Origin: Catajapyx aquilonaris
Taxonomy: Eukaryota
Length of the DNA: 64,000 nucleotides
NCBI GenBank assembly: GCA_000934665.2
Contig: JYFJ02000166.1
Span: forward strand, 1 to 64,000
Direction: 5' to 3'
The notes beneath the pieces were generated by a model. It was given only the letters and a program-made list of their open reading frames with translations, was not told the origin of the DNA and ran no database searches. The position numbers and the translations under genes were made by a program. Numbering within the stretch: the first letter of the stretch is position 1; each line of letters starts with the position of its first letter. This document shows, piece after piece, positions 1 to 64,000 of the stretch.

Positions 1-3000
1 ATGTTGAATACTGCACACCCTCTTTATTCCGTGCGTTTGGGTGAGAAATCCACGATTTCACCCCTGCACCGTGTCAAGCTCACCCCAACCATGGACATTG
101 ATAATGGCCTGCTCGTTACCCCAATATAGAGCTGAAATAAAACTGATCCAATGTGGGGTGAACACATATGAGAGAAAGGAGGAACCCCCCCTAATATCTG
201 CCCCCTTCTCAATTTTTTTTCTTCTTTTTTTTTAGTGGGTCAACGAAATTTTCGCTTGGCGTCAGGCACCGCATAGAGTGGATCCAGCCCAGTTCACACG
301 GCGTTCAGAGCTAAGCCCCCCCTCCTTTTTCCTATCTTCTCGCTCTCACTACGGGACTCTCCTACCGTTAGTTCCTCGCCTGGTTCCGCTACGGTGGCGC
401 CAGGAAATGCGACTTCGCCGGAAGCTACTCTTATCTGGCTTTTTGGCCCCCATCCTGCCCAACCCCGCAAGATTTTTCTCTCTCCAAAATCCAAATATTG
501 GGAAATACCCCCGTTCAAAAGAAAAAAGAAATTTTTTGTTGTTGACAAGACACGTAGAGAGTGAAAGGTTTGCCTTCATTCATCCCCACTTCCTATTGAT
601 TCTTCCTAAGTCGCAGGCACTATCGGGGGAGGCTATCATTTCACACTATGCTATTCTAGGTTAAGGGGTCCTGCGAGAGGCCTTAAAAGGATCGTTTGCT
701 TATTGAAGAAAATGTGACGCCAGGTCGTAAATGAAAAAGATGTGCTGAGGAGCTGGAGCACAACAAAGTCCTCGTTTTCATCGGTTGAAAATCGTATTCT
801 TATTCCGAGGCGAAACAGCTGGGAAGATGTAGGCTAAAAGGAAAAATGAGGACGGCTTATTCGTCAAGATGCGTCACAGATTTATGAGCGCAACGTCGCT
901 AAACACTCGTCATCTGGGCAAGGCTGAATTCGAAATGGCTGAGAATGAAAAAGTGCCATCACTCAAGGATATTCGCTCAGGCTTCCCAAAGATTGAGCGT
1001 GAAATTGCCCCGTGATATACGTACCGACTTTCGCAGCTCATTTTTCGATCCGACTCCAAAATGGCTCGAGAAAGTTTTTTTTTCCCCTTCTTCTTCATTT
1101 TCTCACGGCCACGTAATTTCCGTAATTTCATTACCCTCCCCAACTTTCAGTCGAAGATTCGTTAAGCCCTTGCCCAATTATGAATTGAAGTTGGTTCACA
1201 CTCAGTGGGATTGTAGTGCATGCCTCTCTTTTGTCCCAATTGATTCTGCCATTTTCCACTCTAAATCGATTTGTAGCATCAAAGCTGACGTTTCGCAACA
1301 TCCCAGACCGTTGTGTTGCACGCGGAATAATTCGCGTAAGAATTAAACAGTCAGTCCCACACTTCTAGTGTGACTTAACTTGGCAGCTGCAAAGAGGTCA
1401 ACGCCATGAAACGTATCACGCAGCTCCTTTTTTCTTAACAAAAGACAAATCCATATTCATATAAACGCGTGTGTTGCTCTCAGGAATTAGCAAGTGCTGC
1501 AAACAGTGTGAATATAATACGCAGTGCCTAAAACCCTTAGCCCCAGCTTTTGTGCAACAGGTGGGGAACCTTCAAAATGTCACGACCTTCATTTCCCGTC
1601 GCTTCCACCCAACGACACACGCTCGCCAACTTGTGTCAATATAATATGCAGGTTAACAATTTGGTTGTGCAGGCGGAACAACATGAACGACTGAAATCCG
1701 ATCAATTATCCCCGTCACACCAAGTACGCGAGATTAATACGCGGTCAACCGCACGGATATTTCGTTTATGCAATGCGTGCGTGTGTGGGCGCGTATAGGC
1801 CTATTTCTAGCCGAGTGATCTTTGGGGACGCACATTTTTGTGACGTCACGCATTTCGGCCAGCATTTAAATACCATTCCTCCCGCTTTCTTCTCACGGAG
1901 CTCGGCCGTACTCCTAACTACTGCTTTACTTCCTACTTCTCGCATGTTTCAATGTTTTATGCATTACCCAATTATGCGGCAAGATTTCCACTGTTTTCTT
2001 TTTTTTAAATAAAGATACACAATCGAATGCTGCGACGTCACAATGGAAGCAGAAGCCCTTCCCTTATAAAGTGGGTATGACATCACACATGCACGATCTC
2101 ATCATTAATTGCAGGGGAGAAAAATGCAGATCAAAAACACACTGCAGACTGAAGAATGGGGTTACATATTCCTCCAGGATAAATTCCTCCATCCATTATC
2201 CCCCTGGCAAAAATAACACCATTAATCATTTCCAACGAAAGAAGAAGAGAAGCTCTCTTCGTTTTCACTTTCGTGCCCCAACACCAAGAATATCCGTATT
2301 ATGAAACGCTCCCCTGCCAAGCCCGTAAAATAAACGTGTGAGAACATCCGCATACTCATACATCTGCAAACTACACGTCACCCTGGATTCTGCACGTTTC
2401 AACCCCACAATTTAAGCACTTTTACTCTCAATTGGGAAGTTGCATCCATCAATTAGCCACCAGTCTGCTTCAATCGTCACCGTTTTCAATAAACCCTTGT
2501 ATAACCGCACCTGCTTCAGGGATGCGCCCCAGGTTGGCACCCCGTGTTTCCCACGATCCAAGTTGGCCGACCTGCTGCAGGATGGAGGTCGTCCTGAGGG
2601 GGGAGGGAGGGGGGGAGAGGGGGAGAAGGCTTTTTCGCATCGAGCCAATCCGCCAATCCGGCCGTGGGGGTGGGTCTCCCCCCCGCTCAGCTGACGGCAT
2701 TGCGTGCTCATGCCAGGCCCTTTACTGCACCCTACTCTCTTCTCTCTCTCTTTGCCACTTACCACTCGTTACACTCCCTATTCCGTTCTTTCCTATTGTT
2801 GCCGAACACTTGTTATTGCACTTCTAGCTTCATGCCAGATTATAGTGGGAACTCATTACATTCAAAAATTTATGCGGATAATCGACTCTCGGGCCCACTG
2901 GGGCTGCGTCACTGTTTACACGCGTCCTTGTAACATGTGACATAACATCTGGCTCGAGTGCTTTATTTGACATACCATGATAGTCGATCGGGGCTGGAAA

Positions 3001-6000
3001 ATATTGCAAAAAGGCTGGTCGAACTATGCGCAGTTCTAATAATAATCGTGACATGTTGGCTCTATTCCTTGCGTTTATAAATCTAGTAGTGTTCCGCCCC
3101 AAAACGACAGCTCGCAATATATATTCCCCCTCCAGCCAGGTTACTCGTCCTTGGAGAGTTCCCCACCGCGAAGACAAGCTCTTCATGTTCCAGCTATTTT
3201 TTTGTTTTCTTCTCCCAGAATCCTTTTTAATTCCTCCTCCCCTAGCTCTTCCCCCACATCGCCAATCCCTCAGCCCCACCGCGTTTCCATTCACAATGAC
3301 TTCGATCTTCGCCCCAGAAAATGCATGAAGGGTATTGAGGGGTAAGGGATTAGGGGCTGGAGGGGGAAAACTTCCCTTACTTCCCCATGATCATCGGCGA
3401 TGTTGAAGCCTCGACATCACCGCCAATCGTTGCCCCGAGATAGAAAAATCCTAGATATGACGTCATCCAACTTCCCAATTGCAGGATCAGTTCCTGGGTC
3501 TGTGGGTTGTTATGAAAGCAGCGGGGTAATAGGACACTCCGCTGGTATACACACACACACACAAAAAAAGGAAGGGGTCGAATAATGGACCATATCGAAG
3601 CCCACAATGGAGTTGGCAGAAAAATTGAGCAAACGTATTTATAACAGAACTGCATTCGTGGTATTCAGGAAATCGGATTTCTCGGTCTGCGAGATGTGGG
3701 CTGGACTGAAAAGAATCTAGTCCGTGAGAAGGAGGTCCGCTTCCGAAGTGGTCTCTGGGTTCGAGGAGGTAGAAAAAAAAAGGAGGGGGTGGAGGGTGGG
3801 AAAAAAAATGGGGGAGGTGGAAAGACATCCCTCTTCCATTCCTCCCCTCAAACTCCATGGGGGGAGAAAGAGATGGTTGAGGGGGGAAAGAGAAAAGGTC
3901 CAGACAACAAGGGAGGTGACTAGTTGAAAACGAAATTACTCCAGGGCCAACTTACCCCAGGTTTGCCACGGGGAGGGGAACGAAACAACATTCGAGTTTA
4001 TCCAGCAGACACATCTGTCTGTTTTTGTTACTACTTCCCAACCATGGCCCCCACTGGTAGATTCCTCCACGTCAAGAGTATAAACACCGCCGTCCAATAA
4101 CAGTAATGAAAGTCGAAGGCACATTAGGCCAGATTGCTTCGGGATGAGGAGAGGGCATGCTGTCAGGGTCATTACCGGACCATGTACCAAAAATTTTCGG
4201 CACGACCCCCCTCGCACTTTCCGAGTTGGTATGCAGCATGTTGGTGCAATCCAAGTACCGCAATATAGAAGAAGCTTTACAACCAGCCCTTTGTTTCCGC
4301 CAGCACAATTTGATCCGGTTTTCTCCGTCACTTCACGAGTGGACTGCCTAGCCAAGCCAACCAGCTAACGAGCCCCGTGACGTCACTCGAAATGTAAAAT
4401 GTTACATGTACGATTCGGACTGTCTGTCACGCATCTACGACCTCGAAATAGAACCGGTGGAGGAGGAGGAAGGTGGTCCAGACAGCTTGGAGCAAATCTT
4501 GGCAACGTGGTCACGCAGCCTCCAAGTGATTCCGCATCAAAACTTGCCTTATTTTCCCCTGCCTCATCCTTCCTGGAGCGACCCCCAAATACGATCTGGC
4601 AACTCTTCAAGGTTGCCGCACCAGCTCTTTGCAAACATGCAGCCGCACAGTCCTTCCCCCCTTGGCCATTACCTCTCCCTCTTCTCTCGGGGAGGTGCCC
4701 AACAAAGGGATAGAAATACGACACCTCCTTATAGGAACACATTCCGGTCGACCCGACGGATTTTGACGGGGGAGAGAAGGCTTTTAAAAAACAGGTGACA
4801 ATGGCGACCTTGGTCCACCTGGATGTAAAACCCAGCGCTCCGGTGCATGACGACGCTTCCAAAAAGGTTTTTGCCGGGTCAGGCCTTCCTGTGGGGTCGG
4901 TCATGTTTCATCGGGGATCCTCCCCGGGGGTTGACACCTTCACCCCCTTTTTTTTCCACAGGGGACGCAACGTCGCATCGGTGCAATCTTCCCTAACAGC
5001 ATCCATCCCGTGCGTCAAATTTTGCTGCCACCCGGTATTGACAAGCCGTCAAAAAAAATACATTTCACCCCCCCCCCCCCCCCTCGCGTTCCCCCCNCTG
5101 ACCACCGAAAAACTACTGTCAAAAAATTGCTGCACGAAATCAACAGCTCCTGGTGCCTCAAACCCACCTCTGAAAAAAAAATAATTCGAGGCGCCCATTA
5201 CCACCAGTCTCCCGGCCATGCAAGCTGGTTTGGCCTTTTATCCAGTGACCCTTGCCAGAATCCCCAACCCATTCTTTCTAGACACATGAAAACTTCCCAC
5301 ACCATCATCCGTGACAGGCGGCACACGGAAATGGGAGTCTTCTGCTCAACTAGAGGGCCGGGCACGTACGCCCAAACTGTTAGCTTCCCAGAGAATTATT
5401 TTTTTCCAGGGGGATTACATTAAAATACCCCGGTGCAATTGGAGGAGCCGTGGCTGCATTCGAGACGGTGATGTGATGCAACGGACGACGGAGTCACGAT
5501 ATGCAGCCTACGCTCCTAAACCATTGCTGCATAACATATCCCCATCATATTTTTTTCCCCCATCTCCCGTCCTTTCCTTGTTCCTCCACCTTAGAAGCGA
5601 CCTTCTTCCTCACGTGAACTTCCTAATTCAGTCGCTTATCTAAAACGAAAACCCAATCTCCAAAACCAAGGCCACACAGCTCAAGTGGATTTGACACTCT
5701 AACATCGTGCTTGTATGCTCCAAGCATCAGGCGTCAAGATCATGCTATACAAGAGGATGCTTGAAAAATAATTTTTGTAAAACTCATTGCGGCGTACATC
5801 ATCTATCTCACTTTACAAAGTGGGGGAGAGCCTGCAATTGATGGCGTGGGTTGTCATTTCAAATCACTTTTGGCCCTTCCTGTGGCGCTAGAAATCCATA
5901 TCCAACAAACTGGAAAGCCATTATCACGAGTCCCTTTATTCCAGGCATGCACAGGAGGAACAAACAACTGCGGCAGGAACACAAAAGGAACCGGAAATGG

Positions 6001-8399
6001 TTAGGTCGTCACCGTGCCAGCTGTATGGAGTCCTGGGTTTCTCCCTTAATTGTTATTAATATACTTGGGTGTAGCTGTCAACCGCGCATCCATTCCCCGT
6101 GTAAACATTATTGCCTATATTGGCCTGGGATGACATTTAACATTATCATTACACGGTATCGATTTATACTGCGTCATTAAAATGCAACGTAAACTCGATG
6201 AAATGGAGAATGAAATTTTGATCGTCATGGCCCAAAGGCTTCATTCTGGATTATCCTCGCTGGCCATGTCAGGGAGCGAGAAATTAAAATAAAGCCGGAC
6301 GTTTACTCCCCAAGGCAATATATAAATAACAAAATAAGCCTCCCTTACTGTACTTATGAATTTTCATAATCCATGTATAGGTTCAGTAAATAGTGTGTAG
6401 TGGTCAAAGTGTCAGGTGACAAGAATGTTTTATAGTACTGCAGTAATCTGACGGATAAAAAAAAATTACAGGCTGGTCATTACACTGGAACAGCGAATCT
6501 ACACGGCTCCCTCAAAAACTAATTTTGCTCACGATAACTGCTTGGGAAACGTCGCCGTCAATTTCAGATATGGCATTAAAAAATGAAGTGAATGTGGCTC
6601 AATATCAATCTCTTAAATTACTTTCGACTCTACAATATTAATAGTCCAATGTCACCGAAAGAGCACTACAAGTCAACTCAGCATGACGCAATAACTGACT
6701 CGTGATAAGTAAAGCATTTGTCTACACACTTCTCAGGTGGATCCGGAATGTAAACAACGCGTGCCCTGTGAGGAACTCTGAGAAAACGCGATAGTACAAA
6801 TATAAATATTATTATATATATTCCATGATATGATATATTTCCATCTGTACTTTCACCTCGCAATCGATAAGTAAGTCATTGATCTGTCCGCACTGTGTCC
6901 GCAAGTCCTTTGCCACAAAACCCATTATACTGTACAATTACAGCATGTTCGGTTACCAGTAATTTATGTGATTCATAAACTCCAGCAAATTCAACATAAC
7001 CAACGCATAATGGAAAACTATTCAATTTCACGCCAACCCATGTTCGTGCTATCAAGTGCGTGGCAATCCAAAAAAATGCAATCAGTACACCCATGGAATT
7101 ATATTAAAAAAAAACGCAGCAAAAACCCGCGGCACGTTTTAAAGAACTAGGATCAGCTGTCTGAAGGACACCAGGCAACTCCACACACGGTCGGAAACAA
7201 GCCAAAGCCGCAATGGAAAACTCGGAATGAGAACTTTTTGTCCGACATCATCCGTACAACATATCGCGGGCCGCCAGAAGCATAAAACCGCGATTACCAT
7301 CGGCCCGCCATATAATACGGGCAGGCCAAGCGAAACTTCGGGGTCATGGAGTAAGTACAGCCCTTTTGAGTAAAAGCAAAATCCGATTACCACTGCGATT
7401 GCATTACACTTCCCCTCAAAACTGGTTCGAGCATAAAATAATGCGCACGTCCCGATGAACCCACAGCTGTGCATGTGTGTGAATGTGGGAGGAAGTAAGG
7501 AACCCACAGGCAAAACTTCAGACCAAACCAGCCATCGTGACAACACCGCCCTTGGAACCATGACTAATTTCTGCACCACCCTGTTATCTCCCGCCTGCAC
7601 TTTTTTTCGCTCTCTCTCTCGCTTTTGCTATTTCCAACCCAGGAGTGCGTTAAAAAGCGCGAAACAAAAAAAAAAAACCATTAAAAACTAGAAGGCAAAA
7701 GAGGGGTGAGGACCAAAAGCCTGCAATAACAGGACAGGCACTTGAAGCAGTTTGCGGTCTTCGACCCCCCCAACCCCTCTAATTTTTTATTCCATTTTTT
7801 TTCTATGCATTCTTTTGCAACCGAGGGCAGCCTACAGTCATCAAAGTTCGCGAATACTCAATCGGGGAATGATTTTTGCTCTTCACAAAATGTTCTGACC
7901 CATTACAGTAGTTGAACCCGATCACACGAGCCACGAGAAACGGGGCCAACAACCTAAACAACCAACTGACGCTGAGAGACATTCGCAAAATCGCCTCCCG
8001 GGCAAAAACAAGTGCGACTTGACCGATAATCATTATCCCCCCCCCCCCTGCGCACCTAATTCGCGGATGATAACTGTCCAGGTGAGCGTTAACGTTATGT
8101 TGCGAATGACGCTTCCAGAAATTTAATAAGCAAGAAATATTACGCAGCAGCTATAGATGTCGCCATGTAAGTCGTTGACAGTGGTTTCACCTTTCTCTTC
8201 AGGTGCTTAACTGCAAAGGATAACATCATGTGTGATGACCAATCTGACCGTGAAAGGACCCCACTGGGGCATATATTCTGCGCAATTCATTTCAAGTAAA
8301 TCACATACACTGCGCCATCGCGAATTCACCTGTCAATACGCCAGCTTCCTCATTTTGACACCGACACCCCCACTGAATACCAATGCTGCATGGCGAAGG

Positions 8400-8435
8400 A
8401 GAGAGAGAGAGAGAGAAGGAGAGATAGAGAGAGAG
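8400..8435. repeat. (GA)n microsatellite
   Basis: Interrupted gagagagagagagagaaggagagatagagagagag. Confidence 0.85.
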
Positions 8436-11400
8436 AAAAAAACCAACACTTTCATAATGTAAATTTCTCACGCAAGGGCCATTAGAAGGCCAGCAAGTCT
8501 CTCCCCCCATGTCAGACGGATATTGGTCGGCCTGCAAGGACAGTATATTCGGGCTAGCACAAACACTCCAAACGTGTTTACCTCACGGAAAAGTGCAACC
8601 GACCAGAGAGTGGGTGGACATAACTAACTTAATACCGAGCATAAATCGCCGTCCAATCGTATTCCACATCTCCCACCGCATCCTCCGAAAACGGAACCAG
8701 AACACCTTGGGGAGTCCGCAAACTTTTTCATACTAAAAAAAGGTCGTTTATCAACAACTTGTGTAAACACAAGGGTGGCAGTCTCCCCCTTCAGGAGGCC
8801 ATTGTGCCAACTTATTCCCCGAAAAGTGGTCAAAACGCACATGCGTAGTCATACCTAGCAACTAAAGATGATGTCTCGTTGGGGACAGCCTGTTTTGCTC
8901 ATGGCGGTACACCCCCACCACAAAAGATCCACATTTTTTTGTTGTTGTTGTTTCCCTCCAGTTCAATAATCAATGTGCTTTTGGTGGAATAAATTCCGGG
9001 TGCAAACATTCCCACTGGTCATGCACACTGCCAATGAGGAAGTCAACCGCTTCCATTGATCTGCTGGCAAAGTGGAGTTAATGAGTAATGGGCAAACTGC
9101 TATACAATGTAGTAGTACCGCCGCCGTGTACTGCTGGCAGCAAAAAAAATTGCAAAAAGACACGCAAATTAGCACGGCATTACCAAGTTCAACTTACACT
9201 TTTGAAATGAGCCAGGTTGGTGTTAAACCTATTTTAAAAGCAGATGTTTGAATGTCCCTTGGTGTGTTCACCACACTCTCTGCCTTCTTCCTCCAGAGCC
9301 AAATTTGCACCCACCCAAAAATAAACTCTTCCTATTACCAGTCGTAAGCGCGGCCAATGATCCGGATTTTGCAAACAATGTCTCCTAAAGGACTGAAGAG
9401 TCGTGGCCTTAGGAATGATTCAGATCTGTGACGTCCCGTATGTGCAGCAAGCGGGTCTACAACCTTGTCGTACCATACTTATATTAGCCACACGTTAGCA
9501 TTTGCTTTTTTTTATCTCTACAGCTGGTGTTCCGTCAACACCAGGCCATATAAAATGTAACGCCTACTAAAACAAAGGAACGATTTCGCAATGGGCTCAC
9601 AATGGTTAAACGCGACAGACAATGCGCGGATTCATTCCCATGGTACCAAAACTGGGAAGATTGTCACACTATTATACAGCCAGAATTATCGCATGTGCAC
9701 CCATCAAGTTAATTGCATTGGAATAATCACGTCAACCGACAAGGAAAGTGAATCTGGTCCCAAACATGCGTACGTACAGCAATTACCGCGACTTGTTCAA
9801 GTAACTGTTACTCGATCAACCTCTCGTACCGGGCAATATCATTAGTCAAGTGCAATTAACATTCACAACAATAATATTTTTTCACCCAGATGGCCCGAAG
9901 CAAAACAATCTGAAACTATGTCTTGTCTAGTACAAAGAAATCCGAAACATGTGAAGAGGCGGTTCTAAAGGTCTGCAAGAACCAGATGTTAACCTTGAGT
10001 TCTCTCTTTCCTCTTTTTTTTTCTTTGTCTTTCTTTCTCTGTCCGCGCCATGCCAGTGAACAATGATCGGAGGGGCCAGGTAGATACACCTGGTGGCTGT
10101 CAATTCGATCCCTGAAAGAGCAAGCGAACTAGAACTTAATTCATGATCTGGGAAGGGAAAGTACAGAACCGGGACTCGAACCCCTTTGCCAAACCCTCCC
10201 AAAAGCTGTCGAAACATGGTCTATTTCTGCAACTGAATGTATCCTGCCAGCCAGTGAACCGGTTTACCTCCCTTTTTTCCCTCTACATCCACCTTATTTT
10301 AATTCACTACAGTACACAACCGTACGCACTACAAGGTAATGACACAATTTGACTTTCCGCATACTGCACACAGGACGAAACAAGCTGTCAAAATGTGACA
10401 TTTTTCACTCCTTTTTTTCTTCTTCTTCAAAGCCCCTGAAGCACCTTCACACAACCCTGCTGCAGGGGGTGAAAAAAAAAAATCCAGTGCTAGTTCCAAC
10501 CTACGCGTTTCCAGCGTGCTTATTGACTACTTCCAACCCAGAGTATCTGATACGTCGCTTCCTGCCTCCTGGCAGATAGCATGTGACAAGCTCAACAATA
10601 TTTTGGCAACTGGGCTTGGAGGTTGAGGCTTTGGTTATGCCAGGTAACATATCGACATTCTCCTGCTTTATTTCTCTTTTTTTTTTTGTAAAATAAAAAA
10701 AGGAAGGCAAAGATGGCTGCTTTGCTACCAATTGTTGCGATTCTGGCAAGATGCCAGCACCTTACAATGTTCAGTCAGCATAGGCCCAAAATGCCTAAAA
10801 GCATGTGGGTGACGTCACTTTATTTGCACGTTGGGACTAGAGGCACTATTTCTGGGAACTAACGGGAACTGCCAGAACTTCCAATCTGGGTACAGTCACC
10901 GACGAAAGTTGTGACCCACGTACGCTGGTTGAGTAATGCTTAGATAACCAATTTGCACATTGCTAACATCCTCTCTCTAACGGCCTGAGAAGTATGAGGC
11001 AGCATATCAGCAATTGAGTGAACTCTGGGTCTAAAACCAGTTCTCTTGATAGCCCCATATCTACATATGTCTCAGCATCTACGCACTTATTTAGCAAGCA
11101 GAGCAGTCCACATTCCAGCAGCAAATTGCTATATTACTCCTGCTTTTGCCAAGTACCACTGCAGCCACTTCTATCTTTACTTTATTACACACAACTTGGA
11201 CTAGCTTTATAAATCCCAATATCACCATCATAAGCGTCCATAGCGACAATGTCCCTTTAAATAATGAAGAGAACTCATTGTCCATCTATTGTCATCTTTT
11301 TATCCCAACACAACTTGAACCTATTTTTTTAAAATCACTATTTTAATAATCAGTTTTTAAAGCCTGGCTTTGGCCTAGCTATGCTGCTTACATAATCACC

Positions 11401-12352
11401 CCCCCCCCCCCATTGCCAAAGACTACCTCCCCTAACAATGGCCTTTCCATGCAACAAAATGGCTGCACCATTGTCACCCCCCATCTCTTTCCAACCACCA
11501 ATTTTTTTCCCCCCTCCAAAAAAAATAATAAGACCAACAAACATGTACAGACCTGTCCACGACGCATTTTGGCCCCCCCGCTTCTCCAAGTTACCCAATT
11601 TTCTCCATCACTTACAACACTGCCCATATTACCAACAAGGCGGCGGCCATGTTGCTGTTACTTATCCCCCCCTCCCTTGACACCTTTTGGATTTTCCCCA
11701 TCATCCCCCTGAATGCTTTTGAAAAAAAGGATACAACTTGATCACGTCAGTGTCCATCCGACGCTTTCCTGCACTCGGGGAAGTCATCCTGCGGCCTTTG
11801 GGGGGTCACACAAAACTTCCCCTTCTCTTGGGTCGCGCGATTTCGCCCCTTTTTCGCCCTTTTTGCGGAGTTGTTCAGTGTTTTTTGTGTGTGTTTCTTC
11901 CAATCTGGATGATTTTGATCACTGTATTCCGAGGGGGGGTCAAGCTGCCAGGGTGGAGAGAGAGAGAGCCCCTTCAGAAGGGACTTTATAAAAAAAAAAG
12001 GGGAAAACAACGGAGTTTAAAGTTCTCAGCTCTAGTCTGCTCGATCCGTCTGCCTCGCACTCTCGACACACAATGGCGACCGTCTCCAGGGTGACGTCAT
12101 TCCAGAAGCCCCTCCCATCCATCCCCCCCTTTTCCAGCAAGGTTGGAAATAACGGAAGGAGCAACACCAACAATCGGGGGGCAAACAAAGGGTCTCAGCC
12201 TGAGGGAGGTATATTTACTGTACATTGTAATATATTCTAGGGTGTGTTGGAGGCTGCATAGGGAAGCAATTTGAGATAGAGGACACTCACGGGCGGAAAC
12301 CAGCAACACCAACGGCGCTACAGGCCCATTATAACATCCCATTATTGTAACA

Positions 12353-12649
12353 CACCCCCCGGATATTGTTGTGTATAGGGTACCCTGCCTAACCTGACTG
12401 TGACGTAATAGTTTCGCTTAATCAGTTTCAGTCAACTGACACATGCTGAACGCACCCATGGAACATCCAACATTTCCTCACACAACAATAGGTCCTATTG
12501 TTGTGTGAGGGCATTTCCATGGAAACAGGAAGAGTTGGAGGTTCCATGGGTGCGTTCAGCATATTTCAGTTGACTAAAAATGAGTAAGCGAAACTATTAC
12601 GTCACAGTCCGAGTAGGCAGGGTACCCTATACAACAATATCGGGGGGTG
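12353..12649. mobile_element. Foldback/MITE-like element with ~120-bp inverted arms and an inner perfect hairpin
   Basis: caccccccggatattgttg...tagggtaccctgccta...cccatggaacatccaac is mirrored by gttggaggttccatggg...taggcagggtaccctata caacaatatcggggggtg. Inner 17-bp perfect arms at 12476-12492 and 12494-12510. No clear TSD. Confidence 0.8.
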
Positions 12650-12859
12650 ATATATACCGTAATTATGGGATGTTAATGGGCATGTAGCGCCGTTGGTGTT
12701 GCTGGTTTTCCGGCCATGAGTGTCCTATCTCAAATTTCTTCCCTATGCAGCCCCAACAAACACAATGTGTACACCGGTGTACACACCATAACTGCGTAAA
12801 TACCTCATCAGCTGAGACATTGGGTGCGTTCGGCAGATTGCTGTAGAAATTAGTCAACA

Positions 12860-13510
12860 AAACGATGACGTCAATGGCAAGTTAGTTTGTTCAACAAGAA
12901 TGCCGTGACGTCACTCAACAATGAATAATTTTGTTGTAGAGAGCTCTAGAGAGAGTGACGTCATGGCATTATATGTGTCAAATGGGGGCACACAGTTGGC
13001 AACCTGGCTGCGGATTCACACGAGGTCGTTCGCCGTTTGATCTGTCGTTGGTTCAGTACCGACAGCCAATTTTACTTGACATGTCAACCACCATCAGCAT
13101 GTACAGTGCGGATTTCCGGTCCGTTACGCGTTACCCAGCCCTGTTAGCAACAAGGGGGTTAAAAGAGATAGGATAATAATATGGATCCGAAGGGCGGATT
13201 TAGGGGGATAGGGGTAGGTAGAGTTGTAGAGAGAGGTGGGTTTGCAGCCTTTTTTGTGTGAGAGAGAAGTAGCTAGAGAGAGAGCATGCGTGGCATGAAG
13301 GGGGATCACGTGATTGCAATCAGCTGGTCGGGGTAAACAAGTCAGGCATGCCCCTGTTGCCAAGGGAAAATCGACCGTACCGTCTATATGCACCACATCA
13401 AATCATAATAATGAAGGATTTAAAAATCTGGCACCATTTTTACATAAAAAAAAGTTCTTCATAGAAACTGGAGGGTGTTTTTAAAAGGCGGATGTGAGTG
13501 ACGTCAGAGT
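12860..13510. promoter_or_regulatory. CRE cluster and composite enhancer or alternative promoter
   Basis: TGACGTCA at 12866, 12906, 12956 and 13499. ATCACGTGAT, ATTGCAAT, CAGCTG and GTAAACA are packed into 13305-13339. Confidence 0.55.
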
Positions 13511-14449
13511 CATGCAGGGGATAGTGTTGTCGCTAAGCGAGACCAAAAATCTGGCTTATGAAGTCATGAGGTTAAATGACGCATGATGGAAGGTCGCGTT
13601 TTGTTAGTTGCGCGTGCAATGTGCAAACCACATAATTTTCATCGGTACCTGGTATTCATACAGTATTCGCGGAGTCTTTTATGCAGCACTGTTATCAGTG
13701 TTTCAAGGGAGGTTTCAAGCTGATGAAACCCCCATGCTCAGCGATTTCTCTAGAGATAAGCATCCTTTGTACTTGTACTTGGTTTTTTTGTTGTAAAATC
13801 GGGGTCCGGCTGATGTTACTGCGTCATTGCGATCATTGACATTTGAGTAGGGATGGGGCAAGACGATGGCTGAAGGGGTCGAGGGGGTTGGCTGGCTGGA
13901 TCTGGGGTCGTCATATTTACACGCTGCACGGGCTGAACACTGTCCACTTCTCAACTATTGATCTGGGATACCGTATATATACACACCCCGGATTGGAAAC
14001 AAAGAGCTGGCGTTTCGCCACAGCCTAATCTGGCCTATTTGCAGATCTGACTGACTCTTTTTGCGCACATGAACAAAACAAGTTCGCATTACAACTATTA
14101 GTGATTGTGATAGGGCTGATTTTTTGTACTTTTATTGCGGGTTACATAAAAACGTGATTAGTATGACTTTTCGCCCACATGAAGCAGGGGGCGACCTTCG
14201 GTTTTTATGCGGCTACAAAATTGAGAAATAAGATATGCTGTTCTGCAATTAAACGAGTCTCTTGAGGCATAGCTTATCAGCACGATCATTAATTTTTCCC
14301 TTGGTTTCCACTTTGCAATGGCGTGCATAATCAAAGTGCATTTTGCCATGACAATGTTCGCAGCCCTGATTATAGGAACAATGGCCACTGACACATGACG
14401 CAAAAAATAATTTAATGCCCGTAAATAATTGCCTGTTACAATCACTTAC

Positions 14450-14609
14450 GCCTACAGGGCGAACAGGGGAAAAAATGGGAGTAATATTCCGACGGGAAAA
14501 CTTTATTTGCTGAACCATAATTTTTTTCCGCTTTTTAATTGAACGGATATTTTCCCATTGCAACCTTGCCGTTTATTTTACAGCCACTGGCAACAAAAAG
14601 CACCAAACT
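14450..14609 (-). other. Probable non-coding first exon of a leftward gene divergent from PIGV
   Basis: Minus-strand TCAGTT initiator at 14611-14606 and a perfect GTAAGT donor at 14449-14444. No coding exon of this gene was identified in the window. Confidence 0.45.
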
Positions 14610-15045
14610 GAATCCAATTACAGTAGCCTCTGAGTACAGGAAGCAACATGAGCACCGCATAAAGTGAAATAAACATTATGAATGTTTTTTGAACAAAAAT
14701 ATCCAATTGTGACGTAATAATTTTTAACAAGCACTGGTTAACTGTTTTAATAACAAAGAGCCTGTTTTAAATGCCAGTTTTCAAATCAGCTGTTTTATTC
14801 AATCCGCGCGCCTAGTTGTGACGTCACTAAGCAGCTGGCTACCCTGACTATATCAGCATAATTTCATTTAACTCAATTAATTTTTTTAACATTCTTACAT
14901 AGTTTAATGAGAAAAATTACATGCATAATTTTAGTTAATTAACCATAGCAACCTGTGTGACAGTGTGCCAGATGTTGTTTGGAACGTCAGCTGTTCGAGC
15001 AGTGTTCGAATCAGTTCGAATGTCGTCGAGTTTGTTCTCAGAACA
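14610..15045. promoter_or_regulatory. Probable bidirectional promoter (PIGV and the leftward gene)
   Basis: Outward-facing TCAGTT initiators (15011-15016 on +, 14611-14606 on -), CRE TGACGTCA at 14819-14826 and the variant TGACGTAA near 14710. Confidence 0.5.
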
Positions 15046-16999
15046 ATGGCGGGTGCTTCGAACGTGGACGTCAAAAACGAGATCTCGTCCATGATGGCGA
15101 GCAGCTCCCGTTTGCGACGGAAGGTCCTTCTCTTCGCCAGCTTCACCCGACTTGCTGTACTGACAGCACAGGTTTGCATTAACTATAGTAGCACGGTGCA
15201 ATGTTCCACAAAAGTACTGTACTGAACAAGTGAATAATCCGCAGGCTTTGTTCAACCACACTGTTGAGGACCATGATGCTGATGCATTCAGGTCTCCTCG
15301 TGATCCGGATGAAATTGTGACGCCTGCGGACAAGTTCGTGGAGGGCCTGTTTGGCGGGATGGAACGTTGGGACGCACAGTATTTCATGCATGTGGCCAAG
15401 TATGGATACACCCATGAGAACACGCTGGCCTTTTTCCCCATGTTTCCGCTGCTCACGCATGTGCTGTCGTACATTCCAAGATTGTTTCTGAACGTGCACA
15501 GCTCTGTGCTTCTGTCCGCTGTGATTCTGAACCAGTTGTTGTTCGTTGGGTCGGCCCTGGCGTTGTTTGAGTTGGGCCAGGCTGTGCTGCTGGACGACAG
15601 AATTGCGTACAGGTTTGTGTTACTTGAGTTTATGCGGAACATATTCAACTGTTGCATGCATTTGCATTACAGGTCAGCCATACTGTACTGCATGAACCCA
15701 GCGTCTGTGTTCTTCTCAGCGCCATACTCCGAGAGCCTGTATGCATTCCTCACTTTCACCGGTATGCTGCTGAGTCATCGAGGATCCATGTGGAGCAGCG
15801 TTGTGTTTGGACTGTCCAGTGGCACCAGGTCCAACGGACTGATTAATGCTGGATACATCGCCTACCATGGGTTTATCTCCTCCGCGAACAGGACAATTTC
15901 AGACGTGTTGGCTGTCATGCTCCAGTTTGTCAACTGCTGGACTCCGTTCTTCCTCTACCAGCAGTATGCCTACCGACAGTTCTGCCGCATGCGGCCTGAC
16001 CCGGAGAAGCTCTTCCTTGCCAAATTCTGCACTGACAATGATTTTATGATGCGTGGAACTGTGCCATTTCCTGAGTGGTGCAATAAGCTGATACCGATTT
16101 CATACGGGCACATACAGAGCCACTACTGGGATGTTGGACTGCTCAGGTGTGATATTTTTGTGACAGTCTTTTGCTCTTTCCTAATAACTAACAATAAACT
16201 GGCAACTTTCTGATGCTCCTAGATCACACATCTTAGCAATAAAGTTGCCGCTTACTCCTATTGAGACTTTTGTTCCCTTCGCATAATTTTTGATGGTGAC
16301 TTACTGTATACAGTTCTGTAACGCACTGGACTAATTACAAACCATTTCACGTGTAACAGGTATTACGAATGGAAGCAGCTGCCTAATTTTGCTCTGGCCG
16401 CACCCATTTTCATCATCCTGGCTCCCTGCTTGGCATCTTTCATAAGGCGGAACCAGCGTCTATGCCTGACATTAGGTCTTAAGAGAGAGAAGTTCCCTAC
16501 CATTGACAGCAGGCTGCTGCCGTACATAATACATACCCTATGGATGCTGCTGGTCTGTTTGACCTACGTGCACATTCAGGTAGGATTTCCTTTAACATTT
16601 ATTCAATGTTCTGCTGCATCCTCACCTTCATATTTTGTGTGGACCTTTTTTTAAACAGGTAACCACAAGAATGCTGTGCTCAGCAACCCCTCTGCTGTAC
16701 TGGTTTGCAGCACAGATGGAAATCCCTAGTGTTCAAGAAGACTCGGATGATAAAGACAAGAAATATGCACTGGAAGTAAGACAACAACTTTTTCTCGGCA
16801 TATCTATAAAAAAACCAGACATTACAACACAACTGATTACTTTCAGGTGGATTCAGAGGAAAATCTGCAGAGTTCCTGGAAGGTGTTTGTGTTCACCGAG
16901 CGACCCTCATCACGAGCTGGAAGACTGATTCGTTTGTACTTTGTTTCGTACTTTTTCATTGGAACTGCAATGTTCTCTAATTTCTATCCATGGACTTGA
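15046..16999 (+). CDS. PIGV: GPI mannosyltransferase 2 (PIG-V), 6 coding exons, ~485 aa
   Basis: Exons 15046-15171, 15245-15612, 15673-16146, 16360-16579, 16659-16775, 16847-16999. All introns are GT-AG and the joined 1458 nt is open. PIG-V family motifs: RWDAQYF, ENTLAFFPMFP, NPASVFFSAPYSESLY, RSNG, IQSHYWDVGLLRYYEWKQLPNF, HIQVTTR, C-terminal NFYPWT*. Confidence 0.96.
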
Positions 17000-17832
17000 A
17001 CTTGTAAAGAAAAGTTATGTATAGGAATACAGTTTTATTATCTGGTTCAAAAGTACATAATGAACACTGTTTTAGCCATCACAGGTATACAGTTCCTTTT
17101 AAAAAAGCACTAATATAATACTCCTAAAACATGTAAATGGCAGAACTGTATGCCTTCATGATTACATAAATGCCCTCTTTAAATAGTGTCATTGAACAGT
17201 TCTTTGATGCAAAATCGCTATACCTGACTTCCTGAAAGACGGAACAGTCACAGTTTGTTTGAGGAAAAAACCCTCATAACAAACAACACACATGTTGATA
17301 GTTAGTTAAGACATTTGTGGCCATGATCACCGTTTTGAAGCAATTTCCATATAAAAATCAATCACAAAAATAGTAAAACAAAAAAGGAAATTACCACACT
17401 GTTCCATCCCAAACATGAAAAGTACAGAACATGATCACTTTATGCGAACCGAACTTGTGCGCTAGTCACGTCCAGCTGACACGTTTAAAATGGAATGGAG
17501 TGTGACAATGGCCAGACCGAAATATGTATACAAAAGCCAGTCGACCATGTTATCATCTAGTCAATAACAAGATTCATTGCAATTTCTGAGTGATAAGTTG
17601 AGCATGGCACTTGCTGTGTTTGCTTAGTCACTTACAAGGCATCCACAGGAAGAACTTTGAACAACCACACAATGTTTGCATCACTTTTCACATTCAGAAA
17701 TTGCAGAGCGCTTGTCACATCCAAGCTGCATCACCTGATCCACTGTGGTGAACTGAACCGTCACGACTGTTGCCTAAAGTGGCTGCAACCCTTGCTGGGA
17801 TGCTTTGTCCAGTTCATCTCTCGAGCCACAAT

Positions 17833-20800
17833 CTATGCGGCGGGCTTGGATCGAACCCCGAACACTTTACTGTTCCGCAACAAGTCCATCCTCTCGTATG
17901 CATACTGCAGTCTCGAGGCCAGGTCTTGACTGCACCCGTTTTCCTTGATGAGACTGAATCTGTAGGTTCGCACATTCTTGGCCCCATCTATGTAAGTTAC
18001 TGCACCCATCAGAGGGCAGAGGATGATCTTGGTGTGATCCCTAAAGAAGTTGACCTGCATGGTCCCATTGGTGAGGTGCATGACAACTGCACGGCTGGTA
18101 CGGAACCAGGTGCGCAGGAAGGGCATACGGGAGATCTCATCTCCATCGCGAGGTTGTATGGAGCCTCCAGCCTTCAGGAGGTGCTCAGTCATGTACCTCT
18201 GGAAGTAGTTGAGCAGGCGTACTTTCTTGTCCAGGGACGAAGGGTAGTGGTCCAGTGCGTGGAAGTTCTCAGAGTTGTCACGCTCAATGTACTGCAAGTC
18301 TCTGTGAAAAAAGAGTAAGGACAATCTCTTTGAATACAAGGATAACTCAAAGAAGACGCTAGTACATGTTAAGTAACTGTACAAGTAACTGATGCTCGAA
18401 ATTTGTTTCTGTCACAACACTACCTCGCAAATTTTGAAAAGAAAAAAACCTCGTCTCAAACTTAAAAGACTATTGAGCGTAACACAACAATGCTAAAACC
18501 ACTCACTTTCCGTTGCTGAGGAGCAGAAGCTTGGTGAGATCATTGAAGATGACCCCGATGGAGTCATCACACAGCTGGTAGCCAAATCCGTACTTGTCCG
18601 AGTAGTCGACCCACTTGCTCACCCACACAACCGGTACAGCAGCAGGATCCTCAGCCTCATCTAGAAATTCAGTTGTATTAGGAACATGCCCAACAAATAT
18701 GAAATGGTGCTACTCTCCACACATTCCTCGTCATCTCAATATTACTGGGCCAGTGGTGAGCCTACTACTTGCAAATGGGAACCAACACTGAACTCGGTTT
18801 GTCACAGAAACAAGTCCACCAGGCTTGATGGGTCCCTTACCCGAGATATATGAGAATAGGCCACAAGTCACAAACAAGTGGACAGCATCCGACAGACAAT
18901 ATTGTAAAAGCTTTGCACCAAAACTGTATAAGCGGAAGCTACTGAATTATCATTGGGGTAATACAGTACAGAATTGGTGCAGCGCTATCATTCAAGGCAT
19001 ACGACACTTTTTGCCAACTGTTCTGTACCTTCCATGATGATTTCTTTCTCTGATGGCTTGGCAGCAAGCAATGATGACAGCTGCTGAGCCAGATCTCCCA
19101 GATAGTAGTCAGTGGCCTCCTTGGTCACTCCTGGGTTGCTGCTAGGCTTGATTGGGGACCCCCTGTAGGGCTGGGGCGGCCCTGGACCCACGGCTGGTTC
19201 TGGAGCATTCACCGCGACTTTCTTCATTATGACATTCCCATCCGATTCAGCTGCAAATGAGTACCAAGTTTATAACAACCGACGGGGGAAATGGAAATGA
19301 ACAGCCAGCAACAATGCTTTGGCTGCACAGCTAGTAGCAACTCACTCATGCAGGAAATGCCAAAAGCAGCAGCTATAATATCATTCAATGTTGTTCAATG
19401 CTCAGTGCCAATGTTGCAACGGTGTGTCAAGGCATAACTTTTGGCAATTATTAGCTTGATAGAAATTAATCCGTGTTTGTGTATTTGAAATGCGAAAGAC
19501 AGTTAACTACAAAATATTTACTGCTTCAAAGTACCAATGCCATTCCCCATTTTGTATTCACTGCACACTGCAGATATCCATACCCATGGCGTTGATCTCG
19601 AGCAGTGGCTTCCTGGGAGCAACGTTGACCACCCGGGAGTCAAACCTCGGTGCTATAGTAAGGCAGGAGACAGGCAGCCTCGGAGGGCAGTAGCCCAGAC
19701 TGAGGAATTCGTCTGCAAGGGCCTCTGTCACAGTTGGCCGCTTGCTGGGATCAGGCTGGAGCAGGCGGTTGATGAAGGAGCGGGCCAGTCCCCCGACGCG
19801 AGATGGGATGTGGTACTCATTCTTCTTGATGCGCATGTACGTCTCCTTCAGGGTCTGGGTCTCAAAGGGAGGCTTCCCCACCAGAAGGGTGTACAAGATG
19901 CAGCCCACTGACCACATGTCCACCTCAAAGCTGTGCCCCTTCTTGCCGAGGACCTCGGGGGCAATGTAGTTGGGAGTGCCACACAGGGTGCTGTTCACAT
20001 ATAAAAGTGATGCTCAAAATAATATCCAATGATATTCAAAAATTTAATACAAGCCACCTAACAGCAAGATTATATCCTACATATGAACTAGTAAGCATAA
20101 ATCATCCTAAACCGGCAAGAATTTCGGTAGTTGTCGGTCGTTTACCACAAAACATGACTGTGCATTTGCTACTACTCAAGCAGTAATAGCATCTGTTGCT
20201 TCCCTGTTTGATCAGTGCGCGCAAATATTACTTTATTGTGCCATTAAATAAACATGATCTGCTATCAGTAAATGACCTTCCTTGCAAGTCAACTTGGATA
20301 TGCTTAACCCTGAGCCCAGCATTATCTGATAACTGCAACTCACGGACAACTCAGAAAACGTAGCAATGATTACAAGTTACAGCCACATACACTCTTCTTT
20401 CGCGTTTAAAATGACTTCACTTTTGCTATCACTGTCATGATGCCTTGATTATAAATGGGCCCTTGCAGACGGGCCAAGCTTGGCCGCGGCCCTGGCCAAT
20501 TTCCAGGAAGTTGGCCAACCTTGTAAGCCGTGGCTTGCCAGGTGTGAACCGTGGCGGCCTCGACCAGCCGCGGCCAGCCACGGCTAAGCTTGGCCCGTCT
20601 GCAAGGGCCCAATGACAATGGTGACAACATTATTACCTTAGCTCTTAGCAGAATCATAGTTCAAGAGACTAATGGCTAAAAAATTATGGATATGAATGTT
20701 GCAAATCATGATCATGCTCAATGGCATCACAAAATCTGAGACACTTTTAAAAAATTTAAATGGTAGGGACTAACCGCTTCCTTTCGCCATCATAATCTAT

Positions 20801-22730
20801 CCGGGTTGCCAGACCGAAGTCTCCCAGCTTGAGCTCAAGTTCGTCATTCAGGAACAGATTGCCAAGCTTCAGATCACGATGGATGATCTTGTTATCATGC
20901 AGGAACTTCACCGCCATCAGAAGCTGCTTCAGGAAGTACCGAGTCTCTGGCTCAGTGAATGCCTTGCGTCTCTTGTGCATCTCCATGAGAGACTGCAATG
21001 TAAGGAAGGGTCAAGATCAGGTCAGTCCATTAGACCGGAGCAAACTCTGCTACTCCCTACCCGCCGCCTGCACAGTTCCAGCACAATGTAGACGTTATCT
21101 TCGTCCTCAAAGAACCCGTTGAATCCAACAATGTGAATATTGTCTATCTCACGGTGAATGGATATCTCCTGGGCCATCTTGTCCTTCTGGTGTTGCTTAA
21201 CCAGCAACTGCTTTGAGACGATCTTGCCGGCATAAATCTTCTCCGTGCCCACTTCTGTCAGCTCATAGCACTTGGCAAACCCACCCTGCAAAATTAAAAT
21301 GCCAGCTGAGTTCAACAATTGATGTTAACATGTATTAAGATGTTGACAGCATTACCACATTAAAACAATCAATATATTCATGTACTCTTAATTTTTAAAA
21401 GTCCAACATCACCATTGTTGTCAATCCAAAGTGACAGAAAAAATAGTACCAAAGATGATGGCATTTTTACATTGTAAAAATTGGGAGGCAAATTCTGTCC
21501 AACATAATCACAGGCTGATTTTGGCCCAAAATATTTTTTCCCCCTGCAATGTACATCATGCAACAAAAGCAATAAAAATTTTGATACCAGGCTTTTTTGC
21601 AAGCCAGTGTTATTCATGATTGCTCTGTTGATGACTTGATTGTAGAGGAAAACAGGGGAGCACAAAAAATCCCAGCCAACACTCTTTCCACAGCAGAAAA
21701 TCCTGTACTACATAAGCTCTCTCTCAAAAAAATCTAGACTATTACGCATGGAAGCGTAACTCAAATATCATATTAATATTTTTTGAGCATTACAGGCCTA
21801 CTACTGAACCCGGGGATCGAACCCAGATCTTCAGGTGTGAAAAACTTTGGACCACCATGCTTTAGGTGTGCACTGTTTGACTCAAACAGCCACTGTGTTA
21901 TTAATATTTTAAATTCATGATTACTCAAGCTTCCTATTTAAAACCCTCCATAAAAAATGCAGCATACACTGCACATATAAAAGCATGTTATGACATATTT
22001 TAACAAATTATTAAGCATTTTTATGTGGAGTGTAGAAGAGTCCAGTGCACTTTTTGTAGCATCTAGCTACAGCTGGTAATATGCCAGAAATTTTATAAGA
22101 AACCAGTAAATTTCCAACAGGCCGACATTTAAAAAATATATATAGTTGTCCAATCACATTTCCGTAACGGGCCGTTATTGACCAAGCATGTTAACCTCAC
22201 AAATGCAGCCATTTATTCTGGATAAACATTCGACATAATCCATTTTTAACCCACTACTTCAACAGTCATGAATCAATACCTCGGTGATATGTAAGCCCAT
22301 TTTCAGATTATTTCCTATTGTACCAGTTCATAAGAAATGGTTCATGACTACCACCGGATGAGTCCAGTCTGAATAATGTATGATGACTCAATGCATTACA
22401 AGGTTAAATACCCAATCACAATAATGACAAATATTTCAACAAATTTAAAATATCGCTTAACATGTAACATTTATGCCCAATCCACGTCCCCCAAATTTTT
22501 TTTTTTAACGATCCGAAACGACCGTTATGAAAATCCAGATTCATGTAAATTTAAATGCCTTCCTTCCCAAGATGGCAGTGGGGAAGTGGTGGGTTAATAA
22601 TATTTAAAAAATGGTTTAAACTGACCTTTCCGAGGAACCTTCCCCTCCTGTACCTCTTCCGACTGGTAGGATCCACCAAATATTCGGGTATCTCCTTCGC
22701 CTTCAGCTCATCCTTGCTCTTCGTTGCCAT
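17833..22730 (-). CDS. polo: Serine/threonine kinase polo / PLK1, 7 coding exons, ~599 aa
   Basis: Exons in transcription order: 22730-22626, 21285-21061, 20992-20775, 19990-19584, 19250-19029, 18660-18507, 18301-17833. All introns are GT-AG and the joined 1800 nt is open. Kinase motifs [35 protein letters not shown]; linker D-box RKPLLEIN; polo boxes [18 protein letters not shown] and DHTK. Confidence 0.98.
20457..20610. mobile_element. PIF/Harbinger (Tourist-like) MITE in polo intron 3
   Basis: 30-bp TIR gggcccttgcagacgggccaagctt(g/a)gccg with one mismatch; 3-bp TSD AAT on both sides (20454-20456, 20611-20613). Confidence 0.85.
21805..21860 (-). mobile_element. Degenerate tRNA-derived SINE fragment in polo intron 1
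   Basis: Minus strand reads ctgggttcgatccccggg (B-box/T-arm); no complete cloverleaf. Confidence 0.4.
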
Positions 22731-23702
22731 CTCGATCAAACCGCCAAGTAAAATAAATTATTTTTTAAAAAAAAGAAGAAGTAATCGAGGCAAATAGAAG
22801 GAAGGGGGGCGAGAGATCCCGAGGAGGTCCGTGATCCCCTTAGTGAAGAAGGAAAAGGGCCTCTTTCCTTCCGTCTCCACTTTTACCGGCTTTTTGAAGG
22901 CCCAACCGACAAAACTAACTAGGGGAGACCCGATCCAGGGAAACGGGTGTTGATTCGTCGGGAAGGAAAGCACCTGGCCACACTGCCACGTCTCCGGGAT
23001 TGGCTGCCTTGATTTCAAATGTGTGGCCTGTGATTGGCTGGATGGGGGAGGGCGGGGACTGCCACGGTTTACATGTGGCAGGCTGGGTGCAAAGGACCAA
23101 TCGTTGCGATTGACGCATGCGTATTTGGTGGATGGTTGGAGCATGTAAATTGAGAGGTGCAGGGGGTGCATTTTGAAGCAAGTTTTTATGCAAATTAGTT
23201 GTAATTAATGCTGTACACTACTGCAATGTTCAATTGCTAGACCGTACGTCGTGGTACATGCAAGCCATGCTAGCTGCAAATGTAAATATGTAAATCAAAA
23301 CAGTGATTAAAACAGTGATCAAAATGCTGTGCGGCACGGATGTAAATGCAGTTTAACTTAATTAATACATATGTGCGCTATGGATATATTAAAAATAATT
23401 TGTGCTTTTACGCCCCTTCATTTTGTTAACTAACACAAATTAACAATTTAATCGATAGGGCGCCATTTTTGATTGGGTCAATCGAATATTTTGTGCCGCC
23501 ATGTTTGTTCATGCTTTTGAATGACATCATTGTTCGAATTTAAACCGGGTCTAATATTCGTTCTAAATTAATCCGATGGCTCCGACTTCTTAATTACGGA
23601 GTCCGGATTGGAGCTGGGTTATTAAAAAGTGCGAATTTGATAGTTCCACGTGACCCGATCCATCTCTACTACTCCGGCTGCAGAGGCTAGGAAAAATTAA
23701 AG
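22731..23702. promoter_or_regulatory. Head-to-head polo/PINX1 promoter and 5' UTRs
   Basis: 972 bp between divergent ATGs. Polo side: CCAAT boxes (ATTGG at 22999 and 23033) flanking a CHR-like TTTGAA (minus strand, 23019-23014). PINX1 side: YY1-type CGCCATNTT at 23461 and ~23496, and AAGATGGCG over the start codon. Confidence 0.65.
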
Positions 23703-26700
23703 ATGGCGTCTGTTCCATTGGCGGAGACTCGTCGTCGGAGGCAGAAGTGGACTCTGAACCCGAGGGGAGCGGTGTGGCTCACAGGTATACACGCCGGGTT
23801 GGAACAGGGAGACGAGAGGGAAGGACCTGCGGGGGCAAAGAGAGTCGAAAGGAATGGTTTCGGGGAGACCGAATGGAAGTGTGGTGGGCAGGGGTGCAGG
23901 GGAGGGAGATGGAACAGAAATGGAAGAAGGGGGGGTTAATTATTGATAGTTATGTAAACTGTGAGGGGAAGGAGTTATGGATATTGAGGTAACAATTTCC
24001 ACCTTGAATGTGCTTATCGCCATTTCGATTTTATGTTATGCAGTAGAACTCCGATCATCTAACCTCGGATTTATCCAACTCCTCTGCCTATCCGACCGTC
24101 CCACTCCGGAAATATAACTATTTTTCTCATCAAATACTGTAATGTACTACCTATTTGTTTCGCATTGCTTGAGTGTGAAGTACAGCTACAGTGTCTGTAT
24201 GTATTCATGTCATTATTTTCATTATCATCCTATCCATTGTATCCTTTGCGTGGCCTGACCAGTCACCAGAGGATTCATTATACTGGTCGTACGAGATGGC
24301 CAGGTGGATTGTACAGTGTTGGACATTAATCGAGGCATGCTGCTCTCGACATTTTCTGAAGGATAGTGCAATCCGGGCGAGCAAGATTCCTTCTTCTGCC
24401 GCTTCGGAAAATGTCGCTAGCAGCATACCTCGATTAATGTCCAACACTATACAATCCACCTGGCCATCTCGTACGACCGCTATAATTAATCCTCTGGTGA
24501 CTGGGAATATGCTGTGAGTGACAAAAGTTACAGTAGAGTGTGTAAAAGATAAATGCTTCACTATTTCTTACGAAACCATAATATTGTATGTTCATGTTTT
24601 CATGCGTTTTTTTGTTGTGGTTCATTCAAGTTTTCTTAGCTCCTCGTATTAGACAACCTTTTTTGTGTTCCGACCATGCTCCGGTCCTATGGGTAACTCA
24701 TAAATAGAGTCCTGATTTTTAGGCACGAAAAAACCCTGAAATTGGCACGAAAGAACCTCGAATGGGCACAAAAAGTTAACTTTTTTGGACATGTGGAGGA
24801 TAATGTTACAGAAAATAAAAGAGCCAGAATAATTTTATATGCCTAAGGTATATAAATATAAGGTCACAAACCAGAGCAAAAATCGAATAACACCGATAAA
24901 CTGACAGAAAATCACAAAACTTGGGCAAAAGACACAAAGTGCAAACAAGCATCACTTGCTCTGGACTCGTACGCTTATAGCCAATTTCCACTTGAACCAT
25001 ACTTGCACAATATGTTGTCAAATATTTAGCATACATGTCACGGAAACATGATTCGTATTCCTTCTGAACGATGTTGGTCCTTTCAGGGGCACAAAATAAT
25101 ACTCCTCAAAAAACCAACAATGAAATATGCCTCAGAGGGAATAGGCCTGGAATAGGCCTGGAATAGGCCAAAAAAGTTCAGAAATTACTGCAAAAAGTTC
25201 AAAAACTATCCCAAAAAAGGCCAAATAGGCATGAAAAGTCGCAAAAAGGCAGAATGGGCAAAATAGTTCCCAAAACCACGAAATATGCCATTTTAGGCAC
25301 TATAAAACCTACCTTTTCCACATCCTGCACTTATGAAACGGATAGATCTCTTCACAGAACCATCCCAACTGTTAAGGAACTAAATAGGCATTTGCCTAAA
25401 AATCCGGACTCTACTGATAAACGACGTTCTACTGTATTAGTTATATTATCGAGATGGTGTTGCATACCCTACCTTTGGAACAATGCCATGAAGAAATGAA
25501 TGACTGAGAGTTATATTCTGTTATGTTAGTTACATTGTTGTTATATTAAGTTACGTTATGTTTCCAGTTGAAAAGTAGCCTTACAGCCTTAGCTGACTAC
25601 CAACTATTGGCCTCTACTTGTTTCTATCGGAATGTAGGAAAATGAGTTATGAGCGTAAAATCTACCGTTACAATGAGTCCATTTTGATCGGAAAGGGTAT
25701 AAATTTTGTGTGATTTTTAATACAAACTTGTGGTTTTTAGTGTCAAAAGAATGATAGAGCTGCAAATATTTTCATGAATCGTTTGTTTCAGATACTAATG
25801 GCGTGGGTCAGCGAATGCTGCAGAACATGGGGTGGAAGCCTGGGCAGGGGTTGGGTTCGAAAAATCAGGGGATGACAGAGTCTCTACGTGTTACTACAAA
25901 AAATGACAACAAGGGTGAGGGAGCACCAAAGACAAGGATCTGATATCTGATGATTGCAAAATGTGGTGGAGTATACTAAAGGGAAGTTTTCTTGTAGGGG
26001 TAGGCTACTCTGGAAATAATAACGATGGCTGGCACCAGCAAGAATTCAACTCACTGTTGCGACAACTCAATAAAGACAACGGAGGGCCAGAAAAGCCAGG
26101 GGACAAACCTGAGAGGTTGGAGGAAAGGGCCAGGAAGTCTCGGGCTCGTGTTAAGTGAGTGTTACAAATGTAGAAGTGTCTTACAATGTATGAATATAGA
26201 AGGCATGTTTTTATAAATTAACCTTACTGGTTATAAATGTAAGTCATGTACAGCATATATCAGTATCTCTCAATTATTTGGACCATTAAAAGGAGTTCAA
26301 TGAAAGCGTTTATGGTGATTAATCTGTTTAATCATACATGCTGCAAGGTCATTGCCGGTCAAAGCATTTGCATTCATTTTATTATTCTATTGCAAGAGAA
26401 GCACACTCGATGCAGTAATCCCTGTGGTTACCTACCAATCATTTCAGTACTGTCGAAGTAAAAACAGTGTGTAGAGAGGAGAAAATTGCCTTGATGCAAA
26501 ATACTATTACAAATGATTGGATTGTAATTTTTACAATTTTTGTACTGCAGGGGGTGAGAGGTTCAATTGAGGCTTTGATGAATATTTCCCAAGTCATTTC
26601 AGTCTCTCAGCCTTTGCACCATAATTACCATTGCCACCAATATATTTAAAACCCATGCATGAGGTATAGTTAGTCTCGCTAAGTATTATGAAAAATATAC

Positions 26701-29700
26701 GTGAAGTGAGAATTCTCACCAGCAAGTTTGATCTCACCTAATTTGTCCACTCACAAGTCGGTGCTTTAATAAATTTCTGCGAATTGTCCAGCAAGTGACA
26801 GCAGAGTTTGCTCTATGTATTGACCAATACAAAACACCATTGCTGCAGCGCATGGCATCTCTGCACTATTATAAGGCAGAGAAGGCCCTGACCAGCGGCA
26901 GAAATTTTATCCATTGCATCCTGGTTTTGACCAGACAAATTGAGTGGGATTGAACAAATTGGTAAGAATTCTCATTACGATGCAGCATAGTGTTTGGCTG
27001 GGTGGCATGAGATGGGGAATGATGGGTTGATTACTGGCTAATAATACCCTAATACAGGAAGTACCAGTCAGGTACCAGTATTACGCCGCTCCATTTTACA
27101 CTGTTTCACGTTAACCCTGGTTTTAAAATTACACGTTTAAAAATTTTATCGGGAATATTTGAAAAATTTGAAGATAATAACAATCTAAACATAAACACAT
27201 TTCTGCAACACTTCTGAGTCCAAACACACTCGGAAGCGAACGGGTGGTCCGCCCCTGGCGGACCACGATGAAAGGGACTTAGAGTGATGATATAGGCCCT
27301 ATGTGGGGCCCGGGGTTTAAGGACCTACATGGTCTGGAATAACCCCGTTAATATCTGACGAAGTCCAAACACACAGCCGTAGAGGCTGTTCTTTTGTTTT
27401 TCCTGGTGCCTTGTGGCAGGTTCTATCGATATACAGGGTGATCCAACTCTATGGCACCAACAGTTATTGGAAAAATTGCACAAGCTGCTTGTTTATAAGC
27501 AGGTCGTTGCTAAGAGGTGCTATTCCTGATACTCCAGAAAGTATCTCTTAGCAAGGACCTGCATAAACAAGCAGCTTGCGCGATTTCTCCAATAACTGTT
27601 GGTGCCATAGAGTTGGATCACCCTGTATATAGTATCGTATTGTTAGTCTTGGCACTCCCCAAAGTACTCCAACCGTTGTTAAATACCCAACGTGTACTGC
27701 AATTCTTGCCAAAATAAGGAAAGGAGACCTCAGAACCCCGATGGTCCTCAACCTGGAACCTCCCATTAATCAATCTGTCAAATATTCAGCATAAAACAGC
27801 ATTAGTACTGCCTATGGAAATATTGTGGAAATGTTGGACCCTCTCTCATGTATCAACGGTTCAAAAAGAATTGTCCCTCGCGTCGAGCGGGCAGCCACGC
27901 GTCAGGATGAAAGCAACCAGTTAACTGGTTCCTTTCATCCTGACGCGTGGCTGCCCGCTCGACGTGAGGGACAATTCTTTTTGGACTGATGATACTTATA
28001 TTATAATTTTATCTCGTTTTACTCTGATTCACTTTCCGCCATGTTTTGCTGGAACCTGTAATAGGGCATTAGCACCTTGAGAGTGTTAGTAATTTTCCAG
28101 TTCTAACATGCAAAGCCCAATTTTGATGAATGTTCCTATTCCCAGCTATCGTAAGATGCTACAAGCAAAGGACCTGAGTTCCCGCAGTGAGAAGGACATG
28201 GCCGCCATCTTTGGCCACAGAGTGCTACAGGCAGAGGACAGCGCTGAAGGAGGGAGTGAGTCCAGCATCACTGGGAAAGAGGAAACATCTCATGGAGTCA
28301 CCACTGTCCACCGAGGATCTGTTCATGACTACTTTGCTGCCAAGATGGCTGCCAGAAAGAGGCGAGCATCTGGAGGAGGAACTACCAAGAGGAAGAGGGC
28401 AAAGCAGGAAGAGGAAGAAGATGCTAGTGATTCAGAGAGTGATGTTTCAGTCGGAAAGGATGAGAAGAAGGTAAGTTAGGTTCTTGAGGGATTTTAGCTG
28501 TCAAAGTAAAGAAACTACCGTATTACCTCACTTAAAGCGGCATGCTGGTGTAATCGAGGTATGCCAGTATAAGGCGAGGTTTTCTTAAGCACAGCATTAT
28601 CACAATCTCTCTGAAAAAATTATTGTTAATCAAATGAATGTATTACACCATGTTCTACGGTGGTCGGTAAATGGCGGACAAGCTTCAGGTAGCGAGATTC
28701 CTTGTGAAAAATCAGTACATGGAAGTGAAGGTCATATTGCTCTACGAGGCCTGGTTAGGGCTCACGAGGCCTCCAAAGTTTGGGCCAAATCATGACGTCA
28801 CATCCGCCCGCGAAATTCAAACACTACCGTATCGCTACCGTACGCGGTGTGTTGCTAGGCGCTGCCATGTTGACATCTACCACATGTTCACCAAACAATG
28901 GAACCGTATAAACTCGCCGGGACGTTGCCAGGAACTCGGCGACGACGGCATGGCAATGCCTGGCAACGTCCCGGCGAGTTCATACAGTTCCATTGTTTGG
29001 TGAACATGTGGTAGATGTCAACATGGCAACGCCTAGCAACACGCCACGTACGGTAGCGATACGGTAGTGTTTGAATTTCGCGGGCGGATGTGACGTCATG
29101 ATTTGGCCCAAACTTTGGAGGCCTCGTGAGCCCTAACCAGGCCTCGTAGAGAAATATGACCTTCACTTCCATATACTGATTTTTCACAAGGAATCTCGCT
29201 ACCTGAAGCATGTCCGCCATTTACCGACCACCCTGTATACAACCTAGAACACTTCTATTGCCTGACACATCCCCTGAGCAACAGTTTCAATTAAGAGTGC
29301 AATGCTGCAAGAAGGTAAGTATACATACCAGGATATTTCATACATTGGGTTTGGATTTTATTATCTGAGTAACGAAGCTTTTCAGATATACAGGGTGTAA
29401 ATGAATTCAGCCGACAAACTTGTAGGGGTAATAGAGGGGACCAAGACAAACATATTTGACATAGGAAACCGTGTCCGGAAACGCCATCTAGAGGGGGTTC
29501 ATAGATGAGGAACGGGTGCGTTCAGACGTGTCAGGCTGGCGGCGTTAGCGAGCGGACCGTTTAGTTGCTAGGTGGCAGGCGGATTGTACACACCTTCGCA
29601 TTTCGCCATAACCTGGCAACAACAGAGTTGTTGTTTATTATCTGCGCGCTACCTAGCATGCTGACTTTACTTGCTAGGTGGCTCTGTTGTTGCCAGGTTA

Positions 29701-32700
29701 TGGTGAATTGCAAAGTTGTGTACAATCCGCCCGCCACCTAGCAACTAAACGTCCGCTCGCTAACGCCGCCAGCCTGACGCGTCTGAGCGCACCCGTTCCT
29801 TGTCTATGAACCCCCTCTAGATGGCGTTTCCGGACACAGTTTCCTATGTCAAATATGTTTGTCTTGGTCCCCTCTATTACCCCTACAAGTTTGTCGGCCG
29901 AATTCATTTACACCCTGTATTGATACCACTATGCCTTTTGCATCAGATGAACTTGCATATTCTCACAGCCCTGTAGGCCTGTGCTCACACAATTTTCACC
30001 ATAACATTATGTTAGTACAGTACCAGATGCATTTCAAAAAATTTGACAAGGATCAAAATTATGGAAATCTACCCCTGTTATTGCGGCATACCGGCCACCC
30101 CCGGGTTATACCGGCATGCTGGTGGACCTCATTTTATACCAGCATGCAGCTTTCAGCAGGGCCAGACTTTGGCCTAGGCAAACTAGGCAGCTGCCTAGGG
30201 CTCCAGCTACGGAGAGGGCTCCTGGCGCCGAAGGCACTTTTTAAAATTATTTTGAAAACGCCGAACTAATTATATTATTAGTGTGAGTACAATCTCAGCT
30301 AAATTATAAAATAATTAGCTGTTACATTTTGTCACCATTTCTTGAAGTTGAAGAGTTACTGAAAATGCAAATCGTAAACTTGTAATTAAATGTCAGTTAA
30401 TTTTATAATGTGTGTAAAAAGGTACTTTTCGACAGTGCCAGCACGTGGGGGGGGGGGGGGGGGGGGGNGGGGGGGGAATGGCCGCCCCGCCTCTTGGGTT
30501 TGTACGATGTGTACCTTTTGTAGAGGTACACTGTTATGAAATTAGTATGTATTTTTGGCGTCAATTAGCAAGAACCTTAAAAATTAAATTTCGAGTTCTA
30601 GGTGGGGAGGCACTCATGGAGGTGACCCTGAGTTAGAGACGCAGCCCCCCTCTCTGGGCCCCAAAATTAGTAGGGGGCCCTGCTGAGGCTGTGTTGTATC
30701 ATGGATTTACTCTAATGCAACAGCCGAATCAGCCTCCCATACTATTCATTTGAAAAATAATTGAAAAGTGTTTGACCGCAAATATCTCACAAATAAAAAG
30801 TCCAAAATATTCATGCAAAGTGTCATTGGAGACCTTGTTTAAATATGTGTATCACATAAGAATGGCCACATTTGCTCTGATTCACAAATTAGAAAAGTTT
30901 TGTCATGGCCCTGCGAGATGAAGCCTATTTGAGAATTTCTGGGGAAGTAAATGTTCAATCTAAAAATTTCATTTTAAACCTTTGATGGTGCTGACATTTT
31001 CAGGTCGGCCTCTGGCTTTATGATGGTGTTATTTACGATTGTGTAATTGTAATTAAGACAAGAAAACCCAGGTATCATGTCTATTTGCAGTGGATTTTTT
31101 TTTTTTTTTTTTGTCAATTTCAATGTCAGAGTTGGGGCATTACTTCAGGCACGATAATAAAGTTATTTCTGGAAAATTTCTGGGCTGACCCAACCAAATT
31201 AGGCCATGTAGTCCATCAATTGACGCATTTTTGCAATATACTAATACTGTAGGCTACATAGTCGCATTGTCTTCACTCTTGCCTCCCCTTCCATCTTCTT
31301 ATCCTTTTCCTACCTCCTTTTTCCATGGCAAATACACAAGATAACTGGGTTTTGGTTCTGTCTTAATTACAATTAAATGATCACAAATAAGGCAATTGGA
31401 GAACCGAAGTCTGCAGCGAAAACGTTGGACCCATTGATAGTTAAAAAGGCAATTGTTTTGCTTGAAATCATTTGTAACAATGAGTCATAGAGCAAGGCCA
31501 GCTAAAATTTATAGCCTACTTTTCTTTCTCCATTCTCCGAGAAAAATTCGAGCTAGTAATGTAGTCTACTGGTATGTATAGGAATATAGGTGGATAAAAA
31601 TAGGATCTCGGCGGGCACCCGAGTTTGCCGTCCACCATCGCCTCTCCCACTTGAAGGTCAAAGTATGTTCAATAAAAATTAAGTTTTTAAAATCTATTAT
31701 AAAAAGGGGGGCCTGACAGGGCCCGACTTGGTTAACCGCCTGGGGGCCCCGGGGGCCTCAAGTTCGGCGCTGGCTTTAAGTGAGGTAATACGGTACATCA
31801 GTAAAAATCTAATGAGGTGGAAAATGTGTGTAACGCTTCCTGTGCAAAAGTCTGTTACTGTATATTCTATCAGTGGATTTTTTAAAGATGCAGCTGTTCT
31901 ATATACAGTGTATGTATACTCTATGTACATAAGTTAATTACCTATCAACCAGTTTTATGTCCTGTCTTAAGTGCATTGCCAGTAGGAAACTTGCCCACCA
32001 TTAGTACAGAATATGTGCTTTTAAGTACATTTATTGCAACAGCAGCTACAACTCTGGCCTTCCTTGTCTGGATTCTTTCCCTTACAATAAGTTATCTTCC
32101 TGTGCATTACTTTATTACACTGGCCCATTGGGAAACTCTGTGTGCCACAGAATAGTCTTTTAAAGAAAGGTGAACCCGTCAGGTCTCGATTTGTCAATTT
32201 GGACCAGATTTTGTCAAAGCTTCTATATTACTTTGTTGCCTGTAATTCAATAATGTGCATGCAACAACGAGGCAGGAAGATGGGCTAGGTATGCAGCAAA
32301 TGTTAAAGCTTTTTTAACTGGTTTATAGATGCCAAAGAGACACATTGTAACTTAACAACGCGGTCGGAGTTGGGCGGGCGGGGGGGGGNGGGGGGGGGGG
32401 GGGGGGGGGGGGGGGCGGCTCCCGACGCGGCGGTTGGCAACGTTGCGCCGCAAACAATCGGATGCCTTGATACTGCTGCCAGCCAAATTCGAATGCCTTC
32501 AGGGTTGCTTGATGAAGTGTCATTCTTTGGGTTAACGGACTGCAGCAACCATCATGGCTTTCATATTTCCCACCTCCTTCATTAATACTGTGGTCCCAGC
32601 ACTCGTCAGATCGGTTCGCGTGGCAGGGGTAACAAGGAGCCCTTTGTTGTGCTCTCCCGGAAACCGATTGTTTGCGACCGGTAGCCAACATGTTTGGAGC

Positions 32701-35125
32701 CCACCACGCCTTATCAACCCCGCCGCTTCGCTAGGTGCGGATAAACGATAGACTTTCCCTTAATCCAGCTGAGTGGGAAAATCAGCCTCTGATGAGGACA
32801 CAACATGAGGAGGGGCTTTCTGCACTGTTGTCACATGAGGAGGTAGCAACTTCTTGTCAAGATATACAGGGTGTCTCAAAATTAACTCTTCACTGGAATT
32901 TATGGCCCAAAAGTTCTGTGCAGTAAAGTACCATGAACCATGTTGTAGTAGTTCCCCTGGCAGATGTTGGAAATGTGTCCTGCTTTCAGTGTATCCCACA
33001 GATAATATTCCAGAGTAATAAATCAGGTTAGAGTAGTTCCACACAGGGTTATGTGATAGGCAAAAATATCCTCCAAGAGCTGGAGTGTATTGAAGAAGAC
33101 TGGTTCCAAGAGTATGATGCAACTGCACACACTGCCTCCTCGTCATTCCAGTTCTTGGAAGACATCTTTGGCAATTGCATAATCTTGGATGGAATCTGGC
33201 CTGCTTGGTCAATCCTGATCTGATTCCTTCAGAATATGAAGACCTCAGAGGAAGAACGACCAAGGTCTACTTTTTGTCAAAAATGGGTTACATATCCCAT
33301 AGGATAGTTTTACTAGTGTAGAATATGATGGTTTGGTCATGGTTTTGGAGTAATGATCCTAGTCCACTATGTAAGGCCCCAAACATACAATAGAAGGTTA
33401 TGGGTCTTCAAAGTTTGAAATTTCAATATCTCAGTTTCACCTGAAGTGGACCTTGATAGTTCTTCCCCGGCGGTCTTCATGTTATCTGTGGGGTGCACTG
33501 AGAGCATGTCCAAACATGTCTCCATGGCCACAGGGGACATTTCCAACGTAAGGGGTGTGAAAGCACATGAATAATATTCATGCACTTCCATGACACTGAC
33601 AAATGACAGTTTTGTACAGTATACCCATGACAAGCGGAAATAGCATGTGCCATGGAGTGTCAAAATGTTTGACCACCACCGATGTGTGTGTGTGTGTGAG
33701 TGAAAATGCTTGGAGAACAAGCCACGAAGAGCTCCTTCATCCTTTAACCCCCTCATTTCAGTTCTTATTTATTGTTGATCGTCTCATTTTAAGCCAGTGC
33801 CCTAAGTTTCACAGAACTGCAATGCTCTACACTACTTCCAAGCCCATTTGTACCCTATACTGTCACAGCAAAGTAGTCTGCATCATTATTTGCCTCTATT
33901 TATGTTCTCAGTGGTGAGCATGGCTGGACTGTTGATTGAACTGGATCAGCCATGGTCATGGAGACAGTGTCTGTCATGTCTCTCATGGTCCTGGATGTTT
34001 GGGTGAACTGTACAGCACTGTTTCTGCTCTACTGGTTAAGATGTGGTGGCCAATCACATATTGACATAAGCATAGCTTGTGACTGAATGTTTTGAAATTT
34101 GATGGTCCATTCTAATTTTGGTTGTAACCTTTTTGTGTGTGTGGAACTGTGCACAGTGGCCAAAATTGTCAGTGTCATGGAATCGTGAGAATCACCTTCT
34201 CACCTGTTCATTAATAAACATTTAATTTTGACATCTAGAACATTTTTATGGCAGCTACTATTAGGAGAGGCCCAATGATTTTGAGGTAGGCAAGTCCTCA
34301 GAGGGTATACAAAGGAGATGTGTCTAGAGATGGTTTTAGCAATTGCCCTAGTCTTAGTTTTAGTCCTCCTCACTTCTCTTCAGATGAAGTTTTACTATTT
34401 TTACTGGGAATTGCACGTGACATTATCAGAAGCAAAAGTGAACCGCAGTTTTTTCCTATCAACATTATAGGGTATTGTGGGGACTCAAGATGGACCTGCA
34501 CATGAGCTGACTGCATGAGATGAAAGGGGGGAAAGCAGTTTTTTTCCTATTGGGTTTATGAGTTATGATCATACTCAGGGGTTGAAATGGGAATTTGTTA
34601 TTTTTAAATGGTAGATCATGCTCACTTTTTAGTTGCATTATTCACTAAAACTTGTGTAACAAATTTCTTGTGTTTGCAGTCAGGATGACGTGCTAGTGAG
34701 GAACTTCATGCATATTGTGTGGTATTCATGTTCATATTATTACCATTTTAAATAAGTTTTTTCTCCCATAACTCTCTTGAAAGGAGGAAGACAGCAGCGA
34801 CTCATATGACAGTTCTGAGGATGAAGGTGTGGAATCACCTCAACTTCCTCCACTGAAGAAACCTGACGCATCCCAAGCCAGCTCTGAGGAGGACAACAGT
34901 GATGACTCAACTGTAATAGTTGAGACTAGTGATGAGGAAGAGGAGGAAGAGGAAGGAGAGGAGGAGGAAGAGGGTGCAACCTCTAAGACCAGGTCGATGG
35001 AGCAGCCCAGCACCCAGAATAACAGGACCACCTCCAACGGTGTCAACGGAGTCGATTATCAGTCAGCCAACTACCTCTTTCCAGGCTCAAACCTAGATAA
35101 TGTCAAAGGTTTTGGGGACTGGTAG
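23703..35125 (+). CDS. PINX1: G-patch protein PINX1 (PIN2/TERF1-interacting telomerase inhibitor; Pxr1/Gno1 family), 5 coding exons, ~342 aa
   Basis: Exons 23703-23784, 25792-25914, 25998-26154, 28146-28470, 34784-35125, with compatible phases (1029 nt). N-terminus LAETRRRRQKWTLNPRG, G-patch GQRMLQNMGWKPGQGLG, HQQEFNSLLRQLN and [36 protein letters not shown] match PINX1. The acidic last exon (ending FPGSNLDNVKGFGDW*) is linked by phase and position across a 6.3-kb intron and is less certain. Confidence 0.9.
24259..24504. mobile_element. Foldback MITE nested in the 24041-25434 element
   Basis: About 100-bp inverted arms: ccagtcaccagagg...ggtcgtacgagatggccaggtggattgta...cgacattttctgaag versus cttcggaaaatgtcg...tacaatccacctggccatctcgtacgacc...cctctggtgactgg. 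No clear TSD. Confidence 0.75.
24705..25413. mobile_element. hAT-like non-autonomous element inserted in the right TIR of the Tigger-like host
   Basis: 21-bp TIR tagagtcc(t/g)gatttttaggca; 8-bp TSD ctcataaa (24697-24704) / ctgataaa (25414-25421); subterminal aataggc and ggcacgaaa repeats. Confidence 0.85.
26706..26975. mobile_element. Old, degenerate foldback MITE in PINX1 intron 3
   Basis: gtgagaattctcacca...taatttgtc is imperfectly mirrored by gacaaattg...tggtaagaattctcat; similarity continues inward (aaatttctgc / gcagaaattt). Confidence 0.6.
27275..27366 (+). ncRNA. Candidate box C/D K-turn structured RNA (snoRNA-like) in PINX1 intron 3, sense strand
   Basis: Box C GTGATGA at 27284-27290, box D CTGA at 27355-27358, terminal stem GGACTT/AAGTCC, stem II GATAT/ATATC and two internal hairpins. 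Overlaps an insert flanked by 13-bp direct repeats. Confidence 0.45.
27434..27625. mobile_element. Tc1/mariner-type palindromic MITE
   Basis: TA|cagggtgatccaactctatggcaccaacagttattgga ... tccaataactgttggtgccatagagttggatcaccctg|TA; the arms cover almost the whole 192 bp. Confidence 0.9.
27850..27995. repeat. Spacerless near-perfect 146-bp palindrome (MITE-like)
   Basis: Symmetry centre at 27922/27923 (aaccagtt|aactggtt). Arms caaaaagaattgtccctcgcgtcgagcgggcagccacgcgtcaggatgaaag and its reverse complement. Confidence 0.85.
28658..29235. mobile_element. Tc1/mariner-type palindromic MITE, ~275-bp arms
   Basis: Right end ttaccgaccaccctg|TA; left end TA|c--ggtggtcggtaa (2-bp loss). Arms are nearly identical with a ~26-nt spacer at 28933-28958. 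Confidence 0.9.
29391..29917. mobile_element. Tc1/mariner-type palindromic MITE, ~235-bp arms
   Basis: TA|cagggtgtaaatgaattcagccgacaaacttg ... caagtttgtcggccgaattcatttacaccctg|TA. Confidence 0.9.
30157..31772. mobile_element. hAT-like non-autonomous element inserted in the right TIR of the CCGTA host
   Basis: TIRs cagggccagactt / aagttcggcgctg (10 of 13 match); 8-bp TSD gctttcag (30149-30156) / gctttaag (31773-31780); subterminal gcctagg and gggccc motifs. The interior contains an N join at 30468 and may hold further inserts. Confidence 0.8.
32867..33400 (-). pseudogene. Decayed Tc1/mariner transposase remnant ending in one TIR
   Basis: TIR TA|cagggtgtctcaaaattaact at 32867. Minus-strand frameshifted peptides VWGLT*WTRIITP, TLQLLEDIFAYHI and PDL..LEYYLWDTLKA resemble the VW..IIGP and SPDL.P.D..LW..LK motifs of these transposases. 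The second TIR was not found, so the end coordinate is approximate. Confidence 0.5.
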
Positions 35126-35757
35126 GAATCAATGGTGCAACTAAAACACACGAAATAATTTAAAGTTTTAAAAAAACAAAATTATGATAGGTCTGTGATT
35201 CTGTTCATAGGCTAGGTTTTAATTTTTGTTCAAAGTAGGTTAAGGCCTACTGGATTGCAATAAGACGTGTTAATTCTGTTAAGATGAGGAGTCATGTGTG
35301 TTATATGTAAAGTCATTTACTGTGCAAACTATGTAAATGAAAACCTTGAAATAAATAAGAAGTTTGTTGTACAGCCTAGTGTTGCAGGTACAAAATTGGG
35401 GGTTTATTCTTTTATAACTCACATTACAATGGTCTACACTGTTATACATTTCTCAAAATTCAAAACAAAGTCATGAACATATTTGTAGGCGAAGGTGACT
35501 AACTTCAATTACATAAAAAGAAGTGAATGCTGAATATTACCTGTCATTAATATAGGAACAAAATATACTGAACTTGAGGAGGAAAAAAAAGTCACCAAGC
35601 ACTAAAATTCATTGTGTAGGGGCCCACATAATATTAAACTTTTCATCCCACACCCAACCTCCACTGCCGCAAGGAACAATTTCCAACAGTCTTGATCTGT
35701 CACATATCACACATTTTTTTGCTTTTCACCCTCATTTTCGCTGTGAAAGCACGACTC

Positions 35758-36365
<608 letters not shown>

Positions 36366-36890
36366 CCTGACTGTTCTCGATGTACTTGCTGCTCTGAAAA
36401 ATTTACGAAATGCTCTTAATATTTACTATGCAGTGACAATTTAATCTCTCTTTACACCAATGATCACATTGCTTATGTTTGCGCCTTCATATTACCACTT
36501 CCACCAGATAATGGCACCTGTTGTTACAATATCAACGATTATATAAAAAATTCAACCAAGTTTTCACAATAGCTTTTTTTGCCCTTTGTAATGTACAGGT
36601 TGGTCCTCTCCCTGCAGAATTTGCTATGGTGAAATTTTGTTTACCTAGTTCTTCAGCTGATCAACTTTCCTACTGTTGCCCCGCCTCCCCGTTATCTGCG
36701 ATCTTGTTATCTGTCATTTACGCAGATAAATATTAGACAGATATTAATAAAAATACTCACTATTTAAAATCCACCATGTCTTTCATTACAGTACAGTAGG
36801 TCTACTGCAGCCATAATTATCCATACTTTATTGCTAATTATTGTTTGTTGATGTCTGAATTTGTACAGTTTGTAAATTAAGCTTATTATA

Positions 36891-37333
36891 CAGGGTGAAG
36901 GGAAACTCGCTGACAATCGCCAGGTAGACTGATAGTACTTGTAAAACTAATAATATAGTGATGTGCAATTAGTTTTCGGCTCTGTTACATTGTTAATGCA
37001 TACAGCGCCTTTTAAATGTGGAGGGCCGGATGCTAAAATATGAGGTGGGGAAAAAAGTGCACGGGTGTCGTACCCGGATTCTTACTCTGACGGGATGTGA
37101 TCACCTATTGCCCATGGACGATGTGTCAGCGGACCAAGGCCAGATTATTCGGAGGCCCTAGCTGGCTTTTGCTTCTTTGAAACTGGAGGAACAAATGTGA
37201 TGTCACGAAACTTTAAAAGGGTCGCACACATTAACTACGCAGAGTCGCTCAAAACTAATTGCACATCCCTATATTAGTTTTACGAGTACTATCAGTCTAC
37301 TTAGCGATTGTCCGCGAGTTTCTCTTCATCCTG
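36891..37333. mobile_element. Tc1/mariner-type MITE upstream of the LC3 coding region
   Basis: TA|cagggtgaagggaaactcgc-tgacaatcgc...gtagactgatagtact...gatgtgcaattagtttt is mirrored by aaaactaattgcacatc...agtactatcagtctac...gcgattgtccgcgagtttctcttcatcctg|TA; ~125-bp imperfect arms. Confidence 0.85.
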
Positions 37334-40300
37334 TATGTTAAAACGTGTATTTATGTAGGACTCAACTTATGTGCAGGGTGGCTTGGAACCAATTACCGCG
37401 GATAACTGAGGGCCGGCAGTATGTGCGCAGTATATGGTGAGGAGTATCGTAGCGTCTCTGAAGTCATTTGCATGCTCATGCAAACATCTAACCTTGAGTA
37501 CGGTACTCCTGAATACTTCGAATGCCACTTTATCACAAATAATTTTATTTCACCCTGAGAAGTTACCCCATCAATGACAGTTAACAATCACTGTAGGAAG
37601 AACCCTCGCTCTTTGGGGTACGTCAAACTGTTTCGTCACACTTGGCCAAACCACATAATTTCCATTGAATCTCATGTACAAGAACCTAGTTCAAGTACTG
37701 CTCAAATCTGTTCTATAAACACTCACCAAGGTTCATTGATATGAAGCGCAGTGTCCTGACTGGACTGCTATAGTATTACAGCCTTACAAACAATTTCGCA
37801 ATGTAAGTGAAACACGTAAACAATTCCATTGAACAACTACTTTTGTGTCACTCTTGTCCTGCTTTTGTCCTCTACGACTTTTCTACCCTTACATCACCCT
37901 TTTCTTATATGCATAACCCCCCCAAACATATATTTTTTTTCCACCTGATTCTACCGCCTCACCTGAGCCTGACTTCCCTGAGCTGGATATTGCACCTTCC
38001 GCGTCGTAGGCACAAATTGCGTCTCTCGTGAGTGAAGAAAATGTATGATCTGTCGTCACATGAATATTGTCTGCACAATCAGTACGCAAAAATGTACACC
38101 CTGCTTTTCACGTGCTGGTCTGCAGCGCTCCAAGCGGCTGATTTCACAACTTGATCATCAAATGAAGCCAAAAATACGCCCAATGAATTCTAGTTCGCTA
38201 CTTTGTCCCTACAGAAATATATGTCGCTAGTACCAAGTAGGTATGATTGGCTGCGTCTCTTTATTCCTTCCACAGTTTTTTGGACTTTACCACTTAACCA
38301 GACGTTAATTAGATCTCAGGCTGTTAGGCATGTATCTCTATCACTTGCTACAAGTAATGTATAGAAATATATCTGAACCAATGCACTTTGTTCGTTTGTT
38401 GTTGTTGGTAAGAAAACGCAGCCGAGTCATCTGCTGTTCTTTGTGAAGGCGACGTTGCCACATGTGCCACAATTTGCGCTCCAAATTTGAATCGGAGGGT
38501 GCCCAACAATGCGGCTGAAAATTACAGCACAATCGTGATTTTTCGCTGTTTGTTGTGGTTTGCAGCTCAAACGATCGGGTTAAGAACGGATTGGGCGTCG
38601 CGTCGTCTCCGTTTCCATATAGCAGGTGGTTTTTATTTATTCCTCAAAAAGTGACTACCATTTGTTGATGGGTTCTGCTAATAAAGCAGGGTGTCCTTGG
38701 GGTGTCCCACTCGCTAGTGTTGGGCACCCCGTATCTTCTGAAATACATTTTAAATAACCATCTTCCAATAACTGCCCTGCCTTTATAGAAAATGGTGATT
38801 TTTCGCACAATATTTTTTTTTGCACCTCTGCATATACGTCTTCGTCCCAGCAACCATTTTACAGTAAAGCAAGTGCTTCCTGTACTGATCCACGGGTATA
38901 TAAGCAATTTAGGAGGTTTTCCGCTGAATATAAGAGCTGAAAAAGGCGCATGATGACTCGTGCTGGGGGCGGAAAAAAAGGGCAATGGGTTACCCTTCGA
39001 AACGTGTAAAGGCCGTGACAATTGGATCCATGTTCCCACGTATATGTATTTGCGGGGACCGGAGTCGTCCCGTTCGCATCAACGCCTCTTCCTCTTCCAT
39101 TCCGATGAACGGATTTCCGCAAGGGGCCCCCCCCTTTCTCTCTCCTTTTTTAAACCATTCAAGAGGCTTTTCATAGCTCGTCCGGTTCAGAGGTGACTCC
39201 TGGACATTTTTACAGATGACTGGGACGTCGACAAAAGGGTGGGCACGAATCGGCCTTGAAGAATTGGAACACATCATATGGGCCCAGAAACGGAGAAAAT
39301 GCATTTTTTTGACACTTATAAATTGTAGGGGTGACTAATCAAAACGCTGAATCTCACGTCTATAAATGCCCCATTTTTGGTGCTGATTGCTTGCCTTTGA
39401 TTCCATAATAAACCAAACTAAACATTGTACAGTGCAGCATTAGTGCAATGACTGAATGACATGCTATTATTGTTTAGAACTTTAGAATTTAGATGAATTA
39501 TTATGAAAAATGGGATGAGCATGTCCAAAACATTTAAGGCGAAACTACATATTTTTCCCTATAACTATACTTGTTTCAACGTGTCCAGGTACGTTTCAGT
39601 TGGTTGTAAGCCTACAATATTTCAAAAATTATCTAAACACTGTAAGTTCACAGCTTTGCTTACTTTCGGTCCTTTTGTTTGGAACTTATAAATAATAATC
39701 TATACGTACATGGAGTTCATTAAATTGGAACATGTCAACATAACGAGGAAAAGTTACGTCAGAATATTTTCGAATTGCATGGTATTTTACGATAAAAATC
39801 AAGTAAATTCACTATCAAAATATTTACATTCCTGTGTTATGTATCCCGTGTTCTGTGTGCTTTGTGAATTAATTGCACGCATGCTGGGCACCAGTAGGAA
39901 TCCAGCTGATCTACATATTATAACGTTATAGTAGAATAATATAATTCGCACCGTATATAGTAATGTGTGTACAGTTCGTGTCACTTACTGCAGAGAACGC
40001 GTAGTTTCATTGACATTTAGGTCTAGTATGAATAATAAATTCATAACGTCACAGCTAACGTAGTCTGCTAAAAGGCAGACAAATATTTAATTTCGAGAAA
40101 CATGGCAATTATTTACGCCTGCTTTGCATTCCTATAGGTTCTCGTTCCGATATATTAACTTGGAAGTCAACGAATACCTATATTTGCTGAATTTCCTCAT
40201 ACTGTACTGTACATTATTACTTGGCAAACGCGAGCTATACATATACATCTGTACTTCCAACAGGTGGGAAATTGATTAGCTGGATAGAAGGTCGAAATAA

Positions 40301-40924
40301 TTTCGTACATATGCGACGACTATGCCGTATATTTATCAATAATCCAAACCATTATGCTATCTATACCGTGCCCTACTCTTTCGTGTGCCACGGTTAGGTA
40401 TGGCACAGTGCGCTCTATTTCAAGTACGCCTTTGTAATCCAGAGCAAATTTGTACACATAAATGAAGTATTCCCACTATGCATGAACGCAAATTAAAGGG
40501 CAATCTCCAGTTACACACCAGCATGTTTTCCCTCATTTGAGCTGCTAATGGTATTTATTAATGCGGGAAAATCAACAGGCATATATTTTTATAGTGAGTC
40601 GGATTTAGTTTATTTGTGCCCGAATTTTCCTTATCATTAACAAACATTTTATTGTATTTCTCAGCCTTGCTGTCATCAAAAATTCCATCTTTTTCCATCT
40701 CGCTGTATGAAAAAAAAAAAAACACTTCCAACATGGCAACCCCGCACTGTTCAACCCGTACAAAAAAAAACCATTTCCAATCCTTCTTAAAACCCGCCAA
40801 AACTCCACTGAAATAATCCCCAACCTTTAATCTCCCTCCAAAAAATTGCCCATCTAAATAAAACCCGTTCAAAACCCGCACATTTCACAACAAAGCCATC
40901 GGCTCATGTTTACACCACCAAGTC

Positions 40925-41380
40925 GCACCAATCATACGGTAGGATCGGATCATTCAGCCAATAGGAGCGACCGAACTAGAACGTGTAATCTCGGCCAATC
41001 TGTGCGCGAGTTTACGACTCAGGAATGTGCTCTGCGCCTACCTGACCACATACGCTGGTTTCTATTGGTCCAAACCCCAGCTGTATTCTAACACCAGGAA
41101 GCCGTGTCCAATCAGATCCCAGGTTACAAGGTGGCTGGAGACATCATCGGCCCTGTACTGAGCACACTATTTTTGGGCCCCCCACCACCCCCCCTCCTAA
41201 ATTTTGAACCCTATTCACCCCCCTCCTTGCACCCCCCCCCACCCCTATCCCCCCCCCCCCCCCCNATGGCAGCTGCAAGCGCGCCCGAAATGTGCTTGCC
41301 GTCCCGCACCACCACCACGGGCGACCTGAGAGGCAGTGCGCGCCGGCTATGCGGTGCACGGATGGACCAGCGCTGACCAT
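40925..41380 (+). promoter_or_regulatory. CCAAT-box cluster followed by a CpG-rich segment; probable promoter and first exon
   Basis: CCAAT at 40928, 40958, 40995 and 41108, ATTGG at 41064; CpG-rich 41266-41376. Strand is inferred. Confidence 0.55.
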
Positions 41381-42919
41381 TTGATTTATTATTACACAGT
41401 TCGGGGGTGTTGTTTTTTTTTGGAACAAGCGCGGGGGGGGGAGGGGGGGGTGTGTACACACACTTTCAAAAAAAAAAATTAAGAAAAAAAAAAATAAGGG
41501 GGGGAAAAAACAAACCGGGGATTCGAACAGTGTGTAGTGGAGTTAATCACATGGGCTTGATGACCGGGTCCAAAATGGACGGTTGTGGCGGTAGTGTGTG
41601 GCGGATCGGTGTCCCCTCATGATACCAAAGGGAAGATGCCAAGGAAGGGTAAACCCCAAGGTAAGGGTTTTGTTTGTTATAATAGTGTGAGGGGGGGGCA
41701 AGGGTAAACAAAGAGTAGGGGTGGGGGGCGTCACTCCCACCCCCTGCCCTCCCCACTGCAAACCTCATGTCTGTGTTTATGATGACAAAAGTACACATGT
41801 ATACATGTCCAGTGGGCATGTGCTTGGGTGGGTTCAAGCATGGCTTCTCCTTACCAAGCAATTGTTTGCTAAGAATGGGTTAAAACACATTAATCTGATT
41901 ATTCTGACATAATGTAGCGACATCTGACCACTAGCCAGTCGGTGTTAAGTTTCTTTAGTGTTGCTGTGGGATGACATTGTTGCCGTTAGGACCGTGAATG
42001 CCGGATTGTGTCAATGTATGCAAAGGTTTTTATGGCTTGCATTTCATTTTTGGTTGTTTGACAGCAATGAAATGTGGACAGTCAAGACTTGACTGACATG
42101 GCACATGTTTCACGGTGGGGTAGTTTTTCAATGCTGCTGATTTGTTGTCAAAAATTAATAGTGAGTAAAAACCTTATCTGAGTGCGAAACCTACTTGTGC
42201 ATGGATTGTGGCCTATAATATTGTCAATGATAAAACAACACCATCGCGACATTGCCCTATAAGGGGTAGTCAGCGATGAAGGGAGACTCAAGTTAACTAA
42301 TGTCAATAATGGAGTGGATTATTTTAACAATGTGTGTGCAGACATGAGGTTAATTTTGGAAGTAAAAGCGAAGTTTTAAAATTGCACCTGGTTGAATACA
42401 TTAACGGATGCTATTCGTTGTTTACTAATAATTTCCAACAATAACATCAGGGATTTTTAATGTGTCCAAGTTGGTGCAACTGGCCTAATTTTATAGTGAT
42501 AGTATTTTGATAATTGTTCATGTAACTAACAATCTGTTGTCGCCACTCTTGTTCTGGCTGTTCCAATTGCGAGACATGGCAGCATTGCCCAATAAAGTTG
42601 GCAACATATGAACTGCATTGTAAATGCCTTTTAGAAGCAAGAGTTTGACAAACCCATGTGATATTCAGGTAGGAAGAAGCGACACTTATGTATTTTTGTC
42701 AGTACGTAAAGTAAACAAAACGTTGATAAGAACCTGATTGTTGCGTAAACAGCAGCCATGCACGAAGCAAAGTTAACTGTGATACTCCCATGTGTGGTCA
42801 TCCGTTTTGGCCGTAGTAAATATTTAGTACATTTGTTTAAGCTTAGCTGTTATACAGCAGCAGCTACATTGTAAGGTTGCAGAATATAATCATATCAAGT
42901 CTAATACGTTGCTTAATAG

Positions 42920-42957
42920 TAATAATAATAATAATAATAACAATAACAATAATAATA
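42920..42957. repeat. (AAT/AAC)n microsatellite
   Basis: taataataataataataataacaataacaataataata. Confidence 0.9.
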
Positions 42958-44496
42958 AAAGTAGTTTTTTTTTCCTCTCTCTCCGTATTATGCAGGTCAA
43001 CTGGGAACTGCTGGAGATGACTTTTCCAACCAAATGTAAAGGTTTAATATTAATGCCTGAGAGGTTGAACAATCAAGTGAATCTCATACATTTTTGTCAT
43101 AATGTCTCACCCCTCATTCATGCTGGTGATGCTGAAGAGAAATTTAGTGCTCCAATTTTTAAAAGCTTGACAGACATCACCTTTGTAGTTAGTGTTATTG
43201 CAGTGTGTTTATTAATAGCAGTTGTGCCTTTAGTCCATTTTTTGTTAGAGAAAGGAGTATAGCGTATTTTATTTGAGAGGAATTTATCATAAATAAATAT
43301 TTTAAAGCATGTTATCCAACAGCTGTGCTAGTAGCTTAAATAATTTTTAGGTGTCACATGCTGGAACATTTTTGGTGTTCATGTTACATTTTGAGTATAA
43401 GATTACTGCGTTGCAACTGCACTGGAGCCCCTAACGTAATTTTTATAATTTTGAGGTTTGGTTCCCTAAGGTCAATTAATGCCCAATTACTCTGTGTCAA
43501 ACAAAGACTGTTAATTGGTCCTAATTGTTGTGTGAACACCCGGCCCAAACTAAATAACTTGCTTCTCCCTATGGATCCATCCTGGTGTAATTGACATCAA
43601 AAAATTTAGCTCGTCATAGAGCCTGTAGCGTAATAGTAAAATGTCTGAATTGATATTCATCTGGGCACCAGTCTTGTTGTAAGCATTGTTGGAAATGTGA
43701 TAGAAAATGCTGTCCAAACAGAATTATAGACCTGGGCTATAGTAGTTCATTCGTTGTGGCTAGAATTAATATTTCCATTGTAGTGGCTAGTTAGAGCATA
43801 GCCATTGGTAACGGGAACCATATTGGTACGCCTTTGGGACTGGGATGCTGCTAGATGTCAGCATGATGGAAATACATATCTTTAGAATGAACAATATGAA
43901 TGTAACAATTTGTAACTTTGGGGACTTACAGTACATCGCGATTCAGGGGATATTGTTGTTTAAAATGAAGCCTCATTTAATGGCTGGAAGGACTGCACAT
44001 GGTTGACATGCATTCTGTGTACCAATTGTGGGCGGTTAAACTTTATTTGTGGAGTCAATAGCGCGGGTCTACTTCTTGGAAGGCATAGGAGTGTAAATCT
44101 GCTCAAATGGAACACGTGATATTCATTAAAAGCGCAGACCAAATGACTGTGACAGATTCTGGAATCAAGCTCATGGCCTTGTTTTTGGGTGGCCTGTGGC
44201 TATTGGATAACAATCAGATCACTCTCACTTACCCAATCTTCCCCACTCATTGGCAAGTAGTAAGTGGGAATGGTACATTGCATTGAAAACCTGAGTAATT
44301 TGAGGAATTACTGCTCATATTGCCAATATTTTTTGGCCAAAGTCATACTTTACATTGATCGAAGTCAGTAATGTACTGAACTGTTATTATGTTGTCAGAA
44401 TATTTTTCTTTTACTGTCAGTTTATTCCAATCATGATAATTTTGACTGTGAATGGAATCACATGTAAATATCCAGTAGATCTTTGTAGGGAAATAA

Positions 44497-44568
44497 AAAT
44501 AATATCTGCTGAACTGAAATTTAAGAGCTACTAAATAATATCTGCTGAACTGAAATTTAAGAGCTACT
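44497..44568. repeat. Perfect 36-bp tandem duplication
   Basis: aaataatatctgctgaactgaaatttaagagctact occurs twice in tandem. Confidence 0.95.
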
Positions 44569-47500
44569 TAAAGAAGGTAGACTACCTTGAGTGTTGAGTC
44601 TGTTACACAATCCATTGATATTTAATGTCAATGACATAGAAGGAATTTTTTGTCTGTCATGAAAATGTCACGGCATTGTGTATGAGCCAGGCTTCACTAA
44701 CATTACATAAGTAACAACTGCAGATAGAAAGAAGAATGGGAGCATTGTAATAAACAGTTGGTAAATCATGACAGCTCTTGCATAATTAAACATGTGTAAA
44801 ACTCTTATTTGTTTGCACATTGACAAATTATTATGACTTGCACGAAGAAAATGTTTACTTTTGAGAGGAAATTGAACTCCAGGCCTTTCTGGACTGAGCA
44901 AGAGAGTGGTCATTTATGTATTATACGAAGCATATAAAATAAATATCGCACACCTTATACTTGAACATAAACATAAAGTGATCACTGCTTGATCCTGATG
45001 GGATGATTTTCTGAAGAATTTGCAGTGTTTAAAAAAAAAGTATATCATTCACCTCCAGTGGAATAATTGTCAACTTGATTAAATTAGACATGGTTTTGGG
45101 GGCTGTTCTGTTGACATTAACTGGTAAAAGGTACTTGTTGCACTGGGTATGTGTAGTGCCCAATAAAAGTACACATGCACAGTACAATGGATCAATATAG
45201 GCAAGATTGTAGTTGTTGGATCTGGACTGGTCACAATTCATGCATTTCCTTCATGGTTTGACTTGTGTTTGACCTGGTGTAGGTTGCACCATTAGGTGGG
45301 TGCATTGACCAATAGCACTGCCGCTATGGGGAATTTCCTTGTAAAGCCAAGCAGCATCTCTAGAATTGTTTTGTTGCAGTACAGTCACATTTTGTAGTGA
45401 GTTATGGTGTACTGTCGAGAGTTAGGTGGCTTTGTTTAAATGTTCCGTTTTATTTCAAATTGAATGATGGAGATTTTAAAGTGAAGGTGAGGTTGTATTG
45501 ACCAACCCCAGACAAATTGATTAAAAATAAAAAATTTCGGATGTGGGAAATAATTGCTACAACACGAATTCACAGACATAATATGTAACAGATCCAAATG
45601 AGTATTATAATTTGAAATGATTTCCGAGGACAATAATATCACTTTATTGCAGGTTAGTTTTGGTAAAGGATGTTATAATTAAGGGACACTGCTAAAGGTA
45701 TCTGTGGGCTAATTATATGTGGACATCTAACAAGAAAATTGTGCAGCAGGTAGAGAGAATTATAATTGACCTCATGAACCTATAACTTAGCAGTTGGCCA
45801 TTTCAATGGCAGGATGAACATTTAAATAATAAAACACGAAATAGCAATTCATGACACTTTTCATCCAGCTAAGATAAACAAGTCATGACCTTTTCAGGTT
45901 CACATTAAATTTTCAGGCCACAGAGTTGTTGCAAAAACAGTTCTTATTTTGCAGATAGTTATTACAATTGAATTGTGTTAAGGCTCTAGAAAAGGTAGCA
46001 TCATTGATGAACATGGATGTTTATTAGAATAATTTTACTCAATTCTGGAATGTAATTTGTTTGCTGGGTTGGGTTTCTTTCTTCATGCATAAATCAACAG
46101 CTGATGTTATTAGTTATGGCACGAAAATTTATGTTGAAAAATTATGTAATTGTGTGAGGTTGCAAATTACGTACATTACATTATGTAGGCTGCATGAATG
46201 AAATATTAAGTACATGCAAAAATACATTATTTTTTTCATTACAAATTGAAGGTAGCATGTCTTCAGAATTACTGGGTTTGCTGGCAACATTAACACTTCA
46301 TGGTACATGATTATACCCCAAGGATGATTAAAAACCAGTTGTTGATATTAACATCCTACGATTGAACGAAAATTACGCTGCCAAATTACTGGGTGCGGCA
46401 GACGTAGTGGATCATACTTGAATGTGATGGACACAGTCCAGTAATGTTGTCCCAGTTCCTATCAATTTAAGGTCAGGCGACTTGTCAAGACTGACGTTAA
46501 ATTTTTCATGGGTAAACTGCAACCCATTCAATGCTTGCAAGTTGCACATTGCAACAGCACGAAAATCCAGATGAAAGCATATAGTATTGTGCCAGTATAC
46601 ATATTTGCTTTATGAATACAGTTTGCATCATTGTCGTTTTGGTTGGGTAGGGTATATTGTTGGCTCTTTTGCTTGGTTCATAACACCTTTTTTTCATATG
46701 ACATTATGAGGACATATTTTTGAATAGGTGTCTCTGTTAATAGATATTTATTTTGAATGCGAGTGTATATACAGAATTTTCAACTGAAAATAATTTATGA
46801 CATGCGTGGATAAAGTCAATTAGTAACTATACACATGAAAAGGAGTCAGTTTCTTTTAGTAAGAAAAGTATTGTATGACTTAAAATATTTGACACTATAG
46901 ACCATATCAGTTGTCGAGGTAAGCGAGAAAATGTGTCTCAGTCACCTTTTACACGACCACTGTTGTTTATTACTTGTTGGATTATAATCCTTTTGTTTTA
47001 GTACGAGTACAAGCCATTATTCATTGGGCGAAATGAGCATTTTACGAGCAGGAGCATGCTTCATCATTTCATCGCCTCCAGTACAAGTCCTGCACATTAC
47101 TGGCCACTTGACACATTGTTACCATTAATCAGAACCTCCTCCTGAGTCACCTGTCTGGGGTGTAAATATTTTGAACCATTATCTGCTGATTGAATGGGGG
47201 CGTACCTGTGACTTGTGACGATATACATGGATTTATTACTGCCATGTTTTTAACATATGTACAGGAGCCTGGAATTGTTTTTTCGGCTAAGTATGCAATG
47301 CATGTTGTAACAGACATTACGAAACATGGTGGAATATTTAAAATTTCTTCTAAAAAAATCGTGGGTGGATGTTGCTTATTAGACGCGTATTGCCATCTGA
47401 AAGTTGTCTTATGACAGGAAATGCTGGAGTGTTAATTCCCGCCATGTGTATATTGCTTGCCAAACATCACGCATCAGGTTAATCGACATGGTGACTCAGT

Positions 47501-50500
47501 TGTGCGACAAATCGTTATCCAGACCCATAATTAATGTTTGTTGACAATTGCGCTTATTCTGTGTATCGAAAGTGCCAATAAGGGCCGCGTAACGAGGACC
47601 ATTGAGGATATTAGCCGATGTAAACGTAGATAATGACACCTTTCCGTGTCGTTACTTTTGTGGGCATTGTTAATCATAACTTAACAATGTTGTAAGTGTT
47701 AATTAAAGCCAGAGAAAGCAGTATACTGTAGACATGTTATTGGCCGTGAGCATTTACGTGGACAATGAATCCGATATCTAGCAATGTTTGAGCACAGTAG
47801 TAAGTTGCAGAATCAGTAAAAGTGAATATAAGACGGGAAATGGCAAACTTGTGGCAGGATGCCTGTCTCACATCTATTTCAGGGAGCTGGAATAGACGGT
47901 GGAAATAAAAAGCATCGGTGTGTATCAGTGCTGCGTCCGTTTATTTGTTGACAACTCTCATTACAAAATCAGAGAAAAGTCTTAAGATTCGATGCATGCG
48001 TCATTAGTTGAAGACTTGCCTTCATGCAGGAGCACGCCAATCAAGTAGATTGTAACATAATCACGTGACCTTCACGGGCTTAATAGTAGACTTAACCCGG
48101 CTGCTGCCGGCTTAGGCCATCTTAAAGCTCATTACCAAGGCTTAGGAACAGCTTTGTCACACAGGCTACTGTCATGCCCGTGCAGATCATACTTGCTATA
48201 ATGCAGGGCGATGATGGCACGTTTTGGCAATCTGCATTTATCCAGACAATTTTCTTCTACTATTCTACCTGCCAGGGCGAGGCAATAAATGCCTGTTGTG
48301 CGTGGATTGCACTATTCCGTGCAGCTGTGCAATCAAATCCAGTTCGCCAAACATTGATTAGTCGAGAAGACGTGGATGACAAGGAAATGGTGGTTTTGGG
48401 GAGGGAGGGAGAAAGATAAGCACTGGGAAAAGTTCAGTCATCAAGCCTGAGTTTAGATTGTAGATCTGACGTCCTTTTCGGATGTGGAGTTGATTTCATC
48501 CACTTTGCCCTCCCCGCGCTTTTGGACCTCTGTGTGTAAACGACAAGGACATTTACAAAATGCATGAGATGACTTATTTTTGCCGCGTGTAGATGAACTT
48601 GACAAATCAATTCAGAAATACTGTAGTTAATATTTCACCTAAATGTGCATATGTGCTGATGACTGAAATAATTATTATTCGATGCATTAAACAAAAAAAT
48701 TCAACTCTGGCTCTCTTGTAAAGTCATAGCAGAGTGACCTGTGGCCCATATTCACCGAGCTATAAGTGTCACATCCGTTACAATTATTAGCATCAGTTTT
48801 GCTCGTATGCCATCCGCCTCACTGCACCCGAGTACATTTTGGCTCTTCTTGAGGCCACTCCTATTTGTTGTGGGGTAGTCAACAGAAAATACTGCGGTGT
48901 GAGTTAGCTGGTAGAACAGGATGCGGCGTATAGGGTGGCCATGGGGGGAGAAAAATACATGTGTGCGCGCCGAAACGCCTTCCAAGAGCGCCTAAAAAGG
49001 GGAGTTATTTTTGCAGGGATTGTCAGTTGGAAAGGGGAAGTGTGAGGGAGAGAGAGAGAAGAGGGTAGGGAGGAGCAGGAGAGAAAAAATTTTTTGGGGA
49101 GAGGGGAATGGGAGGGGGAAAAAAATGCAGGGCCAGAGCTGGAACCCAGAGAAAGAGGGGGGGCATGGTTATTGGTGGTGGTTGGAACTGCAGCAGTAGG
49201 ATGGTAGGGAGAGAGGGATGGGATGGGAGAGAGGGAGGAAAGATGGGGAGGGCTTGTTTTTGGGGATGGGATGAGGTGACAATTTATTTTGCCTTCCACC
49301 TNGGGGGGAGATCCTCTGGGGCTTCGGGGGCCCTCGGATCTGGGGAAAACTGCGGCGGATGTGATGGTTTACGAACCTCCCCTAGTCGGCCTCACGGTTA
49401 CTAATAGGCCGCTTGAGCTTTCCAGTTGGAGCATTTTCGGCCGGGTATTGTGGTTTTTTATCCAGACTCCCCACCTACCAACCTCCGTGCCCACCTCACA
49501 CACAAGATGGTGGGGGGGTGGTTGGGAGTGTGTGCCGTTGGCGCGAGGTGTGCCAGGGAGAGGCACTACCCCGAAGCTACTTGTAAACAATTTTAAAAGG
49601 CCACTGTTACAAGGGGCGTTCAACTCCATTTTTAAAACTGAATATCAGCACAATATCATTATATTTCTCATGAGGGAGTGCGGGTATTACAAAATGTATC
49701 CCTGGACTTTCAACGTGAAACCTGAATTTTCCAGGAGTGGTCAACCGAGCCACTTTTTTTTCTCTCTCTCTCCCTACTCCTGCTCGTCTGGATGCAAATG
49801 CTAGGTGTGGCGTTTTAAACGGGTGCGTACGTTTGTAAACATGCCACTGGCGGTGCAACACGTGCGTCGTGAAGTAATACGGAGCTGGAGGAACACATGT
49901 ATCCGCTCGAACGCTACGACAGACACTACAGGACGCTGTCGGATTGGTTTCCTCTCTCTTTTTTTTTGTCTTCTCACCCCTTATCCTTCCCCACGGCCCA
50001 GAAAAGGAATCCTGGGTACTGCCAGCATCCCAGTCTTTGGGCTGGGAAGATGAGAAAAGAGAGGTATCGGGATCGAATCCGCCAGGGGGTATTGCTGCTT
50101 AGAGATCTGTGTCGTAACGGCCTATCCCTCGAGAGAGAATGCAAGGGGAACAGGTTGATAGCGTGAGTCAGCGTGCTTGCACTCGAGTCCTTTGACCTAA
50201 CCGCCCCTTCTCCATCTTTTTCTTTTTTATGTACATATTTTTTCATATCTGGTAGAGCCGGTGTGTAGGTACATGCAGAGAGTGAATGTGCCAAAGGGTG
50301 GGATAGGGTTGATAACATGGTTGGATAATTGAAATAATTTGTACCAGAAGCGACGTGTAGGTATCAGATGTTGTGACATTCGGCTGAGGTATTATTCGAA
50401 GACTCCGGCTTTGGTTGGTGCGACTACTTGGTGGGGATATGCGGAATATAGCTGGGCGGGAGGGATTCTTCACGTGATGAATTTTGTGTTGTAGAGAGAT

Positions 50501-52364
50501 AAAAGATGAGTCAGGGTTACGCCCGTGGCGTCATCGGGAGCTCCTGCTGGAGGAGTGAGTCGATACGGGGATGGAAAACATCGTCCGTGTAATATTTTTT
50601 TGTACAAGTTCGATGCCAGCACTTGTTTATCTCAGAACGCTTGACACTCATTTAGAACACGTTTTTAACACTAGAAAGGCTCTTTTTCTGCCCCTTTAAA
50701 CTGGATTTCAGCAGACTGTTGAAACCAGTAATCGGCTTAGATGTCCATAATAAGACAGTCGACTAGAAGTTTGGAGCCTTCTGGCTTTCGAAATTGGCTC
50801 TTGTTGTGAAATGGCTGAACCAAAATCCTGTAAACCCATATAAACCTTTTGCTGCCGTTTTCATCTTGAGCAGTAGCTACTTTCTCAGGCACCAAAAACG
50901 CAATATGAGAAAGGCACTTAAATCACTTGCTGTATAAAATGAAACTTGTTTAGTGTTTCAAGTATCGATTTGCAAAACCAAGTAGCAGTGCTTCGAATGC
51001 GCAATATTAATTTGCACATTTCCTTTAGTGACTGAGGGAACATCCCGTTTTGTCGGGTTCACAATGCACATAATCGACAAATTTACCGACTTTGCTTTTT
51101 GTAATACCTCGTTTTGGCACTTGAGAAAGATTTCAGCAGCTTATCTTACATTAAACGACTCGGGACAAATCTGAGCCTGAAACTTTGTTTATGGCAACGA
51201 AAGCAAGTCGTAGTTTCGGTTCACCCAGTGCGGTCGCCTGCAGAGGATTACAGTGTGGCAGTGGGCGCCGAGAGTGGTGATTACAAGTCTTGTCGTGTTG
51301 TGGAGGGCTCTGCTATTGGGCTGGGCGAAACGAGAAAGTTTTTGACGGGCAAAAGTTGTTGGCGGGGGAGGAGGAGAGACGGAAGAAAATGCTGTTCGAT
51401 TGCGAGCGCTCCCCAAAAGATGACTGGCATAACTGTGCGTGTTTACAGTCAGCAGGGCTGAGCCGAAGAAAAGAAGCAGTGACCCGACGGGGCCCTGGAC
51501 CGCTTTTAGCCTCCGACAGGTGGGCTTGGGAGATGAAGTCCTTGCTGACAGCACAACTAACGGACGTGGAAGGGGGACCCCCACCTCCCCTTGGCTGTAC
51601 CCTACCCAAGAACTTTCTGAGAGACGTGCTACACGTTTCCTCTTGATGTCACGGGGCCTGCGTTTGTCAATTCCGTGCAGTTGCTTGTCTCGTCTGCCCG
51701 AGCGATAAATGTGTGTCTGTCCGAGTGAGGAGCCGAGGAGGCGTCGGAGACATGAGGACATCTGTCACTAATTACACTCACTTGTCATCTCGTCCTTAAA
51801 TGAGCGCACATCTTCAATCAGGCGTTGTTTTTGGATCTGGGAGCGAAGAAGATTCCATTGGTAAAGCGCCTCTCGAAATGTCACGTCACCCTCCTGGTGG
51901 ATAGGCATGAATAAAATAAACCACTTAAATGCCGTGCTATTACAACGAGGAAAAGGAGAAAGAACCGTGTTCTAAATCGCGTTACATGCGGTAAAGTTGC
52001 GCATTCGTGCGTTTAAAGATGAGCATTATATCAATTATTAGACTCAGCTGGGATAAAACACGCGGTTGAATCAACGCTTAACCTTTGTTATTCGAGAATT
52101 TTCAGCGTGACTGCAAAGTAGGTTGTAAGCAGCAGGCTTCTCAGTTACTCGTGTTGTGAGCTGCAGGCGGTGGCACCTACCGTATCATTGAATCGACTTG
52201 CAGTGTTCTCCTTGTGATCAGGCCTCCCATAGAGAAATAAAAAAAGGGGGACGAATGATATTGGATGAAGTAATGTGTTAGGTAACAAGTCTTTAGGTAG
52301 AAAGATACTGTATGTCACTTATAACTTATGTGTGGTGTTGTAACCTGCTGTGTGTGTTTTGCAG

Positions 52365-52471
52365 AGAGCAGTCCATATGAAGGCATCCGGGGTCGGTGGG
52401 AGGCAGCCTGTGTGGGCCAGTTCCTCAGATTGTTCCAGTACAAATTCAACTTCTCGTGTGTCACTGCTCAG
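52365..52471 (+). other. Candidate internal exon (107 nt) of an unidentified rightward gene
   Basis: Acceptor tgtgtgttttgcag and consensus donor CAG|GTGAGT. Two frames are open but neither peptide is recognised. Confidence 0.5.
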
Positions 52472-55400
52472 GTGAGTAACCAAGCACCCATAGTGAAATT
52501 AACGCCTCAGTGCATGCCAATAGTGAAAAATCGTCTACACGAGGGAGAGATGTGGTGGTGAAGTTAGGGGGCTCTGGGGGAGAGAAAAGTGCCTCGTCCT
52601 TCGAAGGAAGGAACTAGCATCTCCAGGCCCTTTCAAGGCCAGCATTTCTGCACAGGTAAAACAAGCCAATTACAGACCTGCTCGTTAAAAAAGAGTAGGT
52701 GACCGCTGATGTCACCTTGCGAGATTCGGGTTATCGGAGCCGGCCCACAGGTCGTAAACCTTCTTCAGACGATAATGAAAATGCATGCATGTGAATGAAG
52801 GGGTTGCGCGGGGAATGGCCGCTGCACAATAAGAGAATCCCTTTGTAGGATTGCCGGCCATGTTAACTGAGGCGTGTGCTCATGGCCTGAACGGGAGTAC
52901 GGAATTGGAAGCAATGTCTGTGGGAAATATCAAGTGCGGTGTTAGTTTTGGGATGAGTTGAGCTGCTGCCTAGACCACAATCGCGCTCCCTAAGTGCGAC
53001 ATTATCAGTCTATTGCGGCGCGGCGTGGGGTTATTTGGTGTGCTTGCTTATGACCACAGTGCTATTGGAAACGAAGCCAAATGGGCGTAGAGCGTGAGGT
53101 CCCAATTCAACAGGTTATGAGTGATACGCTCCACTGCATCCACGTTAGAGAATGAGAGTGGGTGGGGTGGATTGGGGGAGGGGATGGGGTTAATTGTACG
53201 ATTGTATTCTTGTGCTTTCTCCAGGCACTGGCATGGAAATAGACGAGGAAGAATTAATTATGTCTATTAATGAGCTGATTACTTGTTTTCACTCTACAAG
53301 CAGATGAGAAGACGACTCGCAGGGGACAAGTGAAGTGTCGCTCTGATATTTTGAAAGTTTATATCGAGGAAGCTGAATTATTTTGAGAGACGTCTGCAGA
53401 CCCTTGAGTTAACTTGTATATGGCGACATAACCGCGTGAGAGGCTAATTTTTTATGAGAAATATTAGTTGGCAGGCCTGATTGCATTTCGACATGTACCT
53501 GTATCACCGAGCGACGATGACAGGTTGCTTTGGATGTAAACGTGTATATCGCATTCATACGCATTAGCTGTGGGAATGGTGTCAGTTTGATTGCAGATAT
53601 ACAGATCAATTCGGTGAATAGTGTTCAATCTCACAGTGACTTGCTATGCACGTAAACAGCTGGCTGATATGAATAGCATAAACGAAATAGACGTATAAAG
53701 CAAGGTCTATTCTGCTGGAACAGATTCTATATTTCCCATGTTTTTTATGGTGTAATTCCAGTCGCACAAGATTCCTCGTGCAGGGACACATAATAAATGA
53801 GAAGCAAGTTATTTATAACAACTATATGATTTTCACAATCGTGACACCTGTACTTTCGTAATGGTAATTGGAGTGCACAAACCTGCAAGTACACGGTACA
53901 ATAGTAGGATTTGTGCAATATAAGCCTGCCATTACTATATTAGCCAGGTCCACCCCGCTCGATTACCACTTAACGGAAATAATATCATTTCGCAGAATTT
54001 GTTGCACGTGAGTCACGTTATATGAGTCAGCGAGTGCGCTCTTGTCCTCTTATTTTATTTACTAGTAAGGGACTAGTGTCCTGATCTTAAAATATTGAAC
54101 CAGGACATCATGCTTAATTATTGATTAGCAAGGACTCGGCAGATGGGAGATTAGGGCCACGTTTCGAACCGTCTCACACCTACGTAGGTATACATAGTGT
54201 ATAGCGTAGGGGGCTGTAGAGTTTGTCATGCGCGCGGCAGTACCGAATTTCGATTTAGGTTTACACATGGAGAACATTAGAGAATGTGTGCGAATCGTAT
54301 GAAATGGAGGGGGGAGCTCTCGTGTTATGCAGCCTGAAGGAACGGTCGGATTTACCTTGAGCAGCTGATAAAATGAGGTGTAATCTGCCAAGTTTTTTAT
54401 CTGGGCGATAGTTCTTTGCAACGCGTTTAAGGCGATCTTGGCAATTAATAGTTGGTTATTGGGTTGTACGAGGAGGCGTACGTCAATCATTCCGTCATCT
54501 CGGCTCGGCGAACTTTTGAGTGTCAGGTGTGGCAAGTCTGGAGACGGTGCGGGCTTGAATAGGTGGCCCTCCCACCCACACCCCTTTCGCGGTTGTATAC
54601 GGCACCGGTTTTGACGACGGTCCGTGCACACTCGTATGGGCCGAATCGATGTGGCGAAAATCAGTGAATGCGGGCAGCTACATTGTCACTTGTTGGTATC
54701 CGCAGCCGAGCGCGTCCCCTTTTGCGTGCGGAGGAGGTCGCTACCGGGAATAATTATTATGCCTGTATGCACCGTAGACGTGGAGATGGTAGCGATGCTT
54801 AATGTCGTATTTACGACTGGGCTGTCGCGCATGATGGGTCTCGTTGCGTGAAGGGAAGCTGTTGATTTGCACCACTGCCGCAGCAGCAAGGTAAGAATTT
54901 TTTGAAGGCCTTTTCCAGCTCTTTGGATCGGGACGAACTTGCAATGGGCAGACATGTATACAGGTACGACGCCGGTTAATGGTATATATCCTCGGATTTG
55001 CGCATCCGTGATGGGGAGGTTGGGAATCAGAGCTGATGCAGGTTTCCGCGTTATGCAATTCGCATGTGTGGTAATCCTGGGAATAGCATACGGTTGGGTT
55101 ATGCAAGCATTTGCATAAAAAGCGTAATGTTTGATGAACATGTCATATCTCACCTACACTTTCAAGGATGTTTGTATGTTGGGATTTTCATGGCCACTCG
55201 TTGTGACAGTTTTTTCGCCTCGTCGACATGGAGAAGCTGCAGTCTGTCATTATAATTCACGTTGTTGTGGGGGGGAACAATTAGCAGCCGCCGACAGGTT
55301 ACACGATCCGACGAGATACACTCGTTCATGTTGGTCGCTAGCGAGCGAAGATTGAATTAAGATTTTCAAAAAAATGCAATTTTTTACAATCACACACTGC

Positions 55401-58400
55401 CTAGAAAGGACCCTTTTTTACCATCTGATTTTCTCCAGCGCAACGTTTGCAGTGTCTGTTCTCTTTTCCGAAGCTAATTTCTTTGCACCCTGCAGGTTAA
55501 CCGGTGACCCTTCAGATTCGGGGTGTTGGTGTTCCGGGTGATTAATACTCACATTCCCAGAGCCGTGACGGAGAAGCATGAAAGTTGACAGCGCCGTGGA
55601 CGTATGCGAGAGGCGATATTTTTCTATGCGTATCGTTGCCAACTTTTTGCATGGCATGTTTGAGTCAAGCGCGAGGAGGAGGAAGATTCACTTGGAAATC
55701 GGAGGCCCGCTGGTTATTTTGCGAGAGCTCCTGGGGGCTGGTCTGGAAACTTCCTTCGGGGCGGTAAATTTAGCCCGCTGTGGCATTTATATCGAGAATG
55801 CTCGCTGACGGCTGATGGGGGGAGGGGGGGGGGAGGAAGACCGGGGAGGTTTTTTTGGGTGGGGGTGGAAAGAAACCGATCTGGGCGGGGCTGCGGACCA
55901 AAAGACTTCGGATCCATTCCTGCGGACCACTGCTCCTCTTGTGTCGCATGCTCCCACCGAGCATTATTTAGGAGTTTGGCCCGTGGGATCTGTCGGTGTG
56001 ACCGAGCCAGGCCATATATCCGAGGGGCAAGAAAGCTTGCGCTCGCGACCAGAAACAAAAGCGTTCGGGGCCGGCTGAGAAGATTCATGCTGTCACCCGA
56101 CTCTCCGCTTGTGGGGAAGACAAATGTCAAACGTCACTTTCGCGATAGGTGACTTCCAAGTTGGCCGCCTAATGTATTACGGGTCGGGATTGAGTCATGG
56201 CGGGGGACAAGTTTATTTGGGTCAGTAGTAGACACCCGTTACTCGGGACAGGACCCTCGCTGCGTACTCCTTAGCGTTATGGTATTGTTGTCGATGAAGC
56301 TCCCGTACTGTGCGAGGAATTTGCTCAGGTGCCAATGTCGTAAATTGAGAGGAGAGTTCGCACTCTTGGTGACCAATTTTGGTACCAGCGCAGGTTATCC
56401 GATTGAGCAATGCGTGGATAACCCTCGTCGTATCATCTGGGGAACAACTGATTAAGTGGGCTGGTCTGCAATAAGAGCAGTGATAAGAATACCGCGTAAT
56501 CTTAATTTCTTTGCGTGGGGGTAATTCGTACGGACGAGTTGTGAAACGCGCAAGATTATTTCTCAAGGATGATTAGCGTTTTGCGCTATTAGAAGGAAAG
56601 AAGCCTTGAAAGCAATTCTGCATATATAGGACGCGGGAAGTACACAGGTGTGCAGATGACAGATACAGAACAGTTGGCTCATTCCCACGTGCCAGAAACA
56701 CTCATTGACACATAACAGCGGTATTGCGCTTTGAGGTAAACTGTGCGCTGCCAATTGGTTATTATTAGGAAAGAAGAGTGGCGCTTTGCAACGTTTATGC
56801 AATTAAAATATTGTTGTCGCCGCATTGCACACCTAGATATTAAAAGTAGGGCCTCGAAAGCCAACGATAGCTTGATTAATATTCAATATGAGGGGGTAAA
56901 AATTGGTATCGTGCATGTAGGGCGGCGTGAGTGCCACAGGGGCAGCGTCAGGGGTGATCATACCGCAACAGTTATGGTGGTGGGTCGAGGTATAGATTTC
57001 CCTTGTTTATGGGCTGGACCCCTATGGAGCAGTGACGCAGCCCACTTGTCGGGTCTAGTTTGGCTTTCAAATTGGACTGGCAAAGGCGTAAAGCACCGCT
57101 CTCTGCTCATCCGACATTGATCCGCGGAAAAGTTGGCTCTATGCTGCCTGTTATTTTTGACTCTTCTTGGCGGATTTCGCTTCTATTTGTGGAAGTGCCA
57201 GTATCACCCCATATGCTTTCGAATTCCGCATAGGCGAGGACGTCGCGAGCAGGGATCCTGTTCCATCGTTATGATTTCTATTTTTACATTGTTGCACGGG
57301 GAGAATGAGAGGGCTGCCACTATATGCACCGAGGCAATAAGGTGGGGGGTCTCCAATAGACTTTGGTTCGACCTGAGAGGGCTTCGTGTTTCTTTCGTCA
57401 TAATGAAGATTCTATTGCCTCGAACTTTTGGACCGTATATACTCTTCTTTTGGCACGCAGTTTTAATTGACCAATACGAACTGAATGACGAGATTTTTTT
57501 TAAAGCGCCATTCCAGGGGAATGTACGACGAATGTGTGATGTGGAATGTAGTTTTATCCAGTGCCTCATCTCTTTCTTTTCCTCTTTTTTTTTTAAACTG
57601 GTGGTACATCCAGTCTCTGAACAGGCTTTGTTGCTGCAAGGAGGGTGTATGGTGGTGGTTGTGTTGGGAGGGTGGAAGGAGGTTATGCAGCTTGTAGCAG
57701 AATAAATTACAGGATGTTAAGGGCCACGAATGAGTGGCTAAACGGAAAAGCAAGTGCCTCTGGTTTGCTGGTCAGAATGTTTTGCTAGGGTGGTAATGGT
57801 TGCGCGTGGAACACACAGCGGGCTGTAACAATGTGCGTCCAAGAATGTTATGTACCATGTTGTTATTCCTAATAGCGAAAACCCGATGTGTTTACAATAG
57901 TATTAGATCAGACCTTTGCACAAAAGAAGTGTCAGGCGATTGCCAGTGCTATACTTGAGCATATCTTTGCGCACTATACGGTATAATTATTTCCTACGTA
58001 AGAAGCTATTACTCTGGTCGTGTAAAGTCATAGAAGGAAGTGCAATGGGCATACTTCGATGTACCCAACGGAAACCTGTAATTGCAGCAGCCGAACGGCT
58101 GTGACATGTTAATTTTACACCGTTACGTTCGTTATATTTATTGTTTTTGACCGCGCTGCAACACAATAAAAACGCTTGCATTCCCTAGTTTCCGTAATTT
58201 GCACCACCGGGCCTGATTTTGCAATTCCGCTGTGCATGACGTTTTTAACCCCGGAGCAGTGAACGTAATGACAGAACGCTGAACGACATCACTGTAGCAG
58301 CCGAGGCCGAAATTAAAACAAGAGGAAATGTAGCCACGTCCGGGAAGCATTCTCGTGATGCTTGCCGTATAGAGCTTGCACAGTACCGTAAATTCATTAA

Positions 58401-61400
58401 TCCGCGCACATTATAGCCTGCAGAAAGATTGTGTACATACCTGGCAAAAGTTTTTATTGCAGGTGGGCTACAGAGGCGCAGCATAGGCAAAAGGGGAGGG
58501 AAGGGGGAGGAGTAGTCCACGCCATCATCAGTGCCCGGGTATTGTGCCTGTATAGCATATGGTGCATATTGCCAGGAGGGGTTGGGCAGCGTGGAATTGG
58601 AGGGGTGGGGAGGGGGCAATCTGCATGTGAGGGGCACAAAGCTATATGGAGGATGCTGTGGAAATGTCAGCGGCAGGCTCCGTCACGAGAGAACGGCCCG
58701 CACTCTTTTTTTCGGGGAATATATTTTTTTTTCGCAGAGTTGCAGGAGAGGGGGCCTGGGCGCGAAAAGCATCCCGCGAAAAGGGCGGCGGTGTGCGGTG
58801 GTGGTGGCATTGCGCTCATTTCAAAACAAGGGGCTTTGCAGCCGACGCCCCGGCTCACCCCGGGGTTTCAATTTATTCTGACGTGGAAGGTGTTTCAGCA
58901 CGTTACTTTTGATCCCCACAAAGCCGCTCCGCATACAACTCGGGCGAGGATTGTGTCAGCAGAGGTGGTCGAGGAAGGTGTCCACCAAGAGGACGACATC
59001 ACATTCCTGCCGGTCGCAGCCTTTCCAATCAATCGCACGCTCCGACCCTCGCCCGTCCATTAATTTTTGCGGCTGAGAGCAGCGCGATGGTAATTACGGA
59101 AAAGGCAATTTTTACGCCCCGTTCAGTGTTAGTCAAACCGGGCGTAAATATTTACTGAAAAGTGGGGCTGTCATTAACGCTGGAAATCCCAGACGTGCTA
59201 ATGCAGCGGTCGAGCATATGCTGCGGCGGTGGGTACATATGTACAGAGATGCTGCTCCCGAGGGACTCTGCCACGGGGTGGACACCAGGCTGGGGAGGGA
59301 AAATTACCGGGTTTAGGATCATCCGGATTGTGAATTTTCTTGATTCTCTATATGAATTACACCTTCCCAGGTGTAATCGCGTCAGGTGGATAGCAGTTTT
59401 AAATTAGTACGAGGAGGGGAAAAAAAGATGCTGTAGTGTTTTTATTGGGGGGGGGGGGGGGNGGGGGCTCCGGCGACGACGTGCACACCTTGGTTTTCTT
59501 GCTCGCAAGAGCCTGCTGGAATTAAGTGGGAGATTGCTTAATGGCTTCTGGGCGCTCCTTCCAATCCCTTGTCCACAGATGCCTCCGCGTGATAAAGTCT
59601 CTCGAGGGGGTTTTCCAGACCCGCCCTCCTGTCTGCCCAGCGACTATCTCCGTCCACATGGTTTTGCAGGAGACTCATGGACCTGCTGGAGGATCTGCAT
59701 AGGGTTAGATGCTACCCCCCTATGTAACAGTTGTTGGATTAACTCGGGCCGAAAACCTGCTGGTGGTAGCCAACCTGCAGTGCTGCTGGTTGCAACTACT
59801 TTATGACTGTGTTGAAGACGCAAAACAATGCTTTGCTGATACGAGACCACCAGAGGACACACAGAGAACGACTTGCTCCGTCACAGTCTGGTAGGAACAA
59901 GCAGCGTGACAAATTGAACATGATGTCCCTGACCTTATGATTATGCATTCTTCCAAATTAATTCGTGCACGTCATCTATTGAATGGGAACAATGAACGAG
60001 AGACGTAAAAGTATACCGGTATTTTAATTATCTCTGCGCCATATTATGGCACGTGGTATGTCGCCCAGTTTATAATGTCAGGAGAGATACGTATACACTA
60101 TACATATACAGTATAATGGAAAGGGGGATGGGGGGAAAGTGTATAACATTTCAATGCTGATTTTACCACACAGGGTGATGTAGATTAACTTGAATGTTAT
60201 TGTCTCAAGACCGCTGGAAATAATATCTGATGCGTGTATTTATTGCAACCCAGACTTTTCAGGTGCAAGCAATAATTATGTGCATTGTTTGCTGGAATTG
60301 CATTATGGAATGCTTTACCATTCATGTAGCTTGTGGCTTTCGAGGTGACTTTCGAAAATGTTCTAAAAAGTCACTATTATTAAGGAACAGTTTTTTCTGC
60401 AGGTGTAAAAAATGTCTAAAATAAGCACCAAATGACGAACAACATCAAATATATATATGAGCATCAGTTTAATGCTTCGTTCACGATCAACATATTCCCC
60501 AGTCCCGTATATACACGATAACTGAAAATGGTATGAGATGTTATAAACTGAAACTATTGATATTTTGACAATAACCACTCTGAGAAGATATTTCGGAATA
60601 AATTGTCGTGATTTTCTCTCTCTTTCAAAGCGACCACACATAGTAGAGATAAAAAAAATATGGCCAGAGACCTTCCGATCACCCTGTACCTACTCATTAT
60701 GGGAAGGGATATATCCCATCTCCGCCAAAGTGGTCGCAAAACATAATATTCAAGGAGGTCTGTGTCCGCCTCCCAGTTACGGGCTTCTCCCGGAACGCCT
60801 GCTTGCCCTGGGGCCAATACCCAGATGTCTGTTCTTGGATGTTCTGACAAAGGTCCAGATATTATCGAAAATACGGCCGTCGATATGACGCTATGATTTA
60901 TGGCATACCCTGGCTATTATTTCCATATCTAATGTTGATTTTATCGGAAATAACTGTTCCAGGTATTTTGAACAGTTTGTGCTGTAATGATGGTCCTACC
61001 CAGTGTACCAGTTTCGGTGAATGTTGTACTATCGGACGTTAAGAACTTTTACATAATTTAGCTCTCAATGTAAACGTGTACCGTCCATATCCCAGAATTC
61101 TTCGGACTGCAATGTCACACATGGCAATGCATGTCCAGTACGAGGCCCATGGCGAGAGTATTTGCAGAGCAAAGGTTTCGGGGGTGCTATATCCGTCCGT
61201 AAATCTCCGGTAAAGCGGCAGCCAAGCGTAGATAATGCACCACACATGCAATCAAATTTCCCTCATTAAAGATGACCCCAAGAATGGAGAGTGACGGGGA
61301 GGAAAACGAGTGTCGGGCGAGAATCGATGGCCGGACCAACGCAGTCCGTAATAGGAGAGATGATAAAGTACCGTGCACGGCGGGACGCCACGTGCTTTCT

Positions 61401-64000
61401 CAAACTGATGGTTTACGTTGGCCGATCACGTGTGGATATCCATTCTTACCCACCTCACCTCTCCCCTCACCCCCTGCGGTTTATTTTATTCGCCACATAT
61501 CTAAACTGCATTACTCGTACTTTGCATTGCACATGGCTGGCAAAGGACTCCATGCGGTGCTCATTAGGTCCACAGTGACAGTCAAGGTCCTGATTACCTC
61601 GGAATAAATTGAAATTTTTGCGAATAAGTAACCGGTGCGTGCATATAAGGGCGGAACATGGCGACTGGCGGTAGTACAGGTGTCGTCGAAGACAATCCCA
61701 ATTTGCTAATAATAAGGCGGCTGAAAAGTATTGCGAAATACAAGTTTGCCTCTCCTTTTTTCTCTTGACCGATGTGTCAGTGTTTCCGCAGTTACCTGCC
61801 AGATCTATAGAAAGCGTGAAAACGCTACCTTTATTACAAATTTTACAGAAAGGGTCAAGTCCAACGGTGTAGCATCCGGCAGTTGACCTGTTTAAAGCTA
61901 CCTCTTTTGATGCCGTGTCCTTTTAGATACTTTGACCTACTCTCTGACCCACACTCTAAAATAGGTTAGGTCTTAATAGATTGGCTGGCACCTTGGAGTG
62001 GTCCGAACAAGGAGCCTTCGATGGAAAGGGAACGTTTTCACTTGTCAATGTACAAAGGTGATTGGGGGGGGGAGGTGTGGGAGGACGAGGGATCGGGGTT
62101 GGGGGGAGGTGGAGAGTGTTGGAGCAGCGAAGGCGCTTGGGAATCCAGGTTAAGATTATTCCTGGACCATGGGGAGGACGCGAGGGTAGGACCGAAGCGA
62201 AAGGTGGAGGTGGTGGTGGAGGATGAGAGGAGGTGGTGGCCAGAGAAGGAAAACAGGGAGGGATTTCAGGTTTGGTGTGCCCGGGGCCATGGAACAGTTT
62301 TCACGCACGCAGTGCAGAGGCCGTTCGGGAAAATCGGATGATTTCTTCGAGACCGCGCCACGGAGCTGACCTTGGCGTCTGTGATGTGCTATGCACTGAG
62401 AAAGAAAAGGGACCCTGTCCTTTTTTTAAAAAAAATGAGAAGCGTTTCTTCACAGGCTTTTCAACATTGCGATGTGCTCGAGAGTATGCTGGAGAAATGC
62501 GGATGTTACGTATAGCAAGCATTACATTACATTATTCGTAAAATCTGTTGCTTGTAGACTTACTATGGAGATGTTGCTATGCCCATCATGCGGAATCCAA
62601 AAATGCAGCTGCAGAGCCCGAATTGATAGGGAAGGATGATAGATAAATATGAAGTTAGGAGATGCACAGGTGTGCATCAATAAATTAGGACTTTTGGGGT
62701 CGAAGGGTTGTACTAAAAATAACGCTTTAAACGACATGGGACTGAATGGCAGAAGAACATTGCATTATCCGTGAGCAGGATTTATAATCAGTCCCTGGTC
62801 ATACACGTCTGGTCATACATGTATTTTTTTCAGTACCAAACGAAAGTTACGAGCCTGCGAGGCAAGTGAAAAACACCATTGGAACTTTCGTCTGCCATAA
62901 ATGCTTTGTCTTTTGCGGCTGCGTTGCCCACCGAGCAGGATTTCTCTCCTCCGCCTGACCTTGACTTAGGCCTTGTGGAGTCTGTAGATGCAATCGTTTT
63001 AATATCCAGACCCCCCTCCACCTCAAAAAAGGGACACCTGTTCCTTCGCCACCTTGTAGAGATTAAAGCTTTACACTCTGTGAGCTGTATTTTCTCACTA
63101 GGTTATCAGTAATTTTGTTGGCGTTAATTAAACCTCTATCCTTTGCGCTCCCGTAGGTTGTTGGCAGGCGAATGTTGATTTGATTAAGGTTCGAGCCACC
63201 GATTGATGTAGACGGCGAGGCGTAGGTTTTTGCCGGCAAATTAGCCAGTTATTATATTATAAGCAGCTGCGGTTATTTTTATGCTGATCGGAATTTGTAA
63301 TCCCCTTAATTGGGTATGTAACATGGCAGCTGCTGATCGCAAGGTATAAGAAAGTACTGCAGAAAGGAAAGTTTCGTCTACAGTAGCTGTAGAGTTCAGT
63401 CGACCAGGTATCAGCGCATTTTTTTTTTATATTTAAAAAAATTTGCATGCGAGTTATAATGAAGATAGGGCACTGCTGATTGTCATCTACCGTCAGTGTT
63501 GCAACAGGGCATGGTTTCAGTACGTTCCAGAGCTGTGGTATAGTTTATCGTTTACACTGCACGAGTTTGAGCAAATATGATGGATATCAAAAGGGCGTAA
63601 AGTTAATTTGCGCCTGAACACTTACATTGTGGAGCGTACACCCGTGATGGCGAGTAATTTACTCGTGATAAGTGGTCAGCGGGGAAGACTTTTTTTTTGC
63701 TTTTTGTTTTGGGGATTGAGGACGGATGACTGATTGCCTTTATGTGTCGAGTTGGGGACACGCATAACTCGACGTTTCACGTGCTGCAGTTTCGAGGTGC
63801 TATATATTTTCGGACGGCAAGTAGGTGACTTTATCTGCATTAATATCCCGATGTTATCACCTTGCCCTACTCTTCACTTTAATTGCATGTGCTCAGCACT
63901 TGGGTGCCTCTATAACAGTGCGAAGAGAGAGCAATGTAAGAACTGTTGTGTTTTATACACTGTTAGAATATGTTCTGATGCCTTAGCGGAGTTTTCTTTT

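Follow-up and report, generated by a model that had tools for sequence, protein, structure and literature searches.

Two unrelated hAT-like insertions at an equal distance from the presumed tips of older repeats in introns of a G-patch gene of Catajapyx aquilonaris

Do hAT-like transposons seek out the ends of other transposons, or can two of them come to lie at the same distance from such ends by ordinary nesting? The question is raised by a locus of Catajapyx aquilonaris for which a preliminary description placed two hAT-like elements, A and B, inside the terminal inverted repeats of two pogo/Tigger-like hosts, each exactly 13 nt from the closing TA of its host. We analyzed the window, that is, the whole stretch of 64 kb that contains the locus, and all the quoted strings and coordinates of A, B and their flanks were present when the sequence was read directly. 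The older repeats that host the two elements (hosts 1 and 2) fill introns of a G-patch (PINX1-like) gene. Its probable first coding exon (23703–23783, plus strand), recognized by its translation (MASVPLAETRRRRQKWTLNPRGAVWLT), gave no match in Pfam, and we take this translation to resemble the N-termini of PINX1. The G-patch exon (25794–25919, plus strand; PF01585, E 1.2e-16) places host 1, and A with it, in an intron.

The terminal inverted repeats of hAT elements have the consensus start YARNG. We scanned the entire window blind for YARNG ends with an inverted repeat of at least 10/13, an 8-bp duplication agreeing in at least 7/8 positions and a length of 80–5000 bp. Three matches resulted, namely A, B and one artefact within a palindrome at 28774–29117. 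The same scan on 20 shuffled sequences gave no match in 18 and one match in 2, indicating that the structures of A and B exceed chance. Element A (24705–25413), a 709-bp non-autonomous hAT-like member of a high-copy family, has inverted ends of 21 nt, TAGAGTCC[T/G]GATTTTTAGGCA, which start with TAGAG and are complementary at 20/21 positions. The copies of its duplication, ctcataaa (24697–24704) and ctgataaa (25414–25421), agree at 7/8 positions. Its subterminal repeats AGGCA and GGCAC each occur five times, where shuffled sequences averaged 0.71 and 0.35, respectively. The summed depth over A was 3,700–18,800, and 84–91 distinct contigs per run differed in the letter at 25313. Element B (30157–31772), a 1616-bp non-autonomous hAT-like member of a low-copy family, was covered by only one other contig at 30342–30360 and by 2–8 at 30681–30766. 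Its ends, CAGGGCCAGACTT and CAGCGCCGAACTT, start with CAGGG and CAGCG and form an inverted repeat of 10/13, and its duplication copies, gctttcag (30149–30156) and gctttaag (31773–31780), likewise agree at 7/8 positions. The interior of B holds a TA-flanked inverted repeat (31044–31375) and a poly-G run that includes an N, and a joint from 30432 to 31649 revealed that a short derivative of B exists. No further copies of A or B were found within the window. Exact-pattern scans of sequence collections for the end of A and for that of host 2 detected nothing in genome_contigs or viral_contigs, and gave one chance match, in a metagenome contig of bacterial look.

These data confirm A and B as real hAT-like insertions, and the 8-bp duplications together with the end motifs suggested a hAT mechanism for both. 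The two are probably unrelated non-autonomous elements of the hAT superfamily, each of which would have arrived by a single cut-and-paste insertion, with staggered 8-bp cuts at its site repaired into the duplications. Like hAT MITEs, for which hobo is the measured reference, they combine 8-bp duplications and short YARNG inverted ends with no coding capacity, and A shares in addition the subterminal short repeats and a loose target of the NTNNNNAN type, as described for hobo in PMC3276498. B differs in its poor inverted repeat and in a duplication that matches the target motif on one side only. In that source, 1,198 hobo sites yielded only a loose motif, NTNNNNAN / GTNCGNAC (Table 4 for NTNNNNAN). 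Both copies of the A duplication carry T2 and A7 and so match NTNNNNAN; in the B duplication just one of these letters is present, whichever way it is read, a half-match.

Host 2 is a solid TA-flanked MITE-like element, non-autonomous and high-copy, which occupies 28518–31793 (28516–31795 with its TA flanks at 28516–28517 and 31794–31795). After removal of B and one duplication copy, its 38-nt inverted repeat, TA included, matched at 35/38 positions (z 21), with a 23-nt stretch of 100% complementarity. The depth of its own parts was about 9,000–21,000, and 66–72 loose contig ends per run were found at 28516. Host 2 has only ~540 nt of its own sequence, the remainder being three nested elements: B; a palindromic TA-flanked MITE (28658–29235) with 274-nt arms (97%) and a CAGGGTG-type end, damaged on the left; and a second palindromic TA-flanked MITE (29391–29917) with the end CAGGGTGTAAATGA, recognized by its inverted repeats and a TA-flanked pair at 29389–29919. 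A joint from 28661 to 29237 came from other copies. Joints skipping B ran from 30147 to 31774 (4 contigs per run) and from 30119 to 31773 (2 per run). The intact 5' arm of host 2 holds the target 8-mer of B once, as CTTAAAGC, the single ancestral copy, and the right duplication copy of B is identical to this arm state. At its 3' end, host 2 has a true tip: tgaggtaatacgg (31781–31793), followed by ta (31794–31795), is set by the inverted repeat and by paralog alignments, which stop there with sides of 24–25 nt. B therefore lies, as had been proposed, inside a terminal inverted repeat (35/38), and its insertion at positions 14–21 of this repeat is clearly shown.

The surroundings of A were less clear. 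Candidate host 1 (24041–25434, boundaries uncertain) is a genomically repeated sequence, with a summed depth of 480–2600 against about 26–40 for single-copy DNA. Nothing but a 9-nt inverted repeat, CAGTAGAAC (24041–24049 and 25426–25434), or at most AT[G/A]CAGTAGAAC, sets its ends. In a narrow search of the two presumed ends only, this repeat gave z 4.3, and 0 of 200 shuffles reached its score, whereas in a wide search its score of 23 fell within the shuffle range (mean 20.6, maximum 28). The host is flanked by tg at the 5' end and ta at the 3' end. The claim that both insertions lie inside terminal inverted repeats thus held for B and not securely for A, whose host offers a repeat of just 9–12 nt and a TG on the left. 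Host 1 carries two nested elements, A and a palindromic composite MITE (24259–24505) with 103-nt arms (92% complementary), in which an inner TA-flanked element (about 24314–24449; TA-flanked pair 24312–24451) is centered in an outer palindrome. The depth of this MITE reached 30,000–54,000, with 68–73 loose ends per run at 24452. Joints from 24146, 24147, 24156 and 24168 to 24541 and 24529 stemmed from other copies of the host 1 region.

The hosts had been labeled pogo/Tigger. What separates pogo from Tc1 and mariner is a DDE transposase of the pogo type whose DNA-binding domains are CENP-B-like. Neither this transposase nor such domains were found in a scan of the 150 longest stop-to-stop frames of the window (at least 83 aa, out of 255 frames of at least 70 aa), and both hosts are non-coding. 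None of the 150 frames contained any transposase domain, including those overlapping B, and the two that overlap A had no Pfam domain; an autonomous hAT partner would be recognized by a transposase with a hAT dimerisation domain. Nothing beyond the TA flanks spoke for the pogo/Tigger label; the hosts can be said to be at most TA-flanked and Tc1/mariner-superfamily-like.

We consider it likely that A and B are ordinary nested insertions and that their equal offset is coincidental. A TA does stand exactly 13 nt past both right duplications, as first described, but the host 1 tip is insecure and an offset of 15 is equally good. A would have inserted into an older, degraded repeat with an insecurely placed tip, and the match of 13 nt may be coincidence or partly the outcome of where this tip was set, rather than a sign of transposon-end seeking. 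That A and B landed in other repeats is expected, because in the 8.1-kb stretch that was binned, the summed contig depth was at least 10 times the single-copy level (26–40) in 21–22 of 30 bins, depending on the run, and because host 2 holds three nested elements. Nested insertions are already known, being reported for 36–41% of coding MULEs in maize and rice (PMC3903597), and here too the younger elements lie inside the older ones; the locus departs from the ordinary case in that the offset from the host tip is the same for both insertions, unrelated as they are. As had been noted, the 8-mers duplicated by A and B are dissimilar (only 2–3/8 alike), and the sequences inward of the duplications were alike at 6/20 positions, arguing against a shared sequence being recognized where the cuts were made. 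A conserved insertion-site sequence, by which target-specific elements are recognized, was not seen; only the outer 13 nt reached a likeness of 8/13. The contigs over the A junctions had a depth of 26–43 (right 26–40, left 30–43) and those over the B junctions 12–34, consistent with single-copy DNA, and the junctions are thus unrepeated in the genome. These contigs did not branch at the host termini; branching there is what many copies in one and the same host context would produce. The unoccupied host 2-family ends and the loose target motif of hobo speak for the same reading. Overall, this indirect evidence does not favor targeting but is weak.

Several observations stand against chance. For both hAT-like elements recovered by the blind scan, a TA lies exactly 13 nt outside the right duplication copy. 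If both tips are assumed to be real, the probability that two random nested insertions have an equal nearer-end offset is approximately 2/L, or 0.0012–0.0037 for L from 1652 to about 540, and it falls further if multiplied by the chance that both lie in TA-flanked elements. In addition, the sequence presumed to form the 3' tip in host 1, cgacgttctactg (25422–25434) followed by ta (25435–25436), is alike at 8/13 positions to that of host 2, a likeness reached by only 52 of the 7703 TA-adjacent 13-mers of the window (0.7%). The shared pattern of the tips is present in the letters, on a host 1 tip that is itself uncertain, and it gives this tip the appearance of a genuine Tc1/mariner-type end.

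A first alternative, unlikely but with a real chance of being correct, is that the host 1 tip was mis-set, in that the repeat ends elsewhere or is PIF/Harbinger-like, with a TTA duplication and ends of T[G/A]CAGTAGAAC. A would then lie at 15 nt or at some other distance, and there would be no coincidence to explain. Read as tta followed by T[G/A]CAGTAGAAC and, at the other end, gta followed by tta, host 1 fits at least equally well: tta before tgcagtagaac at the 5' side and after gttctactgta at the 3' side form a perfect 3-bp duplication with an inverted repeat of 10/11, compared with the TG/TA mismatch of the first reading. The insignificance of the inverted repeat in the wide search points the same way, as does an alignment that can be extended outward on both sides to CCAT[T/C]TCGAT. 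The joints of other copies between 24146–24168 and 24529–24541 also suggest a family structure unlike the one that had been assumed. Tc1/mariner-type tips, on the other hand, usually have CAGT directly after TA, as the presumed tip does, and both its likeness to the host 2 tip and the narrow search, in which its inverted repeat exceeded 200 of 200 shuffles, argue against a misplaced end.

That some real insertion preference is at work seems unlikely overall. In its milder form, which we regard as rather improbable, there would be a weak local preference without dedicated recognition: TA-flanked terminal repeats would offer DNA favored by hAT elements, for instance because a stretch is bent or bound by protein, or because related tips carry a good match to the loose hAT target motif at a conserved position, so that positions 14–21 are enriched several-fold while receiving a minority of insertions. 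The equal offset of two of two hAT-like elements is consistent with this, as are the similar tips, by which the hosts may share an end architecture, and the match of both copies of the A duplication to NTNNNNAN. Target motifs of cut-and-paste elements have also been described as reaching past the duplication and reflecting DNA shape (PMC3276498). Against it stand the number of cases (n=2), the dissimilar 8-mers with the one-sided match of B, the uncertain tip of host 1 and the paralogous host 2-family ends, at least six of which, among the joints listed, had no insertion at the B site, versus one, at this locus, with B.

Dedicated targeting, as first proposed, appears very improbable. The transposases that move A and B would be guided to a set distance from pogo/Tc1-like tips: they could recognize the tip sequence, be tethered to a tip-bound transposase, or insert into a host that has been excised, so that its tip is a physical DNA end. 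Such targeting would account for an offset equal to the base in both elements, and there are precedents. IS5075 and IS4321 insert into the terminal repeats of Tn21-family transposons (PMC8269217), a proven case of a set insertion place in another transposon's terminal repeat; however, they are prokaryotic elements with an IS110/IS1111 type recombinase, and a specific sequence is common to all their targets, whereas our two targets share little sequence. Dada DNA transposons use fixed sites in snRNA and tRNA genes (PMC3706591), Tx1-Mar and SINEU have a preference for Mariner-N4_AMi, and Tx1 is found in Tx1D (PMC4494074), all of them described as finding a safe harbor in multicopy sequences, DNA transposons included. 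Dada nevertheless differs in its 6–7 bp duplications and RNA-gene targets and the Tx1 group in consisting of non-LTR retrotransposons, and in these systems many copies occupy one site of one target family, whereas the present case comprises two insertions (n=2). One rule would have to serve two hAT families and two different hosts, at cut sites without conserved sequence, and against it stand also the single-copy, unbranched junction contigs and the scanned frames, which offered no transposase or additional DNA-binding domain. Moreover, the host 1 bin adjoining A (24442–24712) had a depth of 1,500–2,600 compared with 3,700–18,800 for A, and most A copies must therefore lie outside this host family. 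Strict targeting would normally be noticed at consensus building, as the flanks would align, and our literature search found no report of hAT targeting to transposon ends.

An assembly artefact at one junction is scarcely credible: poly-G runs with a single N (30447–30476, inside B, and 32371–32415) and the somewhat lower depth at the B junctions (12–34 versus 26–40 in their neighbors) could be taken for it, but contigs with 0 differences (24412–24880, 25391–27268, 30094–30393 and 31652–32000) crossed all four junctions. Those starting at 24412, 25391 and 31652 were present in all four read runs (X1–X4), the first as 24412–24736 in X4, and that at 30094–30393 was listed for X1–X3 only; because a single sample underlies all the runs, and the assembly may itself have been built from them, these contigs give no independent support for the junctions.

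Ordinary nesting with a coincidental offset therefore remains our preferred reading of the locus. The general idea that hAT-type transposases are steered 13 bp from TA-flanked, Tc1/pogo-like tips, cued by a terminal repeat that is bent or bound by transposase, or by insertion into a host after its excision, is improbable. If it were true, hAT MITEs would ride in, and disable, other DNA transposons, and the two insertions would represent, for cut-and-paste elements, the first eukaryotic parallel to the relationship between IS5075 and Tn21 in bacteria.

A scan of the whole window that was blind to these loci and required YARNG termini, inverted repeats matching at 10/13 or better, 8-bp duplications matching at 7/8 or better and a length of 80–5000 bp returned three matches: the hAT-like elements A (24705–25413) and B (30157–31772) and one artefact inside a palindrome (28774–29117). 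Eighteen of 20 shuffles gave no match and two gave one match each; A and B are therefore real, and no other hAT-like element is recognisable in the 64 kb. Direct reading of the sequence found every string and coordinate of the preliminary description to be correct. That description had placed both elements inside the terminal inverted repeats of pogo/Tigger-like hosts, each with 13 host bases between its right 8-bp duplication and a closing TA; the two elements, their duplications and the host end around B were upheld, while the tip of the host around A did not prove secure. The locus holds two insertions, each with an 8-bp duplication, and one of the two lies within a terminal repeat.

The window is eukaryotic DNA with intron-split genes. 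Domain searches of the reading frames placed a PIG-V mannosyltransferase gene at 15164–16925 (forward strand) and a polo-like kinase gene, with kinase and POLO-box exons, at 17836–21324 (reverse strand). The introns of a G-patch (PINX1-like) gene on the forward strand (23703–28476) contain A, B and both hosts. The G-patch exon itself was located by domain search at 25794–25919 and a probable first exon by translation at 23703–23783, both on the forward strand, and the reading frames include a further open coding stretch at about 28093–28476. No transposase domain was detected in the 150 longest of 255 stop-to-stop frames of at least 70 aa, and A and B showed no protein domain in the frames scanned.

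Element A has 21-nt inverted ends, complementary at 20 of 21 positions, and is bordered by ctcataaa and ctgataaa as its 8-bp duplication. Its subterminal regions contain the short repeats AGGCA and GGCAC, five times each (shuffle means, 0.71 and 0.35, respectively). The family comprises many dozens to hundreds of copies, and the summed depth of read contigs over A was 3,700–18,800 in the four runs. When A, B and every host segment were compared with the 64 kb by blastn, no further copies emerged; the only matches were the inverted repeats of the queries themselves and poly-G noise. An exact scan with the A end gave no match in genome_contigs or viral_contigs and one 21-nt match in metagenome_contigs (L001, 301–321), which was taken as a chance match because its surroundings are GC-rich, bacterial-looking and otherwise share nothing with A, and because a short pattern was run against a very large collection. 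No joint that skips A, as from an A-less host copy or an empty allele, was present among the 15 of 293 joints listed, and no contig diverged at the A tips among the 24 of 5,368 loose ends listed; neither result speaks for or against such copies.

The ends of element B match at 10 of 13 positions, and its flanks are gctttcag and gctttaag. Inside B, two contigs in each run skip from 30432 to 31649, with TTT between the sides, indicating that a short, internally deleted B derivative exists elsewhere in the genome. A TA-flanked inverted repeat within B (31044–31375) is probably a further nested MITE. Each of the long poly-G runs at 30447–30476 and 32371–32415 contains a single N, so that the homopolymer length in the assembly is uncertain; comparable G runs lie near 41233–41264, 41430–41450 and 59446–59467.

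The TA-flanked element around B, host 2 (28516–31795), was well defined. Once B and a single copy of the duplication are taken out, its arms match at 35 of 38 positions including the TA (z 21 versus shuffles), and the intact 5′ arm holds the duplicated 8-mer of B once. In each run, 66–72 contigs diverge exactly at 28516 into AT-rich, unrelated flanks, and among the 15 of 293 joints listed, those from 30147 or 30119 to 31773/31774 represent at least six paralogous ends per run that lack B. These data indicate that B was inserted at positions 14–21 of a real terminal repeat; host 2 belongs to a high-copy TA-flanked family. Besides B, two palindromic TA-flanked MITEs are nested in it (about 28658–29235 and 29391–29917), and its own sequence amounts to only about 540 nt. 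An exact scan with the host 2 end gave no match in viral_contigs or genome_contigs. The 14-mer TAATCGAGGTATGC is common to the 5′ arm of host 2 (28551–28564) and the terminal repeat (24423–24436) of a MITE at 24314–24449 (z 4.8–6.4 versus shuffles) and is absent from the 3′ arm of host 2; it may be a transposase-binding motif common to two TA-flanked families.

The ends of host 1, the repeat around A (candidate 24041–25434), are not solid as first placed. The region occurs repeatedly in the genome; in other copies, 24146–24168 is connected to 24529–24541. Between the supposed ends there is a single inverted repeat, CAGTAGAAC, which can be lengthened to AT[G/A]CAGTAGAAC; it exceeded 200 of 200 shuffles in a narrow comparison of the two presumed ends and fell inside the shuffle range when 660 × 577 nt were compared (score 23, shuffle maximum 28). 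A longer inverted repeat was supported neither by permissive local alignment (score 33; shuffle mean 20.9, maximum 37) nor by a stricter, wider one (score 23, maximum 28). Host 1 has TG instead of TA on its left, and an alternative reading, with tta before T[G/A]CAGTAGAAC and tta after a terminal gta, gives a perfect 3-bp duplication and puts A 15 nt from the tip. For the original placement, the 13 nt beside the TA are identical to the host 2 tip at 8/13, a level reached by only 52 of the 7703 TA-adjacent 13-mers of the window. No link of host 1 to host 2 or to the inner MITE at 24314–24449 was seen (z at most 0.7), and nothing supports the pogo/Tigger label for either host beyond TA-flanked and Tc1/mariner-superfamily-like. 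A literature search for one candidate Tigger end motif found no paper, and the motif was left out of the argument. A direct, not inverted, repeat, TCCGACC[G/A]T...CTCCGG, lies near both ends (24090–24112 and 24672–24690) and does not fit a simple terminal-inverted-repeat element.

The surrounding DNA carries a heavy repeat load. The palindrome at 24259–24505 (103-nt arms) appears to be two-layered: an inner TA-flanked MITE (about 24314–24449, end CAGTGTTGGACATT) lies exactly central in an outer palindromic element. At 24452, 68–73 contigs per run diverge, and the summed depth of up to 30,000–54,000 at 24259–24505 is among the highest of the stretch, with only the 29320–29861 bins higher. Palindromic MITE-like elements, for the most part TA-flanked, also lie at 27429–27630, 27850–27995, 12259–12745 and 36925–37299; several have CAGGGTG-type ends, as do the two MITEs inside host 2. 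Elements of this kind appear to be very abundant in the genome.

By our own arithmetic on the coordinates, and provided that both tips are real, two random nested insertions would lie equally far from the nearer end with a probability of about 2/L, or 0.0012 (L = 1652) to 0.0037 (L about 540), still to be multiplied by the chance of both lying in TA-flanked elements. This second factor is not small, because in the 8.1-kb stretch the summed contig depth is at least tenfold the single-copy level in 21–22 of 30 depth bins (by run), and about eight well-preserved TA-flanked elements (44 pairs collapsed; shuffles, 0–2) occur in the 64 kb. Such a coincidence is thus rare in any single window, yet of a size that a large scan must meet occasionally; the present one depends on one uncertain tip. 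Target choice was probably set only by a loose hAT preference. Integration would have been of the hAT cut-and-paste type with 8-bp staggered target cuts, A and B presumably being mobilised in trans by autonomous partners, and survival of the insertions would in part reflect their retention in neutral intron DNA filled with repeats. The alternatives below overlap in part with this chance reading and are weighed separately. A mis-set host 1 tip, a special case of it, is possible though on balance unlikely. Somewhat less likely still is a weak preference for the structure of terminal-repeat DNA, and dedicated targeting of transposon tips is very improbable. Both hAT-like elements of the window do have a TA 13 nt past the right duplication, and the two host tips are similar (8/13); against targeting, the duplicated 8-mers agree at only 2–3 of 8 positions, dissimilar as had been claimed, and the next 20 nt inward at 6/20. 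Moreover, the contigs at the A and B junctions are at single-copy depth and continue without branching at the host tips. Host 1 depth adjoining A (24442–24712 bin) was 1,500–2,600, far below that of A, and most A copies therefore lie outside the host 1 family; the listed B-less ends of host 2 are empty at the B site, and the B family is very small (one other contig at 30342–30360 and 2–8 at 30681–30766), the contigs pointing to fewer than about 10 copies. A preference for the tips of many different TA-flanked families would be compatible with all these counterpoints and must still be reckoned with; overall, the targeting interpretation is not favoured. Misassembly at a junction is extremely improbable, as contigs with zero differences cross all four (24412–24880, or 24412–24736 in run X4; 25391–27268; 30094–30393, listed for X1–X3; and 31652–32000), which argues against it, although the four runs are from one sample and may be the assembly's own source.

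The locus is one of ordinary layered transposon insertions in introns, and nested insertions are described as commonplace (PMC3903597). The hobo target motif over 1,198 sites is given as NTNNNNAN / GTNCGNAC; the duplication of A fits it, and that of B fits half (PMC3276498). Among systems with preferred targets, IS5075 and IS4321 target the terminal repeats of Tn21-family transposons (PMC8269217), Mariner-N4_AMi is preferred by Tx1-Mar and SINEU and Tx1D hosts Tx1 (PMC4494074), and Dada is a eukaryotic DNA transposon for which strict site specificity, in snRNA and tRNA genes, has been described (PMC3706591). No article found in searches of main texts describes hAT elements that are directed to the ends of transposons. 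The locus is a cheap, well-defined test case, since the A family numbers many dozens to hundreds. Were the equal offset to hold as a rule, eukaryotic DNA transposons would show a new mode of target selection, with transposon ends acting as safe harbour and one family of transposons disabling another; this would also suggest a means of aiming hAT vectors.

Follow-up and report, generated by a model that had tools for sequence, protein, structure and literature searches.

A high-copy mobile element with a box C/D snoRNA-like fold inserted in an intron of a G-patch gene of Catajapyx aquilonaris

The locus and its host gene

The window, i.e. the whole stretch of DNA that was analysed, comprises 64,000 nt of a single contig. 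The part of it considered here holds two coding stretches of one gene and, between them, an older repeat that has itself received an insertion:

25758..25940, + strand: open stretch containing the host gene's G-patch exon (PINX1/PXR1-like; Pfam PF01585, 62.5 bits)
27070..27800, no strand assigned: older repeat receiving the insertion (approximate borders; the depth jumps from ~40 to thousands at 27070)
28093..28479, + strand: open stretch (ORF) holding a further exon of this gene, downstream of the first (...KDLSSRSEKDMAAIFG...)

Since the G-patch exon (~25758–25940) and the coding stretch within the ORF at 28093–28479 are both on the + strand, the insert described below is intronic and lies in the sense orientation. 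The original prediction had placed it on the sense strand of a host named as PINX1; the orientation and the G-patch gene on the + strand stand, while the name is unconfirmed. The best two PDB sequence matches of the G-patch exon were SUGP1 (E 8e-7) and yeast PXR1 (E 2.2e-6), which would be compatible with PINX1 without settling the matter. The downstream exon contains the KDLSSRSEKDMAAIFG motif, which we take to resemble PINX1. Protein searches with the translations of the host exons gave no relatives. PIG-V of the same organism has its best relatives in arthropods, at ~40% identity.

The older repeat is represented by many diverged paralogous contigs. It is also broken by a foldback element at 27429–27630, where the contig joints skip 200–231 nt. 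The neighbourhood as a whole is rich in foldback and miniature elements.

The insert is flanked by a target-site duplication

We found the 13-bp sequence AGTCCAAACACAC twice, with a start-to-start distance of 145 nt:

27217..27229, + strand: left copy of the target-site duplication (TSD), 13 bp, AGTCCAAACACAC, part of the older host repeat
27362..27374, + strand: right copy of the TSD, overlapping the element's 3′ end by its first 7 nt (AGTCCAA)

The earlier description of 13-bp direct repeats flanking a 132-nt insert was correct. Between 26500 and 28200 there is no other exact 13-nt direct pair. Among genomic contigs of the same organism, position 27216 is joined straight to 27362 with a 13-letter overlap in all four of the sequencing runs, which represent two samples. 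The paralogous empty sites in the genomic contigs carry a single copy of the 13-mer, and in diverged paralogues five more joints among those listed skip 137–155 nt at the position of the insert. The direct joint from 27216 to 27362 with an overlap of 13 bases shows that the 13-bp repeat is a true target-site duplication and that the DNA between its copies is an insertion. As the empty sites show the 13-mer to be part of the host repeat, we rejected the idea that the direct repeat arose from a circular RNA or from tandem units.

Extent and copy number of the element

The limits of the inserted element are as follows:

27230..27368, + strand: mobile element of ~139 nt, or of 132 nt when the 7-nt overlap is counted as target, with a sharp 5′ end at 27230

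These limits are most clearly seen in a 411-nt contig of run X5, from another sample, which aligns to 27230–27368 with two differences and one gap and has unrelated flanks; the end at 27368 is known from this contig only. In run X3, loose contig ends fall ‘before 27230’, with the start exactly at 27230. A contig with the unique flank reaches 27259 and stops there, 30 nt beyond the junction and inside the element. With the 3′ end set by this second copy (the one contig of run X5), the terminal 7 nt of the element are identical to those with which the TSD begins.

Word depth in the single-copy flank (26600–27069) was ~40 (39.8 in run X1), and inside the element it was 100–540 times higher. The 5′ bins of the element gave values of 4,063–8,850, the highest of these in the bin 27258–27304 of run X1, and in that run the bin 27305–27351 reached 21,397; the 3′ half is thus deeper than the 5′ half, a bias that 5′-truncated retrocopies would produce. 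Summed word depth is no exact copy number, and the values suggest hundreds of copies. The insert is a copy of a high-copy, dispersed element spanning ~27230–27368. Its copies are nearly uniform. The sole variant within it to reach 10% of the depth is an additional T after 27257, at the edge of the loop of a GC hairpin. Neither the element nor its host repeat has a second copy within the 64-kb window, and a 21-nt piece of hairpin B (see below) had no exact match among metagenome, viral and prokaryote genome contigs.

We looked for the hallmarks of known classes of small mobile element. The sequence has no poly-A or simple-repeat 3′ tail. Pol III A and B boxes were not found, the best + strand matches having 3 mismatches in 11 positions each; ARAGORN found no tRNA in 26000–29000; and there was no Rfam match to 5S, 7SL or snRNA at E values up to 10. 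In being short, dispersed and present in many copies, and in having a TSD with an empty site, the element resembles SINEs and other retroposons, and it lacks the Pol III promoter or other small-RNA-derived head of a SINE. With tailless retropseudogenes it shares the missing oligo-A, the TSD and a target complementary to the 3′ end of the RNA, as delimited by the one contig. Among the options originally proposed, a mobile structured RNA (a SINE, or a retrocopy without poly-A) is favoured by the empty sites, the word depth and the copies elsewhere.

We also considered a DNA-mediated origin, either as an atypical miniature transposon or as a repair or template-switch segment. The RNA intermediate of a retroposon is inferred here, and foldback and miniature elements abound nearby. 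However, there is no inverted repeat between the ends of the element, the structure is strand-asymmetric with G-U pairs, the depth is biased towards the 3′ end and, to our knowledge, a 13-bp TSD exceeds the TSD lengths of the known cut-and-paste superfamilies. We regard a DNA-mediated origin as very unlikely.

The element folds into a K-turn-closed junction with box C/D architecture

The + strand has a minimum free energy (MFE) of −63.4 kcal/mol (z = −5.12), which none of 200 shuffled sequences equalled. The − strand folds worse (−54.0 kcal/mol, z = −3.2), in line with the earlier observation that the G-U pairs favour the + strand. The predicted fold consists of a 10-bp GC hairpin followed by a three-way junction that is closed by a box C/D K-turn:

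27244..27266, + strand: 10-bp GC-rich hairpin (GGTGGTCCGCC...GGCGGACCAC) in a 46-nt 5′ extension (MFE fold)
27275..27282, + strand: terminal (canonical) stem, 5′ strand, GGACTTAG (sequence, MFE fold, pattern scan)
27284..27290, + strand: box C, GTGATGA (RUGAUGA) (sequence, pattern scan, snoZ157 alignment)
27295..27310, + strand: hairpin A, GGCCCT-ATGT-GGGGCC (MFE fold)
27311..27347, + strand: hairpin B, CGGGGTT..GGACC-TACAT-GGTCT..AACCCCG (MFE fold; highest word depth of the element)
27355..27358, + strand: box D, CTGA (sequence, pattern scan, snoZ157 alignment)
27359..27366, + strand: terminal stem, 3′ strand, CGAAGTCC, its last 5 nt within the right repeat (sequence, MFE fold)

The pairing of GGACTTAG with CGAAGTCC has a single mismatch (A.G). 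As read from the sequence, A27283 and box C supply the parts of a K-turn: a bulge of 3 nt (AGU), tandem G.A pairs, a U.U pair and a G-C pair. In the MFE fold the non-canonical stem is extended by ATAT/ATAT. A strict pattern of box C, box D, terminal stem and non-canonical stem occurred at one site in the 64-kb window, both strands being scanned, and in none of 60 first-order Markov shuffles. The hairpins, the stem and the K-turn had all been predicted at these places, and every one of them is present in the + strand MFE fold; together with the single site in the window and the result of the shuffles, this upholds the claim of a canonical box C/D K-turn. The box C/D architecture is thus canonical and the fold strand-specific.

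The original prediction had flagged as odd for a simple TSD that part of the closing stem comes from the right repeat. The last 5 nt of CGAAGTCC do lie inside the repeat, but this would be accounted for by an overlap between the 3′ end of the element (...CGAAGTCCAA) and the duplicated target, over the initial 7 nt of the latter; the second copy, in the one contig of run X5, aligns through 27368.

Two further contacts between hairpins A and B had been proposed. Their loops, AUGU and ACAU, are complementary as claimed. A kissing contact would nevertheless be unlikely on geometric grounds, given that only 4 nt are complementary, that one of the loops is itself only 4 nt long and that hairpin A, at 6 bp, is far shorter than hairpin B, which has 7+5 bp and internal loops. 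As for the re-pairing of the two hairpins into one longer helix, an alternative helix of 9 bp does exist, but the best fold of the 92-nt core that contains it has −22.4 kcal/mol compared with −37.0 kcal/mol for the best fold overall. At a cost of 14.6 kcal/mol, a switch between two hairpins and a single long helix was rejected as not competitive.

Comparison with snoRNAs and ribozymes

Rfam was scanned at E values up to 10, with the 5-kb region and with the 151-nt piece alone. The isolated element gave a sole match, to the C/D family snoZ157 (19 bits, E 0.15), which runs from end to end over 27275–27366 on the + strand. The score is far below the gathering score of 55 for this curated family, and no other snoRNA family matched. 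The models for U3, U8 and U13 likewise gave no match at E up to 10, and the conserved U3 boxes were not seen.

An unrecognised ribozyme or switch had been among the options, and we asked what speaks for such an RNA, self-cleaving or ligand-sensing, on a mobile element. The junction is compact and highly stable, and its GA-rich motifs CGATGAAA and CTGACGA presumably recall the hammerhead core. Against this, the Rfam scans at E up to 10 yielded no ribozyme or riboswitch in either the 5-kb region or the 151-nt piece, and this option thus finds no support; we consider it extremely improbable. A hammerhead was rejected as a candidate since its order of CUGANGA, helix II, GAAA, helix III and cleavage triplet could not be placed by hand on either strand. 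An HDV-like core could not be placed by hand either, and an HDV-like 5′ ribozyme would probably have no room, with the element starting only 14 nt ahead of the first hairpin.

The term atypical snoRNA finds support only for what it says of the fold: box C lies near the 5′ end and box D near the 3′ end, and the terminal stem, the K-turn and the size are canonical. Exact TGATGA or CTGA sequences that could serve as C′/D′ boxes are absent between boxes C and D, the nearest likenesses being CTGG and, upstream, CGATGA, with one mismatch each. In the MFE fold, the sequence that precedes box D is tied up in hairpin B.

Guide potential was examined against 112 metagenomic LSU rRNA loci covering approximately the 3′ two thirds of the molecule (SSU rRNA, the 5′ part of LSU rRNA, snRNAs and the organism's own rDNA lie outside this set). 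No perfect complement of at least 11 nt to the 112 loci was found. The candidate guide segments, compared with 40 of the 112, showed a complementarity no better than that of shuffled segments. Only one perfect complement is conserved, a 9-mer (nt 47–55 of the element) found in 49 of the 112 loci, and this lies outside the guide positions.

These results bear on whether the present copy could function as a box C/D snoRNA gene within the intron of its G-patch (PINX1-like) host, its RNA being freed from the intron after splicing to serve as a methylation guide or chaperone, with mobility no more than its past. It lies in the sense orientation within an intron and has canonical boxes and a terminal stem, and Weber 2006 (PMC1687206) reports that mammalian snoRNA retrocopies lying sense in introns can undergo faithful processing. 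The present copy could in principle be excised in the manner of an intronic snoRNA. On the other hand, the copy is one of very many that are near-identical, the sense orientation has even odds by chance, and the sampled LSU loci and the search for C′/D′ boxes offer nothing in its favour. It is also inserted inside another repeat, and the perfect TSD and the few differences from the other copy make the insertion look recent. We judge a working snoRNA gene to be quite unlikely.

Origin of the element

The reading that we prefer, with a probability of roughly 0.6, is that the insert belongs to a nearly uniform retroposon family, short and non-autonomous, whose members derive from a ~139-nt box C/D snoRNA-like RNA either as retrocopies without a tail or as a SINE-like family. 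Daughter copies may act as sources in their turn, which would make the family a true SINE, or a single master gene may have given rise to all copies, which would then be retropseudogenes. The 3′ 92 nt of the element have the build of a box C/D snoRNA, with the terminal stem and the boxes forming a K-turn that closes a two-hairpin junction. Beyond this architecture, we infer an RNA intermediate, protein binding, a source gene and a partner LINE. The source RNA may have been stabilised as a snoRNP-like particle with Snu13/15.5K on the K-turn, which would leave it without poly-A and with a defined 3′ end ~2 nt beyond the terminal stem. Copying by a LINE-type reverse transcriptase would follow, through target-primed reverse transcription. 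The target, once nicked, would anneal to the ~7 nt at the 3′ end of the RNA (AGUCCAA), and staggered cleavage would give rise to the 13-bp duplication.

The 46-nt 5′ extension with its GC hairpin fits this reading less easily, as an RNA trimmed within a snoRNP should lose it. U3, U8 and U13 are independently transcribed box C/D snoRNAs with 5′ extensions; they have a 5′ domain of ~50 nt followed by a domain closed by a C/D K-turn, and vertebrate U8 has a total length near 140 nt. The extension of the element resembles this type in our comparison, and a defined transcription start, as in U3, U8 and U13, would account for the sharpness of the element's 5′ boundary at 27230. Also weighing against a snoRNA-like origin are the Rfam score (19 versus 55 bits), the lack of exact C′/D′ boxes and the candidate guide segments, which do no better than shuffles.

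The C/D-like module could stem instead from the 3′ end of a partner LINE. The element would then be a SINE of the stringent type, its 3′ module of K-turn and two hairpins copied from the 3′ untranslated end of the LINE and serving as the recognition structure for the LINE reverse transcriptase, with the likeness to box C/D either convergent or due to a borrowed K-turn. SINE 3′ parts are usually derived from the partner LINE, as stated in Kojima 2020 (PMC7245038). Consistent with this, hairpin B has the maximum depth (21,397 compared with 4,063–8,850), as would be expected were the module also present in other families or in a LINE, although 5′ truncation explains the gradient equally well. The absence of poly-A, of C′/D′ boxes and of guide complementarity in the sampled LSU loci points the same way. 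However, the C/D motif is complete at all of its defining positions and is not expected by chance, as the 60 shuffles indicate. A LINE with a like 3′ end is absent from the 64-kb window, and no reverse-transcriptase domain was seen in the 30 Pfam-scanned ORFs of at least 144 aa (129 ORFs are at least 90 aa long). A LINE-derived 3′ module is therefore, in our estimation, unlikely.

An extension of the preferred, snoRNA-like reading is also conceivable, in which the family is a promoter-less ‘snoSINE’ that uses the box C/D snoRNP pathway for its expression. Sense-intronic copies would be excised, stabilised by the K-turn and become new sources, and microhomology would prime reverse transcription at their tail-less 3′ end. 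We advance this tentatively and hold it to be doubtful.

Relation to known retroposons

Mammalian sno/scaRNA retroposons (snoRTs), as characterized in Weber 2006 (PMC1687206), have TSD sizes that peak at 13–16 bp, with ~14-bp TSDs, and often lie in the sense orientation in introns, at sites common to other mobile elements. The element described here would, on the preferred reading, likewise be a snoRNA-type retrocopy; it has a flanking TSD and lies in the sense orientation in an intron. It differs from the snoRTs of that account in lacking an A tail and in having a target that is not A-rich, in place of the A-rich tail and the L1 TTTT/AA target; and where snoRTs number from tens to ~150 per snoRNA, the depth here suggests hundreds of copies, in an invertebrate host.

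Tailless retropseudogenes, as presented in Noll 2015 (PMC5322556), insert at targets that are complementary to the part of the RNA with which the copy terminates at its 3′ side. Like them and the ‘tailless SINEs’, the element is a probable copy of a short structured RNA with a TSD and no oligo-A, and the 7-nt overlap agrees with their mode of insertion (PMC5322556). The cases set out there are therian, L1-driven and 3′-truncated at internal single-stranded A-rich sites, and their sources are tRNA, snRNA, 5S, 7SK and mRNA (PMC5322556). Unlike these internal breakpoints, the 3′ end of the element is the expected mature end of a C/D module. Literature searches at the level of titles and abstracts, Repbase apart, brought up mammalian snoRNA retroposons and the platypus case, and among the entries listed there was no report of a tailless C/D-based repeat family in invertebrates.

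The snoRNA of the platypus snoRTE family is of the H/ACA class. The family (snoRTE/PlatSINE1) is a chimera of a snoRNA and the 3′ end of an RTE LINE, with ~40,000 copies (Schmitz et al. 2008, as cited in PMC5322556 and PMC7245038). In common with the family as described in these citing papers, the present element forms a high-copy SINE-like family whose RNA part is a snoRNA or snoRNA-like. Unlike snoRTE, it has no recognisable LINE tail, and the snoRNA-like module is itself the 3′ end.

The spread of a snoRNA-like RNA through an animal genome as a mobile element is unusual, but not unprecedented. If the preferred reading is true, snoRNA-type RNAs can become abundant mobile families beyond mammals, without poly-A or a fused LINE end, and the range of sources for SINE-like repeats is wider. 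The element would also be a natural case of a non-adenylated, protein-coated nuclear RNA reaching a reverse transcriptase. Were the ‘snoSINE’ proposal to hold, the family would be a self-sustaining small-RNA parasite of the ribosome-biogenesis machinery in an invertebrate lineage, distinct from SINEs driven by Pol III. Hundreds of near-identical C/D-like copies may moreover lead to false snoRNA gene calls when this genome is annotated. As to the PINX1-like host gene, the insert in its intron is most likely a neutral passenger.

Duplicated target site and empty sites

The original prediction placed the insert between 13-bp direct repeats, and both copies of the 13-mer were found, separated by 145 nt; they were the only exact 13-nt direct pair reported within 26500–28200 by a direct-repeat search. 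The insert lies within a larger host repeat.

27217–27229, left copy of the target-site duplication, AGTCCAAACACAC
27362–27374, right copy of the target-site duplication, AGTCCAAACACAC
∼27070 to ∼27800, host repeat receiving the insert (word depth rises from ∼40 to thousands at 27070)

DNA sequencing runs of the same organism, from two samples, were compared with 26600–28000. A direct joint from 27216 to 27362, where the 13 letters fit either side, was present in contigs of all four of four runs (two samples), and five further listed joints from diverged copies omit 137–155 nt at the place of the insert. The contigs joining 27216 to 27362 are paralogues of the sequence around the insert, with one copy of the 13-mer and without the insert, and are therefore empty sites. 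Very likely, 27230–27368 is mobile and repeated, and the two 13-mers are a true target-site duplication.

The single-copy flank is covered, without any difference, by a contig of 1,869 nt at depth 39.8, which reaches 27259, 30 nt inside the insert, as expected of a 31-mer graph if the internal words of the insert all recur elsewhere in the genome. Summed word depth in one run (X1) was 8,850 for 27258–27304 and 21,397 for 27305–27351, compared with 39.8 in the flank; such sums differ from copy number and are usable only in their order of magnitude, which says hundreds of copy-equivalents. A contig of 411 nt from the second sample, with unrelated flanks of its own, matched 27230–27368 with two differences and one gap, and further contigs started to match at exactly 27230. 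The element is therefore dispersed, and its 5′ end, at 27230, is sharp. Within 27199–27397 the sole variant at 10% or more of the depth was a T added after 27257, where the loop of the GC hairpin begins or ends. This makes the family very uniform, to a degree that may partly come from contigs collapsing identical words.

Predicted fold and box C/D K-turn

The MFE fold of the + strand (−63.4 kcal/mol, z = −5.12) was equalled in stability by none of 200 dinucleotide shuffles, and it contains all the hairpins, stems, boxes and bulge that had been proposed, at the expected coordinates:

27244–27266 (+), GC hairpin, in the MFE fold
27275–27282 (+), terminal stem, 5′ strand GGACTTAG, in the MFE fold
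between the terminal and non-canonical stems (+), K-turn bulge AGT
27284–27290 (+), box C, GTGATGA
four pairs (+), non-canonical stem extension AUAU/AUAU
27295–27310 (+), hairpin A, in the MFE fold
27311–27347 (+), hairpin B, in the MFE fold
27355–27358 (+), box D, CTGA
27359–27366 (+), terminal stem, 3′ strand CGAAGTCC, pairing with GGACTTAG with one A·G mismatch

The reverse strand folded less stably (−54.0 kcal/mol, z = −3.2), as expected if the U–G and G–U pairs of hairpins A and B count on the + strand, which agrees with the proposal that G–U pairs favour this strand. Read by position, the K-turn has a G–C pair closing the canonical stem, a 3-nt bulge, tandem G·A/A·G, U·U and G–C. All the defining positions of the proposed canonical geometry can thus be read and, to judge from the sequence, boxes C and D give a complete C/D snoRNA K-turn.

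Both strands of the 64-kb window were scanned for RUGAUGA followed after 30–130 nt by CUGA, with 6 or more pairs in the flanking stem and 3 or more further pairs of non-canonical stem. The insert was the only site, and none of 60 first-order Markov shuffles gave one. Two weaker C/D-like candidates are within chance expectation: 26255–26341 (−), antisense to the G-patch gene (Rfam snoR11, 23.5 bits, E = 1.2), and 41779–41904 (+), an RUGAUGA...CUGA arrangement with a 7-bp flanking stem and almost no non-canonical stem.

A ribozyme or switch had also been suggested, as had the re-pairing of hairpins A and B into one longer helix. A 9-bp helix of this kind does exist but is not competitive: for the 92-nt core (terminal stem to terminal stem), the best fold containing it reached −22.4 kcal/mol versus −37.0 kcal/mol for the junction fold. 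With the alternative 14.6 kcal/mol worse, no switch is indicated. No Rfam ribozyme or riboswitch model matched, and neither hammerhead nor HDV-like cores could be placed by hand on either strand. The complementarity of the two loops is 4 nt, one loop is only 4 nt long and the lengths of the hairpins are very unequal, so a kissing contact would be sterically unlikely.

Likeness to C/D snoRNAs

A scan of 27225–27375 alone against Rfam under relaxed filters gave a single structured match, snoZ157 (19 bits, E = 0.15, threshold 55), end to end over 27275–27366 (+). This is a generic C/D signal rather than family membership. As a description of the fold, the idea of an atypical snoRNA is supported by boxes C and D, by the terminal stem and its K-turn, and by the size (92 nt stem to stem), but not by C′/D′ boxes, of which the element has none, or by any curated Rfam snoRNA family, none being above threshold. 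The element most likely ends 2 nt beyond the terminal stem; mature C/D snoRNAs end about 2 nt past theirs. Immediately upstream of box D, the sequence is taken up by base pairs of hairpin B.

Guide potential was examined against 112 metagenomic LSU rRNA loci around the sarcin–ricin loop, which span about the 3′ two thirds of LSU. No part of the element had a perfect complement of at least 11 nt in these loci. The sole conserved perfect complement, the 9-mer GACTTAGAG (27276–27284, element nt 47–55), has its site in 49 of the 112 loci, stops short of 10 nt and belongs to the terminal stem beside box C, outside the guide position; it is probably due to chance. With G–U pairs and one mismatch permitted (40 of the 112 loci), the maxima were 14 upstream of box D, 13 upstream of the D′-like CTGG and 15 at the 5′ end. 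Shuffled versions gave 13–16, and the tested segments were no better. A guide role towards rRNA is thus unsupported, as far as LSU sequence around the sarcin–ricin loop can indicate.

The 46-nt 5′ extension with the GC hairpin is a poor fit to an intron-trimmed snoRNA; a C/D RNA that has a 5′ domain and is transcribed on its own would be a better match. U3, U8 and U13 are RNAs of this type; no Rfam model for them matched the element. Such an origin would make the sharp 5′ end at 27230 a transcription start.

Probable RNA-mediated origin

The insert has no terminal inverted repeats, the element sequence has no poly-A or simple-repeat tail, and word depth is higher in its 3′ half than in its 5′ half. 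Together with the 13-bp duplication and the strand-asymmetric fold, these features favour an RNA-mediated, LINE-driven origin over cut-and-paste, and an RNA intermediate is likely. No tRNA head was found by ARAGORN, nor 5S, 7SL or snRNA heads by Rfam, and the best matches to Pol III A/B boxes had 3/11 mismatches. Of the options originally offered, a mobile structured RNA without poly-A is thus supported, by the empty sites, the dispersed copies and the missing tail. We give a probability of about 60% to the whole statement that this is a SINE-like family of tailless retrocopies whose source was an RNA resembling box C/D snoRNAs.

That the right repeat supplies part of the closing stem (AGTCC) had been considered odd for a simple target-site duplication. 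The second copy can be aligned up to 27368; on this single contig, the 3′ end of the element is most likely ...CGAAGTCCAA. The last 7 letters of the element would then equal the first 7 of the duplicated target, and this overlap would explain the shared stem. In target-primed reverse transcription, the nicked target would pair with the 3′ end of an RNA without poly-A, and a 7-letter overlap is what would be expected of such annealing; in Noll (2015, PMC5322556), the target sites of tailless retropseudogenes complement the part of the RNA at which the copy ends 3′, and the overlap agrees with this.

Three precedents, as outlined in their sources, together cover the principle of the element: mammalian snoRNA retroposons, with A-rich tails and target-site duplications of ∼14 bp, often sense in introns and sometimes reprocessed (Weber 2006, PMC1687206); retropseudogenes without tails, derived in therian mammals from structured small RNAs (Noll 2015, PMC5322556); and the platypus snoRNA-RTE SINE, with ∼40,000 copies (via Noll 2015, PMC5322556; Kojima 2020, PMC7245038). 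The Catajapyx element differs from these in combining a C/D-type module with taillessness, in its apparently high copy number, in its 5′ extension and in its invertebrate host. No comparable element was found among the literature titles and abstract openings consulted.

Host gene and neighbouring sequences

Two coding features flank the element:

within 25758–25940 (+), G-patch exon (Pfam G-patch, 62.5 bits)
within 28093–28479 (+), downstream coding stretch

Both run on the + strand, which places the element within an intron in sense orientation, as had been proposed; by chance alone, one copy of many would be sense half the time. The proposed gene name, PINX1, is only plausible from the sequence. 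In the PDB sequence set the G-patch matches SUGP1 best (E = 8e-7), followed by yeast PXR1 (E = 2.2e-6), the PinX1 orthologue, and the downstream motif presumably resembles PINX1; protein searches with the host exon translations gave no matches.

The same host repeat contains a foldback, miniature-transposon-like element at 27429–27630 (68-nt arms, 96% complementary), which is skipped in paralogous contigs (joints 27436→27637 and 27433→27665). Its word depth, up to 57,600, is the highest in the compared stretch, and its Rfam matches are only sub-threshold plant and animal miRNA precursors. A near-perfect palindrome at 27850–27995 (two 73-nt arms, no spacer, 93% complementary, word depth up to 35,000) has a sub-threshold match to MIR845_1 (48.5 versus 81 bits) and is probably another foldback repeat rather than a miRNA gene. 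Long hairpins at 28883–29008 and 29595–29715, with sub-threshold miRNA precursor matches (mir-228, 30.9/45; MIR4371, 41.5/110; MIR1861, 37.3/88 bits), probably represent additional foldback elements of the host gene region.

Elsewhere in the window, a 349-aa ORF at 15164–16210 (+) covers the greater part of a PIG-V GPI mannosyltransferase (169 bits in Pfam). Its best relatives are arthropod proteins with only ∼40% identity, and a close annotated relative of this genome is therefore missing from the protein collection. Polo-like kinase exons lie at 17836–18411 (−) and 19561–20013 (−), with a POLO box (88.3 bits) and a protein kinase domain (88.3 bits). Six single isolated N letters occur, at 5097, 30468, 32389, 41265, 49302 and 59462.
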